Of a DNA stretch of 64,000 nt, positions 1-64,000 are shown piece after piece (within the stretch, counting starts at the first letter, position 1; every line of letters starts with the position of its first letter). A model generated the notes under the pieces. That model made no database searches and had not been told where the DNA came from. It saw nothing but the letters and a program-made list of their open reading frames with translations. Both the position numbers and the translations under genes were made by a program. This stretch comes from an uncultured virus (IMG/VR IMGVR_UViG_3300019776_000649) (lineage: Duplodnaviria; Heunggongvirae; Uroviricota; Caudoviricetes). The stretch is taken from IMG/VR virus record IMGVR_UViG_3300019776_000649; one strand, given 5' to 3'.

Positions 1-12
1 ATGGGAAATTCC

Positions 13-40
13 TTGACAAGCAAAAAGGACATGATAGAAT
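13..40 (+). promoter_or_regulatory. sigma70-type promoter of the tRNA
   Basis: TTGACA (13-18), 16 bp spacer, extended -10 TGnTAGAAT (32-40), 10 nt before the tRNA. Confidence 0.75.
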
Positions 41-50
41 ACCTCCCGTT

Positions 51-124
51 GCACTCGTAGCTCAGTGGATTAGAGCATCTGGTTGCGGTCCAGAAGGTCA
101 CAGGTTCGAGTCCTGTCGAGTGCA
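51..124 (+). tRNA. tRNA-Arg, anticodon GCG (CCA not encoded); probable integration site
   Basis: Acceptor stem GCACTCG/CGAGTGC, D arm GCTC..GAGC, anticodon arm TCTGG-TTGCGGT-CCAGA, T loop GGTTCGAGTCC. Confidence 0.95.
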
Positions 125-186
125 TTTTTCCTCACAGTTTCATGGTTGCAACAGGGATTGCAAGTGCCAAACAAAGGCTTGCAATC

Positions 187-1215
187 ATGAAACTCCCCCA
201 AACTGACGGGTTACAACCCGACCTCCCCCTAAACGACGCTTTCGACCAGTACAGAACCTTTATCAGGGCTGAACGTGGTCTTACTACATCCACTGTAGAG
301 AGCTACATGTCATGGTTACACCACTTTTCTAAGTGGCTAGAGTCAAACGGACATGAAAAACCATCTCTGTCTCTCTTCAACCAGGCGGTTCTCACCAGTT
401 TTATCAACTATCTGCATGGCAAAAAACTAAGACCTCGCTCAATCAGAAGCGTTTTCTTTCCACTCCGTAGCTTTGGTGACTTTCTCGTACTGAGATTAGG
501 GTTTTCAGAGAACTATGCCAAGCTAGTTCAGCTCCCAAAGAAGGATGCCGCCGTTCGCCTCACAGTCTCAGACCAGGAGGTTCAGCTACTCCTTGAATCC
601 GCAACACGAATCAAAAACCAGAAGCGGTCGAAGATGGCAGTTGCAATCATTTCGGTCATGGCTTACTCCGGTCTGAGGCGATCTGAAATCCTTGGACTGA
701 ATCTACAGGATGTAAAATTCTCAGATGGCTCTGTCCTGGTCCGGTCTGGCAAAGGAGGAAAGAGTCGCAGAGTTTTTCCAAGTCAGGTCTGCCTTACGTC
801 GATCATGGACTACATTTCCGTGAGGCAGTCCAATATCGACGCGCTGTTCATCGGTGGTGGCGGTCAAAGGCTTGGCGAGCAAGCACTCTCTTCCGTTCTT
901 GAGGAAGTCAAGTGCATCGCTGGGCTCAGGGGCGAGTCTCGCGTCTGCATCCATGCCCTTCGTCACAACTGCGCTACCCGACTCCTCCGCAATGGAGCGG
1001 ACATAGGGCAGATCAAGCAATTTCTCGGTCACTCCTCGATCCAGACGACAGAAATTTACTTGCACACCGGGGAGGAAGATATACGTGGCATCGCGGATAA
1101 GACGGGCTTCATATTATCAAAAACTGAATTACCGAAACCAAGACATCCAGAGGCACAGACATCGCACCGACCGATAAGGTCTTCAGTTCAGCAGAGGCGG
1201 TCGCGAAGGGGTTGA
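187..1215 (+). CDS. Tyrosine recombinase/integrase (XerC/D-like fold)
   Basis: SAM-like N-terminus; catalytic motifs GLRRSE, GKGGK, HALRH, LGHSSIQTTEIY; alternative start 142. Confidence 0.92.
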   Translation: MKLPQTDGLQPDLPLNDAFDQYRTFIRAERGLTTSTVESYMSWLHHFSKWLESNGHEKPSLSLFNQAVLTSFINYLHGKKLRPRSIRSVFFPLRSFGDFLVLRLGFSENYAKLVQLPKKDAAVRLTVSDQEVQLLLESATRIKNQKRSKMAVAIISVMAYSGLRRSEILGLNLQDVKFSDGSVLVRSGKGGKSRRVFPSQVCLTSIMDYISVRQSNIDALFIGGGGQRLGEQALSSVLEEVKCIAGLRGESRVCIHALRHNCATRLLRNGADIGQIKQFLGHSSIQTTEIYLHTGEEDIRGIADKTGFILSKTELPKPRHPEAQTSHRPIRSSVQQRRSRRG

Positions 1216-1282
1216 TCCCAGTTTGAGGGCAAAGCATCGGCTATACTGAGAGCACAAGTAAGATGGTGGACTGGAGTCTTCA

Positions 1283-1756
1283 TTGAGTGACAAAATTAAT
1301 ACCCACGGGTTGATCTGTGATTTTGGCAAACACAAGGGGACTCCGTGGACACAAGTACCTGTCAGTTATCTTAACTGGATTGTGAACGAGCAAGACCACT
1401 CAAGGAAGACTATTGCTGAAGCGGAATTGAAACGTCGTGGCACGGTTGTTCCTGACATTGATATATCAGGTCATGCGATAGATCGCGTCTCTCAACAGTG
1501 CCTTTCGATCTGGGAAGAAACACGTATCAATGACGAAGGGTTACACGCATGGTTAGTCCGTATGGCCTCTGAAGCACGGTCATTAGGTAATGTAGATGCC
1601 AAACATTCCTTTTATTATCAGGATATGAAATTTGTCTTCGAGGAAGGCAATGTATATCCCGTACTCAAAACTGTCATGCGGAAGAAGTGGCGACCCGAGA
1701 TGTCCACTGAATCGGAAGTTAAGAGTGAAGACAAAGAGGCTGTCGATGGAGAGTAA
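1283..1756 (+). CDS. Hypothetical protein with N-terminal DUF3820-like motif
   Basis: FGKHKG..W..VP..YL.W motif; TTG start after GGAG. Confidence 0.6.
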   Translation: MSDKINTHGLICDFGKHKGTPWTQVPVSYLNWIVNEQDHSRKTIAEAELKRRGTVVPDIDISGHAIDRVSQQCLSIWEETRINDEGLHAWLVRMASEARSLGNVDAKHSFYYQDMKFVFEEGNVYPVLKTVMRKKWRPEMSTESEVKSEDKEAVDGE

Positions 1757-2204
1757 CTGGAATGCTTCAGACGAATGGTATTGGGAGGGCAATATAGTAA
1801 AGAGGGTCGTCTCTCACCTTGTACAGGAAGGTTGGCATATAACTAATACTGCCAATACATTCTCCCGTGAAACTGGAGTTGACATCGAGGCACTGCGTAA
1901 CGGGACGAGGTTGCTTATCGAAGTCAAGGGGTATCCTTCAGTCTTCTATACACAAGGCGAAAACAAGGGAAGGATAAAGAAGACGACACCGCCAACTCAG
2001 GCACGACACTGGTTTGCAGAGGTCCTTTTCTCCGCGATCCTTCGGCAAACAGCCCACCCGTCTGCACTTGTCGCCATTGCACTTCCAGACAATAAGTGTT
2101 ACGCGTCCTTAGCTGTGCGAGCGACAGTGGCACTGAAAAAATTAGACATCACTCTATACTGGGTTACTGAGTCAGGTGAAGTTCGCATATCAGACCTGAA
2201 GTAA
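1746..2204 (+). CDS. PD-(D/E)XK restriction-endonuclease-like protein
   Basis: E...GVDIEA....LLIEVKG catalytic pattern; ATG overlaps the end of the upstream gene. Confidence 0.7.
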   Translation: MESNWNASDEWYWEGNIVKRVVSHLVQEGWHITNTANTFSRETGVDIEALRNGTRLLIEVKGYPSVFYTQGENKGRIKKTTPPTQARHWFAEVLFSAILRQTAHPSALVAIALPDNKCYASLAVRATVALKKLDITLYWVTESGEVRISDLK

Positions 2205-2262
2205 TACAAATGTTTGTCTCCAGGCAAAGGATATTATCACAAATCTGTATAATTCAATCCTC

Positions 2263-5200
2263 ATGGCAGCTTCCAGTATCGTTGATAACCAAGACCCTAA
2301 TACTCTTCTGGCAAAACTAAAAGAGATCGGAACCGGAGGGAAAGAACTCTGCATTGCCACTGCATTTTTTTCCCTCGATGCCCTTCTCTTGGTTGCCGAT
2401 GCGCTAGATGGTTTCGATAAAATCCGAATCCTTTTCGGCGACGATGCAGATGCTAAGCAAAGACTTAGGCTGATGGCAATGCTCCGGCTTCAGTCGGACG
2501 CTGACCTACTAGTTCAGCGTGAAAGTCAACCGAATCTTACGCCACTCAAAAAGGTAGAGGCGCTGTTTGTTGCCGGGAAAATCGAGGCACGATGCTACAC
2601 CGCCAAGAAATTCCACGCCAAAGCCTATCTCGTTCGTCGCCCCGTGTTCCCTCCAGAGCTTGGGGTTCTTGGTAGCGGAAACTTTACTCGCGCAGGGCTG
2701 ACGCAAAATATTGAACTGAACGTTTTTCTTACGACAGAGCAAACCGATCAACTTGGCGCTTGGTTTGAAGAGCGTTGGAAAGAGGCTGTCAAAGATGACG
2801 TGACCGCCGATGTCCTTCAAGAAATTCGACGACAGATTGATCTTTACGACCCCTATGTGCTGTACCTGAAGGCTCTAACACTGTGGGGTCAACAGCAACA
2901 GGATAATTCTGCCTTGGTGGGCAGTGCGCTCGCCCAGGTGCTTGACCCACACCAAATACAGGGATACAGGAAGGCGCTGCGTATTCTGGATCAGCAACAT
3001 GGAGTGATGGTTTGCGACGGCGTAGGATTAGGCAAGAGCTTCATTGCCCTAGCTTTAATGGAGAAGTATTGCCGTGATGGACTAAATGTACTTCTGATCG
3101 CCCCAAAAAGCATTTTAGTTTCGAGCTGGCAGGGCTACCTTAAGGAATACTTAAGTCGTTACACGCAACCCTTTGGCTCTATTTATGATACAGCTATGAC
3201 AGCCTTTGGATTCGATCCTGATGAAGAGAAGGCTGATGATACGACAAAAGCCAAGATCGAAGAACTGAGACGACTTGCAGAGCGTGCAGATGTAGTGGTG
3301 ATTGACGAGTCGCACAATTTTAGGACAACATCTGCCGCCCGATACAAGAATCTGCTAGAGATAGTCGGCCCAAGCCGAGGACGGCGCAAGAAGACTATCC
3401 TATTAACGGCAACTCCGATCAATACTGCATATCACGATATGAGCGCACAGCTCACCCTAATTACGCACCAGGAGGGAAGTATCGGTGGCTATCATATTGA
3501 CCAGATTCGTCGCTTTGCACGCGAGCTAGATAAAACAGGTAGTCCTATCGCATCTCCATACGGTCAGCTTTCAATGGAACTTTATGAGACTCCGAGCGAA
3601 TCGCTGAACCGAGTGTTAGAGAGTGTACTAATCCAACGAAGCCGCAAGACATGTAAGGCTCTGTCCGAAGCAGCAGGGAAAAAATTGCTGTTTCCCAAAA
3701 GGCGAGACCCAGAATGCATCCAGTATGAATTTGATGAGAGTAGCGCCGTTTTTGGTAATTTGGTTGATCTGACAGATAAGAGATTTCGGCCAGGGGTAAA
3801 CCTCTTCCAAAAGCTAAAGGCAACACTTGACAGCGCCGAGGCTGACATCAACGTTAAAGCCCTAGCAAAGCTCATCAAGGTGAAGGTCGAAGGTATTAAA
3901 CTCGCGGCATTCCTGACTGAGCAGTACAGATATGAGCCCAAGCCTGGGGGTAAGGTCTACCTTGACGAAGTGCGATTGGCGGGCTTAGTTTTCTCCAACA
4001 CGCTCAAGCAACTTGAATCTAGCCCGGTGGCCTTTCAGGGCATTCTTCAGAGTCTTGGAACTGGTCTAATTGCTCGCTTAAAACAGTCGCTTGGCGAGGA
4101 GGCCGACGCTCTCATTGCACCTCATCGCGATTGGGTACGAACACCTCTATTTCCCACGATAACTGTGGCAGAACCAGAGGAATCTGATGAAGGATTGTTC
4201 GCTGATCCTGATCTTCTGGATGATGGTGATTCACTTGATACCTCAGGCGGTGAGGTAGATGATTGGCTTGTCCAAGCAATCCGTCAGCGGGGACTTGCAA
4301 AAAAGCTAGAGGACTTCAACTCTCAGGACTTCGATGTGGATCGTTGGCGCGATGATATTCTGTCTGATCTGAAGTTCTTGAAGGAGATTCATGCTGCAAC
4401 TATTACTGTGCGACAGCATCCCGATCCAAAGCTCGATGAGGTTATCTCCCGTCTGCGTCTCAATCTAAGCAATAATCGCCGAGTCCTGATTTTCACGCAG
4501 AGCCAAAGGACAGCGGACTATCTGGAACGAGAACTGAAAGCTCGCCTAAAAGACGCAGGGGTGGCCAGAATTGACTCTCGTGTAGAGAAGACCAGAGCTG
4601 CAATTCTTCATGCATTTTGCCCAGGTTATAATGCAGCGCCGTCGTCATGGCCATACTCTATTCCTCGTCGAGTAGACATACTGATCTCCACAGATGTCCT
4701 TGCAGAGGGTGTGAACCTGCAAGAAGCTGGAGCTATCCTGAACTATGATATTCACTGGAACCCAGTTCGTCTTATCCAGAGGATTGGCCGCGTAGATCGC
4801 CGCTTAAACCCGACGATCACACCGGACACCCACGAGTTTTCAATTTACAACGTCTTGCCGCCACCAGACATTGAGAAGATCATTGGCCTTGTTGGAGCAG
4901 TGGAAAATAGGACACTCAAGATTAGTAGGACGCTTGGCTTGGATGTCTCCTTCTTCAAGTCTACCGATCCGGCGGGTAATCTAAAAGAGTTCAACAGTCA
5001 GTATGAAGGTGAGCTAAGTCTCACTGACAAAGCCCTGACACAGTATGTCCATTTGACTACCGTTGAGCCTCCCAAGCCTGAGGTTCAACACCTCTTGGAT
5101 CAACTCCCTCTAGGTGCGTTCGGGGTGTGGAAGGGTGCTCCTGAGGCAGGAGTATTTGCACTGTTTACCTTGGAGCCTACCCGGAAAGCTACTGAGGCTG

Positions 5201-5466
5201 ATAAAGAAAAGTTTGCAGCATTGCTAGGGTATCCTATCCTTGGAATGATCTACTCCAGTGGAATAACCACTTTCGATTCAGGGAAGATTCTTGAGATTCT
5301 CAGCGGAACCACTCCGGGCGAACACTCCAGTAATCCATCAGATGAGGCAATGCTGTCGATCCAGATCAAATCTCTTAAAAACACTGCTCGCGGACGGTTC
5401 CGTGACATCAACCTACCTTCGACGATTGTCCCGAAACTCTCCTGCTGGATGGAATTGAAACCATGA
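2263..5466 (+). CDS. PLD-nuclease / SNF2-type SF2 helicase fusion (RM-associated)
   Basis: FHAKAY...GSGNFT PLD motif; DGVGLGKS, DESH, TATP, LAEGVNL and QRIGRVDR helicase motifs. Confidence 0.9.
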   Translation: MAASSIVDNQDPNTLLAKLKEIGTGGKELCIATAFFSLDALLLVADALDGFDKIRILFGDDADAKQRLRLMAMLRLQSDADLLVQRESQPNLTPLKKVEALFVAGKIEARCYTAKKFHAKAYLVRRPVFPPELGVLGSGNFTRAGLTQNIELNVFLTTEQTDQLGAWFEERWKEAVKDDVTADVLQEIRRQIDLYDPYVLYLKALTLWGQQQQDNSALVGSALAQVLDPHQIQGYRKALRILDQQHGVMVCDGVGLGKSFIALALMEKYCRDGLNVLLIAPKSILVSSWQGYLKEYLSRYTQPFGSIYDTAMTAFGFDPDEEKADDTTKAKIEELRRLAERADVVVIDESHNFRTTSAARYKNLLEIVGPSRGRRKKTILLTATPINTAYHDMSAQLTLITHQEGSIGGYHIDQIRRFARELDKTGSPIASPYGQLSMELYETPSESLNRVLESVLIQRSRKTCKALSEAAGKKLLFPKRRDPECIQYEFDESSAVFGNLVDLTDKRFRPGVNLFQKLKATLDSAEADINVKALAKLIKVKVEGIKLAAFLTEQYRYEPKPGGKVYLDEVRLAGLVFSNTLKQLESSPVAFQGILQSLGTGLIARLKQSLGEEADALIAPHRDWVRTPLFPTITVAEPEESDEGLFADPDLLDDGDSLDTSGGEVDDWLVQAIRQRGLAKKLEDFNSQDFDVDRWRDDILSDLKFLKEIHAATITVRQHPDPKLDEVISRLRLNLSNNRRVLIFTQSQRTADYLERELKARLKDAGVARIDSRVEKTRAAILHAFCPGYNAAPSSWPYSIPRRVDILISTDVLAEGVNLQEAGAILNYDIHWNPVRLIQRIGRVDRRLNPTITPDTHEFSIYNVLPPPDIEKIIGLVGAVENRTLKISRTLGLDVSFFKSTDPAGNLKEFNSQYEGELSLTDKALTQYVHLTTVEPPKPEVQHLLDQLPLGAFGVWKGAPEAGVFALFTLEPTRKATEADKEKFAALLGYPILGMIYSSGITTFDSGKILEILSGTTPGEHSSNPSDEAMLSIQIKSLKNTARGRFRDINLPSTIVPKLSCWMELKP

Positions 5467-8400
5467 GTATCACATCTGACGATCTGAGCCGAATCAGAAA
5501 TCGTGAGAGCCTATTTGCCTTCCTGAAAGAGAAACTGAATTGGCCGCTTGATCCTGAAGACCCGTATACCTACGATGAGCAACAGGTCGCAGGGCGGGCA
5601 TCGGCACAGGCACAAGTAAGCCGACTAATCCCCTTTACCGGAAGTGATCCTTATGCCATCTTCCTGCTGGAGTTCAATACTCGCTTCCGACGCACTGACC
5701 TGCGGGAGATTTTGCGTGGGATTCGCACCAAGATTCGGGAGAAAGCCGCCTACGGTGGCGCGGCACTAGAGAGTTTGGTTTTTGTCTGCGCGACGGAGAA
5801 CTACAAAGGGCTCCGCTTCTGCCATTTCGAGGAGAGAGAGAAACGACAACCACGCCTACGCTCGTTCGGCTTTGAGCAAGAAAGTATAGAGGAGACGCGC
5901 ACACTCCGCGATACAAACTTGCCAGCTCTAGCTGTGGCAACGAATCTTATGGGAGAGATTGATTGGAAGGGTTGTGGCAAGAGCTGGTTGAGTGCCTGGG
6001 ACGTGGAATCGGTGACAAAGCTCTTCTTCAAGGACTACAAGCGGGTCTTTGAAGAGGTAGAGGAACAGATCACAGGAGTCAAGGCAGAGAAGCGCCTCTT
6101 TGTCCAGCGCCTCTTCAACCGACTCATGTTCATCCACTTCTTAAGTAAAAAAGGATGGCTAGAGACCCCAAGTGGCAGGAAGGATTACCTCCACGCGCTT
6201 TGGGCAGACCGAAGGCAACAGGAAAACTTTTACCGTACTTATCTGACAACATTATTTTTTTCGGGACTGAATGCTCCAGGAGGCTACGATCTTACAATTG
6301 GTGTGGGGCCACTGATCGGCAAGGTGCCATTCCTCAATGGAGGACTTTTTGAGCCTGCCGCCAATGACCAAAAGGATGAGGTTGTACCTGATTCGGCTGT
6401 CCATGAAATTCTAGCTCTGTTTGCACGCTATCGCTTTACCATCACTGAGTCCACGCCCGATGACCAAGAAGTCGCGGTAGACCCGGAGATGTTGGGAAAA
6501 GTCTTTGAGGAGTTGGTTACTGGCCGTCATGAGTCTGGTAGTTACTACACCCCTCGTCCGATTGTCGCTTTCATGTGCCGCGAGGCTCTCAAGGGCTACC
6601 TAACTCCAATTTGTGGCTCTGAGGCTACCGCCGCGCTGGTTGACCGCCACGAGGCTGATACCATCGCCGACCCAGAAGCGGTCTTGAAGGCGCTACACAC
6701 TGTGCGCGTGGTAGACCCCGCCTGTGGCTCAGGGGCGTACCTTCTGGGTATGCTCCACGAGTTAATGGCACTGCGCCAGTCACTCTTTGCTGCTCGCAAG
6801 GTTGACCCAAAGACCGACTATAAGCGCAAGTTGGAGATTATACAGAACAACCTCTACGGTGTGGACCTCGATCCCTTCGCTATCGAAACCGCACGTCTGC
6901 GTCTCTGGCTCTCGCTTACGGTAGATTTCGATGGCGATAAGCCCGAGCCGCTTCCCAATCTGGACTTCAAGATCGAGCAAGGCGATAGTCTACTTGGTCC
7001 CTGTCCTGAGTCTGGAGCTGAGGTAGACGCTGGAAAAGGCAAGAGCGTTGATGTTAACCGTGAAAATCTAATTAACGAGTTCGAGACAAAAAAGGCCGAT
7101 TTTGCCAATCCCTATTGGTCAGGTAATAAGTCAGAGCTACGAAAGCAGATTGAAAAAGTGCGCCAGGAAATCTTTCTTTGGTGGGGGAGATCGTCCAAGG
7201 GCTTTGACTGGCGCGTCGAGTTTGCTGAAGCGTTCCGAGAAGGCGGTTTCGACATCGTGCTCGCCAACCCGCCCTACGTCCGCCAAGAACTTATTACCGA
7301 GAGCAAACCAACCCTAAAAACCCTTTACCCTACTGTCTACAAGGGCACCGCTGATCTCTACTGCTACTTCTACGCTCGCTCGACGGAACTTCTGCGCCAA
7401 GGCGGAATGCTGGCCTTTATCAGTCCTAACAAATGGTTCAAAGCTGCCTACGGCGCACCCTTGAGAAAACACATGACTGAGACGTGTTGCATCGAGAGCA
7501 TTACCGACTTCGGAGAATTACCTGTCTTCGAGACCGCAGCCACATTTCCAATGATTTTTGTCGCGCAAAAAGGCAAGCCCGATACTCCCAACATGCCGAC
7601 CTTTACACAAGTCAAAAGCCTAGAAGACCCCTATCCAGACGTTCTAGCCTTGATAGTAGAGAGCGGCTTTCCCCTACCCACAACAGCACTGAACGGCGAG
7701 AACTGGACGCTCACTAATGCCACGATTGCCGACAAGCTTCAGAAGATGGAAAAAGCTGGGATTCCTCTTGTTGAGTATGTTAAAGGCAAAATCTACCGTG
7801 GTGTTCTGACAGGTTTCAATAAAGCCTTCGTCATTGATGGAGCTAAACGCGCTGAATTGATTGCAGCCGATCCAAAGAGCGCAGAGATTATCAAACCTCT
7901 AGCTGTTGGCGACGATGTTCGTAAGTGGCAAATTAACAAGAAAGATACTTGGATCATTTTCACACGACGTGGAATCGACATTGATAAATATATTGCGATC
8001 AAAAAACATTTACTTCAGTGGGAATCAGAACTCACCCCAAAAACATCTGATTCAAATATCGGACGTAAACCAGGTAGATATAAATGGTATGAAATACAAG
8101 ATGATATTGCATATTTTAATGAATTTAGCAAACATAAAATCATATATCCTGAAATTTGCAGTGAACCTAGATTTTCTTATGATAGAGATCAAATTTATAC
8201 TAACAACAAAGCTTTTATCATCCCTTTAGAAGATACTTTTTTATTAGCTATACTTAATTCTTCACATGTTTGGGAATATGCAAAATCAATTTGCTCATCA
8301 CTCGGCGACGAAAATAAAGGAGGGCGCTTGATGTTGCAATGGACAAATTTTCAACGTCTCCCTGTTCCTCATGCAACAGATTCCCAAAAGGCGGTGGTAT

Positions 8401-8510
8401 CTGATTTAGTAGAAAAGATTCTGGAGAAAAAGAAGGAAAACCCAAATGCTGATGTGAGTGCCTGGGAAACAGAGATTGATTCACAAGTTGCTGAGTTATA
8501 TGGACTTTGA
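5463..8510 (+). CDS. Type IIG/Eco57I-like N6-adenine methyltransferase with TaqI-like TRD
   Basis: FLNGGLF, GSYYTP, DPACGSGAYL, NPPY motifs and C-terminal TRD; ATGA overlap with the helicase gene. Confidence 0.9.
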   Translation: MSITSDDLSRIRNRESLFAFLKEKLNWPLDPEDPYTYDEQQVAGRASAQAQVSRLIPFTGSDPYAIFLLEFNTRFRRTDLREILRGIRTKIREKAAYGGAALESLVFVCATENYKGLRFCHFEEREKRQPRLRSFGFEQESIEETRTLRDTNLPALAVATNLMGEIDWKGCGKSWLSAWDVESVTKLFFKDYKRVFEEVEEQITGVKAEKRLFVQRLFNRLMFIHFLSKKGWLETPSGRKDYLHALWADRRQQENFYRTYLTTLFFSGLNAPGGYDLTIGVGPLIGKVPFLNGGLFEPAANDQKDEVVPDSAVHEILALFARYRFTITESTPDDQEVAVDPEMLGKVFEELVTGRHESGSYYTPRPIVAFMCREALKGYLTPICGSEATAALVDRHEADTIADPEAVLKALHTVRVVDPACGSGAYLLGMLHELMALRQSLFAARKVDPKTDYKRKLEIIQNNLYGVDLDPFAIETARLRLWLSLTVDFDGDKPEPLPNLDFKIEQGDSLLGPCPESGAEVDAGKGKSVDVNRENLINEFETKKADFANPYWSGNKSELRKQIEKVRQEIFLWWGRSSKGFDWRVEFAEAFREGGFDIVLANPPYVRQELITESKPTLKTLYPTVYKGTADLYCYFYARSTELLRQGGMLAFISPNKWFKAAYGAPLRKHMTETCCIESITDFGELPVFETAATFPMIFVAQKGKPDTPNMPTFTQVKSLEDPYPDVLALIVESGFPLPTTALNGENWTLTNATIADKLQKMEKAGIPLVEYVKGKIYRGVLTGFNKAFVIDGAKRAELIAADPKSAEIIKPLAVGDDVRKWQINKKDTWIIFTRRGIDIDKYIAIKKHLLQWESELTPKTSDSNIGRKPGRYKWYEIQDDIAYFNEFSKHKIIYPEICSEPRFSYDRDQIYTNNKAFIIPLEDTFLLAILNSSHVWEYAKSICSSLGDENKGGRLMLQWTNFQRLPVPHATDSQKAVVSDLVEKILEKKKENPNADVSAWETEIDSQVAELYGL

Positions 8511-8524
8511 GGTATACAGGGTAT

Positions 8525-8752
8525 ATGACAGAATTAGCCGAAGGTAGCCGAGAGTTATTAACAGTGTCACAAGCTGCTGATCTACTCCAGCTATCGCCGT
8601 CGTCCATTCGAACCTATATGCGGTCAGGCAAGCTTAAGGCATTCCGGGTTGCAGGGAAACGCAGGGTGCTCATCTTACGTTCTGATCTTATGGCACTTTT
8701 AGAACCTCATTCTGCCAATACCACAGATAAAGTTAAGGAGGCATACATCTAA
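8525..8752 (+). CDS. Excisionase-like HTH DNA-binding protein
   Basis: LLTVSQAADLLQLSPSSIRTYMRSGKLKAFRV matches the Xis/HTH_17 pattern. Confidence 0.8.
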   Translation: MTELAEGSRELLTVSQAADLLQLSPSSIRTYMRSGKLKAFRVAGKRRVLILRSDLMALLEPHSANTTDKVKEAYI

Positions 8753-9612
8753 TGGGAACGAAAAAGATTAAAATAGATTTCTTTAGAGTTGACTTAGGCT
8801 CTAGTGATCCCAAGAAATTTAGAGAATATTTAGGGGCCATACAAAAAACTAGCTACGACAAAAAGCTATGGAAATGGTATGACGATTGGTTCAGGATTGA
8901 CAATATTAGAATAAATGAAAAAAGCTGCTATGGCGAATTTATGCGTCTAAAACCTGAAGTTGCAGCCAGAATTATATTCTTAGAAAAGGAAGGTGTACAT
9001 GACATGGAATTACCACCCGATTCCTTTGTAGGAGGCGGATTACCATTCATGTATTTCGATGAATGTGAAACATTAATCATGCAACGTGATCGGAATATGG
9101 CTAATCATTGGCGAATAGCTGAATATATTAGAAATATAGGAGGATGTAGTTATCTTATAGTTACTCCAATAATGAAAGGCAATCTACAACTTTCTTCATT
9201 TAAGAAGATTTATAAGTTTGAGTTGAGCACCGCTATGCCTAAGAACCAGAAAGTTACCGAAATAGGCACAGGTGATGCACTCGATCTCATGAATATTTAC
9301 AACGCTCATAATATCAATATTTGTCTTTCCGCAAATCGTGGAAAGTCTGTAGTACCATTAGATAGAGACGTTGTGATTCAAACAATTGAGAGGGCTGGTT
9401 TGATGGGTATGCGCCCCAGAAAGAACAAAGTCACGGGGCAAATCAGTGAAGCACTAGAAAATGAAGTATTAGACCTCATTAAAGATAAATTGGAGCATGA
9501 AGTAACAATTCCATTTTCTGGCAGAGAACCGTTGCCTCATGAAATTGCTCCATTTCTACAGACTGCCTACGATAAATATGCATCAAAACTTGATGTAAAG
9601 CCTAAGTCATAA
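8752..9612 (+). CDS. Hypothetical soluble protein (possibly DUF4747/DUF6731-like)
   Basis: 286 aa AT-rich ORF with RBS AAGGAGG; family call is by impression only. Confidence 0.55.
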   Translation: MGTKKIKIDFFRVDLGSSDPKKFREYLGAIQKTSYDKKLWKWYDDWFRIDNIRINEKSCYGEFMRLKPEVAARIIFLEKEGVHDMELPPDSFVGGGLPFMYFDECETLIMQRDRNMANHWRIAEYIRNIGGCSYLIVTPIMKGNLQLSSFKKIYKFELSTAMPKNQKVTEIGTGDALDLMNIYNAHNINICLSANRGKSVVPLDRDVVIQTIERAGLMGMRPRKNKVTGQISEALENEVLDLIKDKLEHEVTIPFSGREPLPHEIAPFLQTAYDKYASKLDVKPKS

Positions 9613-9620
9613 CCTAACGA

Positions 9621-10151
9621 ATGACTTATCATAGAAAAACAATGCAACAGAGAGAGATCGAACACACATCCAATAATAATGAGGAGGATCAAAAGCCACA
9701 GAGCTTCAAAGCAGGAAAGAAAAAAGAGCTTTGGGCACCTTATTTTGTGGCTGCAATTTTTGCTATTGCTTCATGTATGATGCCAATCTCGATGAAATTA
9801 AAAATTGAAAAAGACCTTGCTAATCCAGTTCTAACAATGTCAGCTATACTTATCGCATTTATTGCAACCTCCATGACTATTATTTTGGCATCATTAGGTC
9901 TTAAAGCTATGAAGCACTTGCAGTCTATCCCAGGCGTATTGAAAGGATTTGTAGGTTATCATACACAAGCCATCTGGTTTGGAATGATAGGTTGTGGGTT
10001 ATCTATGGTTGCAATAATCGTTTCTGATAAACCCTACAATATATGGCATCATTTATTTTTTTTGATTTGGTCTTTCTGTTTTTACTCTGCTATTACCACA
10101 TTTGTTCGCGTAGTTCATCTTCTACATCGAATTTTAATTCAATCACTGTGA
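9621..10151 (+). CDS. Membrane protein (~4 TM)
   Basis: Four hydrophobic segments; 8 bp after the previous gene. Confidence 0.75.
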   Translation: MTYHRKTMQQREIEHTSNNNEEDQKPQSFKAGKKKELWAPYFVAAIFAIASCMMPISMKLKIEKDLANPVLTMSAILIAFIATSMTIILASLGLKAMKHLQSIPGVLKGFVGYHTQAIWFGMIGCGLSMVAIIVSDKPYNIWHHLFFLIWSFCFYSAITTFVRVVHLLHRILIQSL

Positions 10152-10181
10152 TACTCATGTTCATCGGGAAAGAGGGACGAT

Positions 10182-10976
10182 GTGCTAATTCTTGATATTG
10201 ACCTCGACTTGTTCCAGAGTGAATGTGTTGATCGACGCCCTCGCGACAAAAATTCCCGCGTCGATGGCGACCCAACTTATCCCTGTATTACACCGTGGAC
10301 TGAAGCTAGATTACAACATTTTCTCGAATCACAGTGTGGACTTAGTCAGGATAACCCTGTTCCGACATTCTACGTTGAGCATCATATGGAAGTGTTTGAC
10401 ATCATCAAACACCTGATCTCTATAGGCTACATATCTGTCCCAGTTGAAATACTTCATTCGGATGCCCATGCTGATCTAGGTTGTGGAGATACTAGCCCTG
10501 ATTATATTGACAGAGAAATTCTCCAACTTCAAATCCATGATCGCGACAATCCGAAACGCTTCGATCTAAATAATAAGTCCACATGGGGTGGCCTAGATGA
10601 TGGTAATTTTCTTTTATTCGCCATAGCCTGTGGCTGGGTATCCCATCTTACTTATATCCATCACCCTCAACGTTTTAACGACATACCAATGTCTATTTTT
10701 CCTAATGATGTTCCTGAATCTGGAACTATCCAGCTCTATTGCTGGCCAATCCAAGAAATGAATGCTGACCCATATGCGTATTGGAAGCGTCCATCTATGG
10801 GTATCCCCGAACCACCTGTTGGTTTCTCGCGTGTACTTGTTGACCAGTTCAATAATCAACAACAGATTTCCTTGGCTTTTGTGGCAAAATCACCAAGCTA
10901 CACTATTAGTGCAGTAGATAATTTTTATCCGATCTTGCACAAGTATCTTAGACCGGTATCAATCTCAACCATTTGA
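10182..10976 (+). CDS. UPF0489-like putative metal-dependent hydrolase
   Basis: ILDIDLDLF, HH.EV, HSDAHADL motifs; stop codon lies inside the 53-bp element. Confidence 0.65.
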   Translation: MLILDIDLDLFQSECVDRRPRDKNSRVDGDPTYPCITPWTEARLQHFLESQCGLSQDNPVPTFYVEHHMEVFDIIKHLISIGYISVPVEILHSDAHADLGCGDTSPDYIDREILQLQIHDRDNPKRFDLNNKSTWGGLDDGNFLLFAIACGWVSHLTYIHHPQRFNDIPMSIFPNDVPESGTIQLYCWPIQEMNADPYAYWKRPSMGIPEPPVGFSRVLVDQFNNQQQISLAFVAKSPSYTISAVDNFYPILHKYLRPVSISTI

Positions 10977-11025
10977 TTTAATCGTTTAGTTGACCAATGT
11001 GAGACGGCGATTAAATCAATATACA

Positions 11026-11054
11026 TTGCCTGACGAGAACACCGGATGTAAAAT
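11026..11054 (+). promoter_or_regulatory. sigma70-type promoter, probably leaderless transcript
   Basis: TTGCCT-17-TAAAAT, ATG 6 nt downstream, directly after a 53-bp element. Confidence 0.55.
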
Positions 11055-11059
11055 ATGGC

Positions 11060-11302
11060 ATGAACGGAAATAATCTCAGTGGACGCCTCTTCCGTAACGT
11101 GTATTCACCGGAAGGAAAGCAGGCGGAAATCTATTTGATCGAGCCTAATGGGGATGAACATCTTGTTCGTTGCTTAGTCAAGGATAAGGATTCGGAGACC
11201 ATCATAGCAGCAAGCAAGGGTGAAACCATTGTTTACCTCAATGACCGTTATGGTTCTGCTAATGTGTGGTCTACTGCAAGAGGTATCGTCCTCGGAAATT
11301 AG
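11060..11302 (+). CDS. Small hypothetical protein (moron-like)
   Basis: 80 aa ORF with its own promoter, bracketed by two 53-bp elements. Confidence 0.65.
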   Translation: MNGNNLSGRLFRNVYSPEGKQAEIYLIEPNGDEHLVRCLVKDKDSETIIAASKGETIVYLNDRYGSANVWSTARGIVLGN

Positions 11303-11387
11303 CAAACTTCCTAACGACGATCATTTCCATTTGATTTAATTGCTCAGCAAACAAATAGGTAAAAGCGATTAAATCAAATGGACTCAC

Positions 11388-11421
11388 AAAAAAATAGCCC
11401 CTGACCGTTATTGCCAGGGGC
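11388..11421 (-). terminator. Intrinsic terminator ending the late operon
   Basis: GCCCCTG/CAGGGGC stem followed by a U7 tract on the - strand. Confidence 0.8.
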
Positions 11422-11429
11422 GCAAACCT

Positions 11430-12362
11430 CTATGCTTTTCCTGCGGATTCTAGGGCCTCTCGGAGCGTCCAGAAGGGCGTCACATCATGCCGATCATGCC
11501 GGAAGACAATGGCGGGGAAGTCTGGATTCTCAACAAGGCTGAAGAACCGCTTGCCATACCCAGAGCCCGTCTGCATGGTCCCGGTGTTGAGGGCAACGCG
11601 GAGCATTCCCCCCTCTTTCCATTTGGCGATGCCAGGAACGTGACTATCCCCCGCGATAGCCACCTCGCGGTCGTTGGCTTCCATCCGCATGTATCGAGCT
11701 TGGCCGTGAACCGGGTTGTACATTGAGCGACCACGAAAGGTATGGCTGACTGCCAGCTTGTAGGTCTGCTCCCCTACCGCTAGGTCGATGTGGCCGATGT
11801 GCGGGAACCAGACCATGTGCCGCTTGAAGATCGCGGCGTACTCGCTTCTGCCGACCTGGTTTTCCTCGCGCATGACGCTGTGGTTGTCCCAGGTAGAGAA
11901 AAGACCAAGGCCGTCCAACTCAGCGATCAGCAGCTCCAGTGCCTTGAACTGAAGGTCGGGCACTAGGACATTATCCATGACCTCCAGCACTCCCCGGAGT
12001 TTGATAGCCATCTGGATCATGTCGCCGATGAAGCCAACGCGAACGCCGTACTTCTTGATGGTGCCGATCAAGTCGGTCATGATGTCGTAGGCGCTTCCGT
12101 AGGAGCCAATATGCCAGTCGGCAATCGGCAACAGAATCAGCGGCTCCGTGGCATCAGGAAAGCTGATCTTGGCGAAGTCCTGAGACGCAGAGGCACGTCC
12201 CTTCGTCTCCTGCATGACCTTCGCCGCGTCGAATAGGTCGGCCAGGGTGATCTCCTCAGGCGTCTTCTTGTCCCAAAGAGTTGGACCTACTCCGTCGTTT
12301 CTGTCAGGTAGCCCCGGTGCAGAGTTTGGTAGCCCCGCCTGTGTGATCTCTTTTGTCTCCAT
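11430..12362 (-). CDS. Calcineurin-like metallophosphoesterase
   Basis: DWH, GD, DNH, H, GDSH motif series. Confidence 0.8.
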   Translation of the reverse strand: METKEITQAGLPNSAPGLPDRNDGVGPTLWDKKTPEEITLADLFDAAKVMQETKGRASASQDFAKISFPDATEPLILLPIADWHIGSYGSAYDIMTDLIGTIKKYGVRVGFIGDMIQMAIKLRGVLEVMDNVLVPDLQFKALELLIAELDGLGLFSTWDNHSVMREENQVGRSEYAAIFKRHMVWFPHIGHIDLAVGEQTYKLAVSHTFRGRSMYNPVHGQARYMRMEANDREVAIAGDSHVPGIAKWKEGGMLRVALNTGTMQTGSGYGKRFFSLVENPDFPAIVFRHDRHDVTPFWTLREALESAGKA

Positions 12363-12390
12363 ACACCCCTCACTTGCTTCAACAAGCCGC

Positions 12391-13170
12391 TCACTTCGCG
12401 ACAGTAGCGATTCCCCAACTACTATCTTTCACGTTCACACGCAGGTTCTTGGAATCCCAGGAGACCTCGTAGCCCTTTGCCCTGAGGAAGACAGCAACGC
12501 CGACTGGCACATCGGGTACGGTAGTGCCATTGATAGCTTGCATTAGGTCGTGGGCGGAAGCAGTAACGCTCTCGGAGCCATAGGTGAAAATCCCCTTGAC
12601 TTTGGTATCTTCTCCGTTGAAGTAGATCGAGATGAAGCCACTTGGACCCATAAGCGCACTGATCCTCCCGACGAACAGGGCTTTATCAATGTGAAGTCCG
12701 GGGCAGGTCTTGCTCGTCTTAGGATCGTCTCTATGGAAGTTAACCTTGTCACTTCCGAGACCAAGACGACGTAAAATCGTGACAATTGCCATTTGAGCGT
12801 TGTACATAACCTGCGGATCGGGTGATTCCTCATCGTAATCACCAAGCATCTCGATCCCAAGGCGAGTCGCGTTGAAGGAAACCGCGTGTACTCCACGAAC
12901 GTTCATCGGTGTAAATGTCCAGACACCGGTCTGATCGACAAATAAGTGTGGCCCAGCAGACCAACCAAGACCCTTATAGTATTCTTCGATGTTGTGGATA
13001 TGAGCAGAAGTAAGACCGTTTGGCCTTTGTTTTAAGCTAGGGGCAGAAGTGTGATGTACTGTAATGCCTTTAGGCTTCCAGTCAAGGGGTTTCCACTTAA
13101 AAGACGCAACATAACTCTCAAACTCTTCGATAGTGAAGTGTCTGCCGACGATCCCCTTCCATTTAGGCAT
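12391..13170 (-). CDS. Endolysin, N-acetylmuramoyl-L-alanine amidase (Amidase_2)
   Basis: ITVHHT, GVHA..FN..GIE, FHRD..KTCPG motifs; RBS AAGGAGG. Confidence 0.9.
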   Translation of the reverse strand: MPKWKGIVGRHFTIEEFESYVASFKWKPLDWKPKGITVHHTSAPSLKQRPNGLTSAHIHNIEEYYKGLGWSAGPHLFVDQTGVWTFTPMNVRGVHAVSFNATRLGIEMLGDYDEESPDPQVMYNAQMAIVTILRRLGLGSDKVNFHRDDPKTSKTCPGLHIDKALFVGRISALMGPSGFISIYFNGEDTKVKGIFTYGSESVTASAHDLMQAINGTTVPDVPVGVAVFLRAKGYEVSWDSKNLRVNVKDSSWGIATVAK

Positions 13171-13274
13171 GGCGGTGCCTCCTTATGATGAAGTATTTTT
13201 ACTGTTTCTTTACACCCTTGTTGGCATATTTTTTAACCTGGGGGTAGAATGCGAACTGAACGTATTTGTGGCTC

Positions 13275-13588
13275 TCGCGGATTCGTTCGGTTGCTCTCGT
13301 TGGTGAGGCTTATTGCCTCACAAGGTGCTTGCCGGGACGAGATGGCGGTCTCTACCGGAATGGTTTGAGCGGCAGTGTTGGTGTGACATTCCTCCTGCCG
13401 CTCATGCACCTCGATCTCAAGAACCAAAGCCCTGTGCCGAGATTTAGAGGCCCATCGCCTTGCCAGTGGCGAACCCCATCGGAGCTTAGGCGAAGGTACG
13501 AACCTTCGCGGTAGCTCCTCATCACCAGTCGAACGGTAATGAAGTCAGCCCTCTACCGAAGCCTTACACCCATCGTAAAACTCCGCGA
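13275..13588. ncRNA. Candidate structured ncRNA A
   Basis: Closing helix TCGCGGA/TCCGCGA with at least 7 internal stems in an intergenic gap. Confidence 0.5.
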
Positions 13589-13610
13589 TCAACCTCAAAG
13601 CCTGCACCAA

Positions 13611-13641
13611 CAAAAAAAGCGCCCATTTCTGGACGCTCTTT
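13611..13641 (-). terminator. Intrinsic terminator after the sigma gene
   Basis: AGCGTCC/GGGCGCT stem plus U tract on the - strand. Confidence 0.7.
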
Positions 13642-13656
13642 CTGTGATCTGATTGC

Positions 13657-14472
13657 CTAGTTTCTGCTTGAGTCTTTGGCATCCCAGAGCCTTCTCTGGA
13701 TGATCTTCATACACCTTGTGATAGCCCTGGTCACTATCTGGGGGTTCAGGTTCATGTCGTTGCCGATCTGGTACATGGAGGCATCACCTCGGTAGTAGCG
13801 ATCAAAGATTTCGATGTCTCTGTCGTTGCACTCTTCGGAGGCACCCAGAATCTGGATCGAACGCTGGTAGAGAATACCCGCCTCAACCTCGTCGAAGCCT
13901 TCATCACAGGCTGCGGCTATCTCGTCGGTCTTTGGGTCCAGATACCTGCCTTCGCTTGTGTTCACGGAGTAGATGCCGAACTCCGAGTCGAGCTTCACCA
14001 CCTGGCGGTAGGCAGTCCGCTTGTTGATGTACCGACGCATGTAGGTCCGGGCTCGCCAGATGACATCGGTCCTGAAATTTCTTCCAGCACTGCCTTCATC
14101 GTAGAGCATCATCGACATCGCGAGGGCATGTCGGCACTCGGAATGGAAGTCTTCCTCATCAGCTCCAGTTGATCCAGTCCGGCGTACGAGCCTCCTGAAA
14201 TCGGGATACATAATGTTGAGAAGACCCTTAGCGGCAAGTTCGGTATCTGTCTTGCGACCATCGGCTCTTGCTTGGTCATAGACATGCCACATGTCCTGAA
14301 TCATCAGGGTGACATCACTCGGTTTCTTGCGTACTGATTTTACTTCAGCCTGTACTGGCTTTGGTTCATCGGGAGGAGTGGCGGAAAGAGTAGGTGTTTT
14401 AGTAGCAACATGTCTTGTCGCATACCTAACACCCACAATGGCGGCTTGTGGACTGACTGGTGTGATAAACAT
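13657..14472 (-). CDS. Phage-encoded sigma70-family (region 2 + region 4) factor
   Basis: EDFHSECRHAL..YD....NFRT..IW region-2-like segment; DRDIEIFDRYY...SMYQIG..MNLNPQIVTR region-4 HTH. Confidence 0.7.
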   Translation of the reverse strand: MFITPVSPQAAIVGVRYATRHVATKTPTLSATPPDEPKPVQAEVKSVRKKPSDVTLMIQDMWHVYDQARADGRKTDTELAAKGLLNIMYPDFRRLVRRTGSTGADEEDFHSECRHALAMSMMLYDEGSAGRNFRTDVIWRARTYMRRYINKRTAYRQVVKLDSEFGIYSVNTSEGRYLDPKTDEIAAACDEGFDEVEAGILYQRSIQILGASEECNDRDIEIFDRYYRGDASMYQIGNDMNLNPQIVTRAITRCMKIIQRRLWDAKDSSRN

Positions 14473-14538
14473 ACTTTCCTCGCGTTACTGGTTGCTAAGA
14501 GTGGGTGAGCAATTGGCGGTTTCCCGACCCACTCATCG

Positions 14539-14567
14539 AACATACAACGCTTTTAGCTTACTGTCAA
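14539..14567 (-). promoter_or_regulatory. Host-type promoter of the sigma gene
   Basis: TTGACA-17-TATGTT on the - strand. Confidence 0.6.
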
Positions 14568-14688
14568 GTCTCTTACTCGACACATGAATTAACATTCTAA
14601 CGCGAGTTAAACCCATTTGATTTAGTCTGTTTATTCCATATGTCGGCTAGAAAATTAAACAAAACAGTAGAGCGTAAAACCGTTCAAA

Positions 14689-16032
14689 CTACGGTGTAAA
14701 GAGTCGCAATCTCTTGATGGTGTGGTATGAACCACTCAAAGTCTGCAATACAACTGAAAAACTGGAACCACTCACAGTGGAAATATCGACTCCAGAATCC
14801 CAATAGACAATTCCACCGAGATAACCTGAAATAGATGTATTTCCAACGAGTGATCCTCCTTGGTAGACTCTCCATGCGGCAATGTTAAAGTTGGTTCCGT
14901 AGTCAAAGAACATCCGGTAGGTCCCAGTGCTTGTCGCGGTCCAAGTATAGGTAAACTGTGATCCATTGCTACACCCCGGAAGGTTCGCTGGCCTGACATC
15001 TGCCGGGAAGTTCGGGTCGTTCCAAGTTGCTCCATACGAGGTGTCATCGACTAGATACGTTGCCGCAGGCGTAGCAGAAATCTCAAAGTTGGTTGGAGCA
15101 TGATAAGCCCATTTCCCCTTCCCGCTGATGACCCCGACCATCACGAAGACCTTATCCACATCGGCGCAATAGCACATTTTTGGAACGTCACTGCTGGTCC
15201 AAGAATCAGCATCCCTTGCGGCAGTTGTCGCGTAGTGAATAAGCTCAGTGATAGCACCGGTTGGAGTGACCCAATCGGCGTTGTAATCAGTACCGTCAAT
15301 CTTGGCAAGGACCTGTCCTGTACTTCCTCCGCTCGGTAGGCCACTGCCACCCGCAGAAGCGGAAATAGTAATCGTATCAGCACCATCGTTTACGGTCAAG
15401 GTGACATTGGTTCCTTCGACGAGGAGGGCTCCAACAGCATCCCGAACTGCCTCTAGGAAAGTTGAGTTGGTCACATCAAACCCGAAGGTCAGCGTGTTCG
15501 ATCCGTCGTTATAGGTCTTGGTGATCGGCCCTGTGACCTGGACAAGTGCATCAACCCTGTCGTCTATCTCCTCGTTGGTCGTTGCGGACGAAGAGGAGAT
15601 TGTGATGGTGTCTGCTCCGTCGTTGACGGTAACGGTGACATTTGACCCTGCCACCAGTAAGCTGCCTACTGCATCGCGAACGGCTTCCAGAAACGCGGAG
15701 TTGGCCAAGTCAAAACCAAGAGCCAAGCTGTTACCGCCGTCGTCATATGACTTTGTAAGAGGAGCCGACACAGCCAACAGAGAGTTAACGGTGTCCTGAA
15801 CCGTCTCGGCGAAAGACCCAGTGGTGACATAGGCAGAAAGATCGTATCCACCCATCTGCGTCCAAGTTACAGGGGAATCGTCGGTGAGCAACCAGAAGGA
15901 CTTGTTGTCGAGCTGGAGCGCCAGCTTCTTGACATCCTGAGCGGTGAACCCAGCGGCGGCAAGCCTGTCGGTTTCGTCAGCATACTCCCACCTGTGGATT
16001 CTATGTACCAGGGTGGCGTTTCCATGATTCAT
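14689..16032 (-). CDS. Tail fibre / receptor-binding protein
   Basis: Position after the hub gene; duplicated ~75 aa module; LPSGGSTGQVLAK fibre linker; beta-rich C-terminus. Confidence 0.75.
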   Translation of the reverse strand: MNHGNATLVHRIHRWEYADETDRLAAAGFTAQDVKKLALQLDNKSFWLLTDDSPVTWTQMGGYDLSAYVTTGSFAETVQDTVNSLLAVSAPLTKSYDDGGNSLALGFDLANSAFLEAVRDAVGSLLVAGSNVTVTVNDGADTITISSSSATTNEEIDDRVDALVQVTGPITKTYNDGSNTLTFGFDVTNSTFLEAVRDAVGALLVEGTNVTLTVNDGADTITISASAGGSGLPSGGSTGQVLAKIDGTDYNADWVTPTGAITELIHYATTAARDADSWTSSDVPKMCYCADVDKVFVMVGVISGKGKWAYHAPTNFEISATPAATYLVDDTSYGATWNDPNFPADVRPANLPGCSNGSQFTYTWTATSTGTYRMFFDYGTNFNIAAWRVYQGGSLVGNTSISGYLGGIVYWDSGVDISTVSGSSFSVVLQTLSGSYHTIKRLRLFTP

Positions 16033-16065
16033 GTGTGTGTCTCCTACGCCTTGTGTTTGTGCGTC

Positions 16066-19000
16066 CTACACCTCGTAGAGGAGTTCTCCATCCTCAATAA
16101 TAAACTCAGGGTTGTCAGGGTCTGTCAGGTCCAAAAGGATCGCCTCGATCACATCGCCGATGGTCAAGGACGACCCGGCACTAATGGCATCAAGCCTTTC
16201 GTCGAGAGAGTCGTAGGTGTCCCTGGCGTCAACAACCTCATCAGTGGTGTCGTCCCAGGTATCCCGCTCCTCGTCCGAGATATGGGGACCCGCCCTAAAG
16301 TCGTCATGCAGAGTCGCGTCGGAGCTGGACTTGCCAGACGTTCCCCAGTAGGAAGGCCCAGAAACCCATGAGGCTCCTCCACCTCCACTCCCCGGTGAAG
16401 CTGCGCCAGCACCAGCAGAACTGGCTCCGTCGTAAGACTGCCGTCGTGTCCTGCGGTCAATTAGCTCGATAAAGTAGCTTGCCTCGTCCCGCCACTCGCG
16501 AGACAGGTCTAGCTCCGTGGCGAGATTGCCGTCTTTTCCCCACCGCTCAGATACCCTTGCAATGGTGTGAAATCGAGAAAGTAGCTCAGCCCCGAAGTCG
16601 CCTCCAACATAGACCGCCTGACCGGGCCTGAAGGCTTCATCCGCGTTCGTGATCGTGATTCGAGGGTTATCTGCTGGTAAAGCGTTTTGAGCAAAATACC
16701 GAGCAAGATACGCCAGAGCATCCGCGTCATTTGTGATGGAGGCAACGTCGATGGTTTTCTCACGAACGTTGTAGTTCTCAGGCAGGTGCGAACCCAGGAT
16801 CAGTGCTTCCCGAGCACCCGTGATCCCGATGGCGTCATAGTCGATCCTGGAGTCGTCTGCCCTCACGCGAATCTGGTAGTTTCCGTCAGGACACCATGCG
16901 CGCTCTTCGGCATTCCTGACGGCAAAGCAGTCGAGCAGGACTGAACCATCGCCACGAATCAGAAGCTCGAACGATCCTTGGACTGCATCCTGGTAGGAAG
17001 CGAGCTGGTGGTAGTAGCTGTACCAACCACCACCGGCATCAACAAGCCCTGCGGTTATCGCGGCTCCAGAAGAGTCAAGAGCGCCGGTCGCAATCGTGTA
17101 GTCCGTGTGTGCTCTCTCGCTCCCATCTGCCTTCCAAAAGGTGTGCCTCAGGACCATCTTGGGAGACGTGCCAGAGTACCAGTCTGGCTTCTTCATGTGG
17201 AACATGATCCCCAGCAGCTCACCAGATCGGACGTTGTACCTTGCCGCGTTTCGCATCCTCACAGCAACACAGTTGGCGTTGTTATCCGAGGATGTCACCG
17301 TGATCGCAAGACAGTACCCCGAGTCGTCGATACCAGGGGAGTCCCGGTAGTCCCACTGCTGAGACTTGATCCGGGAGGTTCCGTTCTGGATCGCCTCCCA
17401 TCCATCCTGAGCTAGAGCCGTCATGGAGTGGAACTCGATAGCATCAAGTAGAACCCCGGTTCCGTTGCTGGCGACAGAGTGCATTCTGATCTTGAAGTGA
17501 ATGCCGGTGATCGTTCTTCCAACCGGTGGCGTAGGCACCGTAAGAGGAACCTCCCAGAGTACCCAATACCCCTTATCTGCCGTCAGGAACTGATCAACAA
17601 CGCCCGATGACTCGGAGCCATTGTCGTAGTGCCAGTTGAGAGTGATCTCCAGATTGCGGTAGGCCGACTGGTTCTCGTTGCGGTAGCGGAAGGCAAAGCG
17701 GTATTGCTCGTCGGTAGTGAGCGTTAGGCCAGTCAGTGTCCTCTCCAGCGCCTCGTTTTCACGGTCTATCTCCCACATCTTGGAGCCGGAGAAGGGGTTT
17801 CCCTCCTGACCACCGGCTTCCTTGAGCGATCCACCGCCGCCCCAGCCAGTCCCACCATCCTCAAAGTCTGCGTTTGGGATCAGGTTGAGTACACCAGCTC
17901 CCGCGTTGACCAGCTTGGAGAAGTTGGCGTTATAGACGAGGTTCGGGTTCGTCCTTGTCCCACCGTTCAGCGTGACGAGGTTTATGACCCGAGTCCAGTC
18001 CTGTTCTCCCTGAGCACCGTTCGCGACCGAGGACGGAACGATCAAGGAGTGATCCGGGCTGTCCAGACTGGTGATAGGGTAGAACTCAAGAGAGTTTGGC
18101 CGGTAGAAAAGAGCGTAAGACCTCTCAACTCCTGGCCTACTGATCTCCGTATAGTCCACCTCCTTGACATAGAAGCCCCAAGCAGCGGCGTTACCAGACT
18201 CCGTTACCATTGCATCGACAGCATCCTTCAGACTCTTGCCCCGGTAGTTCGCCGTTTGCCTTGTCATGCCGATTGTATGCGACTCAATCTGAAGACCTTC
18301 GTGCCTGTTCTCAAGAGCATCATGAGCCAGGTCTGAGAAAATCTTGGCGATGTCCTTGAACTGACCGTAGACAAAGTTGCGACGAACGGTCGAGTCTCCC
18401 GCAATAACGAATAGCCCGAACCCAGAGAGCTGGTACTGCCGTGGATTGGCCAGAGACACGACCGGCTTGGTGACAAACCCACGGTAGCGGCAAACGCCGT
18501 CGATCCAGAACTCAACCCTGGCGAAAGCGGGGAGATTGCTCAGGTCAACGTCGTCTCCAACGCCGTGCTCCGCAACCGTCAGGTTAAAGTTGGCATAGCC
18601 GCCGTACCGCTCTGTCTGCCAGTCTGCGGAGATGACGTGTCCAGTCGGAACTCCGTAGGAGTAGGCACCAGAGAAATCTGTGATGCGACACTCAAAACGA
18701 GTCGCCTGCCAGATGATGAGTTCTTCGGGAGAAGGGTCGGGCTCATCGGTCGCTACATTGCTTACTGGGACAACAATCCCTGTTAGTCCCGTCCCAGGCA
18801 CAGAAGTTTTTATGAAGGCTTCAGGAGGGGTCAAAGGCCCCAGTACGCCGGTAGCATCAACGTAGCTTTTGCCGACAGGAACCGTGTCTGGGTCTTCTGC
18901 TCCGTAGTCAGCCGACGAAGGAGGAAGCGTTGCGTCCAGAGCCCAGGCCAGGGTCTCGTCATAATCTGTCGTGAAGGTAGGGATCGTTACTCGATGCCGT

Positions 19001-19524
19001 ACTTGGTCGTAGATTCCCCCGTATCCAGCGGTGATGGTCCGAAGCCACATCACTTTGAGAAAAGGCCATGTCGCCTTGGCACTATCAAAAGCATCCGCAA
19101 ACTGAGTGATATGGGTCTCTGCTCCGCACGAAAACCAGACAATGGTCACATCGTCGTCTTCCGTAACACTACTGGCATCAAGAAACGCGGCGACATGGGT
19201 CATTGCGCCACCCAGCGTTGCGTACCAGACACCAACAGCACCCTGCGGAGCAATCGAGTTTAGCTCACTCAGGAAGGCAGTCTTGCTTTGGGTGAAGCCT
19301 ATTTCGGTGTCAATACCACCCCAATAGGAGATCAGCGCGATCTCAGAGCCACGGGCAAGAACCTCATCAAGCGTTCCCGTGATAGCCGCCTTGTAGGAAG
19401 TGAGGATGTCTTCGCCGCTGGGAGAAGTATCCAGAAGGTTCCTTGATTCCAGAGTATGGTCAACGACGAATACCACCTTCTGATTTCGCGGTATTGCCGG
19501 AAAGTTTGTTCCTGGCTGTGGCAT
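16066..19524 (-). CDS. Tail tip/baseplate hub protein with N-terminal vWA-like and internal carbohydrate-binding-like domains
   Basis: VVFVVD.T.S vWA-like start; NLVYNANF and NLIPNADFEDG CBM-like starts; follows the Dit gene. Confidence 0.7.
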   Translation of the reverse strand: MPQPGTNFPAIPRNQKVVFVVDHTLESRNLLDTSPSGEDILTSYKAAITGTLDEVLARGSEIALISYWGGIDTEIGFTQSKTAFLSELNSIAPQGAVGVWYATLGGAMTHVAAFLDASSVTEDDDVTIVWFSCGAETHITQFADAFDSAKATWPFLKVMWLRTITAGYGGIYDQVRHRVTIPTFTTDYDETLAWALDATLPPSSADYGAEDPDTVPVGKSYVDATGVLGPLTPPEAFIKTSVPGTGLTGIVVPVSNVATDEPDPSPEELIIWQATRFECRITDFSGAYSYGVPTGHVISADWQTERYGGYANFNLTVAEHGVGDDVDLSNLPAFARVEFWIDGVCRYRGFVTKPVVSLANPRQYQLSGFGLFVIAGDSTVRRNFVYGQFKDIAKIFSDLAHDALENRHEGLQIESHTIGMTRQTANYRGKSLKDAVDAMVTESGNAAAWGFYVKEVDYTEISRPGVERSYALFYRPNSLEFYPITSLDSPDHSLIVPSSVANGAQGEQDWTRVINLVTLNGGTRTNPNLVYNANFSKLVNAGAGVLNLIPNADFEDGGTGWGGGGSLKEAGGQEGNPFSGSKMWEIDRENEALERTLTGLTLTTDEQYRFAFRYRNENQSAYRNLEITLNWHYDNGSESSGVVDQFLTADKGYWVLWEVPLTVPTPPVGRTITGIHFKIRMHSVASNGTGVLLDAIEFHSMTALAQDGWEAIQNGTSRIKSQQWDYRDSPGIDDSGYCLAITVTSSDNNANCVAVRMRNAARYNVRSGELLGIMFHMKKPDWYSGTSPKMVLRHTFWKADGSERAHTDYTIATGALDSSGAAITAGLVDAGGGWYSYYHQLASYQDAVQGSFELLIRGDGSVLLDCFAVRNAEERAWCPDGNYQIRVRADDSRIDYDAIGITGAREALILGSHLPENYNVREKTIDVASITNDADALAYLARYFAQNALPADNPRITITNADEAFRPGQAVYVGGDFGAELLSRFHTIARVSERWGKDGNLATELDLSREWRDEASYFIELIDRRTRRQSYDGASSAGAGAASPGSGGGGASWVSGPSYWGTSGKSSSDATLHDDFRAGPHISDEERDTWDDTTDEVVDARDTYDSLDERLDAISAGSSLTIGDVIEAILLDLTDPDNPEFIIEDGELLYEV

Positions 19525-19533
19525 GATCTTCTC

Positions 19534-20385
19534 CTAAACAAAGCGGCTGTACCAGTTCATAGCAATGCTGCCGTTAATCCCGATTCCGTCAAGTGTGACC
19601 GTGATCCGGTTGTCCATATCGGGCACCAGCAGAATCTCCCCCGTGTCTCGGCGATACTTGTTGACCGCTGCATACTCAGTGTTGTGGATGACCCGGTGTC
19701 GATACTTCCGGTTTGTCGTAGGGTCACTTGTGCAGTTGGGGCCAAAGTAAACGGTGTAGGTGCCGTTCGTGCGCGGGTAGAACCGGAAGAGCTGTTGCCG
19801 GTATTGGTAGGCGTCGATGTAATCGCTTCCGTTGGAAATCTCGATGAAAGACACACCTGCACTCTCAATCGCGTCTACTGTGAAGGTGATGTAGGGAGTA
19901 GCAAAAGCATTGCCGCCTACATCCTCTGCGTCAATGGTGGTAGTCTCTTCGTCATCCTCTGTGTTGGTCAGGCTCTGCGTCTTGAGCCCGTAGCTGTAGT
20001 AGAACGGATCGGCACAGATGATCTGAGCTTCCCACTCCCAGATGCGCTGGTTGCGAACCTTAAATGGGATAGGCCCGTCGATGGCTCCCCATATCCAGCG
20101 GTCGCCGTGCATGATGAACTTGTCAACAGGGCCGTGTTGGTGGTAGCGCATGAAGGTGTCTCGGGCAGTGCGAAGACCCTCCTGCGTGTCCGCCATGATC
20201 GTCCCGGAAAGCTCAAGCCGTCTTTCTGAGATCAGGGTCAGGCCCTGGCCAGCTCCGTTATAGCCAGCCGCTTCGACCATTCCCGCCTTGAAGATCGGGG
20301 TGTCATTGATGACCTTGACCCTTGTCCCATAGGTGTATCCGCCCTTGGCGAACACCCACTCAAATGTGCTCGATGGCTCTGGCAT
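19534..20385 (-). CDS. Distal tail protein (Dit-like)
   Basis: ICADPFYYS motif; position after the tape measure gene. Confidence 0.75.
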   Translation of the reverse strand: MPEPSSTFEWVFAKGGYTYGTRVKVINDTPIFKAGMVEAAGYNGAGQGLTLISERRLELSGTIMADTQEGLRTARDTFMRYHQHGPVDKFIMHGDRWIWGAIDGPIPFKVRNQRIWEWEAQIICADPFYYSYGLKTQSLTNTEDDEETTTIDAEDVGGNAFATPYITFTVDAIESAGVSFIEISNGSDYIDAYQYRQQLFRFYPRTNGTYTVYFGPNCTSDPTTNRKYRHRVIHNTEYAAVNKYRRDTGEILLVPDMDNRITVTLDGIGINGSIAMNWYSRFV

Positions 20386-20415
20386 AGTGATCTCCTAAAC
20401 GGAGCTTGGTAGCTC

Positions 20416-21045
20416 CTAAAGGGGCGCTTGCTTACTGGCGGCATATGCCCAGGCAATCGCCTTCAGTCTGTCTGGCTTCCAGTCCCGGTAGTCCAGGCAA
20501 GAGGCCAGGTAAACGTAGTTGGCAAAGTGGTATCCAAGAGGCATCATTTGGTTGACAAAATCCCGTGTCCCCATCAGGCAATTGCCACCGGAGTAGGAAT
20601 CGAGAGCAGAGACCATCAATCCACCAAAGTCATACTCCTCTAGGAGCTTGGTCTCGTAGGCAAGAAGCTGAGAGGCGTAGTTGACCTCTTCTTCCCAGAC
20701 TTTTTGCAGGTACACAGGTGAGACAGACTGCCCTCCATAGAGGGAAAGGGCCGATTGGATAACCTTCTCGGTTATGCTGCCAAGAGTGGTTCTTGAGAAA
20801 ATCCACTTCTCGGCTGTCGCTGGATTCTTAACTCCAAATACTCTGCCCCTCTGTGACATCACCATCCCACCACTGGGGGCTCGGTGAAGAATAGATGCAG
20901 AGTCGCTGTGGTCTGCCAGCGTGAACCTAAGAGTCCCGGCCTTTCGTAGAGCAATAACCAGCGGGACGAGGCTCTTTCGTTCGTGGAAAGGTTCTCGAAC
21001 TGGTTCACCGGGAAGAGAGATTCGTGGCCGGAGTGATGGGATCAT
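20416..21045 (-). CDS. Hypothetical protein inserted between tape measure and Dit
   Basis: 209 aa with RBS AAGGAG; preceded by two tandem 53-bp elements. Confidence 0.65.
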   Translation of the reverse strand: MIPSLRPRISLPGEPVREPFHERKSLVPLVIALRKAGTLRFTLADHSDSASILHRAPSGGMVMSQRGRVFGVKNPATAEKWIFSRTTLGSITEKVIQSALSLYGGQSVSPVYLQKVWEEEVNYASQLLAYETKLLEEYDFGGLMVSALDSYSGGNCLMGTRDFVNQMMPLGYHFANYVYLASCLDYRDWKPDRLKAIAWAYAASKQAPL

Positions 21046-21239
21046 GCGGCGGCTCCTTTCTGTTAGCAGATGAAGTCCGCACTCTTTACTCCCTTTACGC
21101 CGACATGATCGTGGGCCATTTGATTTAGTCGCTTAGCGATCAAATGGAGTCATCCGACTAAAAGAAACGGGGCATTTGATTTACTCGCCTGAAGCCCTGA
21201 GGCAACAAAACGATTAAAACAAATGCCCCTCACCATAGC

Positions 21240-24200
21240 TTAGGTGCCCTGGTGGATTGCCCGGTAGGTACGCTCCTGAATCCGCTGTGCCGCGTGGTCT
21301 GCGGTCTGGTTATCGCCAGCATTGATCGTGATGTTGTTTGTCACCGATCTACTGGACGCTGGTTTGACACTGACAGCACCGCCACCAGCATCAAACCCGT
21401 TACCATAGCCCACATCAGGCACTCCGGTATTTCTCGGTGTTCCACCGATCTTGCCACCGGCTTGCATCCCAGCGTAGGAACCAGCTCCCGCTAGGACGGC
21501 ACCACCGATCCCGCCCCCGCTGGAGTAGGCTCCACCCATGTTGGCACCGATACTGGCACCGGCCAAGGTGCCTACTCCGGGGATGAAGGAACCCGCGATT
21601 GCGCCAAGAGCGCCACCCCATGTCGCACCCTTCTTGCCTTTCTTACCCTGTTGACCAGCAAGGTACATGGCGCTGACAGACATCGAGATCATCTGTCCCC
21701 AGGAAACTTGACCGGCTTCCCAAATGCCCTTGAACTGCCCCTTGAGAGCGTCGAACATGCGGGTGAACTCGGGCTTCAGGACGTTGGTCCAAGCAACGTG
21801 AGCAAGAGAATCTGCTCCCTGTCCAAGAATGGAATCCCAGAACTGCTTGATGGCTTCCTTGTTTTTGTCTCCGCTTCCCTTCAGGACGTTACCTATCAAG
21901 CTGGAGCCAACCCCTTCGATAGAGCCCTCGGCTCCTCTATCAAAACTGCGACGTGCCTCGATCCTGCCTCGGTATCTTTCGTCCCACTCCATGCGAGCGT
22001 CACTCAGCGAGTCCTTCAGAGACTTCTGGAGACCTTCGCGTAGGTCTTTGGGAAGTTCCTTCCACTCAGGGATTGACTGGATCAGGTCGTTGATCGCACT
22101 GGCCGCTCCAGCCCGTTGCTCTCTAGGCAAGAATCGAATGCGGTCATAGGCGCTCTTAGCCATGTCGCCAACCAGCCCCTGTGCCGCTTGCCCTGTCTGC
22201 ATGTAGGTCTGAAGGTCTCCCTGCTCCTTGGCCCCTGCCATGATGTGGTTATACTCGCCCAGAGTTGATCGCATAGCACCATTGACCCCAGACAGTGAAC
22301 CCGTATTCATGAACGTGCCGTTGACCATCTCACCAAGGGAAGATCGGTAAGCACCGGAGATGCGGTTGCGATCCTCCTGTGTCCTAGCCCTTGCCATCGC
22401 CGATTCGTAGGCTTTTCTGGCATTCTCGATAGTGCCACCAGTACCAAATCCAACCCGAGAGAGTTCGCGGTCGAATCGGAATGTCTGCCGCTCAATATCG
22501 GCCTTACGCTCTGCTTCCCTAGCCTCAACCCTCCACTGCTGCAAGGAATCAGGATCGTACTTTTGAAGGTACTTGTCCCTAGCCCTCTGCTGTGTACGAA
22601 GGTTGATGTAGCCCGCTTCAGGGTCAGACGACAAGGAAGATCGTAGCTCCAGCATGGACAGGTTTCTTTCGGAGCCCCGCTTGGTCATACCGAACTGGAT
22701 ACCCTTGAGCTTGTTTTGCGCCTCAAGGGTCTCAGCCTGAGACATAGACGGGCCAAGCCCCATAGACTCAAGGAATCTGGAGGTCGCTATCTTTTGGAGG
22801 AGAGGGAATGCTTCGCGCTGAGCTTTCTGAGAGTCAGAGACATCGGCGTATCCACCAGACTGGTAGACTTTCTCCCTCTCGTCAAGCAAGCCAAGAATCT
22901 TGTCCCGCTCAACCTTCTTCCCGGTGAGTCCAAGGACACGACGCTTACTGCTGAACTCGTCATCCAGGGCAACCATCGCCTTCTTTCTCTCAGCCGGGTC
23001 TTTGATCTGAAGGACCTTGTTCTTCTCGATCTGGTAGTCCTTTTCGAGAGTCTTCTTCTCCAGGTCAAGGACCTGAGCCCTAATCTTATGCTGGTTCTCC
23101 ACGCCAACGGTCATACCGAGCTGGGCTTCAAGCTCCTTCTGCTTCGACTCAATGCTCTTTTTCTCAAGCTGGAGCGATTCATTGATTGCCTGAAGATGCT
23201 TGTTCCTGGTCTGGAGGACCGTCTCGTCAATCTGGTCAATCGCCGCTTGCATCGTCTCTCGACGTTTCTTCTGCTGGTTCCCCGGCATACCCGCAAGCTG
23301 TGCCGCGTTAAGCTGAACCCCATCGGCGTTCAGCCCGGTGATCTTGGCAACCTGGACGAGCTGATCGTCGCGGCGTTTCATGGCGTTGATCTGGGCCTGA
23401 GCCGTATCCACCATTTTCTGCCGGTCAACCTTCTCCCCCAGCTTGTACCGTGCCATCAGGTGTTCAAGCTGCTTTTCAGCTTCCTGAGCCTGAGCATTGG
23501 CAGCATCAGCTTTCGCACGGTATGGATCAGCGGCCAGCTTCTTTTTGTCTGACGCACTCTCCTTGGGATCGCGCAGGAAGTCCAAGCCACCCTTAGCAGG
23601 AGAGTTGGGAATGCCTCCCAGTGCCGCGTCTCCAAGACGAACTGACCACATGCCTGTTTGGTTGCCTTGCATGACAGACCGAACGGGGACTGTACGAACT
23701 CCGCCTGATCCCTCATGCCGCATCATGCCGCCACCGACATAGACGCCCGTGTGGTATCCAACGCTCTGTCCGTTTGGCCCATCCTTGAATCGTGCTGAAC
23801 CAAATCCTGGCCCCTGGAAGAATAGAACATCACCGGCTTTCGCCTTATTCAGAAGCTCGCCGTGAGTACCCAGTCCGATTCTCTCGCCACCCTTCTGCTT
23901 GACAAGGTACTCGTCAAGTGCTTTCGCGCCGTCGATGGATTTGCCAATGACGCCAGCAGACTTTGCCACTTCAGAGACGAAGATAGCGCATCCAGCCTTC
24001 AGGTCTTTCCCACCGAGGTCTATAGCGTTTGCCGCATCGTACATGCGCTTAGCGACAGCATCCATCGGCCCTTCTTCACCAGTACCGCTTGCTTTGCCAC
24101 CGAGTCTCCCGTTTGCGTAGTCAACTCGTCCCTGCGTTTCTTTTACGAGCCAGCCTGCTATCTGAGCGTTGCTCGCCCCAGACTTTCTCAGTTTCTCAAG

Positions 24201-27200
24201 CTCTCCGGTCTTATGAATCTTTTGGCTGAGCTGATCGAAGTCCTTATTTAGGCCGTCTTGGTATAGGTGCTGAGAGCCGAATCCTCCAGCGGCAGGCGGC
24301 TTGTTTGCGCTTTCTTGAACTCGCTTTGCCCAGGTCGCATCTGCTTCCGTGCCACGAATGATCTCGTTGGCTCGCCGTCTGGGATCACCCAGAATCTCAA
24401 TCTGCTGCTTGTTGTACTCTACCTCTGCGTCGGTGACTGCCTGAATAGACTGTGCCGCGTAAGCTGCCGCCGCCGCGAGCGCACTAAGCACCCCGAGGCT
24501 TAATGCCATTTTGCCTGCCATCGCTCCCGTTGAAACTCCAGCAGCAGTAGCAGTACTCGCCACCGTCTCATTGGCAACGGCCACTCCAGTAAGAGCGGTT
24601 CTCATCGGAATGAGTACGCCGTTGATGAACCCGAGTTTCTGCCAAGCAACCAGGGCACCACCAACGTTCGCTGCACCCATAACGACCGGGCCAAAAACAG
24701 CCGCCAGCCCACGAAGCATGAAGACGAAAGCCGTTAGTTGGACCACCCCATCCCGGATGGGTTGAGGCAGTTTCTCGAACATGTTGATGCCCCACGCGAG
24801 CACGTCAACAAACTGCTTGAAGATTTCCAGCGCCTTGTTAATCTCGCCCCCAAAGGACTCAACGAACATGGCACCAACTTCCTTGAGCCGGTTCTGGAAC
24901 TGATCGAGCTTGCCCTGAGTGGAGTTCAGTAAGGGATCGGTTTCTTTGCGGAGGTATCCCATCGCATCCCCGACATCCGTCAGACCCTTAACCGTGTCGT
25001 GGAAAGGCTGAATGGCGTTGCCAAGACGGGTAAGTGTGTCGGTCATGCGAGCGCCCCCAATGCCCATGCGGTCTAGCAGAGCAGGAACATCCTCCCCTGC
25101 CTTCTGAAGCTCTTGGAGTCTATCGGTGAATCGAAGAACCGCTTCACCAGCGTCCTTATTGAAGAGATCGACAAACTCTTTCGCGCCTGCATTTATCTGC
25201 GTGTCAGACTTGCCGCCATACATGGCCCTCGAAACAAGGCCAAGCTGCTTGTTGTACTTGCCAGTTCTGGCGTCATAGGACTTGACCCCGGAGTTGAGCA
25301 TCTGCATGTACTGGCTGATCGCCGTACCACCCATCTCCGGCTTGACACCAACGTTGGCAAGTGAAGCAGAAAAGGCGATGATCTGATCTTCGCTCATTCC
25401 GATAGTGCCACCCGTACCAGCGATGCGCCGGGTTAATCGGAAGATGTCCTGCTCGGTACCACCAGTGCGCGATGCCGCCATCCTGATCTTTGCCAGGTAC
25501 TGGGGGATAGCACCGATGCGATCATCGAAGACGTTATCTACTCCAGAGAGGCTAGGATTTCTCTTCTGTGCATCACGCAGGATCACGTTCTGCATGGAGT
25601 TGATCGTCTTGACCGTCTCCTCGGCCAGCTCGTTTGGCTTCATGTCGTTGACAAGGCGGTTGAACCTCGCCATAGCCTCGATGGGCTTCATCATGTCGCC
25701 AGCACGAACGTCCGCTTTTGCCAGCTCTTCCTTGAACACGTTCAGCGAGACGGCACCATCCTTAATAGGAAGAGTCTCCACTGCCGCTGTTCGGATTTGC
25801 TTGTTGAGCTTCGCGGTGTTGGCAACCTCCTGGTCGTATTGACCTTTGGTCATACGGCCACTTGCCACCATCGCCGAGGCATTGTTCTTCAGAACCGTAT
25901 CGCCACGGAGCCTAGCCTCTTCGATTTGAGCGAAGTCAGCGATACCGCGCTGGATCAGGTCAGCGGGAGAGAGTCCGATGCCCAAGGACTGCCACGAAGC
26001 ACCTGCATTGGTCATGGCCATGCCGATATTCCGCATGGCTCCAACCTTGGCGTCACGTCCCATGAAGTGTTCGGCCAGCGTAAGGAACGGGGAGTGATTC
26101 GGGTTGATGGTGCCACCTGGCCCCTGAAAGTGCTTGGCCACCATGTCCCGATCAAGCCGAGTGATCTGGTTCCAGGTGCGCTCCCATTCCGTACTGTACT
26201 GCTTGACCGTGTTCAGACGACCAATGAGTAGCTGTCTGTACTCGTCATCTCCGATCTGCCCTGTCCGGTGCAAATGGGACAGCTTCCTTCCGCCGACTCC
26301 AGATAGCTGGTTGAACTCGCTGTCGTCCATACGGCGCATCTTCTCAAGCAGTTGCTGTTGCTCCGTTGCCGAAAACTTCAGGGTAGAGTTGTTTGCCCAG
26401 GTCTGGTAGTGAGACCGTAGCTCCTCCTTTGTCCGAAGGTAGTCTTCACCGCCAGGATCGGCCCCACGGTGCTGTGCAAGCTGTCGGCGCAGTCCGTTCT
26501 CACGAGAAACAAAGAAAGCCCTTGTCTGATCGGTGTTGTAGTCAGACTCACTGGACTTCGCTGAAGCCTTCATCTGGGACTCAAGCCGCTCAGCGCGTGA
26601 AACGTATCTGAATCGCTCTCTTGCGCTGAGATTCGGGTCCTGTGCAGCGGTCCTTAGTGCTTGAGCATAGCTCACTGGGTCCTGCTTGCCGCCAGACATG
26701 TAGGCTGTCTCAGCCGTCAGTGCGCTACGCTGAACCTTTAGAGAGGTTGCTTCCGTGTCCTGGCGTTTGTTCTCAAGATCCGTGCGGATTGCTTCTCGCT
26801 GTGCTTTGGAGTCGGCCTTTTCCTGTGTGGTCTGTTTCCAGCTTTGCCACTGATTCTGGACTCTGTTGAGTCGGGCTTGGAGTTGACGCTGTTCCGCTTC
26901 GTTTTCGGCTTCGCCAATCAGGCCACGCATCCGACCAACACGGTTTCCGTAGGCACCAGGGCTCATCCCTCTGGTAATCTGCGATTCTAACTCCGAAAAC
27001 TGGGCTTTTCGGATGTTGCCAGCACTCTTGGCCGCTTCCTGCATCGAGCGGTTGATCTCTTTTGCCGCCTCTATTGCGTAACGCATCTGCTGTGCTGGTG
27101 ACAGGCTTGGGTCGGTAGACCTGCCCCCAAGATGGGTCAAGAGCATGTCGAGGTCTTGACGCCCACCCTTCAGATAGTTAGCACGAACGGCGTTATCTAC

Positions 27201-27647
27201 AGCCGAACGCGCATCTGTCACCTTGGCACCCGTGGAAGCCTTCAGTGCAGTCTCAGCGATCTGGTTGAGGCGAATTGCCCCACCCAGGTTCTCATAGTGC
27301 CGACGTGTTCCGTCAATCTGCTTTCTAGCGTACTCAGCAAACTGGTCAGGTGTCAGACGACCGACCTTGAGATCGAGCAATTTTGCCGCATCATCGAGCC
27401 GGTGCCGTTTTCCCGCTATCACGGGATCAGAGGAGCCAAACTGTCCATTCGCATATCGAGAGGGCTTATCATCTCCAACCACGTTCTTAGAACTGAGAGT
27501 TGTGTTAACGCTCTCCGCTGCTTTCTGAACTGCCTCAAGAGCCGAAGCGGTTTTCTTGGCTTGCTCTTCTGCCGCTTTGAGTTGGTCAATATGCTTGACG
27601 CCAACATCAATACTGGCGTCAATCTTGACATCTCTTCCGTTAGGCAT
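21240..27647 (-). CDS. Tape measure protein with NlpC/P60-like peptidoglycan hydrolase domain
   Basis: 2135 aa helical protein with TP901-like core (E.GGTA.S); GCAIFVS...GD.LFF...HTGVYVG. Confidence 0.9.
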   Translation of the reverse strand: MPNGRDVKIDASIDVGVKHIDQLKAAEEQAKKTASALEAVQKAAESVNTTLSSKNVVGDDKPSRYANGQFGSSDPVIAGKRHRLDDAAKLLDLKVGRLTPDQFAEYARKQIDGTRRHYENLGGAIRLNQIAETALKASTGAKVTDARSAVDNAVRANYLKGGRQDLDMLLTHLGGRSTDPSLSPAQQMRYAIEAAKEINRSMQEAAKSAGNIRKAQFSELESQITRGMSPGAYGNRVGRMRGLIGEAENEAEQRQLQARLNRVQNQWQSWKQTTQEKADSKAQREAIRTDLENKRQDTEATSLKVQRSALTAETAYMSGGKQDPVSYAQALRTAAQDPNLSARERFRYVSRAERLESQMKASAKSSESDYNTDQTRAFFVSRENGLRRQLAQHRGADPGGEDYLRTKEELRSHYQTWANNSTLKFSATEQQQLLEKMRRMDDSEFNQLSGVGGRKLSHLHRTGQIGDDEYRQLLIGRLNTVKQYSTEWERTWNQITRLDRDMVAKHFQGPGGTINPNHSPFLTLAEHFMGRDAKVGAMRNIGMAMTNAGASWQSLGIGLSPADLIQRGIADFAQIEEARLRGDTVLKNNASAMVASGRMTKGQYDQEVANTAKLNKQIRTAAVETLPIKDGAVSLNVFKEELAKADVRAGDMMKPIEAMARFNRLVNDMKPNELAEETVKTINSMQNVILRDAQKRNPSLSGVDNVFDDRIGAIPQYLAKIRMAASRTGGTEQDIFRLTRRIAGTGGTIGMSEDQIIAFSASLANVGVKPEMGGTAISQYMQMLNSGVKSYDARTGKYNKQLGLVSRAMYGGKSDTQINAGAKEFVDLFNKDAGEAVLRFTDRLQELQKAGEDVPALLDRMGIGGARMTDTLTRLGNAIQPFHDTVKGLTDVGDAMGYLRKETDPLLNSTQGKLDQFQNRLKEVGAMFVESFGGEINKALEIFKQFVDVLAWGINMFEKLPQPIRDGVVQLTAFVFMLRGLAAVFGPVVMGAANVGGALVAWQKLGFINGVLIPMRTALTGVAVANETVASTATAAGVSTGAMAGKMALSLGVLSALAAAAAYAAQSIQAVTDAEVEYNKQQIEILGDPRRRANEIIRGTEADATWAKRVQESANKPPAAGGFGSQHLYQDGLNKDFDQLSQKIHKTGELEKLRKSGASNAQIAGWLVKETQGRVDYANGRLGGKASGTGEEGPMDAVAKRMYDAANAIDLGGKDLKAGCAIFVSEVAKSAGVIGKSIDGAKALDEYLVKQKGGERIGLGTHGELLNKAKAGDVLFFQGPGFGSARFKDGPNGQSVGYHTGVYVGGGMMRHEGSGGVRTVPVRSVMQGNQTGMWSVRLGDAALGGIPNSPAKGGLDFLRDPKESASDKKKLAADPYRAKADAANAQAQEAEKQLEHLMARYKLGEKVDRQKMVDTAQAQINAMKRRDDQLVQVAKITGLNADGVQLNAAQLAGMPGNQQKKRRETMQAAIDQIDETVLQTRNKHLQAINESLQLEKKSIESKQKELEAQLGMTVGVENQHKIRAQVLDLEKKTLEKDYQIEKNKVLQIKDPAERKKAMVALDDEFSSKRRVLGLTGKKVERDKILGLLDEREKVYQSGGYADVSDSQKAQREAFPLLQKIATSRFLESMGLGPSMSQAETLEAQNKLKGIQFGMTKRGSERNLSMLELRSSLSSDPEAGYINLRTQQRARDKYLQKYDPDSLQQWRVEAREAERKADIERQTFRFDRELSRVGFGTGGTIENARKAYESAMARARTQEDRNRISGAYRSSLGEMVNGTFMNTGSLSGVNGAMRSTLGEYNHIMAGAKEQGDLQTYMQTGQAAQGLVGDMAKSAYDRIRFLPREQRAGAASAINDLIQSIPEWKELPKDLREGLQKSLKDSLSDARMEWDERYRGRIEARRSFDRGAEGSIEGVGSSLIGNVLKGSGDKNKEAIKQFWDSILGQGADSLAHVAWTNVLKPEFTRMFDALKGQFKGIWEAGQVSWGQMISMSVSAMYLAGQQGKKGKKGATWGGALGAIAGSFIPGVGTLAGASIGANMGGAYSSGGGIGGAVLAGAGSYAGMQAGGKIGGTPRNTGVPDVGYGNGFDAGGGAVSVKPASSRSVTNNITINAGDNQTADHAAQRIQERTYRAIHQGT

Positions 27648-27667
27648 GGTGATCTCCTCTCCTCAGG

Positions 27668-28608
27668 TTAGAACAAAGCCCTGAGCTGTTGAACCAGCGC
27701 ACCGATTGGATGGTTCTTCCAGACATGTGGGATGCGACGGGCAAGGGCAAGGTACTGATCCTCATCCATCTCGCCTATGCTGTCGAGCGTGTAGCCCGGA
27801 TACGTTGCCAGGAACACCGCTTCGGGAAGTGCGAAGTCCTTCGGTCCAGCCTCCGCACTCTTCCGTTCGCCCCCAATTACGCTAAAAAACGGTCACGTAG
27901 GCCGCTGTTGATGTACAGAATCTTGCCGATGATCCGGGTCAGCAGTGAGTAGTCGCAGGTCTCTTCGATCCACTCCAGAGTGATGTCAGGGTTGAACCTT
28001 GCCAAGGCAAGATGGACGACCTCAACCATCGCTTGGAGGTTGTCGTAGGAGAGGTCTTTGAGGGTGCCATTGACCGTTGTGACAATCCCCTCGGGAGTGA
28101 ACTCAGGCCGCTCAACCTGCTCGCCTGTCATGGGGTTGACAATGACTTTTGGGTAGACCTTTTCAAGCATGTTCGCGACCACTTTTGGGTCAAGGTCTCC
28201 CTCACCTCTTTGATAAGACCAAGCAAGGGAAACCCGAAAAGTCTCCTCATGAATCTGACCTAACAGCTCACTAGCATCGAGCTGTACCTTGAGCTTGAAC
28301 GGGGCAATCTTCTTCTTGTGGACGTGTAGGCGGTAGACAGCCTCCCCGTCCTCATCTACTTTTCCGGTGTCGATCCACTCAGGAATGAACACCCGGTGTG
28401 GGCCTTCTTCGCCGAGTCCACGAAGAACAGAGAAGGACACAGGCAGCACATTTGGGAGGTCGTTCTGCTCTTGCATCTCGGAGTCTTCCGCTTGTTCACG
28501 GGCAATCTCTCGACGCTTCATGTCTTTTTCGAGATCAACGGCTTCGTCGTCTTCTTCAAGGCGACGGAGAATGTCATCTCCAATAAGTTCATCGGGGGAA
28601 GTGGTCAT
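27668..28608 (-). CDS. Tail assembly chaperone G (28608-27877) and -1 frameshift product GT (to 27668)
   Basis: Slippery T TTT TTA at 27883-27889; the -1 frame is open for ~71 codons (..FLATYPGYTLDSIGEMDEDQYLAL..) and ends just before the TMP RBS. Confidence 0.85.
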
Positions 28609-28698
28609 GGTGTCTCCTGGCTGGAGCTTGGTAGCTCCGCGCTGATCGGGCCATTCATTTGATTTAGTCGCGCCAATGACAAAGGCAAATAGCAAACT

Positions 28699-28738
28699 AA
28701 AAGAAAAGGCGGGAGAGGAGATAACTCCCCTCCCGCCC
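28699..28738 (-). terminator. Intrinsic terminator after the major tail gene
   Basis: GGCGGGAG/CTCCCGCC stem; U tract overlaps an arm of the 53-bp element. Confidence 0.7.
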
Positions 28739-28760
28739 ATTGGCTGCCGTTCTGAAATGC

Positions 28761-30227
28761 CTACTGAACAGCGTTCTCAGGCATGGTGATCTCGTCGTTG
28801 CCATCGTCGATGATGGTCGTTTTCTGCTCGTTGGAGATGATTGAGATGTACACGTCAGTTGCCTCGGTGCCATCGTAGATGGGCTCGACACGGACGTTTT
28901 GCATCAGAGGCTCACCCCGACCGCCGACAGGAACTCCAACCGCGCCGTAAGCACAGCGCGGGAAGACGATCTCCAGCTCCGAGTCGAATCCCAAACCACT
29001 GGGGTAAGGGAACAGAACAGCAACGCTGACCTCTTTGACCACACCCTGGAAACCATAGGCAGTCGAAGAAGAGATCGTGCTGGCGTTACCCATGAATCGC
29101 TTCAGATCGGCTTCGGCCCCGGACTTGAAGTACGCCTCGAAAGACAGATCAAGACCAGAGATACCGTCCACAAATCCCTGAGGACCGAGCTTACCGTTCA
29201 GGCAGTATTCGTCGGCGGTGTTGCGATCCAAGTTGAAGCTGGCGCTCTTGATGTGAGACGCGGCGACAAGCGATCCACCGACATTGGCAATCTTCACCTT
29301 CGCCTTCGCTGGAGAGAAGGGAGGAAGAGTGTCGTATAGAGCAATGTCAAGACCAGTGGCCTCCAGCGCATCCGTTACTTCACCATCCGTTGAGCCGGTG
29401 TCAGAGAAGACACCCATGTTCCCGACCTTGGCGCTCACACTGGCAGTGATAACTTCACGCTGGCCACGGTCAACTCGGATCGAGATTCCATGAATAGCAA
29501 CGAACGGGAAGACCTGGACACTGGAGCCCTTCTTCTGAACTGCCGTCAGCCACTTCCGATCCCACCCGTGCTTCCAGGTCTTCTTGGTGATCGTGCTGGA
29601 AGTGTAGGCGAAGTCCTCACTGGTCGCTCCCTCATCGGTGAATGTCACGGTCGGCGAGTTGACGGTGCCGACACGTTTTGCCGTTGCGACAGATGAGCCT
29701 GCCCCCTCCGACCGGAGGATATGGTACTTCGTTGCTCCAGGAACAGATGTCCAATCAACATCAACACTATCGGTGTTGTTCAGAGTGGCGGCAGAATCCG
29801 TGATAGTGCCTGCCGCAGAAGGCACGCTCGGATAGCCGCCAGCATTGACCGCCACGATGTAATACTTACGGGTAGTTGTCCCACTCGTACCGTTGCCATC
29901 CGCCGTAGGTGCGCTGACAGTGTTAGGGCTCAAAGTCGTCTCGGTGGGTTCACCTAGAAGAGCCGTGAGCATCAAAGGGAATGCCTTGCGAGGCGTGACC
30001 TCAAGACTGAACGAGCCCTCTCCATTGAAATCCCCCACAACCGACTTGCGTCGCGGAGAAGGACTGTCAAGAAGTGCCTCACTAAACAAAAGGGCCTGAT
30101 TGCCCTCGAAAGCGCCGTTGCGGTACTCCGCAAGAATGTTGGCCATGACAGCGGTCTCAGCGTCTGGCTGAAGGCCAAACCCGAGCATTGTCTTAGCACC
30201 AATAGGCGCAACCTTTCGCTCTGCCAT
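28761..30227 (-). CDS. Major tail tube protein with an inserted Ig/FN3-like domain
   Basis: Position before the chaperone; tube-like termini; YYIVAVN...VDWTSVPGATKYHILR..FTDEG insertion. Confidence 0.75.
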   Translation of the reverse strand: MAERKVAPIGAKTMLGFGLQPDAETAVMANILAEYRNGAFEGNQALLFSEALLDSPSPRRKSVVGDFNGEGSFSLEVTPRKAFPLMLTALLGEPTETTLSPNTVSAPTADGNGTSGTTTRKYYIVAVNAGGYPSVPSAAGTITDSAATLNNTDSVDVDWTSVPGATKYHILRSEGAGSSVATAKRVGTVNSPTVTFTDEGATSEDFAYTSSTITKKTWKHGWDRKWLTAVQKKGSSVQVFPFVAIHGISIRVDRGQREVITASVSAKVGNMGVFSDTGSTDGEVTDALEATGLDIALYDTLPPFSPAKAKVKIANVGGSLVAASHIKSASFNLDRNTADEYCLNGKLGPQGFVDGISGLDLSFEAYFKSGAEADLKRFMGNASTISSSTAYGFQGVVKEVSVAVLFPYPSGLGFDSELEIVFPRCAYGAVGVPVGGRGEPLMQNVRVEPIYDGTEATDVYISIISNEQKTTIIDDGNDEITMPENAVQ

Positions 30228-30250
30228 AATGTGATCTCCTTATTGGTTCG

Positions 30251-30568
30251 TTATGCCGGGTTGCCTTCTGCATCACAGAGAATGCAGACGCGACGTGCCA
30301 CCAGCTTCTTGGCGAAATTCTCTTCAAATCGCTCAAGGTCATAGGCTACTCCAGCACGGAAAGTGAAGGCATTCTTGGCCAGCACTCCGTCAGTCACCCC
30401 GTCCACAAGACGAAGGTGAGTAGGCAAAGTCTTCGCTGTATCCTTAGTGCGTAGCTCCGAAGCTCCGCCAATGACTGTCGCCTTGGTCGGCTTGGGCTTT
30501 ACTTCCTGCGCCTTGGGCTCCTCGACGGGAGGAAGAACGGGAGGAGTTTGTGGGTTTTCTTGTGCCAT
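30251..30568 (-). CDS. Small virion-module hypothetical protein
   Basis: ORF in the operon with RBS GAGG. Confidence 0.65.
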   Translation of the reverse strand: MAQENPQTPPVLPPVEEPKAQEVKPKPTKATVIGGASELRTKDTAKTLPTHLRLVDGVTDGVLAKNAFTFRAGVAYDLERFEENFAKKLVARRVCILCDAEGNPA

Positions 30569-30600
30569 TTTGTTACCTCTTAGTCAGTGGGTCGATAGGG

Positions 30601-31131
30601 TTAGTCAGTGATTCGATCCTGACGGTAAAGTGAAACGACGCCGCCTGCGCGTCTGAATCCGTCGCTCTGGTCAAACGAACAGGCCGGTCCCTCAAAAGAG
30701 AGGTTAGACCAGAGTGGAATGCCGTCAGGATTGTCTTCATCCACAACGTTTTTGCGGATGACCTTCCTAACTGCGGCGTGTAGGTTGCCAGCAAGGACCT
30801 TCTCGTCCTCCCCTAGCGAACCTTTTTCAACATAAACGTAGATCACGACAGCAACTTGAGCGGTGATGTCGCTCGGCACCTCACCCCCATCTCCGAGGAT
30901 CGTGAATGCCTCGTCATGGATAAACTCGGTGAGAATCAGCTTCGGGGAGTGCTCAGGAGCGCAGGAGCCGTTGTCATCCAGGAAGATTCGCTTTCGACCT
31001 TCCCATTCTTCGTCTTCATCGACCGGGGCAAGTTGCCATCCGAAATAATCTTGAAGTGTCGGATCAGCCTCAAGGATGTCACGCATCCGCTTTAGCATCT
31101 CCATTTGGGGTGAATCAATGGGCAGAGACAT
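30601..31131 (-). CDS. Probable tail terminator / tail completion protein
   Basis: Acidic 176 aa protein; synteny before the tail tube gene. Confidence 0.5.
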   Translation of the reverse strand: MSLPIDSPQMEMLKRMRDILEADPTLQDYFGWQLAPVDEDEEWEGRKRIFLDDNGSCAPEHSPKLILTEFIHDEAFTILGDGGEVPSDITAQVAVVIYVYVEKGSLGEDEKVLAGNLHAAVRKVIRKNVVDEDNPDGIPLWSNLSFEGPACSFDQSDGFRRAGGVVSLYRQDRITD

Positions 31132-31199
31132 GCGTTTGTCCTTGTTCTCCGGGAAGAGTAGCTTCGTTTGCTAATGAAGTGCCCGCTCTTCCTGAATCT

Positions 31200-32771
31200 T
31201 TACTCCCACCAATCGCGGAAGTGGCGAGCGCCTTCAAGACGGGCGTAAATGCCCTGCTCGACGTAGCCTTCCAGTGCTCTCATCGTAGGTTCAGACAGAA
31301 CCATGTAAGGCCGAGATGGCCGTCCCCGGCTGGAGTATTCCATCGCTGCGGCGTAGGGTATTCCCCCCGGTCCAGACCGAACGCCAAACTCAGCCATGAG
31401 CTTGCTCACACGCACAAGAGAGACACCTTTGTATTTGCCTTCGACGACGTTTGATGCCGCTCCACTGAGACCTCTCCAGGTTTGTGTGGAGTGGGCTTCC
31501 GTCATGGCTCCCTTGGAACGCTTCGTATAAGACATCCTCGCGTCGGCCAGCTTTTTCTTGGCTTTTGCAATAGTCTCGTCGTACTTCCTCATGTCAGAGG
31601 CATGTAGGTTCTTCTGAGTGTGATGAACGAAGTCTTCGCTGTGGATGGCCCCAGCTCTTGTTGCCTTGGCATGTGCTGAAAGTCCGCGTTCAACAGTTCC
31701 GCTCTTGACATACTGCTCCCGAGCTTGTCTCATTCGATCCAGTTCGCGCTTTCGCTTCGCAAGGTCTTCTGCTACCTGAGCTGCTTGCTCCCTGGCGTTT
31801 CTGACTACGCGCTCTTGCTTGCGTTTGTAGTCAGCCATGTGCTTATCCATGTTGGCCTGATGTGCCGAGAACTGCTCCTCGGTCATGTTTCCAGAATGCT
31901 GGCTCATGGCCTTCATGCTGAACTGCACTTGATCCCAGTGTCCGGCTACCTCACTGCCTGCCTTTGCGAAATCCTTGCGCTTAGCCAGATCAGCGTATCC
32001 AGCATTAGAAAGAAACTGCTGATGCGACTGCATCTTCTTGAACTCAGCTTCCTTCTTCTTTATGAGGTTGTCAGCTTGCGATAGGGGGTCTCTGCCCAAT
32101 CGAGTAAGCCTTCGCTCCTCGATCATCCTGGCTCGATCTTCTTTTCTCTTTTCTTCGCTTTTTCGCTTATTCTCCTCACGAATCTGCTCTCTACGAACAT
32201 CTTCCCACTTACGCTTGTGCTCCTGGGCTTCGGCTAGTGTCCTCTCCGCTGCCTGTACAGCATCCTGGTATTTAGCCATGTGCTTGGTAAAGGCTTTCTC
32301 GACCCAGTTGGCATCCTTTGTCGGTGTGCCTACGTCGGTGAGCGGTGGCCAAGGGTTGTTCTTGCGAACTTCACGTTCTCGGAGTGACTCCTTCTTAATA
32401 GGAGCCCAAATACCGCCAGGGTAGCCTCCACGCTCAAAGTTCTGCTTTACTTGCGCTCCAGCAACGCGGAGCCAAGCTCGTAGTTCTGGTCGCCAATCGC
32501 CAAGGGCAGACTTCTCGGGGTCTTCGTAAAGTTCTTTGGCGGCTCCAAATAGAGAGACTATGGAGCGAATATCTGCCTGGAACATGGGGCCAGGAGAGGC
32601 GAAATTCACCGACTTCCCTCCTGGTGCGCTCCGCGTTCCGACACCGTACTTCGGTACGAAGTTGACTCCTGCCATCTCGCTACCCCTTTGCGGAGCTACT
32701 GCGAAGGTTGGTACCTTCGCCAAGGCTCCGTTAATTGCTGTCGCATTGGTACTGAAGATAGAGGTTGACAT
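31200..32771 (-). CDS. Virion morphogenesis (tail completion/neck) protein with a large coiled-coil insertion
   Basis: NFERGG.PGG.WAP.K and YAA.MEY...RP.RPYM motifs separated by ~280 aa of charged helix. Confidence 0.6.
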   Translation of the reverse strand: MSTSIFSTNATAINGALAKVPTFAVAPQRGSEMAGVNFVPKYGVGTRSAPGGKSVNFASPGPMFQADIRSIVSLFGAAKELYEDPEKSALGDWRPELRAWLRVAGAQVKQNFERGGYPGGIWAPIKKESLREREVRKNNPWPPLTDVGTPTKDANWVEKAFTKHMAKYQDAVQAAERTLAEAQEHKRKWEDVRREQIREENKRKSEEKRKEDRARMIEERRLTRLGRDPLSQADNLIKKKEAEFKKMQSHQQFLSNAGYADLAKRKDFAKAGSEVAGHWDQVQFSMKAMSQHSGNMTEEQFSAHQANMDKHMADYKRKQERVVRNAREQAAQVAEDLAKRKRELDRMRQAREQYVKSGTVERGLSAHAKATRAGAIHSEDFVHHTQKNLHASDMRKYDETIAKAKKKLADARMSYTKRSKGAMTEAHSTQTWRGLSGAASNVVEGKYKGVSLVRVSKLMAEFGVRSGPGGIPYAAAMEYSSRGRPSRPYMVLSEPTMRALEGYVEQGIYARLEGARHFRDWWE

Positions 32772-33162
32772 CCGACACGTTCAAGGGCATCTCGCGCAGG
32801 ATGGTGTACTTGCCGCCATTAAAGCTGAACTTACGCCCGACCTTCATGAGGCCACGGATGTAGTCAGATCGGGTCTTGTCTGGGTCAGCAATCGTAATAG
32901 GATCGCCGTTGGCATCAACAGGATCGCCATCTTCGTTTCGCTTTGGCTCTGACGGTATCCCGACAAGCAAGTAGACAACCTCCCGGTTTGGGAGGTCTGT
33001 TACGTCTCTGCGGAATCGGAAAGCTGGTTGCTGGTCTGGCTCGATCATCAGAGCCTTCATCGTCACAGCGGTTTCGCCTTGGGACACTTTGTCTAGTGTG
33101 AGCGTAGAGCCGCGTTTCTGAAGGAGCCGGTAGACTCGGGCTTGTGTCTTTGTAGCGTTCAT
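32731..33162 (-). CDS. Probable head closure protein
   Basis: Size and synteny. Confidence 0.5.
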   Translation of the reverse strand: MNATKTQARVYRLLQKRGSTLTLDKVSQGETAVTMKALMIEPDQQPAFRFRRDVTDLPNREVVYLLVGIPSEPKRNEDGDPVDANGDPITIADPDKTRSDYIRGLMKVGRKFSFNGGKYTILREMPLNVSDVNLYLQYQCDSN

Positions 33163-33242
33163 ACCAGCTCCATGATGGAGCTACCAAGCTCCATTTGTTT
33201 TAGTCGTTTGATCGCCTATTGGATGGAAGCGATTAAATCAAA

Positions 33243-33812
33243 TCAAAACGCCTCAGACAGACCGTCACCATCGAAATCATCTCCGATGATGTTTTCCTGT
33301 CTTGAGGAGAACAGCATTGCCAGCGGCCCAGCCGCATTCGGATCAAGCGTGGCTTGGTGTCTCGCCTTACTCGCGATCACGATCTTGGGCATACCAGCGC
33401 CAGACTCTGCCGCTTCCCGGCGAGCATCCGAGATGAAGGAGATGCCAGAAATAGCCAACCGACACTCTTCCCGATAGAACTCAAGAAGCGTTCTGAGATC
33501 GGCTACTTGGTAAACCTCTTCAAGCTGAGCGATCTTGCTTTTCACAACGATCTCTTCACCCTCAGGACGGGGGCGAATGATCCATCTTGCAGCTACCAGA
33601 TAGCCACAGGCTTCGTCAAAGCAATCGCGGTCATCAGCCGAGAGACCAGTCAGCGTACTGCCACCCTCATCTCTGACCTGAGGGTATAAAAGAAGGAGGC
33701 GTCGTGCAGAAGACTTTGCGACCAGCGCCAGTTCTTCATCAGTCAGGTTTTCGTCTGTTTCGCGCAAGGCATCACGCGCCCAGGCATAGACGTTCGTGTA
33801 GTCAATTGGCAC
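33243..33812 (-). CDS. Probable head-tail connector/adaptor
   Basis: Size and synteny after the capsid gene. Confidence 0.5.
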   Translation of the reverse strand: MPIDYTNVYAWARDALRETDENLTDEELALVAKSSARRLLLLYPQVRDEGGSTLTGLSADDRDCFDEACGYLVAARWIIRPRPEGEEIVVKSKIAQLEEVYQVADLRTLLEFYREECRLAISGISFISDARREAAESGAGMPKIVIASKARHQATLDPNAAGPLAMLFSSRQENIIGDDFDGDGLSEAF

Positions 33813-33830
33813 GACTGCCTCCTCTTTTTG

Positions 33831-34241
33831 TTAGTCCACGAAGGTTGAAACCCGGACGAAACCGGTATCGCCCTTCACGAACAATCCGTCCTTCTTGCGA
33901 ACAGAGGCAAGAGGGAACTTCGTTTTCCAGCACTTGGCGCAGACCGCAGAAGTGTCGTCGCCGCAGGTAGAGCAAATATCGCTGTGGTCTACGCTGGCTT
34001 CATGATTGATTACGCTGGCCTCCTGGAAGGCTTCATCTTCCTCGTGTGTAATCGGTTCGGGCTCTTCGCTCGTAGACTTCTCTGCCTCAGGCCCTGAAGG
34101 CTTCTCTGCTTCAGGTTCAGGGCTCTTCTCGGGCTCTGGGGCACCATCTTTAGAGGTCTCGTCATTGGCGGCATGAGACGTGGTTTCCTCAACAGGAGGA
34201 AGAACGGGAGGTGCGCCAGCATCCTTTGGCTGTCGTGCCAT
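33831..34241 (-). CDS. Acidic small protein with CxxC..CxxC
   Basis: ORF following the capsid gene. Confidence 0.6.
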   Translation of the reverse strand: MARQPKDAGAPPVLPPVEETTSHAANDETSKDGAPEPEKSPEPEAEKPSGPEAEKSTSEEPEPITHEEDEAFQEASVINHEASVDHSDICSTCGDDTSAVCAKCWKTKFPLASVRKKDGLFVKGDTGFVRVSTFVD

Positions 34242-34261
34242 CTATTTGTCCTTTCAAGTAC

Positions 34262-34293
34262 AGGGCCAGTGGTGAAATATCACCACTGGCCCT
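34262..34293. terminator. 14-bp stem-loop after the capsid gene (terminator or mRNA stabiliser)
   Basis: AGGGCCAGTGGTGA/TCACCACTGGCCCT. Confidence 0.6.
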
Positions 34294-34300
34294 TTGTAAA

Positions 34301-35398
34301 CTAGGCGAAGTCAGACGGGGCGGTGTACGCACCAAGACCGGCGTCGATCTTGAACACAACACCGTTTCGGCGCTCGACAACGCCAAAGCCGATCAGACGC
34401 TGAACCGTGCGAGCCTTGAGCTTCGGATGAACGTCCGTGGGCTCAACAACGCGAAGGTCGCTTGACTCGATCACGTCACGACGTGCCATGAGGGGCTTGT
34501 CCAGCTCGGAGCCCTCGATGTAGGCAAACCCATATCCAGAGGGAATCCAGGGCTTTACCCAGAACTCAGGACCATCCTCAAGAACGCCGAGGAATCGGTC
34601 GTCGAGCATGATGTTGTCGTACATCGCGTTCATCTCAGGAGTGAGGTGCGCGGTGTTGACGCCAAGGACAATGCGAGGATCACGGGCCTTCTCAAAGCCA
34701 GTCAGCGCCAAAACAGCAGCAGTCTGAGCTTTGTTGACCAGAACGACAACCTTACCGGAGCCCTTCAGGTGCTCAGTCAGATTATCCTGGATGTCTTCAA
34801 TGTTGTCGTTGTCCAGGGCATCAATCACCATGTAGTGAGTGTGCGTCGAACCATCGAACGTGGCATTGTAGCGACCGACAGGAATCGGATCACCATCGGC
34901 GTTCAGGAGCCGCTTGACCGGAAGTGCCGAGTTGTTGATGTAGCGGTCGTTGTAGGTGTAGTTGTTATCACCAAAGATCGCTTTGCCCATGCGGTATTGA
35001 AGCCACGCGGAGTCAGCCGTCAGGACAGCATTGAGCTGGGTATTGAACTGCTGAACCGTGATGAGCTGCATCATGCGCTCAGTCCATTGGGTTCCAGTCC
35101 CACCCAGGCCGAGCGGAAGCCCGATCTCGTAGTGCTGGAAGGACACAGCATCAGCGTCAGGGCGACCGAACTCAAGCTCGATGTCCTGGAAGGTAATCGA
35201 GTCCGCAGCACCAAAGCGGTGGCGTTGCTCGTTGGTTTCGCCCTGAACTAGGGTCCCACGCATCATGGCCTCAAGCTCGTTGTGGGCATCGAGAACGACC
35301 TGGAACTCGTCCCACGCCTTGTCGATACCGTACTTGTAGATCGTATCGTTGCCGTAGTCCTTAATGTCCAGGATCGAAAGGGTTTTCTTAACTCCCAT
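34301..35398 (-). CDS. Major capsid protein
   Basis: 365 aa; follows protease/scaffold and decoration genes; strongly biased codon use. Confidence 0.75.
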   Translation of the reverse strand: MGVKKTLSILDIKDYGNDTIYKYGIDKAWDEFQVVLDAHNELEAMMRGTLVQGETNEQRHRFGAADSITFQDIELEFGRPDADAVSFQHYEIGLPLGLGGTGTQWTERMMQLITVQQFNTQLNAVLTADSAWLQYRMGKAIFGDNNYTYNDRYINNSALPVKRLLNADGDPIPVGRYNATFDGSTHTHYMVIDALDNDNIEDIQDNLTEHLKGSGKVVVLVNKAQTAAVLALTGFEKARDPRIVLGVNTAHLTPEMNAMYDNIMLDDRFLGVLEDGPEFWVKPWIPSGYGFAYIEGSELDKPLMARRDVIESSDLRVVEPTDVHPKLKARTVQRLIGFGVVERRNGVVFKIDAGLGAYTAPSDFA

Positions 35399-35480
35399 TT
35401 GTGATCTCCATTTCTGTCAGGGCCGATCATGAAGATCGGCCCAATTTTCGGCATAGCCACGGAGCTACGCTGTCGGCCTA

Positions 35481-36119
35481 CTACGGCTCGATAATCATGT
35501 ATCCAACTGTCGAGGTATCGGCGTTGTTGGAAGAAGTGATGGTAAAGGACGTACCGGCAGTTCGCGCAGAAACGCGGAGCCATCCGGGGCTTCCACCGTC
35601 AACATTGCTCGTCAGAAGGATGATCGAATTGGCGGTGATGCTCGTATCAGCGACTGCCTTGGTTCCAGCAACGAGAGTAGTAGTCCCTGTGCGAATCTTG
35701 CGGTTCGATGTCGCAGAGAACAAGCGAATCTTGTACCCGTCACCCAGGACGTAGCCAAGCGCAGACTGGCCAGCGTAGACAGGTGCATCCGCGAGACGCC
35801 CCTTCGTTGCGGACAGGTAGACGCTCTTGCCTTTGCCAGCAGTGCCGTCCGAGTAGCCGATGGTAATTGGCCCCTCAAAGACAGAGATGGTCTCCCCAGC
35901 AGCGAAGTCAGAAGCCGAGAAAAAGCGCACCGCGTCACTCTCCGCCAGCCCATTTACTGCCTGGGAGATGTAGACCTTGCCGTCGCTATTCTTGACATAC
36001 AGCGGATCACCCTTGGTCAGAGCTTCACCCGCGATCAGGCCGGTGCCAATTATGAGATGCGAAGGGAATCCAATGCTGATGAAGTTCCCGGAACCGCTCT
36101 TTCGTACAATCAGAGCCAT
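35481..36119 (-). CDS. Head decoration/cement protein
   Basis: AGEALTKGDPLY....G.VYLS...G.L pattern; lies between protease and capsid genes. Confidence 0.65.
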   Translation of the reverse strand: MALIVRKSGSGNFISIGFPSHLIIGTGLIAGEALTKGDPLYVKNSDGKVYISQAVNGLAESDAVRFFSASDFAAGETISVFEGPITIGYSDGTAGKGKSVYLSATKGRLADAPVYAGQSALGYVLGDGYKIRLFSATSNRKIRTGTTTLVAGTKAVADTSITANSIILLTSNVDGGSPGWLRVSARTAGTSFTITSSNNADTSTVGYMIIEP

Positions 36120-36197
36120 AGTGTTTCTCCTTTGGAATGCGAAGGTCTTCCCACTGCGTAGGAGGGATTGATCCTTCGGTAGGCTTCGGGAACTCCC

Positions 36198-36821
36198 TTA
36201 GCCAATTGCCCGAGTGCGCTTAAGCTCCTCGGCGACCTTCTTTACGCGCTCCAGGTCCTTGTTCTCAGCGGCATCTCGTCCTGCGGCCTCAAGATCGGAT
36301 TCGCCGTTGGTTGCAACGCGACCTTTGGCTTCTGGATCGTCAACATCGGGCTGGAACTTGGCATCACCAGCGGCCTTGAAAGGCTTGATCTTGTCCATGA
36401 TCTCGCTGAGGCTCTTGCCCTTCATCGTCGCTTTGGCATCTTCGATGGAAAGGGTGCCAGCGCCAAGTACACGGTTGGTATTGGTCGCCAGGGACTCAGC
36501 CGCTGCCTCACGAGCAGCAATGCCGTCCTGAATGAGCGTGATAATTTCGCCGTTTGCGATGTTATCCTCAAGTCCAGCTTCCTCGACAACCAAGTCGTAG
36601 TCCTGAGACTTGCCGATACACTCAATAACCGCTTCAGCAATCGCTTGCGGATCATCAGTTTCAATGCCAAGATCAGCCTTGAAAAGATCAAAAGCCGCAA
36701 CGATGCCTCCTGTCTTGTCGGTTGCTTCTTCATCCTTTGGCTTCAGAAAACCCAGCCCCTGTAAAGCAGTTCGGAGTTTTGCCTTGAACCCCTCGTCCTC
36801 GGCCTTGATGTCATCGAACAT
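36198..36821 (-). CDS. Nested in-frame scaffold protein (lambda Nu3-like)
   Basis: Internal ATG (MFDDIK) with AAGGAG RBS and a 20-bp palindrome just upstream. Confidence 0.65.
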   Translation of the reverse strand: MFDDIKAEDEGFKAKLRTALQGLGFLKPKDEEATDKTGGIVAAFDLFKADLGIETDDPQAIAEAVIECIGKSQDYDLVVEEAGLEDNIANGEIITLIQDGIAAREAAAESLATNTNRVLGAGTLSIEDAKATMKGKSLSEIMDKIKPFKAAGDAKFQPDVDDPEAKGRVATNGESDLEAAGRDAAENKDLERVKKVAEELKRTRAIG

Positions 36822-37760
36822 GTTGTGTTCTCCTTCGGCCTGTGCGGAGCTTGGTAGCTCCGCCTTGGTATCGGCCTTCTTAATGATCTTGGGGCGATCT
36901 TTGGCCGCTAGGCCGACCCCCTCTTGCATTCGCTTGATGACAGAATCAACCGGCGCGATCCCGTCGATCATGCCAAGTCTCTTAGCCTCTTCAGCACGGA
37001 AGACGCGACCGTCAGCAATACCCTCACCGATCTTCACGTCGATGCCTCGACCTCGCGCAACAGTAGCCGCGAACTCAGTGCCGATTTCCATGACCCGAGA
37101 CTTGACCTGCTCGATCTGAGCATCAGAGACGGGAGAGAAGTAGGCACCTATGCCCTTGAACTCGCCAGTGTCGATCTTATAGACCTTCACACCGGAGTTC
37201 TTGAGCAGACCAGACTGGTCAGCTACAGCGGTGATGACTCCGATAGAGCCAACCATCGCGTTCTGGCTGGACACGAAAATCTGGTCACATTGAGAAGCGA
37301 TCCAGTAGGCTCCGCTTGCCGCGAGCCCATCAACCCACGCCCAGACAACATTACCTTGCTCGCGCACCGCGTTGATCTTGTTAGCCAGCTCTGCGGTTCC
37401 ATCCACGTTCCCGCCTGGTGAGTCTATGGACAGAAGAACCTTTCGGAATCCGTCGTTCACGGCAGACTGAATGGCGAACTCCATTGCGCGGGTGGATACC
37501 CCGCCGTAGAGAAACGACATGCAGGTCGCGTTCTTGGTCATGCCGCCAACCATCGAAATGATGGCCACATCTCCACTGGTCGCGTAAGGCTTAAAGTCTG
37601 CTTCAGACGCCGTGAAAAGCGGTCCACCTCCGTCGAATACCTTCTCTGCTTCTTGACGAAGTTCAGAGATGGTTGACGACTTCATCTTCTCGATAACGAG
37701 GTCGAGCGTCTCTCCGAGGGCTACCGGCTCAGCAAGCCAGAATGGTGTGATTCCCCTCAT
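36198..37760 (-). CDS. S49 (SppA-like) prohead protease fused to scaffold
   Basis: IDSPGG, AASGAYWIAS, VGSIGV motifs; acidic C-terminal half. Confidence 0.9.
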   Translation of the reverse strand: MRGITPFWLAEPVALGETLDLVIEKMKSSTISELRQEAEKVFDGGGPLFTASEADFKPYATSGDVAIISMVGGMTKNATCMSFLYGGVSTRAMEFAIQSAVNDGFRKVLLSIDSPGGNVDGTAELANKINAVREQGNVVWAWVDGLAASGAYWIASQCDQIFVSSQNAMVGSIGVITAVADQSGLLKNSGVKVYKIDTGEFKGIGAYFSPVSDAQIEQVKSRVMEIGTEFAATVARGRGIDVKIGEGIADGRVFRAEEAKRLGMIDGIAPVDSVIKRMQEGVGLAAKDRPKIIKKADTKAELPSSAQAEGEHNMFDDIKAEDEGFKAKLRTALQGLGFLKPKDEEATDKTGGIVAAFDLFKADLGIETDDPQAIAEAVIECIGKSQDYDLVVEEAGLEDNIANGEIITLIQDGIAAREAAAESLATNTNRVLGAGTLSIEDAKATMKGKSLSEIMDKIKPFKAAGDAKFQPDVDDPEAKGRVATNGESDLEAAGRDAAENKDLERVKKVAEELKRTRAIG

Positions 37761-38068
37761 GTTTTTCCCTCCGTAGGATCGACGCCATCGGGTCGATCAC
37801 CACTTTCATCCTCTTCCTCAGGCTTCTTAGCCTCAACGGGTTCTGTGATGACAGCCTTCGGTTCATCGGGAGGAGTGGTAGTGTTTGGTCCTGTGTTCTT
37901 TTGAGTCTGCCATGCTGCGGCAAGAGCGCCGAATCCCGCACTGGCGATGTTGCTCATGGTGGTTGGCTCGCGGTTCATGCGGATGTCCTGCACACCGACA
38001 AAGCCGATAGATACAAGGGTGAGACCGCCCATGATGAGGATCATGAGACGCTGGTTTCTAGCTTCCAT
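37757..38068 (-). CDS. Small membrane protein (holin-like candidate)
   Basis: 1-2 TM segments plus a charged tail. Confidence 0.5.
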   Translation of the reverse strand: MEARNQRLMILIMGGLTLVSIGFVGVQDIRMNREPTTMSNIASAGFGALAAAWQTQKNTGPNTTTPPDEPKAVITEPVEAKKPEEEDESGDRPDGVDPTEGKT

Positions 38069-38099
38069 GTTGTCCCCCCTACCGGAGCCTCATGCCCCG

Positions 38100-38435
38100 T
38101 TACTTTGTTTTGAAGATGAATTTCTCAAGCAGAAAAACCAGAATGCCTGAACCAAAGAGAGAGGCGAGAATGATCTCGCGTTTGGCTTTCTTATGGTCGT
38201 CGCGCTCAGTTTCGAGTGTCTTAATGCGCGATTCCAAGGTGGTCAGATGCTCTTGCCGCACATGAGAGAGAAGCGCCTGCTCTGTACGCTGGACTCGATC
38301 CTCAATGCGATCCATCCGCCCAAAGGCGTTCTCGATCTTCAGACGTGCATCTGGCCAGTCCTTGGTGAGAAACTGTGTCATCTGCTCACTTAGCTTGTCT
38401 AGCGTTTGAAAAATGCGGTTCTCAGTCTCATTCAT
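38100..38435 (-). CDS. Coiled-coil protein with C-terminal TM
   Basis: Heptad-rich region then IILASLFGSGILVFLL. Confidence 0.6.
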   Translation of the reverse strand: MNETENRIFQTLDKLSEQMTQFLTKDWPDARLKIENAFGRMDRIEDRVQRTEQALLSHVRQEHLTTLESRIKTLETERDDHKKAKREIILASLFGSGILVFLLEKFIFKTK

Positions 38436-38556
38436 GGACGGGCTCCGAATTCATGAGGGGGCTCCGAGTGACTTCGCAGCTCGGGCTGGCATTTGATTTA
38501 ATCGCTCGGTTGCCCTTATGCTCGATTGCGAATAAATCAAATGTCCTCTGCTTGCT

Positions 38557-40221
38557 TTACACCTTCTTGTCCTTTTGCTGGTTCGGAGCCGTATCAGATG
38601 CCCCCTGCTTCTTCCCGCCGAACGATGGTCCAGAGCCAGCCGCATTAGGGTCAGCCTTTGGATTTGCCTTCAGTGGGTCCGGTGCGCTTGGTCCGTCTTG
38701 GCTTGCACCATCCTTGGCTAGTGGCGCGGGTCCGACAGCCGGTTTTCCGATTAGCATCCGAGACATGGCGTTCTGGGAGACAATGTTCTCGTCACGCAGG
38801 AACCGAGCGCAAAGCTGTTCAAGCTGGAGAGCTTGGGCAGTAGTGAGTCTGTCGTCAATCGGAATCGGATTGAAGGTGCAGTCCGGTTTGACTTTCTTGT
38901 CGTAGCCCTGAATCGTCAGACCAATCAAAATGAAGCGGTTGATGATCTCCAGAATTTTGCCCTGAATGAACTTCAGGTAGGCGTGATATGCCTCGATCTT
39001 CATTGCAGTGAATTTGTCGTTGCTTGTGGCCTCACCACCAAGCATCTCGCCAGGAGTCCTAAGTGAAGCATAGACCTCCTGCTTGAGTAACTTCTGAGTA
39101 TCGTTGATTGGAAAGGTAGCCTTACCGGAAGCCTCTCCGCTTATCTCAAGTAGGTCCAGGTGGGCAAGTAGAGCGTCGGGGTCAGCTTCCTCCTGATCCT
39201 TGTAAGATGCCGCCAGGAAGTCCACCATTGCCTGAGCCCAGGTCATAAAATCGTCGTCGTACTGAGACCTTACCTCTTCGGAGACCTGCTTCCACATCTC
39301 CTGAAGGACCTCTATCTTGACGACGCCATCCATGAATCCAAAGGCCGCACGGTGCAGGAAAATCTGGAGCTTGCCGAAGAATCCCATCCACATGGGGACC
39401 ATGTGCAGAGCCGTCAGCATCTCTGATTCCCCGTACTCTTGGCCGCTCAGCGGCTGGTAAGACACAAGGTTGGGATTGAGTTGCTTCCAGCCCAGCTCTA
39501 CATCCCAGCGCCTTTGCCCAATGAGCCAGAATCCAGGATTGTCTGGATCGCGACGAAGCTCCACGGTCAAAGGATCAAAGGCAAACATGCCGTCAATGTC
39601 ATCTAAAGCCGCGTTTGGAGTAAGTTCTGCCGCCATCGCACCATCGGTGAACCCGAAGTCTATCAGGGAGTCGATGAACGTGGACTGCCCTCCCATAGCG
39701 CCAGGAAAATCTGACACTACCTGCTGCCCCGCCTTCTCCAGCATCTCACGGGCTCGACGTGTAGCTTCAGGGTCTTCAACCGTAACGTCGCTGGAGCCGT
39801 CCTCGTTCACACTCTTGACCGAGACAACAATGCCAGTATTGGCCAGCCGACGAACAAGGTGCTTTGCCATCGCTACATCGGGAGAGATTTTGCTCATGAT
39901 CCGCAGGGCGCGGAGCAAATCTGCCTCGGTCCACTTCAAGTTCTCGAAAGAGTAGAGTGGAAGCTCGGGTCGTTTCAGTACCCCAGATAATCCCTCCCAG
40001 CCAGCAGAGCCACCATCCTTTCGCAACTTGCGATCATCCGCTGGCATGGTTTCGCGGCGAACCGTTCCGTCCTTCGGACGACCACGCTTGCCATTCGTGG
40101 ATGGCATCGTCTTGATACCGCCCTGTCCCTTTGCAGGAGGAGGAAGTGGCTTTAAGTTGACCCGTTTGTGATCCAGAGCGGCCCGAGACATCGAGTCTAC
40201 ACCCGCTTTGTTAAATTCCAT
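38557..40221 (-). CDS. Portal protein
   Basis: ~554 aa; directly after terminase and before protease. Confidence 0.75.
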   Translation of the reverse strand: MEFNKAGVDSMSRAALDHKRVNLKPLPPPAKGQGGIKTMPSTNGKRGRPKDGTVRRETMPADDRKLRKDGGSAGWEGLSGVLKRPELPLYSFENLKWTEADLLRALRIMSKISPDVAMAKHLVRRLANTGIVVSVKSVNEDGSSDVTVEDPEATRRAREMLEKAGQQVVSDFPGAMGGQSTFIDSLIDFGFTDGAMAAELTPNAALDDIDGMFAFDPLTVELRRDPDNPGFWLIGQRRWDVELGWKQLNPNLVSYQPLSGQEYGESEMLTALHMVPMWMGFFGKLQIFLHRAAFGFMDGVVKIEVLQEMWKQVSEEVRSQYDDDFMTWAQAMVDFLAASYKDQEEADPDALLAHLDLLEISGEASGKATFPINDTQKLLKQEVYASLRTPGEMLGGEATSNDKFTAMKIEAYHAYLKFIQGKILEIINRFILIGLTIQGYDKKVKPDCTFNPIPIDDRLTTAQALQLEQLCARFLRDENIVSQNAMSRMLIGKPAVGPAPLAKDGASQDGPSAPDPLKANPKADPNAAGSGPSFGGKKQGASDTAPNQQKDKKV

Positions 40222-40251
40222 TTTGATCTCCAGCGAAGCTACCAAACTCGC

Positions 40252-42021
40252 CTACATCAGGCGTCTGGATGGTTTTCGTCGATCTGCATCGGCAAGCTCC
40301 CGTACCCGGCGCTCTGCCTTCTCTCCTGTAAGAGGCCCCGTAACAATCTCCTTGAGTGAGCCAGCAGTGGGAGGTCGGCGATAGGCTCGTACAGGCTCAG
40401 TCATGCGAAGACCCGCATCCACAATAAGCCCGTCGCCAAGCCCAACCACCTTGCCGCCATCTGTGCGAATAGGCATCCTCATGGTGACAGCGGTCGGTGT
40501 GCAGAAAGCGAGGTTGAGCGCGTCCATATCGTCTGGCGATCTCTTGAGGCGCTTGCGAGTGATGTCCTTGGACTCCACCTCTCGGCCACGCCCAGTGATA
40601 CGGTATTTTGGCCCCATCGCCTGAGCGCGGAGCTTGTTTAGTGCCTCTTGTGGAAGCCGGGAAAGATCGAGCTGACCGCGATCAGCCATCTCAGCCGTCA
40701 CGAACCAGACTTCAGACCTGGAGTTCGGGTACAGCTCTGGCTCCATAGGCTCAGAATGGCCAGACTTCGTGACCACATTCCAGCCAGCAAAGTAGTCCAG
40801 GGTAGCGTTTCCAGTGGCATCATGGTCAAGGACAATCAAGACTCTTTTTGGATCTTCGCCGACATAGTTGCTCAGGTGAGAAAAATGCCGGTTGCGCTCC
40901 TTGACCAGCTTCAGGATCGCGTCTTTAATGCCCTGAGCGATCTGCGGAGGACGCCACCCGTTGTGAGTCTCCCAGTGAAGTGCAGCAGGACCACGGCGAC
41001 CAACTATCGAGGTGTAATCGTTACCAGACCAAGCCACGTCGCAACCGATCTGAATCGGCTTGTCGATCCACTGGTTCTCCGGGATGGGAAGGTACAGCTC
41101 AGTGTCGTGGCGTACAGCGGCCTTCCATGTGGCATCCGTCCAGATGGACTCAGCCGAGTTGGATGCCCAGCGACCCAGCACACGGGTCTCCATCATCGAG
41201 CCTGGACGATAGCACCTGGGATTGTCCAGGTCTCTGTGGCCCATCTCGTCCGGGAGTGCCCAGAAGATGTCGCTGGCCCTACGATCCCTCGGATCAATCT
41301 CCTCGGCGTAGCGGCGAACCATACCGTCGATGTACTGACAGGCAACAGCGCCAGGATAGGGGATAGGTAGTCCATGAAGCTCGGCGTGGATGTTGGGGTG
41401 ATCCATCGCGTTGATGTCCATCACATACCACTCGCCAGACAGAACCTCCTGGTACATGCGACTTGTGTTGTCGGTTGGGTTGAAGATGCAGAGCCACCAA
41501 CAGCCGTCTTCGCCCGTCATCATTCCTTCGGCGGCGTCGAAGAACTCTCCAGCGACACGAACAGCCTCATCAAAGACGATCCCGATATGCTCCGCGTGAC
41601 GCCCCTGGAAGGCATCACCGCGCCGTGCAGTCATTCCAACGGCGAAATGGCCTGGATTGCTCTCCATGCGCGGGGCTGAAGGCTTCAGGTCGTTGTGACC
41701 ACCGCGCTCTCCACGCTGGAGCCGAATCTCTTTCCAGAGGATGTCAACTACCTGCTGCTGGGTGGGAGCTGTCGTGATGGTGATCCCAGGATCAAACGAA
41801 TCGTAATGCCAATTGACAAGTCCCGCCGCGAAAAAGCTCTTGCCTACGGCGTGGCTGGCTTGGACAGCGACCTTGGGATTTTTCTGAATCGCCAGCGCAA
41901 TGTGAATCTGCCTTTTCCACCACTTGACCTTCAGCACTTGCTGTGCATACAGGCTCGGGGACTTCCGGTACGCCTGAAGGAGGAGGGCGTACATCTCCTC
42001 TTCGGACATCCCTGCTTCCAT
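40252..42021 (-). CDS. terL: Terminase large subunit
   Basis: Walker A SHAVGKS, VFDEA, NP motif; nuclease motifs GCDVA and SPDDMDAL. Confidence 0.92.
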   Translation of the reverse strand: MEAGMSEEEMYALLLQAYRKSPSLYAQQVLKVKWWKRQIHIALAIQKNPKVAVQASHAVGKSFFAAGLVNWHYDSFDPGITITTAPTQQQVVDILWKEIRLQRGERGGHNDLKPSAPRMESNPGHFAVGMTARRGDAFQGRHAEHIGIVFDEAVRVAGEFFDAAEGMMTGEDGCWWLCIFNPTDNTSRMYQEVLSGEWYVMDINAMDHPNIHAELHGLPIPYPGAVACQYIDGMVRRYAEEIDPRDRRASDIFWALPDEMGHRDLDNPRCYRPGSMMETRVLGRWASNSAESIWTDATWKAAVRHDTELYLPIPENQWIDKPIQIGCDVAWSGNDYTSIVGRRGPAALHWETHNGWRPPQIAQGIKDAILKLVKERNRHFSHLSNYVGEDPKRVLIVLDHDATGNATLDYFAGWNVVTKSGHSEPMEPELYPNSRSEVWFVTAEMADRGQLDLSRLPQEALNKLRAQAMGPKYRITGRGREVESKDITRKRLKRSPDDMDALNLAFCTPTAVTMRMPIRTDGGKVVGLGDGLIVDAGLRMTEPVRAYRRPPTAGSLKEIVTGPLTGEKAERRVRELADADRRKPSRRLM

Positions 42022-42145
42022 TGTAAGTCCTCCATTTCATTTAGTTTGGTGCTTGCATTTGTTGACCAAGCGATTAAATTCAATAAAGTTGTGTCATGGT
42101 GATTTTTACAGGTTATTTATTTTCGTGAATAACCGAAACTGCGCT

Positions 42146-42295
42146 ATGGCAAAAGTAAAACGCAGTGGAATCAAAAAGGGCAAAATGTCTGGTCTAGTAA
42201 CTCGTGCTTGGAGTGGGCACACTTCCTGGGCACCAAACTTGAAAAAGAACAATCCCAAGCCTCTACCGGGTTCATTTGAGAATGGCAAGAAATGA
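42146..42295 (+). CDS. Small basic peptide, antisense to the late operon (moron-like)
   Basis: 49 aa K-rich ORF in an AT-rich patch right after a 53-bp element. Confidence 0.4.
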   Translation: MAKVKRSGIKKGKMSGLVTRAWSGHTSWAPNLKKNNPKPLPGSFENGKK

Positions 42296-42356
42296 TTCTT
42301 CTAGCGAGGAGGCTCGTTATTGACTTCTAAAAATCAAGAACGAGCCGTAACTCAGC

Positions 42357-42647
42357 CTAGAAGCGCCAGCCAGAAATGTCCTTCTCAGCACGAAGAAGGA
42401 TTTTGTCTGCCTTATCCGCAGGAGCCCCAGCGAGGTCTCGCAGATTCAGGCCGACGATCAGAGGAGCAACGAAAGCCGTGATCAGGGGATTGAGTTTCAC
42501 CGCAACCAGAAGATGGTCAACATCCTGTTGCTTGACAACATACCCCTTCAAGACTTCCTGGCGGATATGCTCAACGAATCCGATCAACTGCTTCTTCACT
42601 GGCTCAAGAACCGCGTTCTGAGCAGCTTTCTTCAAGTCGAATTTCAT
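42357..42647 (-). CDS. Hypothetical protein
   Basis: 96 aa with RBS AAGGA. Confidence 0.7.
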   Translation of the reverse strand: MKFDLKKAAQNAVLEPVKKQLIGFVEHIRQEVLKGYVVKQQDVDHLLVAVKLNPLITAFVAPLIVGLNLRDLAGAPADKADKILLRAEKDISGWRF

Positions 42648-42675
42648 AGTGTGATTTCCTTTCTTCAGAGTGGGA

Positions 42676-42885
42676 TGGAGCTACCAAGCTCCAGTGGCTA
42701 CCGAACGCTGTTCATTGCGGAGCTACGAAGCTCTGCGTTGTGAGGAGGAGCCCTGAGTGCCTGCCCCCATACACTTGGGGCTCCACTCCTCACCGTCCCT
42801 TATCAACCGCACACCGGTAGATTGGTCTACTGGTGGGGAACCGGGACACCTGTCGAAGGATTGTGCGAATGACCGATCCTTCGCT
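42676..42885 (+). ncRNA. Candidate structured antisense RNA B
   Basis: Five consecutive hairpins; the non-canonical pairs are G-U on the + strand. Confidence 0.4.
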
Positions 42886-42895
42886 ACCTTCGCGG

Positions 42896-43576
42896 CTATA
42901 TGCCTGGGCCTCCTATGGAGGGTGGCAATTCGTCTATCTCAAGCACCTCTGCGTCGATGATGGATGCGGCTTGCTTCAGGCGCTCGGCCAGCGACATGCC
43001 CTCATTCACTTCAATGCCAACACGCTTGAGGTTGATGTTGTTCTGAGTGACCTGTGCGTTGATCTGCACCTCAGGTCCCTTTTTTTCGTCCACGAGATTG
43101 CCAATGTCGCTCAGCGTTTCGCGGAACTCGCGCACCAGTGAAGCCTGAGCAATTTTGTTAACCCCAGGTCCGTTCTTGATCCGAAGAGCACCAGTCAACT
43201 GGTCAGTCTCGGTCAGTTCTGACTTAAGAAGCTGGGCCATCTCAGCCAGCTCCTTGACTCGCCGTTCCTTGGCTGCGAGACCGGACTGAAGCGCCTCAGT
43301 ATCTCGACGACCCAGCATGGTCAGGACATCAGGACGTTTGCGCCAGTAGGAGACAGCCCTCTCCGTGTAGGAGAGAACATGCCCATCTTCGATCAGTATT
43401 TTCACGATGTCTCGGTTGGTGTGACCAGAGACGATCAGCTCCTTGATACGCTGCTCTCCCAGGTCGGTGAGCTTTGCGGTTGGCGGCTTTCTGTCTGGAA
43501 CTGAGCCTGTCTCCAGGTCTATCTCTGCGGTGCCGTCGCTTTGCTTTTTGGGTTTTGTGGGGGCAAGTTCACTCAT
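42896..43576 (-). CDS. Probable terminase small subunit
   Basis: N-terminal HTH-like region then coiled coil; upstream of terL; ATG lies inside a 53-bp element. Confidence 0.55.
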   Translation of the reverse strand: MSELAPTKPKKQSDGTAEIDLETGSVPDRKPPTAKLTDLGEQRIKELIVSGHTNRDIVKILIEDGHVLSYTERAVSYWRKRPDVLTMLGRRDTEALQSGLAAKERRVKELAEMAQLLKSELTETDQLTGALRIKNGPGVNKIAQASLVREFRETLSDIGNLVDEKKGPEVQINAQVTQNNINLKRVGIEVNEGMSLAERLKQAASIIDAEVLEIDELPPSIGGPGI

Positions 43577-43708
43577 TTGATTTAATCGTTTGCTCCGTAT
43601 AGGCTCGTCAGCGAATAAATCAAATAGATCGCCGCACCTTTACCCCATTGGTTGCCAGGTCGGACGCAGAGAACAATAAGGTGCGACACTGCACCTTCTC
43701 CCGATGAA

Positions 43709-44023
43709 CTACACACTGGCTTCCATCTCCATCTGGTGAAGAACATTGCGCTGCGCCTGCTTGAATCTCGATGAGCTTCTAGCCTCACGGAGGTTTGGCC
43801 CAATGGTCTCCATTCGGTTGATGAAGTTGCCATCGGCATCCTGGGCTTCACCAGCTATCTGGGCCAGCTCTTCCAAATCCAAGCTGGACATGCAGGACTT
43901 GATGTCTCGGAATCGACCACCAGCTTGTCTGGCCAGTCTCCCGATTTCACGTTCGGTCTCTACGATCTGGGGCTCTTCCAGTGCTTGACGCACCTTATTC
44001 AGGTCTTCAAAGAATCGTTTCAT
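43709..44023 (-). CDS. Hypothetical protein, first late-strand gene
   Basis: 104 aa with RBS GAGGAG. Confidence 0.7.
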   Translation of the reverse strand: MKRFFEDLNKVRQALEEPQIVETEREIGRLARQAGGRFRDIKSCMSSLDLEELAQIAGEAQDADGNFINRMETIGPNLREARSSSRFKQAQRNVLHQMEMEASV

Positions 44024-44038
44024 GAGTTACTCCTCAGC

Positions 44039-44077
44039 AAAAAAAAGAACCACCTTCATGGCGGTGAAGGTGGTTCT
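44039..44077 (-). terminator. Strong intrinsic terminator directly upstream of the first late gene
   Basis: 13-bp stem AGAACCACCTTCA/TGAAGGTGGTTCT plus U tract on the - strand. Confidence 0.8.
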
Positions 44078-45142
44078 GGAGGTTTCTCACGAAAGAAACT
44101 CGTTATGTCGTCTCGCACTTGTCATTAAAGCCAACCCCTCTTCGGGTCTTTACAGACAAGTAGAAATATTTTCACTGGGTAATTGTGGTTCGTCGGGAAG
44201 AGTGGCATGTATGTATGCGTGACTCTCTCCGTAGTCTCCTGGTAACAACAGTAATGTGAGTGCGGCGAAGCCCGCACGACTGAGGAACGAAGGAGGAGGA
44301 CTGGAGCCGCGACTGATTCTCAGTCATAGACCAAAGGTCGTTATCTCAAAACAGTTCTTGACCACAACAGCCTTATAACAGTATTGTTATTACTAAATTT
44401 TGTTATTGAAAAGATAACATTCATTACATTGATCTTTAGATATATGTCCCCGTAGAAGATTAGAAGATAAATATTAGATAATTCTTTACAGGGGATTTTT
44501 ACACGGGAAGTTTGGATGTATCGCTCAGGATAGTACCCTTCCCCTACCCAGCACTCCTACCAGCAAACAAAACCGGAGGGGGGCTTTTTGAGACGAGTCT
44601 GTTTGCTGTCCTTTGTAACAGGGTGAAACACTAATTCCCCTCTACAATCCCTTCCGATCTGTCAAAAACTGTTCACCCTGGTAACTGTTTGCTCTGTGAA
44701 TTGTTGACAGTTAAAAATATGTCTACACACAAATACTAATAGTTATAGTCACTACTACTACTATAATTATAAATACTGTTCTAGTCACAGTACCTTTGTC
44801 TCAATAAAGTCTCTATCTTTTAAGTACCTTTACCAGTGTCGGTAGAGGGGAAAAAGATTCAAGAGAGATTTCTCCTGTTAACAATACCAGAGTTAATAAC
44901 TGTCAATTATTATTAACTGCGTTACATATCAATATTTATCAATAAATCCCTAAATACTATAAATAACTATTAATAAGACACACTATTTTGTGTGTTCATA
45001 CAGTATACGCGCAAAAGCCCTCTTTCCCTTCGTCGTAGTATGCCGATCTGCCCTGAGGGGTGGTGAGAGCAAGAGTAGAGCGAGGGCACCAAACTTCCCC
45101 TCTTGACTCCTCTTCAATAATCGAACCACAAAAGTATCTTAG

Positions 45143-45530
45143 CACAATTACTAGCAATAGTTGTGACAAAGGGTAGGACTGTGCCTCAGTAGATAGCCCA
45201 TGAAAGGCGGCTATCGGTAGGTGACAGGCAAGCAAGGCTGTCGCTAGTCTCCGAGAGGGGGCGGTGCGTCAACATCGGGGGGAACCTTTGTCCCCGGTGG
45301 AGGGTGAACCTAATCACCCGAACCCTTCCGGGCTGAAGAGCGTCCGGCGTATCCCTAGAGGATAGTGTGAGTACGGGTAGCAAACGGCATGACTTGTCTG
45401 TCAGAGGCTATCACCTTCGGGAAGGAACGCTAGGGGGCAGTGTTGCCTCGTCTCCTTGAAAAACCTATCGAATGGATAGGGATACGAAACACTTACCTAC
45501 CCTTTGGAAGGGGTCTGGCTTGCCAGACGG
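45143..45530 (+). ncRNA. Candidate large structured ncRNA C / leader RNA
   Basis: 10-bp closing helix 45168-45177/45496-45505 with at least 9 internal hairpins; G-U pairs favour the + strand. Confidence 0.6.
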
Positions 45531-45569
45531 CGTAAGAATCGTGCGAGGAACAACTATCTAGGAACCACT

Positions 45570-45725
45570 ATGTCTATCGGAACAACATTCACGCTCACCC
45601 TGACTGACCACCGTCTGTCGGGCCATCGGCTTGTCTGCACTGACAACTCCTATGGCTTTGTTGAGTGCCATGCCCTGGGGTACCGATGGCTCTTTGTCGA
45701 AGGAGAGTACCATGTCTGCCCCTAA
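45570..45725 (+). CDS. Small hypothetical protein
   Basis: 51 aa with AGGA RBS; overlaps the next start. Confidence 0.45.
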   Translation: MSIGTTFTLTLTDHRLSGHRLVCTDNSYGFVECHALGYRWLFVEGEYHVCP

Positions 45726-46110
45726 GAACATACCTGCTAAGCGTAAGCGATCTGAACACTACATCGGCTTGTCCACTGAGGCAAAGGCCGATATTCGCCT
45801 GTCTGAGAACTATCAGAGGGCGAACTCTGCCAAAAGCGTGAACTCTGGCTCCTTTGCCAAGGGTCAGCTCTTGAACCGTAACGCCACGTTCCAACGGCGA
45901 CCTACCCTTAACTACGACGCCAAGCAGGAGAACCGTCGCACCAACTCCATGACCAACTATGCCGGGATGATTGCGGAGGAGGTGCGTCTCGATGCCCTCG
46001 CTACTCGCTACCCCAACGACAAGGCTATCGCTGGCAAACTACGCAAAATCCGCACTACCCTTGCCACTGTGCAGGGACTGACTATCGCTAATCTCAGCTT
46101 GAAAGGCTAA
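45712..46110 (+). CDS. Basic hypothetical protein
   Basis: RBS AAGGAG. Confidence 0.7.
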   Translation: MSAPKNIPAKRKRSEHYIGLSTEAKADIRLSENYQRANSAKSVNSGSFAKGQLLNRNATFQRRPTLNYDAKQENRRTNSMTNYAGMIAEEVRLDALATRYPNDKAIAGKLRKIRTTLATVQGLTIANLSLKG

Positions 46111-46114
46111 TTCC

Positions 46115-46846
46115 ATGACTGCAACTCTTGAAACCGCTATCGCTCCTGTTGTCGCAGAGGGCGCTAACCCCTCGTCTGTCGCCGCTATCATCGCCGCCAA
46201 GATCGGCACTCCTACCCCTGCTGCTAAGAAGCCCCGTGCTCCTCGTGCCAAGAAGGGCGATACTGTCAACACCAACGGCGCTCTGCTGGTCACTCCCACC
46301 GAGGTTGTCACTGCTACCCCTGCTCCTACTGGTGTCGCAACCAAGGGGCAGTTCTCCCTTCGTCCCGGCTCGGTGATTGACGCTGACAAGGCACGTCGCA
46401 ACCTTGACGAAGTGTTCCGTCTGATCGACGAGGGCAAGCCACGTAACGAGATTCGCAAGACCGAGGCACACAAGGCTCTGACCGGCCTTGCTCGGAAGAT
46501 CGGCTATGTCGAGGCACAGAAGGCCGTCTCTGAGGCTGAGCGCATGGCTCACCTTCGGGACGAGTATGCCGACCAGATCGAAGACAGCCGTGAGGAGTTC
46601 CGCCGCATCGTCAACACTAAAGCTCAGGAGGCTAAAGCGTCCAAGAACGGCGGTGAGTTCGCTCTGACCATGACCCTTCGTCCTGGTGACGCTACCCCGA
46701 CAATCGAGGAGCATGATACCGATGGCTCCGCCGCGACCGAGTTCATGAACCTCAAGAAGGCCGCTCAGTCCGGTCGCCTCACTGTCTGTGGGATCATGTT
46801 CGCCGTGGTTTACAAAGACGGGTTCTCCAAGGTCGTGACGCTCTAG
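46115..46846 (+). CDS. Hypothetical protein with Ala/Lys/Pro-rich N-terminus
   Basis: 243 aa, strongly biased codon use, followed by a terminator. Confidence 0.8.
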   Translation: MTATLETAIAPVVAEGANPSSVAAIIAAKIGTPTPAAKKPRAPRAKKGDTVNTNGALLVTPTEVVTATPAPTGVATKGQFSLRPGSVIDADKARRNLDEVFRLIDEGKPRNEIRKTEAHKALTGLARKIGYVEAQKAVSEAERMAHLRDEYADQIEDSREEFRRIVNTKAQEAKASKNGGEFALTMTLRPGDATPTIEEHDTDGSAATEFMNLKKAAQSGRLTVCGIMFAVVYKDGFSKVVTL

Positions 46847-46868
46847 TCACCGAGAATCTGTCTCTCTT

Positions 46869-46901
46869 GCCCCTCAGGAAGTGTGTTCTGAGGGGCTTTT
46901 T
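46869..46901 (+). terminator. Intrinsic terminator
   Basis: GCCCCTCAG/CTGAGGGGC plus TTTTT. Confidence 0.85.
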
Positions 46902-47208
46902 CTGTTGAACTGGCTTGTGCAAGTCCCGACCCTGCTCTCTCCGTTTTTACCTCCTACCCCCGCTGGCTCTGGCCGCAAGCTATTGCCCTGACCCGTGAAT
47001 ATCTACGGTGCTCATCTAGCCTCTGCCGCCTCTCAACCTCGGTGGCACGAACGCGAAACGAGATGGACGGATGGCACTGCAAGCCCGGTTCATTTGAATT
47101 AGCTTTCTAATTGGCTATGGGAATGGAGCGAATAAATCAAATGCGGCAAGTGATATGGGGAAACTGACATGGACATTCTGATGTCGGCGAAGCGCACAAA
47201 GGTTGTAA

Positions 47209-47691
47209 ATGTTGGAAGCCTTCACAGCTTTTATGAGGTCAGCGGACTACCCCAAGTCTGGCAAGCCCCAACTTCGGAAAGATGATGAACGGATGAACCT
47301 CGCGCAAATCGAACGCAAGCACGACCGCTTTTTCGAGATACTGCAAGATGATGCTACAACTGCCTTCAAGCAGCAACTTGAACGTATCCGCAATACTGGC
47401 ATACCCGTCACGGGATTGCTCTGCGGTATGGGTGTTATCCACTTCCACGGAGATCGCGTCAAAGGAGTCTGGAACATAGCCCCCGAGTTCCTTGATGACG
47501 ACGAGAACTGGCAGGACATGGAAATGCACTATGCCCTCGAAAAACTGGCCGAAGACCACCGTGAAATGTGGTCGTTTTCATTTCCTGTCAATGCGAAAAC
47601 GCGGAAGCTGGTCTCTGATCTGATCGAGCTGATGCAGTGGTGCATAAACTGTAACGTTTGGCCCAACGACATCACGCTTGATCCTGCGTAG
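47209..47691 (+). CDS. Hypothetical protein
   Basis: ORF between two 53-bp elements; start uncertain. Confidence 0.6.
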   Translation: MLEAFTAFMRSADYPKSGKPQLRKDDERMNLAQIERKHDRFFEILQDDATTAFKQQLERIRNTGIPVTGLLCGMGVIHFHGDRVKGVWNIAPEFLDDDENWQDMEMHYALEKLAEDHREMWSFSFPVNAKTRKLVSDLIELMQWCINCNVWPNDITLDPA

Positions 47692-47805
47692 ACAGCCGCG
47701 TTGGTCTCCCTGCCTCCGTGGGTAAGACCCACAAAATCCCCTGTAAAGAGTCGGCGGTTTCATATAATCGCTCGATTCCCTTGGCCTAGAAAGCGATTAA
47801 ATCAA

Positions 47806-48072
47806 ATGAATCAACCTGCCATCGTGGTTAAATCCACTCAAACGTCTCCTAAAACAGTTTACTGTGTTGCTATCCTTGTTCCTCGGGGGAAGGAAGCATC
47901 GTATCGTGCTAACTCTGTCGTTAATGGATTATCTTACATCGAACGTAATAATTCAAGACATTTTATTATAGACCCAAAGCTAGTCTACAGAAACAGAGGT
48001 ATGGCTGAATCTGCTATGGCATCTCTGTTCAATAGTGGTATTGATGAAACATTCTTCATTGCTGAAGCCTGA
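47806..48072 (+). CDS. AT-rich hypothetical protein (cassette-like)
   Basis: ATG is the end of element 47756-47808; the next element follows at 48107. Confidence 0.55.
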   Translation: MNQPAIVVKSTQTSPKTVYCVAILVPRGKEASYRANSVVNGLSYIERNNSRHFIIDPKLVYRNRGMAESAMASLFNSGIDETFFIAEA

Positions 48073-48246
48073 CATTTTTATATTCTCAAAGTAGAGAATG
48101 ATTATCCATTTGATTTAATCGCTCCGAAGGCTCTCCGATCCGAGCGATTAAACCAAACGTAGTGATTCTTTCCTAGTCATATTCCTTTTTATAACGACCC
48201 TGCTTGACTTTGTTGAGCAGGGTTTTCTCTTTCAAGGAGTTCTGCA

Positions 48247-48627
48247 ATGGGTTATCCCCTTCTTTACATCTTAGCTGGAGCCCTACTTCTGGCTATGGTC
48301 CGTCAACTCAACTACGACCGAAAAGCCAGAGACCTAGCATACAAGTCTGCGGGAAGGAAAATTGGACACTGCCTTTATGGTGGCGCAAACGGCTACCGTG
48401 AGATGGGCATGATCCTCATACAGCCTGAACTCAACTCGCTCTCTAGCGAAACTCCTCACATGGCTGCTTACCAGCTACATCAGACCGTTCAAGTACCAAA
48501 CTGGCCAACTCACCCTCTTCTCCCGGAGAACCGCTACATCTGCGGATGTGCCAGTGATGTTCCTCGCAATGAGCCATGCGAACTCAATGGGCCGTGCGAA
48601 AAGTGCGAGATAACGTCTCGTTTCTGA
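48247..48627 (+). CDS. Hypothetical protein with N-terminal TM and Cys-rich C-terminus
   Basis: RBS AAGGAG. Confidence 0.65.
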   Translation: MGYPLLYILAGALLLAMVRQLNYDRKARDLAYKSAGRKIGHCLYGGANGYREMGMILIQPELNSLSSETPHMAAYQLHQTVQVPNWPTHPLLPENRYICGCASDVPRNEPCELNGPCEKCEITSRF

Positions 48628-48680
48628 TCTTTTGTTGGCTGGGTGTAGTAAACACCTGAGCAAACATACTTTATCCACGA

Positions 48681-49067
48681 ATGAAGGACACAAGTACCAT
48701 GAGAACTTACTTTTTCGGTATTGATCTTGGTGTTAACCACACCTTTGTTTTGCCTCTCTGCTCTCTTTTCAATTTTATTGAAGAGAATGGGGGAGTGGTT
48801 GTTCAAGTTCACTTTGACTACTCGGTTGAAGGTCATCAGTATGAAGTTACGATGCCAGCCCAAAAAGGTGATGCTCTCCATAACAAACTGCATGGTCTCG
48901 ATCTAATGCACGAAGCCCAAGACGAGACTCCTGAGGTGCATAAGTTCATGGTTTGGGATGCTCTGCCTACCAACAGTGATGTTGAGTGCGAAAACGTCTG
49001 CTCAATCGGTGAAAGGCTCGCTATGCTCGGTAAGCCTATGACTCCTGTCTTGGCCGGAGCTATTTGA
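48681..49067 (+). CDS. Hypothetical protein
   Basis: Stop TGA lies in a 53-bp element. Confidence 0.6.
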   Translation: MKDTSTMRTYFFGIDLGVNHTFVLPLCSLFNFIEENGGVVVQVHFDYSVEGHQYEVTMPAQKGDALHNKLHGLDLMHEAQDETPEVHKFMVWDALPTNSDVECENVCSIGERLAMLGKPMTPVLAGAI

Positions 49068-49110
49068 TTTAATCGCCGATTTGACCAAGGCAAGAAAGCG
49101 ACTAAACCAA

Positions 49111-49323
49111 ATGACAGAACAGCAGAAGCTGGAGCTGATCCGAAATGAGCTAACCGCTCTTCGTAACTCCTGCCGAGAAGCCCTAGATGGCACATGGGAT
49201 CACACAACCGCTGAAGGACAAGAGGCATTTGAGCCTATGGCTGATTCGTGCGAAACGATAGCCAAACTTCTCGGGATTGATCTACCTGAGTACGAACCAT
49301 CCGAAGGTGACGACGATGAGTAA
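49111..49323 (+). CDS. Small acidic hypothetical protein
   Basis: ATG is the end of element 49061-49113. Confidence 0.6.
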   Translation: MTEQQKLELIRNELTALRNSCREALDGTWDHTTAEGQEAFEPMADSCETIAKLLGIDLPEYEPSEGDDDE

Positions 49324-50080
49324 GGCGAGAACTTCACTAGAAGCAATCGAGATCGAGGGAGACATTCCCGTCGAAGAGACCGAGCAACACAAGCGCGATA
49401 CGTGGCTGGCTGACCTAGCTGGAAGGCTTCATGTGAGCGTTGCTGGTCGCAAGCCTATCGTTGACAACTCATGGCGAATCAAGGACTACGAGCGCCCTCC
49501 TCTTTGCGGAACTGAGTTAATTGTTGATGTGGCCGTTGGCACGGGATCGCCTTTCATGATCCGCATTTACCAGAGTATGGAAATAGCGGAAGAGAATGCG
49601 GTCGGGGCGAACCTGATCTACATCCAACCTAAGCAAAAGAGCATTCGGATGCAGGACCCACATCGCGAGATCACCGTTTACTGGGACAAACTGAAGCACA
49701 TCCCAAACCTGCCTCGACCCAAAGATCACTGGGGAGGTGCGCTGTTCCAAAGGACCTTCATAGACTACCCGCGAAGAGTTACCGGCTCTCATGCCAAGGC
49801 TTTCTTCAAAGGCGACTATCACTGGCTCCTATCCGCCATCTCTTCCCCGACGAACATTCAGGTGCTCAACACGATGATCGGCATGGCGGTCCCCGTTTGG
49901 GAGCGCCCTGACATCTACACCTACATCGAAGACATGGGTCTTGGCAACGAGCCCTTGTCGAAACTCCGTGATGTGGAGCTGGCCTACAGAGCTTCGCAAG
50001 ACGCACTCACTGCACTGACAAAACTATTCAGTCACAGCACTGTGACTGAGATCATGAGGGATTGGTATGAGCAAGATTGA
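49316..50080 (+). CDS. Hypothetical protein
   Basis: Overlap-coupled early operon ORF. Confidence 0.7.
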   Translation: MSKARTSLEAIEIEGDIPVEETEQHKRDTWLADLAGRLHVSVAGRKPIVDNSWRIKDYERPPLCGTELIVDVAVGTGSPFMIRIYQSMEIAEENAVGANLIYIQPKQKSIRMQDPHREITVYWDKLKHIPNLPRPKDHWGGALFQRTFIDYPRRVTGSHAKAFFKGDYHWLLSAISSPTNIQVLNTMIGMAVPVWERPDIYTYIEDMGLGNEPLSKLRDVELAYRASQDALTALTKLFSHSTVTEIMRDWYEQD

Positions 50081-50474
50081 GATCGTTCCTGGTTCCATCT
50101 CTCATGGAACTCTCAGGGACTGGGACCTGCTCAACGCCTTCTTCGGCGCTCTGAGCAACATCCAACAGCAGCTCCTGCTTGAGGCTCCCACCCGACATGC
50201 CAGCGTGCTGGCTGATGCTGCTGGCTACATTGATCTGGGAGAGGATCGCTTTGAGAGGATGGTCACAAACGGCGACATTGACGCCTACGAAATCCTAGAT
50301 CGCCTGTCCAGCGAGCTTGGCGAATACGCTCCTCCCAACCACTATTTTGGTTCTCACGTCGGCGATCACTCCGACTTTGGATGGTGGCCATGTGAGGATA
50401 CGGACTGCGAGGATGAGCAAGGCTACGACGACCTTGCCGAAGACTTCCTGAGGACAAAAGAGTATGGCCTATGA
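50067..50474 (+). CDS. Hypothetical phage protein
   Basis: Coupled ORF with SISHGT.R..DL and YFGSH.GD.SDFGWW motifs. Confidence 0.7.
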   Translation: MSKIEIVPGSISHGTLRDWDLLNAFFGALSNIQQQLLLEAPTRHASVLADAAGYIDLGEDRFERMVTNGDIDAYEILDRLSSELGEYAPPNHYFGSHVGDHSDFGWWPCEDTDCEDEQGYDDLAEDFLRTKEYGL

Positions 50475-50611
50475 TCCCCAAGCACTCCCGACCAGTTAAA
50501 GAGACGTTCCGCCAACGTCTCTTTTTCTTTTTCAAGCCCGAAGACACAAGAGCTAAGGGCATCCACAAGATGCGTAGGGTGCTGATCCAACGCAGGAGAT
50601 TTAAGAAATGA
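50471..50611 (+). CDS. 46-aa basic protein (below the ORF-track cutoff)
   Basis: ATGA overlaps on both sides. Confidence 0.55.
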   Translation: MIPKHSRPVKETFRQRLFFFFKPEDTRAKGIHKMRRVLIQRRRFKK

Positions 50612-50967
50612 GCAATCGAACAATCCGCACACATGAGTTCCCCCTGGTTTCTAAAGACCCCAAGAAGCCCCGGTTTCTGACCGTTCAAGTCTCCCACTAC
50701 GATGGTGCCTACCGGATGAGAATCGTACCGGTGGAGAAAGACGGCATCTGGGAGAAGACTGTCGCCTACTCTGGCATCCAAACCACCCTAGAGACTGGCC
50801 GCTTCAGCCAGAAGAAGCTGGAAGCATACGCCGAAAACGCTCTTCGCCATGAGAAGTTTCGTCCAATGCTGGATCGCGTTCTTAGTCCCGAGAACGTGCT
50901 GATCGAGCCGATACTGATGCCTGATCTGACCCAAATTTTCAATCCTCCCGTGGAGGTTGCGGCATGA
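50608..50967 (+). CDS. Hypothetical protein
   Basis: RBS AGGAG, ATGA coupling. Confidence 0.7.
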   Translation: MSNRTIRTHEFPLVSKDPKKPRFLTVQVSHYDGAYRMRIVPVEKDGIWEKTVAYSGIQTTLETGRFSQKKLEAYAENALRHEKFRPMLDRVLSPENVLIEPILMPDLTQIFNPPVEVAA

Positions 50968-51626
50968 GAGATGTCTACCCCGCTCGCCGCATCTTCGTGA
51001 GGCATGTAGATGGCTCCGTTGCTGGCTACCCAAGAATGAAGAGCGTCAAGGTCGAGGTGGATGCTCACATGAGCTACCTGTTTGGCAACAATTCTCCCTA
51101 CTTCGCCATATCCACCACGACCTACAACAACTTCGGTAGGGGCATGTCATACGGTTGCCAGCATGAGCTTGCAATCAAGGTATTCCCCAAAATCAAGCCC
51201 TTCGTAAAGTGGCACCTGACTGGACTCGATGGCCCATCTCACTACGTCGCAAACGCCGTTTTCTTCTGGAAACAGTGGCGGCATGAGACAAAGTACCTCG
51301 CTGATCGCTACGACCCGTATGAAGCCTTCCAGCACCTCACGCATTGGGGTCTCGATAGTACCGAGACAGACGGGCAGCTCAAGTACCTCTTCACGTCCCC
51401 CAACGTGACCGAGGCAGACATGAAAACCATCCTCAATCAGCGTTTCCACTTGATGATGGACTTCTTCCACCGGGACATGGAAAAGCTGTTCGGCACCAAG
51501 ATCTGGATCAATGACGTGATTTCTCTGGATGCTGAGTGGCGAGAAGTCAAGCGCAAGAAAGAGCTTCGCGGCTCCAACCACGATTACTTTCGCGGCGACC
51601 GTGAGATCGCGAGGAGCAAGCGATGA
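50964..51626 (+). CDS. Hypothetical protein
   Basis: ATGA coupling; GCQHE...KWHL motif. Confidence 0.7.
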   Translation: MRDVYPARRIFVRHVDGSVAGYPRMKSVKVEVDAHMSYLFGNNSPYFAISTTTYNNFGRGMSYGCQHELAIKVFPKIKPFVKWHLTGLDGPSHYVANAVFFWKQWRHETKYLADRYDPYEAFQHLTHWGLDSTETDGQLKYLFTSPNVTEADMKTILNQRFHLMMDFFHRDMEKLFGTKIWINDVISLDAEWREVKRKKELRGSNHDYFRGDREIARSKR

Positions 51627-52057
51627 AAGTGCGATTATCTTACACAACCGTAAATACCGACACGCATAACGCCTCGTTCGGTTGGACTGATTACCATACC
51701 GGTGAGTCCCGCTGGAGAGTCAAACCTGGACACAGTACCAAAACGCTGAGTGCTGAGGTTGTTGCGAATCGCAAAAAGCGCCGCGTCACCTTCACCGTCC
51801 CTCTTCGGGAGCTGGTCAACAAGATTAGCGATTATGGCTTCATTGACTCGATTAGCCTTCGTGACAACACAGCCATTCTTTACATGACCCGCGAGATCGT
51901 TAGACAGGACGCGCTTCAAGTCCCGTATAGCACGACATTCGCTTGGCACATTGATGCCCCATCTGCCACGTCGCTTCGCCGAGCCCTGTGTATTCTGATC
52001 GACAAAAGCTCCCCTGCGAATCACTGGGCCAATCACCTCAAGAGAGAACTAGCATGA
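51623..52057 (+). CDS. Hypothetical protein
   Basis: ATGA coupling. Confidence 0.65.
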   Translation: MKVRLSYTTVNTDTHNASFGWTDYHTGESRWRVKPGHSTKTLSAEVVANRKKRRVTFTVPLRELVNKISDYGFIDSISLRDNTAILYMTREIVRQDALQVPYSTTFAWHIDAPSATSLRRALCILIDKSSPANHWANHLKRELA

Positions 52058-52926
52058 ACCACGCAGGCACAATACTTATGGATGACCGTGAGAGGAACAA
52101 CCCCTATGCTCTCGCGGTTGCGATCTGGAACTGGAACAACACACGCAAAACACCCACTAGCAACGGCTCCATGTACGTGGGCCACAAGGAGTATTTCCCA
52201 ACACTCTGCGACGTGTTCACGGTGATCGGAGCTGAAGCATCTCAAATTGACCCGGTTTACGATTTGCTCCTTCGGCAGATTCGGGATGACGCTGAGATTC
52301 GCAAAATGTCCTACTACGGAGACGTGACCATCTACGCTCACCGCGCCATTCTGGAAGCCAGAGCAAAGCCTCGAATCCCTCTGCTGATAATCCCTACGAA
52401 AAGTGGTTGTGAGACGGCAATGGGTGGCAGCCCACTATCCGTGGAGAATGCTCTCCGGGTGGCGAGAATGGGTCAGCCTGAAGGTGAACGCTTCTACGGA
52501 ATCCTCATGTTCGATGGAGGCTTCCTTGCCGATCCTACTCAGAGCCGCATCATCGAGGAGTTTGAGCGCAGCGAGAACTTCGCAAGCAACGAACGAGAAC
52601 AGAGTCTTCATGGCGTCTCAATGAGCATCCCAACACTGGAGCAGTTCCTGAGCGGTATCCCCTACTCCGTGCGAACTGCCATTGATAGCAAAGGAACGAC
52701 GGTTCGACATACCGTTGAGCAATGCTTCGCAAAGATGTCCAGCGACATCCTCCACGCCATAGCCCGTGGCGCTACCCATGCTGTCATTAGCAAGTTCCAA
52801 CCCGGTCGAGATGAGTTTATCTGCGACTGGTCATACAGCAATGGACACACAGGCTCTCGCTTCGCTGGTGGCGTATTGGTCCGCCGCATTGATGGCGAGA
52901 AGTGGGAAGTGAGTATGCACAGCTAG
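52054..52926 (+). CDS. Hypothetical protein
   Basis: ATGA coupling. Confidence 0.65.
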   Translation: MNHAGTILMDDRERNNPYALAVAIWNWNNTRKTPTSNGSMYVGHKEYFPTLCDVFTVIGAEASQIDPVYDLLLRQIRDDAEIRKMSYYGDVTIYAHRAILEARAKPRIPLLIIPTKSGCETAMGGSPLSVENALRVARMGQPEGERFYGILMFDGGFLADPTQSRIIEEFERSENFASNEREQSLHGVSMSIPTLEQFLSGIPYSVRTAIDSKGTTVRHTVEQCFAKMSSDILHAIARGATHAVISKFQPGRDEFICDWSYSNGHTGSRFAGGVLVRRIDGEKWEVSMHS

Positions 52927-52936
52927 GGGGCTAACA

Positions 52937-53236
52937 ATGACAGACACTGAGACAATCAGCGCCATCGTCAAATATGGCCTTGCGGTCAGGGAGATACCGC
53001 TAGAGCTTTTTGGAGTACACGAAGTTCGCCACTACCAGGAAGGCGACGAGCTGATTGAGAGATACGGCAGGACGATGGTCCGTCGCCGAAGAGTACCGAA
53101 AAACGCAGGCCATTGGATGTGCCAACAAGTGCAGAATACCAATGAGCACACTAGCTGGAAAGGATTGCCAAATCTTGCACCAACGCTCCATGAAAGCATC
53201 GGAAAATTCCTATCACAGCAACATCTCACTCAATAA
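52937..53236 (+). CDS. Hypothetical protein
   Basis: RBS-led ORF ending before a 53-bp element. Confidence 0.6.
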   Translation: MTDTETISAIVKYGLAVREIPLELFGVHEVRHYQEGDELIERYGRTMVRRRRVPKNAGHWMCQQVQNTNEHTSWKGLPNLAPTLHESIGKFLSQQHLTQ

Positions 53237-53274
53237 ATATTGCATTTTCATTTAATCGCTTCTGACCCTTATCC

Positions 53275-53308
53275 AGCCGCCCAACTAAATCAAATGGGGC
53301 GGTTTTTT
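53275..53308 (+). terminator. Intrinsic terminator overlapping a 53-bp element
   Basis: GCCGCCC/GGGCGGT plus TTTTT. Confidence 0.55.
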
Positions 53309-53331
53309 CATGCCTAAAGAAAGGTAAGCCC

Positions 53332-54465
53332 ATGTCGTTTAGCAATTCCGAAGTGATCCGCCGCTTCAAAATCAACAAGCCCAATCGCAACCACGGGGGC
53401 AAGTCAACGTGGAAAGGATCGACCGTATTTTCCGAAGATCGCACCCTTTACTCCTGGGGAAGGCACTTTGTCCTGGCCTATCGCTTCAAGGACAATTCCG
53501 CCTTGTTTCTCATGAATGCAGACAAGTACAGCTCCAGCACGAATGGCCATCAGGCCGATGTGCAACGCGCTCTTGCTGGTCCAACGCTTTCCTTCAGCGC
53601 CCTGAATGCCGCTGGAGTTTGGCCAGATGACATCAAGGCAGCAGACGTTCTGGAGTACAGCTCCGGTAAGACGAACTGGCTGCTGCGTGATCCTGACGGA
53701 GTGCTTTACGAGTACACCCACAACAAGGAAAACGTAATCGGGAATCGCTTCAAGGCCCCCTCCGTGGGTGAGTTCCGCGAGTCCAAGTTCACCCACACGG
53801 AGAAGGTAGTGGCAATGGAAGAATCTGGGTGGAAGCAGGGCTTCTGGCACACTGCCGACACGGTTCTTTTGAAAGCACATCGCCGACGCTCCATGATGCA
53901 CCCAGATGGGGAGATGGTCTACCTCCTGAGCGGTGTTGATGAAGGCTCCTACTTCCTTTCGGAGCTGGGTGGTCCTGCAAACACACTTGATGAGGCGTAC
54001 CGCCAACTCAAGCCACAACAAGTTCATGATGCAGATTCCGATGGTCGCAACGTCCAGCGGCAAGGCGAGTGGTACTTCGTTCCAACTCCCCTTACCCGAG
54101 AAGACATTCGCGAAAAGATGGGGCGGTACGCCGCTATGCTGACAGGCTCCGAGAAGAAGCCAAAGCTGGCCACAGTGGAAGCCTTCAAGAAGGCCGTTAG
54201 GCCGCGAGCCATGTGCCATCCCATCCGGGACGCTGAAGGCGCTCCGATGGCTATGCGATCCCGCAACGTCCACCAAGCAACCAGAACCATCCTCTTCCCC
54301 GACGAACCAAACGGAATGCTGGTGAGCGGCAAGGTCTACCATCGCCGAGCGGTCAACGGTGAGCTTACCCGTGAACACGCCACAGTCGATCTTGGTGATG
54401 TCTGGCACCGAGTTTATGTGAACACGGAGAAGAACTCCTGGGGAAGCACCGGAAGGGTTGACTGA
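53332..54465 (+). CDS. Hypothetical phage protein
   Basis: 377 aa with RQGEWYFVP and His motifs. Confidence 0.75.
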   Translation: MSFSNSEVIRRFKINKPNRNHGGKSTWKGSTVFSEDRTLYSWGRHFVLAYRFKDNSALFLMNADKYSSSTNGHQADVQRALAGPTLSFSALNAAGVWPDDIKAADVLEYSSGKTNWLLRDPDGVLYEYTHNKENVIGNRFKAPSVGEFRESKFTHTEKVVAMEESGWKQGFWHTADTVLLKAHRRRSMMHPDGEMVYLLSGVDEGSYFLSELGGPANTLDEAYRQLKPQQVHDADSDGRNVQRQGEWYFVPTPLTREDIREKMGRYAAMLTGSEKKPKLATVEAFKKAVRPRAMCHPIRDAEGAPMAMRSRNVHQATRTILFPDEPNGMLVSGKVYHRRAVNGELTREHATVDLGDVWHRVYVNTEKNSWGSTGRVD

Positions 54466-54781
54466 GATGCAAGCCTCTTACGGAAATCTGCTCAAGGTAA
54501 ATGCACCTGAGTTCTTCAGGCGTGATGACTTTGCGATATGGCTCAACAACGCTTCAGTCTCGATCCCAGACCCGGCCTTACCGTCTCGCGTTGCTACATG
54601 GCACTACCCTGGGCCGATCAACGAGTATTCCGATGTGTTTGTTACCTATGACAATGGTGAAGGTAGCAATTCAGATATGCCTGAAGACATCTGGCAGTCT
54701 CTGTGCCGCCTGTGCGAGTCCTACGGTGTTTCGGATTGCGTGATATGGATAACCAATCTGGGAGGTCAACTGAGCAAATAA
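54458..54781 (+). CDS. Hypothetical protein
   Basis: Coupled ORF. Confidence 0.6.
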   Translation: MTEMQASYGNLLKVNAPEFFRRDDFAIWLNNASVSIPDPALPSRVATWHYPGPINEYSDVFVTYDNGEGSNSDMPEDIWQSLCRLCESYGVSDCVIWITNLGGQLSK

Positions 54782-55149
54782 TGGCTGGACACTACCACTA
54801 CAAAGACAACTCAAGGTATGGCGGTCTTCGTCCTGAAGAGACGATCCCCATGTTTGAGGTAGCTGAAGAGCAACCGCGCCTTGGTGTCAGAGTAATCATG
54901 AGCGGCGATGACTTCAAGGCCAGGATTCAACACGCAGTTATCGTCGAGTCCTAGGACAAAAAGAATTACGGTAGAGGCAAGAGAGCCTATCTCAAAGAGT
55001 TCAACGAGAAGGAGCGCAAAAGCCTATCCCGTTGGCACACGATCTTCTACGGCTGGCACTTTCGGACAGGTGCTCCCATTCGCATTGCTGTAGACCTCAA
55101 GACACTATCTCTTTTGCATCGAGCGTGCAACTTCTTTGCGACTATCTAG
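54781..55149 (+). pseudogene. Gene interrupted by an in-frame TAG (54952-54954)
   Basis: The same frame continues 64 sense codons without a start and ends right at the next RBS. Confidence 0.6.
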
Positions 55150-55157
55150 GAGAAAAT

Positions 55158-55382
55158 ATGAATGCCCCACAACTGAATAAAAGTCAGAAAAACAACTTCG
55201 AGTTTCTGACAAAAGCCCCTAACGTAGCCCTCGTATCTGGATTCTACAACAACCAGCCGAGGGCTTTACTTTGCGCCGTTACTCAGGAAGGTCAGGAGTT
55301 TCAAATCACTCCACTTGCCATGCTTCTTGAGGGCGCTGACCTCTCTCTGCTGAAAGACGCAGATGGTGTCGCCTTGCCATGA
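55158..55382 (+). CDS. Small hypothetical protein
   Basis: RBS AGGAG. Confidence 0.65.
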   Translation: MNAPQLNKSQKNNFEFLTKAPNVALVSGFYNNQPRALLCAVTQEGQEFQITPLAMLLEGADLSLLKDADGVALP

Positions 55383-55672
55383 GGAAAGGCACAAAGCTAC
55401 CGGACCCTTTCGTGTTCCTCGGGAAGGGGTATGTCTGGGCTGAGACAGGATCGCCTCCAGTGAACGCATTCCGAATCGTCCCTGATCGAAACGGAATCGT
55501 CCAGATGCAAGGCATTGACTCCAGCGGGTTCCCCTTAAAGCGTTCCGGTATCGGCATACGAATTAGCGAAATGGACAGGCTGTGCCTGACCTGGCTACAG
55601 CGCAGAGGCTTCCTGTGCCACGACCGCACCTTGAAGGAGGTGCTAGATGAAATAGGAGTAGAGCAACTATGA
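55379..55672 (+). CDS. Hypothetical protein
   Basis: ATGA coupling. Confidence 0.65.
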   Translation: MRKGTKLPDPFVFLGKGYVWAETGSPPVNAFRIVPDRNGIVQMQGIDSSGFPLKRSGIGIRISEMDRLCLTWLQRRGFLCHDRTLKEVLDEIGVEQL

Positions 55673-56277
55673 CGGCATCAAATGAGAGGGCAAGCACACT
55701 TGAGATCGACGATGAAGCCCCACTTCGCCACGGTCTCAAACTGGGAGGAGACTTGCCCAACTTCAAGATGGATGATGAGCGAGTCAAGAAGGCTTTGGGC
55801 CTGATCGCCACTGCAAGGGAGCTGGTTATGGTTCGATCAGTGGAGATGGCGACCATGATCGTTGAGGGAGGGGAGATGGACGTAGATATTCGTCCCTTTT
55901 ACTACGCTCCAGACGACCACCTGCTAACGGACGTTAGTGAGAGCATCATCTACGTTGCTTCTGTGGCTGGTGGTCGCCCCTCCCTCTTCCGTAAGTTCGA
56001 TGGAACTAACACTGCCACCTTCCCTGAGGGCAGTAAGCTGGTCGTCCCCACCAATAACGTCAACGGATACACGGTAGATGCCGCCATGCCAGAGTGGTGC
56101 ATCGCCGAGTTCCTTCACCACATCTCACTGGGACTCTTCCAGTACGCCGAGATCGCTGTCGCTCAAAAAGCACAGAAGCGAATCAATGCCTTCGCCAAGT
56201 CCTGGGCTCCCGCAATGGAAGCATTGCGAGGCTGGGATGAGGGTCGGCCAAAGAAAACAGCGCCTAATGCCCGTTAA
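55669..56277 (+). CDS. Hypothetical protein
   Basis: ATGA coupling, RBS AGGAG. Confidence 0.7.
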   Translation: MTASNERASTLEIDDEAPLRHGLKLGGDLPNFKMDDERVKKALGLIATARELVMVRSVEMATMIVEGGEMDVDIRPFYYAPDDHLLTDVSESIIYVASVAGGRPSLFRKFDGTNTATFPEGSKLVVPTNNVNGYTVDAAMPEWCIAEFLHHISLGLFQYAEIAVAQKAQKRINAFAKSWAPAMEALRGWDEGRPKKTAPNAR

Positions 56278-56462
56278 ACACTAGGGCAACACCCGCTGAT
56301 TTGATTTAGTCGCTCGGTTGCCCAAGGCACACCAGCGATTAAACCAAATGGTGCCTCGCAGTCACACAATCCGAAGGCACCTCGCAATTCCAGCGAACAT
56401 GAGTTGTGTGAAATCCAATCTCAGGGACCGCTATCCCTGATCCCCACAGGAGCAATTGAACT

Positions 56463-58199
56463 ATGTCTAAAGAGACGCAAGAAACGGAAGAGATTATCGA
56501 GACAGCCCCCAAGAAAAAGCGCACGGCAAAGCCGGTGCCTGTCTCAACGACTGTGACCAACGATCCCCGCGTTGTCGAGCTGGTTGCCGGTGGCATGACT
56601 GAGGAGGAGGCAATCTCCTTGATTGAGGCCGAGGACGCGGCAAACGCCATTAGCCCCTCTCCTTCCCCGGTGAACACGGACGAGATCAAGCAGGAGCTTG
56701 GAGACCTCCTTGATATGGCCGTGCAGTTCGCAAAGGAGACCGAGGAGCATATCGCCGAGCTAACAAAGGATGGCCCCATTCAGATCACTCTGAATGATCC
56801 GCCCAAGAAGGAGAAGGGTAAGCGCACCGTCAAGCCAACTGAACAGGATACCGAAGAGCAGAACGACGCTCGCAATGCGGCCTTCGGCGGCGATCCCAAC
56901 TACGTGGTGCCGAGCTTCGGCAAGGCAGACCAAGAGCGTGGTTTCACCAATGCCCTCGGTCTTGAGTCCACTGAGACCCACCGTCACGTTGCTAAGGTCT
57001 GGCAAGAGCAGTGCTTCACGCTTCCCGAGATTCGTGACAGCATCGGTCGTGCTTCGGAGAGCAAGAAGGACGAGCACATCCTTCTTTCTTCTCTCCGTAT
57101 GAAGCAGGATGATAAGGGATACGTTGCGCTTTCCAACGACTCCCCGTTCACGGGCTTTGGGCTCAACTCTGCATGGCGACATGCGGGTTTGCCTGACGGT
57201 GTTCTGAAGTTCCTTGCTCACCCCGACCACGGTGGGAAGTACAACGGACATATCGTCACTCTGTACAACGACGCGATCAAGGGCGTCGAGAAAGGCGATC
57301 AGAAGGACGCGCTGGTTCGCTTCCGCAATATCCCTAACGTTGATGGCGGCAGCACACTGGCTGTCCGTGCTATTCGCTCCCGTGGATTCACAATCATCGA
57401 CAACGACGCTGTGATGGCGCTAGTGATGAACGCGATCCCGAAAGAGGCTCACAAGCACACCTTGGCCAGCCATGTTGTTCACGACGGCGACAACATCGTC
57501 ATGAATATCCTTCCACCGGACTATGTAAAACGGCGCGAGGATTCGGAGTACGGTGTCGGTATCGCCGTGAAGAACTCTGAGGTTGGCGAGTCTCCACTGA
57601 CCGTTGAGCCTTTCCTCTTCAGAGCGATCTGCTACAACGGTATGATCTGGGGTCGCCGCGATGCTACCGAGGCCAACGTCACCCAGCGCCACTCCGGGAT
57701 GGTCAACTGGACCGAGCTTCAGGAGAAGATCAACCGGGCGGTGCTTGCCGCTCTCACCGAAGGGCAATCTCTGCTGACGCAAATGGACCTTGCCAAGCAG
57801 GTTCAGGTTCATGATCCAGAGAAGCTGGTGGTCTACTTGTCTGAGACAAATGGGCTCAACCGCACTGTCGGTCGTGCTTGGTGGAACGGCTACCAGGAGA
57901 CGCTTCAGAATGAGGGTACCAAGGCCGAGGTTGAGGGCAACTTCTTCGGTCTGGTGCAAGGGCTGACTCTGGCAGCACAGGGCTTCACCGGATTTACCCG
58001 CAATGGCATCGAGCGTACTGCCGGTCAGATTCTGGCTGAGGAGCTGACGGATGGTATTGAGCGTATGCGGGATCGTGTGGCCCGTGCTGAGCAGTTTGCT
58101 GATCGTAGAACTGGCGCTCAGGTTGACCACTATCTGTACGGTCGTGTCGAGATCGGCCAGGACGCACCCGTCCTGACGATGGAAGCAATAACCGGATAG
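56463..58199 (+). CDS. DUF932/DUF945-like phage protein with long acidic N-terminal extension
   Basis: RAIRS..F..IDN, GI.V.NSEVG...L.V...LFR.IC.NGM and H.G motifs. Confidence 0.7.
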   Translation: MSKETQETEEIIETAPKKKRTAKPVPVSTTVTNDPRVVELVAGGMTEEEAISLIEAEDAANAISPSPSPVNTDEIKQELGDLLDMAVQFAKETEEHIAELTKDGPIQITLNDPPKKEKGKRTVKPTEQDTEEQNDARNAAFGGDPNYVVPSFGKADQERGFTNALGLESTETHRHVAKVWQEQCFTLPEIRDSIGRASESKKDEHILLSSLRMKQDDKGYVALSNDSPFTGFGLNSAWRHAGLPDGVLKFLAHPDHGGKYNGHIVTLYNDAIKGVEKGDQKDALVRFRNIPNVDGGSTLAVRAIRSRGFTIIDNDAVMALVMNAIPKEAHKHTLASHVVHDGDNIVMNILPPDYVKRREDSEYGVGIAVKNSEVGESPLTVEPFLFRAICYNGMIWGRRDATEANVTQRHSGMVNWTELQEKINRAVLAALTEGQSLLTQMDLAKQVQVHDPEKLVVYLSETNGLNRTVGRAWWNGYQETLQNEGTKAEVEGNFFGLVQGLTLAAQGFTGFTRNGIERTAGQILAEELTDGIERMRDRVARAEQFADRRTGAQVDHYLYGRVEIGQDAPVLTMEAITG

Positions 58200-58325
58200 G
58201 ACCACGGATAAGAGAGGAGCCAGCACAAGGCGAAGCTACCAAGCTACGCAAGGAGCTGGCTCCTCTTTCTTTCGCGGAGCTACCACGAAGGTTGGTACCT
58301 TCGCTCAATCTCCGGCGAGGTTAAC

Positions 58326-58535
58326 ATGCTCAAATGCACTTCCGATAAGCACTCTTTTGGTGTCGCTCCGAGCGGTTTTGAAGTTGATCTAAAGACGGTT
58401 GGCCGATCAAAAAAGACCAAGTGGAAAGAGATTGAGACCGGCAAGGTCTACTGCAAAAATTGCTACGCCACCAAGGAAGAAATCCTATCATCTCTGAATC
58501 CTGAGCCAGATGAAAATGATGAAGACGAGGAGTAA
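58326..58535 (+). CDS. Small Cys-containing protein
   Basis: C..H / C..C pattern, RBS GAGG. Confidence 0.55.
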   Translation: MLKCTSDKHSFGVAPSGFEVDLKTVGRSKKTKWKEIETGKVYCKNCYATKEEILSSLNPEPDENDEDEE

Positions 58536-58589
58536 AGGAAGCCTTCGCAGTGGGCTTTCATTCCCACAGCCGAAGGCTTCAAAGACAAT

Positions 58590-58859
58590 ATGGAAAACAC
58601 AACAACACTCACTCTTCAGGAGGTTGACCAACTACTGCGAGAAGGCGTCCCAGTCAAGGAGATCGCACATAAGGTTGGGGAATCTCCCACTCGATTCTAC
58701 AAGTGGCTGGAGGAGCAGCACGGAGCCAGGGTCAATACTCTGCGATTCGTGGTGAAGATCGAAGATGGCTCCACAATAGGCGTCAATCCTGACGACATTG
58801 ATAAGGCCGCTCGCCTAGTCCCATACCATCCCAGACGACGAACAGCCGACCAGGGTTAG
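58590..58859 (+). CDS. HTH DNA-binding protein
   Basis: LLREGVPVKEIAHKVGESPTRFYKWL. Confidence 0.7.
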   Translation: MENTTTLTLQEVDQLLREGVPVKEIAHKVGESPTRFYKWLEEQHGARVNTLRFVVKIEDGSTIGVNPDDIDKAARLVPYHPRRRTADQG

Positions 58860-58879
58860 CATAACCCCCTGGAGGGAAC

Positions 58880-59995
58880 ATGGAAAATCCCACAGGGGCC
58901 ACCGACCTCTCATCACTGCACGATGGGTATAAGTGCTTACTGTATTTCGATACGCTGAGCCAGCCCTATCGTAGACTCCGCGATGCAGATACTCTCCGAT
59001 TCTGCTTAAGATGCGTCCTTCCAAAATGGCGCGATCCAGAGCGTGAAAAGCGAGACTATCATGTCGAATACTTCCCGATAGACAGCAATGGCGTTTACGA
59101 GATGGCTCGCTACGTCAAAGCCTACCGGGACGACTACGACATCTTCAACTCCATTCTCCCTGTGTCCTTTCCTTTGTCAAAGAGGGGCATCTACCCCTCA
59201 AATGACGACTTCAGGTACTACGGCCTTCTTGCGACTGAGATCGACGGTGAAGGCTTCCAGGGCACTCCTGATGGCAAAACTGGAGTTCAAGCAGCCATTG
59301 AACATTTCATGGTGGCTCACAGGGAAAAAGGGGTTCCGAAGCCACACATGGCAGTACAGTCTCGCAGGGGTTATCACCTCTATATGATGCTGGATAAGCC
59401 ATACCAGATGGCATCTCAGGAGCAGGGTGCGATCTACACAAGAACCCTCCGTCGCCTCTGTCTTTGGATCAGCGGAGAGCCTGACGGAGTATGGATGGGA
59501 GAGCCTGCCTTTAGTGGCCCTCATGCTGACTCAGGACCGACCTACAGAGCCGCCACTCTAAGGCCAGTTGGCTCCTACAACCACAAGGTCAAAGACAATC
59601 CCGTGATGATGAAGCTGATTCACCACAACCTGTCTTTGGAGCGTCACAGCCGGATTAAGTGGACGACAGAGATGCTTCCGCCCTTGGTTGATCCTCCTCC
59701 TATGCCAATTCATGTAGCTCAGGATGGTGGAGTCCCAGAGCGTAAACCCTACCAACGGTGGCGCATGAGAAAAGAGACAGAAGAGTTTCTCATCAATGGT
59801 CATGTTGGCCCAGGGTTCCACGAACGGATCAAGAGAGCCACCTCAGATATGCAGTGGGCTGGCTACACCCAGCAAGAGACACTGGAAAGACTTGAGCAAG
59901 TCTGCAAAACAGAGACTCAGCTCAAGGAGATCCGGTCTTTTGTCCTCAAAGGCGCAAGAGCCTATTGGAATTGGAACACTACAGAGCAGGACTAA
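58880..59995 (+). CDS. AEP/RepB-type primase-like protein
   Basis: EID, S.RGYHLY and LRPVGSYNHK motifs. Confidence 0.7.
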   Translation: MENPTGATDLSSLHDGYKCLLYFDTLSQPYRRLRDADTLRFCLRCVLPKWRDPEREKRDYHVEYFPIDSNGVYEMARYVKAYRDDYDIFNSILPVSFPLSKRGIYPSNDDFRYYGLLATEIDGEGFQGTPDGKTGVQAAIEHFMVAHREKGVPKPHMAVQSRRGYHLYMMLDKPYQMASQEQGAIYTRTLRRLCLWISGEPDGVWMGEPAFSGPHADSGPTYRAATLRPVGSYNHKVKDNPVMMKLIHHNLSLERHSRIKWTTEMLPPLVDPPPMPIHVAQDGGVPERKPYQRWRMRKETEEFLINGHVGPGFHERIKRATSDMQWAGYTQQETLERLEQVCKTETQLKEIRSFVLKGARAYWNWNTTEQD

Positions 59996-60096
59996 CCGCC
60001 AATGCCTCCCGCTCTTCCCAGTGCAGCAGTCCGGGTACTGGGTAACTACAGGACACTTCATCGCGTAGCTTGGTAGCTACGCACAAGGAGCAACCT

Positions 60097-60813
60097 ATGC
60101 CAGCAATTGGAGGGGCTTCCGCCCCACGAACACAAGCCCCGGCGCAAAATCGTGAAACCGTAATTGAGCGTGTTTCCATCGCCCGCTATCACTACCCTGT
60201 CTACAATACCCAGGACCCTGCCAAGCAGTGGAACCCTACCAGCAACACTTTGTGCCTGGTTGATGCCGAGGTCTACTTCAAGGGTGAACGTGATCCCCTT
60301 ATCCTTCGTGATCTGTCCGTGACTCTAACCAAGGATAACCAGTTCGCTGTCTGGCCACCGGATAAGTGGGACCCTCGCGCCATTAACGAGAAGACGGGGC
60401 AACCGGGCGCTCGGGTTCGGGTTGTCGAGCTTCCCTACGGCGTCACACTTGCCATTCGTGGCGCAATGACCACGGGGGATGACGCTTTCGACGAGATGAC
60501 TCAGCAACAGCTCGCTCAGGCTTGGGTGGACGAGATGTCCGCAGAGGGCAAGGTAGCTGAGATCAATCACTACTACGGTCTCATTGGTGTCGAGTCCGAA
60601 CCGGAGCCCGAGCCCGTCGCTCCACCGCCCCCTCCGGTACGGCAAGCTCCTCAGGCGGCACGTCCTGCGGCAGTAGCGCCACAGGCATCACATCAGGCAA
60701 CTCGTCCAGCAACTCCCTCTCGCCCAGTAGCTCCGGGTCGGAATGCCGCTCCTAAACTGCCTCCTGCCGAGGGTGGCGAGTACGGTGAGCAACCTAATCC
60801 CTTCGAGGAGTAG
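60097..60813 (+). CDS. Possible ssDNA-binding/SpoVG-like protein
   Basis: Beta-rich core, Pro/Ala linker, acidic NPFEE tail; lies between primase and helicase genes. Confidence 0.45.
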   Translation: MPAIGGASAPRTQAPAQNRETVIERVSIARYHYPVYNTQDPAKQWNPTSNTLCLVDAEVYFKGERDPLILRDLSVTLTKDNQFAVWPPDKWDPRAINEKTGQPGARVRVVELPYGVTLAIRGAMTTGDDAFDEMTQQQLAQAWVDEMSAEGKVAEINHYYGLIGVESEPEPEPVAPPPPPVRQAPQAARPAAVAPQASHQATRPATPSRPVAPGRNAAPKLPPAEGGEYGEQPNPFEE

Positions 60814-60821
60814 ACAACCCT

Positions 60822-62417
60822 TTGGAAGCTGGCCCGGAAGATAGCAATGTCTTCCGGGCTCAATTCTTTTATGGAGAACTTATGAATAAGCCTATCATCG
60901 GGGGTCGAATACCCCTTGGACGCGAAGCAACCATGCTTCGTGAAGGGCTCCCCACAGGGGAGATTCCACGTCAAGACGATTTCGCCCCGAAGAGGGGTAC
61001 TTCTAAAATCGAATACGAAGAACCCGGAACGGGTGGCATTGACGAGTTCGATGTCTCAGCCTTTATCATGGAGGCTCCTCCATCTGCCCTAGATCGCATT
61101 ATCGAACAGCTTCTGGTTCGTCGCCGTGGCAACGTAATGGATGTTGTCGGTCTAGTCGAAACAGCCGCCTACCGCCTTGGCATGGATCGGTCTTCTGGTG
61201 CCTTCAACCGATTCACCGAGGGCCTTCGTGCCGCAAACACCCTGGATAGAGACATCGACCTTCCTATGATCTGGTTTGGCCTCTACGAGCAAGCCTTGCA
61301 CTTGTTCAATGGGCAGAGTGGTGCTGGTAAGTCCTCCGTCATGTACAACATCGCCATGCACCTGGCCATTGGCAAAGAGCTGTGGGGCATTCCTGTCAGC
61401 GCCCCTCAAAATATCGTTTACCTTGATCCCGAAAACCGCGTTGTTCGGCCACACAAGCTGTCCCGAATCGCGGAGAAGATGGGAATCGAGGTTCCAGACA
61501 ATCTTCACTTCCATGACGGCGAAGGGATTGACCTTTCCGATCCCCGCACCCTGAAAGAGCTTGGCGACCTGCTCATGGACAAAGGCGCTACAGGGCTAAT
61601 CATCGACCCGTGGGTGAACCTCTTTGGGACGCTCAACGAAAACGACAACGCGGAGGCCGCTCGCCAGGGCAAGGCTCTGCTCGACCTTATCAAGAGGACT
61701 GGTTGCTGGGTAGTAGCTGTCCACCACACAGGCAAGTCGTCTGAGGGCGGCGGTCGAGGCGCTTCTGCTAGAGAAGGAGTCTCCCGCGTCATCATGGACT
61801 TGGTTCTTCCGAGTATGGCCCGTGAAGAGGACGACGACTACAATCCTGAGCGTAAGCAACTGCGCGAAGACTTCGTTCGCCTGATGGTTCGCAAAGACGG
61901 TATCGGGGGGATGAAGTCCAGCGTGTATCTACAGATGCTCGGAGAGAAGGCGCAGGACTGTTTTCGCCGTGTCAGCTTCCGCGAATGGATGAATAACCTA
62001 CGGGAGGCCGCAGTCTCTAAGGGGATGTCCAAAGAGGAGCAGGCTGGCGTGATGATCCTAGAGTTCCTGTCGGATAAGTACCGGGTTGTCCCCCGCAAAG
62101 AGATCATCGACTACTTCAAATCGCTTGGGCCTAAAGCTCCCGGAGTCACAGCAGTCAATGATGCTCTTGTTACTCTTACCAGTGGAGAAACCCCGTCCTT
62201 GAAGGAACAGTACATTGGAGGCAAGGGAGGTGCAAAAGGCTATTATCTTGGAACCCTAGACCCAGCTACCTTTGTTAACGAAGTGACCGGAACCTCTGCT
62301 GCCGATGATGTAAATGAGATGGTAGAGCTTTCAGCAGGGAAAAAGCAAGTAGACGAGGAATACGTTTTACCGACAGACGGTGTGATTACTCCACCGCCAG
62401 GGGCTTTTGAAGAGTAA
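60822..62417 (+). CDS. RecA-family (AAA_25/RepA-like SF4) replicative helicase
   Basis: GQSGAGKS, YLDPEN, LIIDP, VHHTGK and RGASA motifs; true start may be downstream. Confidence 0.85.
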   Translation: MEAGPEDSNVFRAQFFYGELMNKPIIGGRIPLGREATMLREGLPTGEIPRQDDFAPKRGTSKIEYEEPGTGGIDEFDVSAFIMEAPPSALDRIIEQLLVRRRGNVMDVVGLVETAAYRLGMDRSSGAFNRFTEGLRAANTLDRDIDLPMIWFGLYEQALHLFNGQSGAGKSSVMYNIAMHLAIGKELWGIPVSAPQNIVYLDPENRVVRPHKLSRIAEKMGIEVPDNLHFHDGEGIDLSDPRTLKELGDLLMDKGATGLIIDPWVNLFGTLNENDNAEAARQGKALLDLIKRTGCWVVAVHHTGKSSEGGGRGASAREGVSRVIMDLVLPSMAREEDDDYNPERKQLREDFVRLMVRKDGIGGMKSSVYLQMLGEKAQDCFRRVSFREWMNNLREAAVSKGMSKEEQAGVMILEFLSDKYRVVPRKEIIDYFKSLGPKAPGVTAVNDALVTLTSGETPSLKEQYIGGKGGAKGYYLGTLDPATFVNEVTGTSAADDVNEMVELSAGKKQVDEEYVLPTDGVITPPPGAFEE

Positions 62418-62559
62418 AGGTAGCAGGGAGGGGCTACCTTCGCCCCTCCATTTCGTTTAGTTTTATTTCGACCTAAGGGTAGAGTTCGATTAAATGAAAC
62501 GGATAAAAGCCTGGTAAAGGGTTAGTCATGATGTAAAATCACTCACACTGGAGTTAAAT

Positions 62560-63042
62560 ATGCCGATCTTAAGTATTTTCGGATCATCCGACTGGCCACA
62601 AGAAGGAAAATATGGCGATAGATTCGTCGAAGAAACTCTTTCCAAGCAGGTAGGAAGTGGAACGACGGTTTTCATCAGCGATAAAAACTCTCACATAGAT
62701 AGACATATCTATGAATGGTGTATGAAAAATGGAGTCATGATTGCTGTATTTCAGACAAACGAAAAATGTTTTGGCAAGACAGCACGAGGACGAACAGATG
62801 ATTCCATCATAGCCAACTCATATCGCTTCCTAGCTTTTTGGGACGGAAAATCTGAAGACGTAAGACAGGCTATCGAAATTGCTTGCAAACGGCTAATACC
62901 CGGTTGTGTCTATTCAACATCGGGCAAAGAGTACCTGTTAGACCCCCAGCAGATAGGTACAAAGACCGAGGACTTCATCAGGTCAATACTGGAGGAATCG
63001 AGTGGAGACAACGGACACGAAAAAAGACGGTCTGTACTATGA
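62560..63042 (+). CDS. SLOG/YspA-like protein
   Basis: I.GS, ..AFWDGKS motif; AT-rich; follows a 53-bp element. Confidence 0.55.
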   Translation: MPILSIFGSSDWPQEGKYGDRFVEETLSKQVGSGTTVFISDKNSHIDRHIYEWCMKNGVMIAVFQTNEKCFGKTARGRTDDSIIANSYRFLAFWDGKSEDVRQAIEIACKRLIPGCVYSTSGKEYLLDPQQIGTKTEDFIRSILEESSGDNGHEKRRSVL

Positions 63043-64000
63043 AGACCCGATAAGAATGCGAACCGCCCCAAAGTTCGTAATGGCAGACAAAAAAGACCCG
63101 GCGACGGGTCTTTTTTGTGGCCCAGAGAGATACAGATTCTCTCAAAGTGGTGCGGTCAGACTGACGCTCGAAACCAAAAGGGAGAGACGCCCCCTCTCCC
63201 CCGATGAGCAGAAGGCAAAGAAGACCAAGCGCAAAACTGAGGACGTTATCATCGAGCGGTGGGTTGTCGAAGACATCGTAGACAGCAGGAGAGTCGTGCT
63301 CACGACCGATCTCTGGTCGCGAATGAAGACAGGAGGCGCACATCTCCCAGGCGTAGGGTGGATGTTCACAGGTAGCCCCAATCCAGTGTCAAGGAAAAGA
63401 GTCCAGACCTGTTCTCGCTGTGGATCAGAGTGCCAGCATCAGGCAGGAGACTCGGTAGGGTTCGGCTCCACCAGGGACTTTGATGCACTGTTGCCCTCTG
63501 AATGGGCAGTTTTGAGTGTCCCTGGCAAACTACCTCAAGGATTGGATGCCTACCGCGATGAAGCCTTCCAGGAGCCACTGGTGGCCGATATTCTGGATGT
63601 CTTCGGCGGTGAATTACAGGCTCCCTCCAAGACGTATATCCTTTGTAGCAACTGCATTCCTCCGCGATACACCTACTGCGGCTGGTGCCAGAGAATCCAC
63701 CGTGACTGGTCAACAAGTGAGGTTCTAAAGCCATACGACAGGACAATCAAGGCGTGGCGTAGCTTCAACCTTCCCTCATCAATGAAGGTTCGCGAGTACA
63801 GGCTACCAACCAAGGATCGCGATGGGAATGAGCAGTGGATTCGCAAGCCTGAGCATGTAGGCGAGAGAATCCAGACTCTTATCGAGTACATCGGTAGGGC
63901 CACTATCTGCGAGTCTCCTGAGAGACTTTACGCAAGCAATTTGACTGAATACCTACTGGAAATGGCCGAGATCGACAAGTGGCTTGAGGATCAAGGCATG
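63002..64000 (+). CDS. Cys-rich hypothetical protein, truncated by the window edge
   Basis: GTG after GGAGG; open to the window end; CxxC motifs (CSRC, CSNC, CGWC). Confidence 0.6.
   Translation, partial: METTDTKKDGLYYEDPIRMRTAPKFVMADKKDPATGLFCGPERYRFSQSGAVRLTLETKRERRPLSPDEQKAKKTKRKTEDVIIERWVVEDIVDSRRVVLTTDLWSRMKTGGAHLPGVGWMFTGSPNPVSRKRVQTCSRCGSECQHQAGDSVGFGSTRDFDALLPSEWAVLSVPGKLPQGLDAYRDEAFQEPLVADILDVFGGELQAPSKTYILCSNCIPPRYTYCGWCQRIHRDWSTSEVLKPYDRTIKAWRSFNLPSSMKVREYRLPTKDRDGNEQWIRKPEHVGERIQTLIEYIGRATICESPERLYASNLTEYLLEMAEIDKWLEDQGM

Follow-up and report, generated by a model that had tools for sequence, protein, structure and literature searches.

A candidate structured RNA domain at the head of the early gene array of a temperate phage probably associated with Armatimonadota

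Results

Gene organization and probable host

The window (the whole 64,000-nt stretch of DNA analysed here) is a temperate phage or a prophage. An integrase gene adjoins a tRNA gene at one end, the late genes run on the - strand, and a long array of genes, mostly of unknown function, runs on the + strand.

50-125: tRNA-Arg (ARAGORN; Rfam match at 51-124)
142-1215: tyrosine integrase adjoining tRNA-Arg, with a Phage_integrase domain at 142-1212 (Pfam, E 5.6e-32)
Downstream of the integrase: restriction/defence-like island
21240-27647, - strand: tape measure, late gene
34301-35398, - strand: major head protein, late gene
Also on the - strand: protease and portal, late genes
40252-42021, - strand: large terminase (TerL), late gene
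43709-44023, - strand: first late gene, bordering the gap
From about 45.6 kb, + strand: long array, mostly genes of unknown function, running into the primase/helicase-like gene
60822-62414, + strand: primase/helicase-like replication gene (AAA_25) reached by the array, 15 kb from the folded stretch described below

About 1.5 kb without a credible ORF separates the late gene at 43709-44023 on the - strand from the ATG at 45570 on the + strand. A gene-free gap of this length is uncommon for a tightly packed phage genome.

Relatives of TerL with 34-50% identity are present on 11 IMG/VR contigs and on 14 genome contigs. Because 12 of these 14 genome contigs are titled Chthonomonadales, Chthonomonadaceae, Chthonomonas or Armatimonadota, the host of the phage probably belongs to the Chthonomonadales, within the Armatimonadota. 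TerL is all that the window has in common with the 25 related loci, except that two of them match its integrase and there is one further weak match. No N-, Q- or other antiterminator family was recognised among the window proteins scanned for families, the 1.5-kb control region and the genes next to it gave no protein recognisable as a repressor, and the 41 window ORFs scanned against Pfam gave no ParA/ParB family.

Control region upstream of the folded stretch

The AT-rich part of the gap (44300-45000) carries back-to-back promoter-like sites and repeated copies of a short motif, and it looks like a switch region with operators. A block that is nearly invariant between samples follows it.

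44350-62 and 44661-73: related copies of TTGACAGTTA
44704-13 and 44897-906: inverted copies of TTGACAGTTA
44722-44749, + strand: promoter-like site TCTACA-16-TATAGT, by consensus match; candidate early promoter
44788-44760, - strand: promoter-like site, by consensus match, back to back with the preceding one
44988-45165, + strand: near-invariant block that folds weakly (z -0.86), part of the 5' leader or of the control region

Sigma-70-type sites are meaningful for this phage because the rRNA promoters in three Chthonomonadaceae genomes are of the canonical form TTGACA-17-TATACT. The scan that gave the candidate early promoter returned three promoter-like sites against 2.5 expected, a count of consensus matches only. 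The promoter scan gave no good sigma-70 promoter immediately 5' of the folded core, the nearest promoter-like site lying about 400 nt upstream, and so the domain probably sits several hundred bases into a leader. Five rRNA leaders from the same three genomes share the pattern CCTTGA-A-TC-CG...TTTTG-GT; of this pattern, only CTTGAC (45102-07) and TTTTGTGTGT (44986-95) turn up in the phage leader, differently arranged, and a search there for a boxA like that of the host group gave no clear example. Rfam models run on 42000-45000 gave no match at E<=1, and ARAGORN found no tRNA-like or tmRNA gene in the control region.

Downstream genes and terminators

Three ORFs follow the folded stretch on the + strand, and intrinsic terminators recur farther along the array.

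45570-45725, + strand: ORF51 (51 aa), first ORF 3' of the folded stretch, with AGGA 6 nt 5' of its ATG
45712-46110, + strand: ORF132 (132 aa), with a basic N-terminus and a GAAGGAG ribosome-binding site; its start overlaps the end of ORF51
46115-46846, + strand: ORF243 (243 aa)
46869-46896, + strand: strong intrinsic terminator closing the first transcription unit, 11 pairs and a T-run
48196-224, + strand: terminator-like hairpin (terminator scan)
50498-524, + strand: terminator-like hairpin (terminator scan)
Near 53275, + strand: CCGCCC...GGGCGG stem followed by T6, seen in the sequence, with a 14-nt loop

An earlier note on this DNA had placed terminators at 46869 and 53275. The first is confirmed by the scan; at the second the stem is visible but fails the scan criteria on account of its 14-nt loop. 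The terminator scan called nothing on the + strand between the folded domain and ORF51 or inside the domain. From 47000 to 56500 there is only one promoter-like site on the + strand, against 6.1 expected on both strands, and the combination of downstream terminators with this single site makes some read-through device likely for the early array.

The three ORFs are orphans. ORF51 found only itself in 5.8 billion proteins, ORF132 only itself among 1.84 billion representatives and ORF243 only itself in a large protein library. None of the three has a Pfam or PHROG match, and the ESM Atlas gave no usable match for the neighbour proteins. Searches of IMG/VR gave no relatives of ORF243, of ORF132 or of the 226-aa and 377-aa neighbour proteins.

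A predicted closed multi-helix domain between 45166 and 45507

The earlier note had described this stretch as a long-range 10-bp helix enclosing a series of hairpins and flanked by two more. Every one of these hairpins, and the closing helix, is present in the sequence. The long-range helix AAAGGGTAGG/CCTACCCTTT in fact extends to 11 perfect pairs (45167-45177/45496-45506); this helix, P1, defines a 342-nt core. Two further long-range complements had escaped the note, and they close the list below.

45143-45165, + strand: 5' flanking hairpin, 8-bp stem, inside the near-invariant block and under contig cover from sample X6 (see below)
45166-45507, + strand: core folded domain (342 nt) of about 10 helices closed by P1
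45167-77/45496-506, + strand: closing helix P1, 11 bp, pair probability 1.00
45192-98/45209-15, + strand: GATAGCC/GGCTATC, pair probability 0.98
45221-27/45238-44, + strand: GTGACAG/CTGTCGC, with one G-U
45247-62, + strand: GTCTCC-GAGA-GGGGGC, GAGA tetraloop at 45253-56
Within 45273-99 (45273-81/45291-99), + strand: CATCGGGG/CCCCGGTG, pair probability 0.97
45302-07/45314-19, + strand: GGGTGA/TCACCC, pair probability 0.96
45328-47, + strand: CCGG/CCGG
45350-64, + strand: TATCC/GGATA
45414-25, + strand: CCTT/AAGG
45464-80 (45464-69/45475-80), + strand: CCTATC/GATAGG, pair probability 0.95
45513-45528, + strand: 3' flanking hairpin GTCTGG/CCAGAC, without a U-run
45222-32/45393-403, + strand: inner long-range helix UGACAGGCAAG/CUUGUCUGUCA, 11 pairs with one G-U, mean pair probability 0.77
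45348-57/45477-86, + strand: perfect 10-bp complement CGTATCCCTA/TAGGGATACG, alternative pairing or pseudoknot partner

As it has no U-run, the 3' flanking hairpin is not an intrinsic terminator, and the scan did not call it as one. A further 8-bp complement lies outside the core (45157-64/45550-57). The inner long-range helix encloses the hairpins at 45247-62, 45273-99, 45302-19, 45328-47 and 45350-64. Its formation rules out the local hairpin 45221-27/45238-44; in a nested fold, it and the complement 45348-57/45477-86 are likewise mutually exclusive.

The minimum free energy (MFE) fold and the centroid fold both give the closed domain 45166-45507. Leaving the 5' strand of P1 unpaired costs 13.4 kcal/mol, while imposing 45348-57/45477-86 costs only 1.1 kcal/mol. 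These models thus fix the outer frame of the domain well but leave its interior topology ambiguous, with three alternative folds (-140.3, -139.2 and -139.9 kcal/mol) no more than 1.1 kcal/mol apart. The 5' strand of P1 also offers a choice of partners, as its CAAAGG (45167-72) can pair with CCTTTG either at 45285-90 or at 45501-06.

Such mutually exclusive pairings would suit an RNA-based immunity or attenuation device like the CI RNA of phage P4, in which alternative folds or a processed small RNA would trigger or lift premature termination, or else keep the early genes from being translated. The three near-equal folds, the two CCTTTG partners and the failure to recognise a repressor family in or beside the control region all speak for a device of this kind. 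We give it a slim chance. Near-isoenergetic alternatives are common to any 340-nt sequence, the + strand has no intrinsic terminator inside the domain or just 3' of it, and the predicted folds do not tie up the ribosome-binding site of ORF51.

Strand, composition and coding potential

The stretch is a GC-rich island beside AT-rich DNA, as the earlier note had said, with a GC content of 0.52-0.59 over 45100-45399 against 0.29-0.31 over 44700-44999; the GC skew of the island is +0.19. The preference for the + strand proposed there is likewise borne out, since that strand has 12 G-U pairs against 8 and an MFE better by 20 kcal/mol than that of the - strand. The GAGA tetraloop exists on the + strand only, which is also the strand of the downstream operon.

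The claim that the stretch holds no credible ORF stands as well, the longest overlapping ORFs being of 79 and 65 aa, both on the - strand. An unrecognised or decayed protein gene, or a gene in a non-standard code, is very improbable here. Reading through TAG or TGA does yield ORFs of 114-137 aa, but each of them needs two to six recoded stops, and all neighbouring genes read normally in table 11. None of the eight small ORFs of the stretch matches Pfam at E<=1, and the 65-aa ORF on the - strand found no candidate in 5.8 billion proteins.

Folding stability compared with chance

All z-scores and stem counts were judged against dinucleotide shuffles. The + strand of the core (MFE -140.3 kcal/mol) has a z of -3.54, and none of 100 shuffles folds as well. 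Over the somewhat longer span delimited in the earlier note (45143-45530), z is -2.93, with 1 of 100 shuffles folding as well. The - strand of the core reaches -119.9 kcal/mol (z -2.89), and the - strand of the longer span has a z of -2.96. The earlier note had staked its candidate on folding better than shuffled sequence. That holds for the + strand core, but the genome itself sets a harder standard, as one of 24 control windows is more extreme. For these controls, each 342 nt long and taken from the same 64 kb, z averages -1.0 (sd 1.5); one has -5.41, beyond the core, and another has -2.95. Their MFE runs from -72.7 to -128.0 kcal/mol, and that of the core is lower than all 24.

The core carries two perfect Watson-Crick long-range stems of at least 10 bp. 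At least two perfect stems of at least 9 bp occur in only 4 of 500 dinucleotide shuffles (0.8%). Perfect inverted repeats of at least 11 bp spaced by 50-400 nt number 10 distinct cases in the 64 kb, where about 5 are expected. Sliding 200-nt windows inside the core have z of only -2.3 to +0.8 and do not single it out, because the signal depends on the long-range helices. Thermodynamics by itself is therefore suggestive and not decisive, and the excess over chance in these models is moderate.

These figures bear directly on the plainest alternative, namely that nothing here has a specific function and the sequence is just a long 5' untranslated spacer of the usual kind, whose folding comes from G-rich sequence of 56% GC and from chance inverted repeats, and whose near-identity between samples (next section) marks a recently exchanged mosaic block. 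We consider this unlikely but a serious contender. The more extreme control window and the negative control mean agree with it, and so do the surplus of inverted repeats across the window, the z near -2.9 on both strands, the weak 200-nt sub-windows and the ambiguous interior. A spacer sits less well with an MFE below that of every window tested, with a pair of perfect stems whose like is seen in so few shuffles, and with a gene-free gap that is unusual for a packed phage genome.

Near-identity of the leader in other freshwater samples

Nine public runs, none of them an RNA run, contain part of 44500-46900; four come from one study, which may be the source of the window, and five from five others. 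The five runs from other studies contain 5-9% of the sampled words, and four small-share runs (X5-X8) were aligned. Of these, X6, X7 and X8 are freshwater metagenomes, each belonging to a different study and none to the possible source study; they gave 151-nt contigs at a depth of 2-4.

44903-45050: contig from X6, 13 other letters
45058-45201: contig from X6, 1 other letter
44972-45119: contig from X7, 6 other letters
45206-45356: contig from X7, 1 other letter
45282-45432: contig from X8, 2 other letters

The five contigs tile 44903-45432. All 10 listed differences of X6 fall in 44948-44987 (about 25% over 40 nt), beside which the roughly 445 covered bases of 44988-45432 have only two variable positions listed, 45050 (G>A in X7) and 45318 (C>T in X7 and X8); at a depth of 2-4, single differences may be errors. 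[quoted passage not shown] The change at 45318 falls in the GGGTGA/TCACCC helix, where it turns the pair G45303-C45318 into G-U on the + strand; on the - strand it would be a C-A mismatch.

Two points here weigh against a mere spacer: some 445 bases with two variable positions lie beside 40 bases with ten, in three separate studies, and the sole variant inside the core is structure-neutral on the + strand. The step in identity at about 44988 could nevertheless be a mosaic recombination boundary instead of a mark of selection, and the spacer reading draws on the mosaic nature of phage genomes, of which TerL as the only gene common to the 25 related loci is an example.

From X6-X8, no contig longer than 40 nt falls on 45433-46900, and 44500-44900 has only partial matches of 36-40 nt; with contigs at a depth of 2-4, the gap in cover at 45433-46900 says nothing about the flanking genes of these relatives. 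X5 holds only a 267-nt identical piece (46093-46359). A miniature inverted-repeat transposable element was rejected as an identity for the stretch, which has no second copy in the window; the contig of X6 that crosses the left repeat at near-identity (45058-45201) also counts against it.

Search for diverged homologues

The earlier note had proposed collecting homologues for a covariation analysis. We carried out this search, and it returned no diverged relative in the collections searched, so that there is no alignment on which covariation could be judged. With 45000-45570 as query, nhmmer and blastn found no homologue in the 25 TerL-related loci. BLAST of the region gave no homologue in 5 genomes or in 68 genomes of the order, and only chance matches of 21-28 nt in 401 Armatimonadota genomes. 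A covariance model built on the single sequence (R1) recovered only itself, at 442.8 bits, from the 25 loci and the 68 genomes. Exact or degenerate 20-24-mers had 0 matches in IMG/VR and JGI metagenomes, and phage and plasmid records held no match to the stretch. Because ORF51, ORF132 and ORF243 match only themselves, the flanking proteins are unusable as search anchors. The spacer reading is at ease with this lack of homologues in every collection searched.

Comparison with known RNA families

Covariance models from Rfam, the check that the earlier note had named, place the stretch in no Rfam family; the only match in the window at gathering threshold is the tRNA at 51-124. The models for RNase P, tmRNA, tRNA and introns have no match in the folded stretch (Rfam, ARAGORN), in agreement with the note, which had seen no RNase P, tmRNA or group II D5 signature. 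When Rfam 15 was run at E<=10 on 44900-45700, four weak matches appeared, all far below threshold. The best of them, likewise rejected, is to the c-di-AMP riboswitch (ydaO, RF00379). It scored 16.6 bits (E 0.31) at 45267-45325, where 38 bits are required, and covers only model positions 40-99 of 134, or half of the model, instead of the whole pseudo-symmetric aptamer. 6S, OLE, HEARO and the group I and II introns do not reach their Rfam gathering thresholds, and no enterobacterial leader module of the DicF or STnc100 type matches either.

Two further identities were set aside. A group I intron whose removal would fuse the two in-frame ORFs at 45060-45176 and 45504-45725 has no intron model match, and paired ends are not a feature of group I introns. 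A hammerhead-like CUGAAGA at 45333 is followed by neither stem II nor GAAA.

The comparisons that the earlier note drew with GOLLD, ROOL and HK022 put fared differently from its description. What remains of its reading is a non-coding, multi-stem candidate on the + strand, without a known family, before the early operon, and this general claim is strengthened by the near-invariance seen in contigs of three other studies; membership of the three named classes is not supported. GOLLD (RF01998) and ROOL (RF03087) gave no covariance-model match even at E<=10. A put-type element would be a small pair of stem-loops directly downstream of the early promoter, whereas the core is a 342-nt closed multi-branch domain with its closest promoter-like site some 400 nt upstream.

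Discussion

The stretch is a credible candidate for a new structured RNA, as yet unproven. Adding the readings in which such an RNA would act in cis to those in which it would act in trans, a functional structured RNA is on balance probable. The single reading that we favour, tentatively and at somewhat short of even confidence, is that the 342-nt core is a functional structured RNA domain, kept by selection, in the long untranslated leader of an immediate-early operon.

In the scheme that we infer, which extends to transcription itself, to where it begins, to the precise fold and to any antitermination, transcription would probably start in the AT-rich control region upstream, with 44722-44749 as the candidate promoter. 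The transcript would cross the near-invariant, weakly folding stretch of 180 nt, then the closed multi-helix domain, and would go on without a terminator into ORF51, ORF132 and ORF243; the predicted leader, core included, measures about 580-800 nt. The nascent domain may then act in cis on its own transcription complex, making RNA polymerase resistant to the intrinsic terminators of the early array at 46869, 48196 and 50498 and likely to one near 53275. What makes a cis-antiterminator plausible is that the scan called at least three + strand terminators within the array and none between the RNA and the first ORF. Antitermination in particular is nonetheless a speculative assignment, and we would not bet on it.

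The closest precedent in size and placement, by analogy, is conAn2 of the conAn system (PMC8191782). There, conAn2 is a non-coding RNA region of 260-600 bp heading conjugation operons with multiple terminators. In pLS20 it has a 238-bp centre between 20-bp inverted repeats, with an essential GC-rich tract inside. The phage core resembles it as a large ORF-free region at the head of a long same-strand operon with several intrinsic terminators, its centre bracketed by a long-range inverted repeat, locally GC-rich, and adjoining a small protein gene without a family. In length, too, the non-coding core of 342 nt lies within the 260-600 bp of conAn2. Members of conAn2 are poorly conserved in sequence, so the absence of sequence matches is to be expected (PMC8191782). 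The differences are equally clear. [quoted passage not shown] In the phage, by contrast, the small ORFs lie downstream and the closing helix dominates the predicted fold; and a Firmicute plasmid is set against a phage of probable Armatimonadota host.

The second precedent is the put RNA of phage HK022, a small two-hairpin element. The putL and putR RNAs act alone and in cis on RNA polymerase and suppress pausing and termination (PMC9378689). The phage resembles HK022 in that a nascent RNA would head an early operon of lambdoid style, and in having no recognised N-like protein family. It differs in that the phage domain has 342 nt, is multi-branched and lies hundreds of bases from the nearest promoter-like site, and no sequence or model match connects the two.

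A free-standing, trans-acting large non-coding RNA, cut from the leader at P1 and the flanking stems and acting on a host or phage partner as has been proposed for ROOL and GOLLD, appears quite unlikely. It would account for a closed domain whose ends are joined by an 11-bp helix, for the outer 8-bp complement (45157-64/45550-57), for the many-helix architecture and for the very high sequence invariance; moreover, with orphan genes at all three places downstream, nothing obliges the RNA to be linked with them. ROOL (RF03087) and GOLLD (RF01998) are also large, many-helix, ORF-free RNA candidates in prophages. The phage domain, however, is smaller at 342 nt, has no tRNA-like module, does not lie beside a tRNA cluster, and is co-oriented and continuous with the operon; its 3' end has no terminator or recognisable processing site, and it matches neither ROOL nor GOLLD nor any other Rfam family.

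We regard a replication element as improbable. In this case an origin would be primed or activated by a structured transcript, as ColE1 RNA II primes replication, and the tract of 29-35% GC would be the unwinding region. The GC-rich structured block does abut a very AT-rich tract with repeated motifs. Prophage origins of this sort are documented in mycobacteriophages: their extrachromosomal prophages have RNA-based origins of 400-500 bp that are transcribed, ORF-free and essential in cis, and a parABS system takes the place of the integration cassette (PMC7157519). The ORF-free region here is of similar size to those origins, but the phage encodes a tyrosine integrase next to tRNA-Arg and replicates, presumably, from a module of its own, whose AAA_25 primase/helicase-like gene is 15 kb away; no ParA/ParB is present among the phage ORFs scanned, and, like a genetic switch, the region is set between divergent promoters.

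If the cis-acting RNA domain favoured here is real, no structured regulatory RNA would have been described from an Armatimonadota phage before it. It would also found a new RNA family of complex fold, worth pursuing in structural work and as a possible new route of terminator read-through. If it is not real, the locus teaches how convincingly a G-rich spacer and a few chance helices can mimic an RNA. With due caution, for we think it doubtful, one may go further and imagine a new class: multi-branched, protein-independent cis RNAs of about 340 nt that drive terminator read-through in phages of the little-studied phylum Armatimonadota. Such a class, just as doubtful, would join a put-like function to a ribozyme-sized fold, and would be one case of a wider habit of temperate phages, that of heading early operons with ornate RNAs. 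The layout itself recalls the nut-type leaders of lambda, in which a gene-free head of the early operon likewise leaves a divergent control region.

A possible leader and a terminator before the late genes

The late genes, on the - strand, are preceded by a putative ORF-poor leader of about 700 nt (44078-44750, - strand), bounded by two elements:

44788-44760, - strand: promoter-like match at the start of the leader
44046-44077, - strand: strong intrinsic terminator, 13-bp stem and T8

The first late gene (43709-44023) has its ribosome-binding site and start directly downstream of this terminator, an arrangement suggesting that the late operon is controlled through read-through of the leader transcribed from the promoter-like site. 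The AT-rich control region also carries repeated, inverted copies of a motif, TTGACAGTTA / AACTGTT..TTGAC:

44350-44362: motif copy
44661-44673: motif copy
44704-44713: motif copy
44897-44906: motif copy

These copies look like operators; no repressor-family protein was recognised near them.

Relatives of the phage and rRNA leaders of the likely host group

The large terminase (40252-42021) is the only gene common to the window and the 25 terminase-related loci, which come mostly from Chthonomonadales MAGs (34-50% identity). The portal, encoded next to it, gave no tblastn match in the same 25 loci, and apart from the terminase the phage is thus isolated and mosaic.

In three Chthonomonadaceae genomes, the regions upstream of 16S in five rRNA operons present tandem canonical promoters (CTCTTGACA-17-TATACT, with TG in front). 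About 230 nt ahead of 16S, all five also have in common a conserved stretch of the leader, CCTTGA-A-TC-CG...TTTTGTGTGG, which is probably the counterpart of boxA plus boxC.

Other repeats and folding signals in the window

Among the 24 control windows (342-nt stretches folded against shuffles), the top folding signal was 56100-56441, with an MFE of -128.0 and a z of -5.41. This stretch covers the intergenic gap between the genes at 55669-56277 and 56463-58199, where two - strand terminator-like hairpins also lie.

The window also contains perfect inverted repeats. One, of 17 bp (47792-47808 / 48107-48123), has its arms about 300 nt apart in surroundings of 36-40% GC, with a 13-pair terminator-like hairpin (48196-48224) downstream. 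Another, of 16 bp (10969-10984 / 11366-11381), encloses about 380 nt and sits in the convergent gap between a defence-like island and the lysis/tail genes. The island (2263-9612) adjoins the integrase and encodes:

within 2263-9612: PLD-nuclease/SNF2-type helicase fusion, 1067 aa
within 2263-9612: Eco57I/MmeI-type methyltransferase, 1015 aa
within 2263-9612: DUF6731 protein
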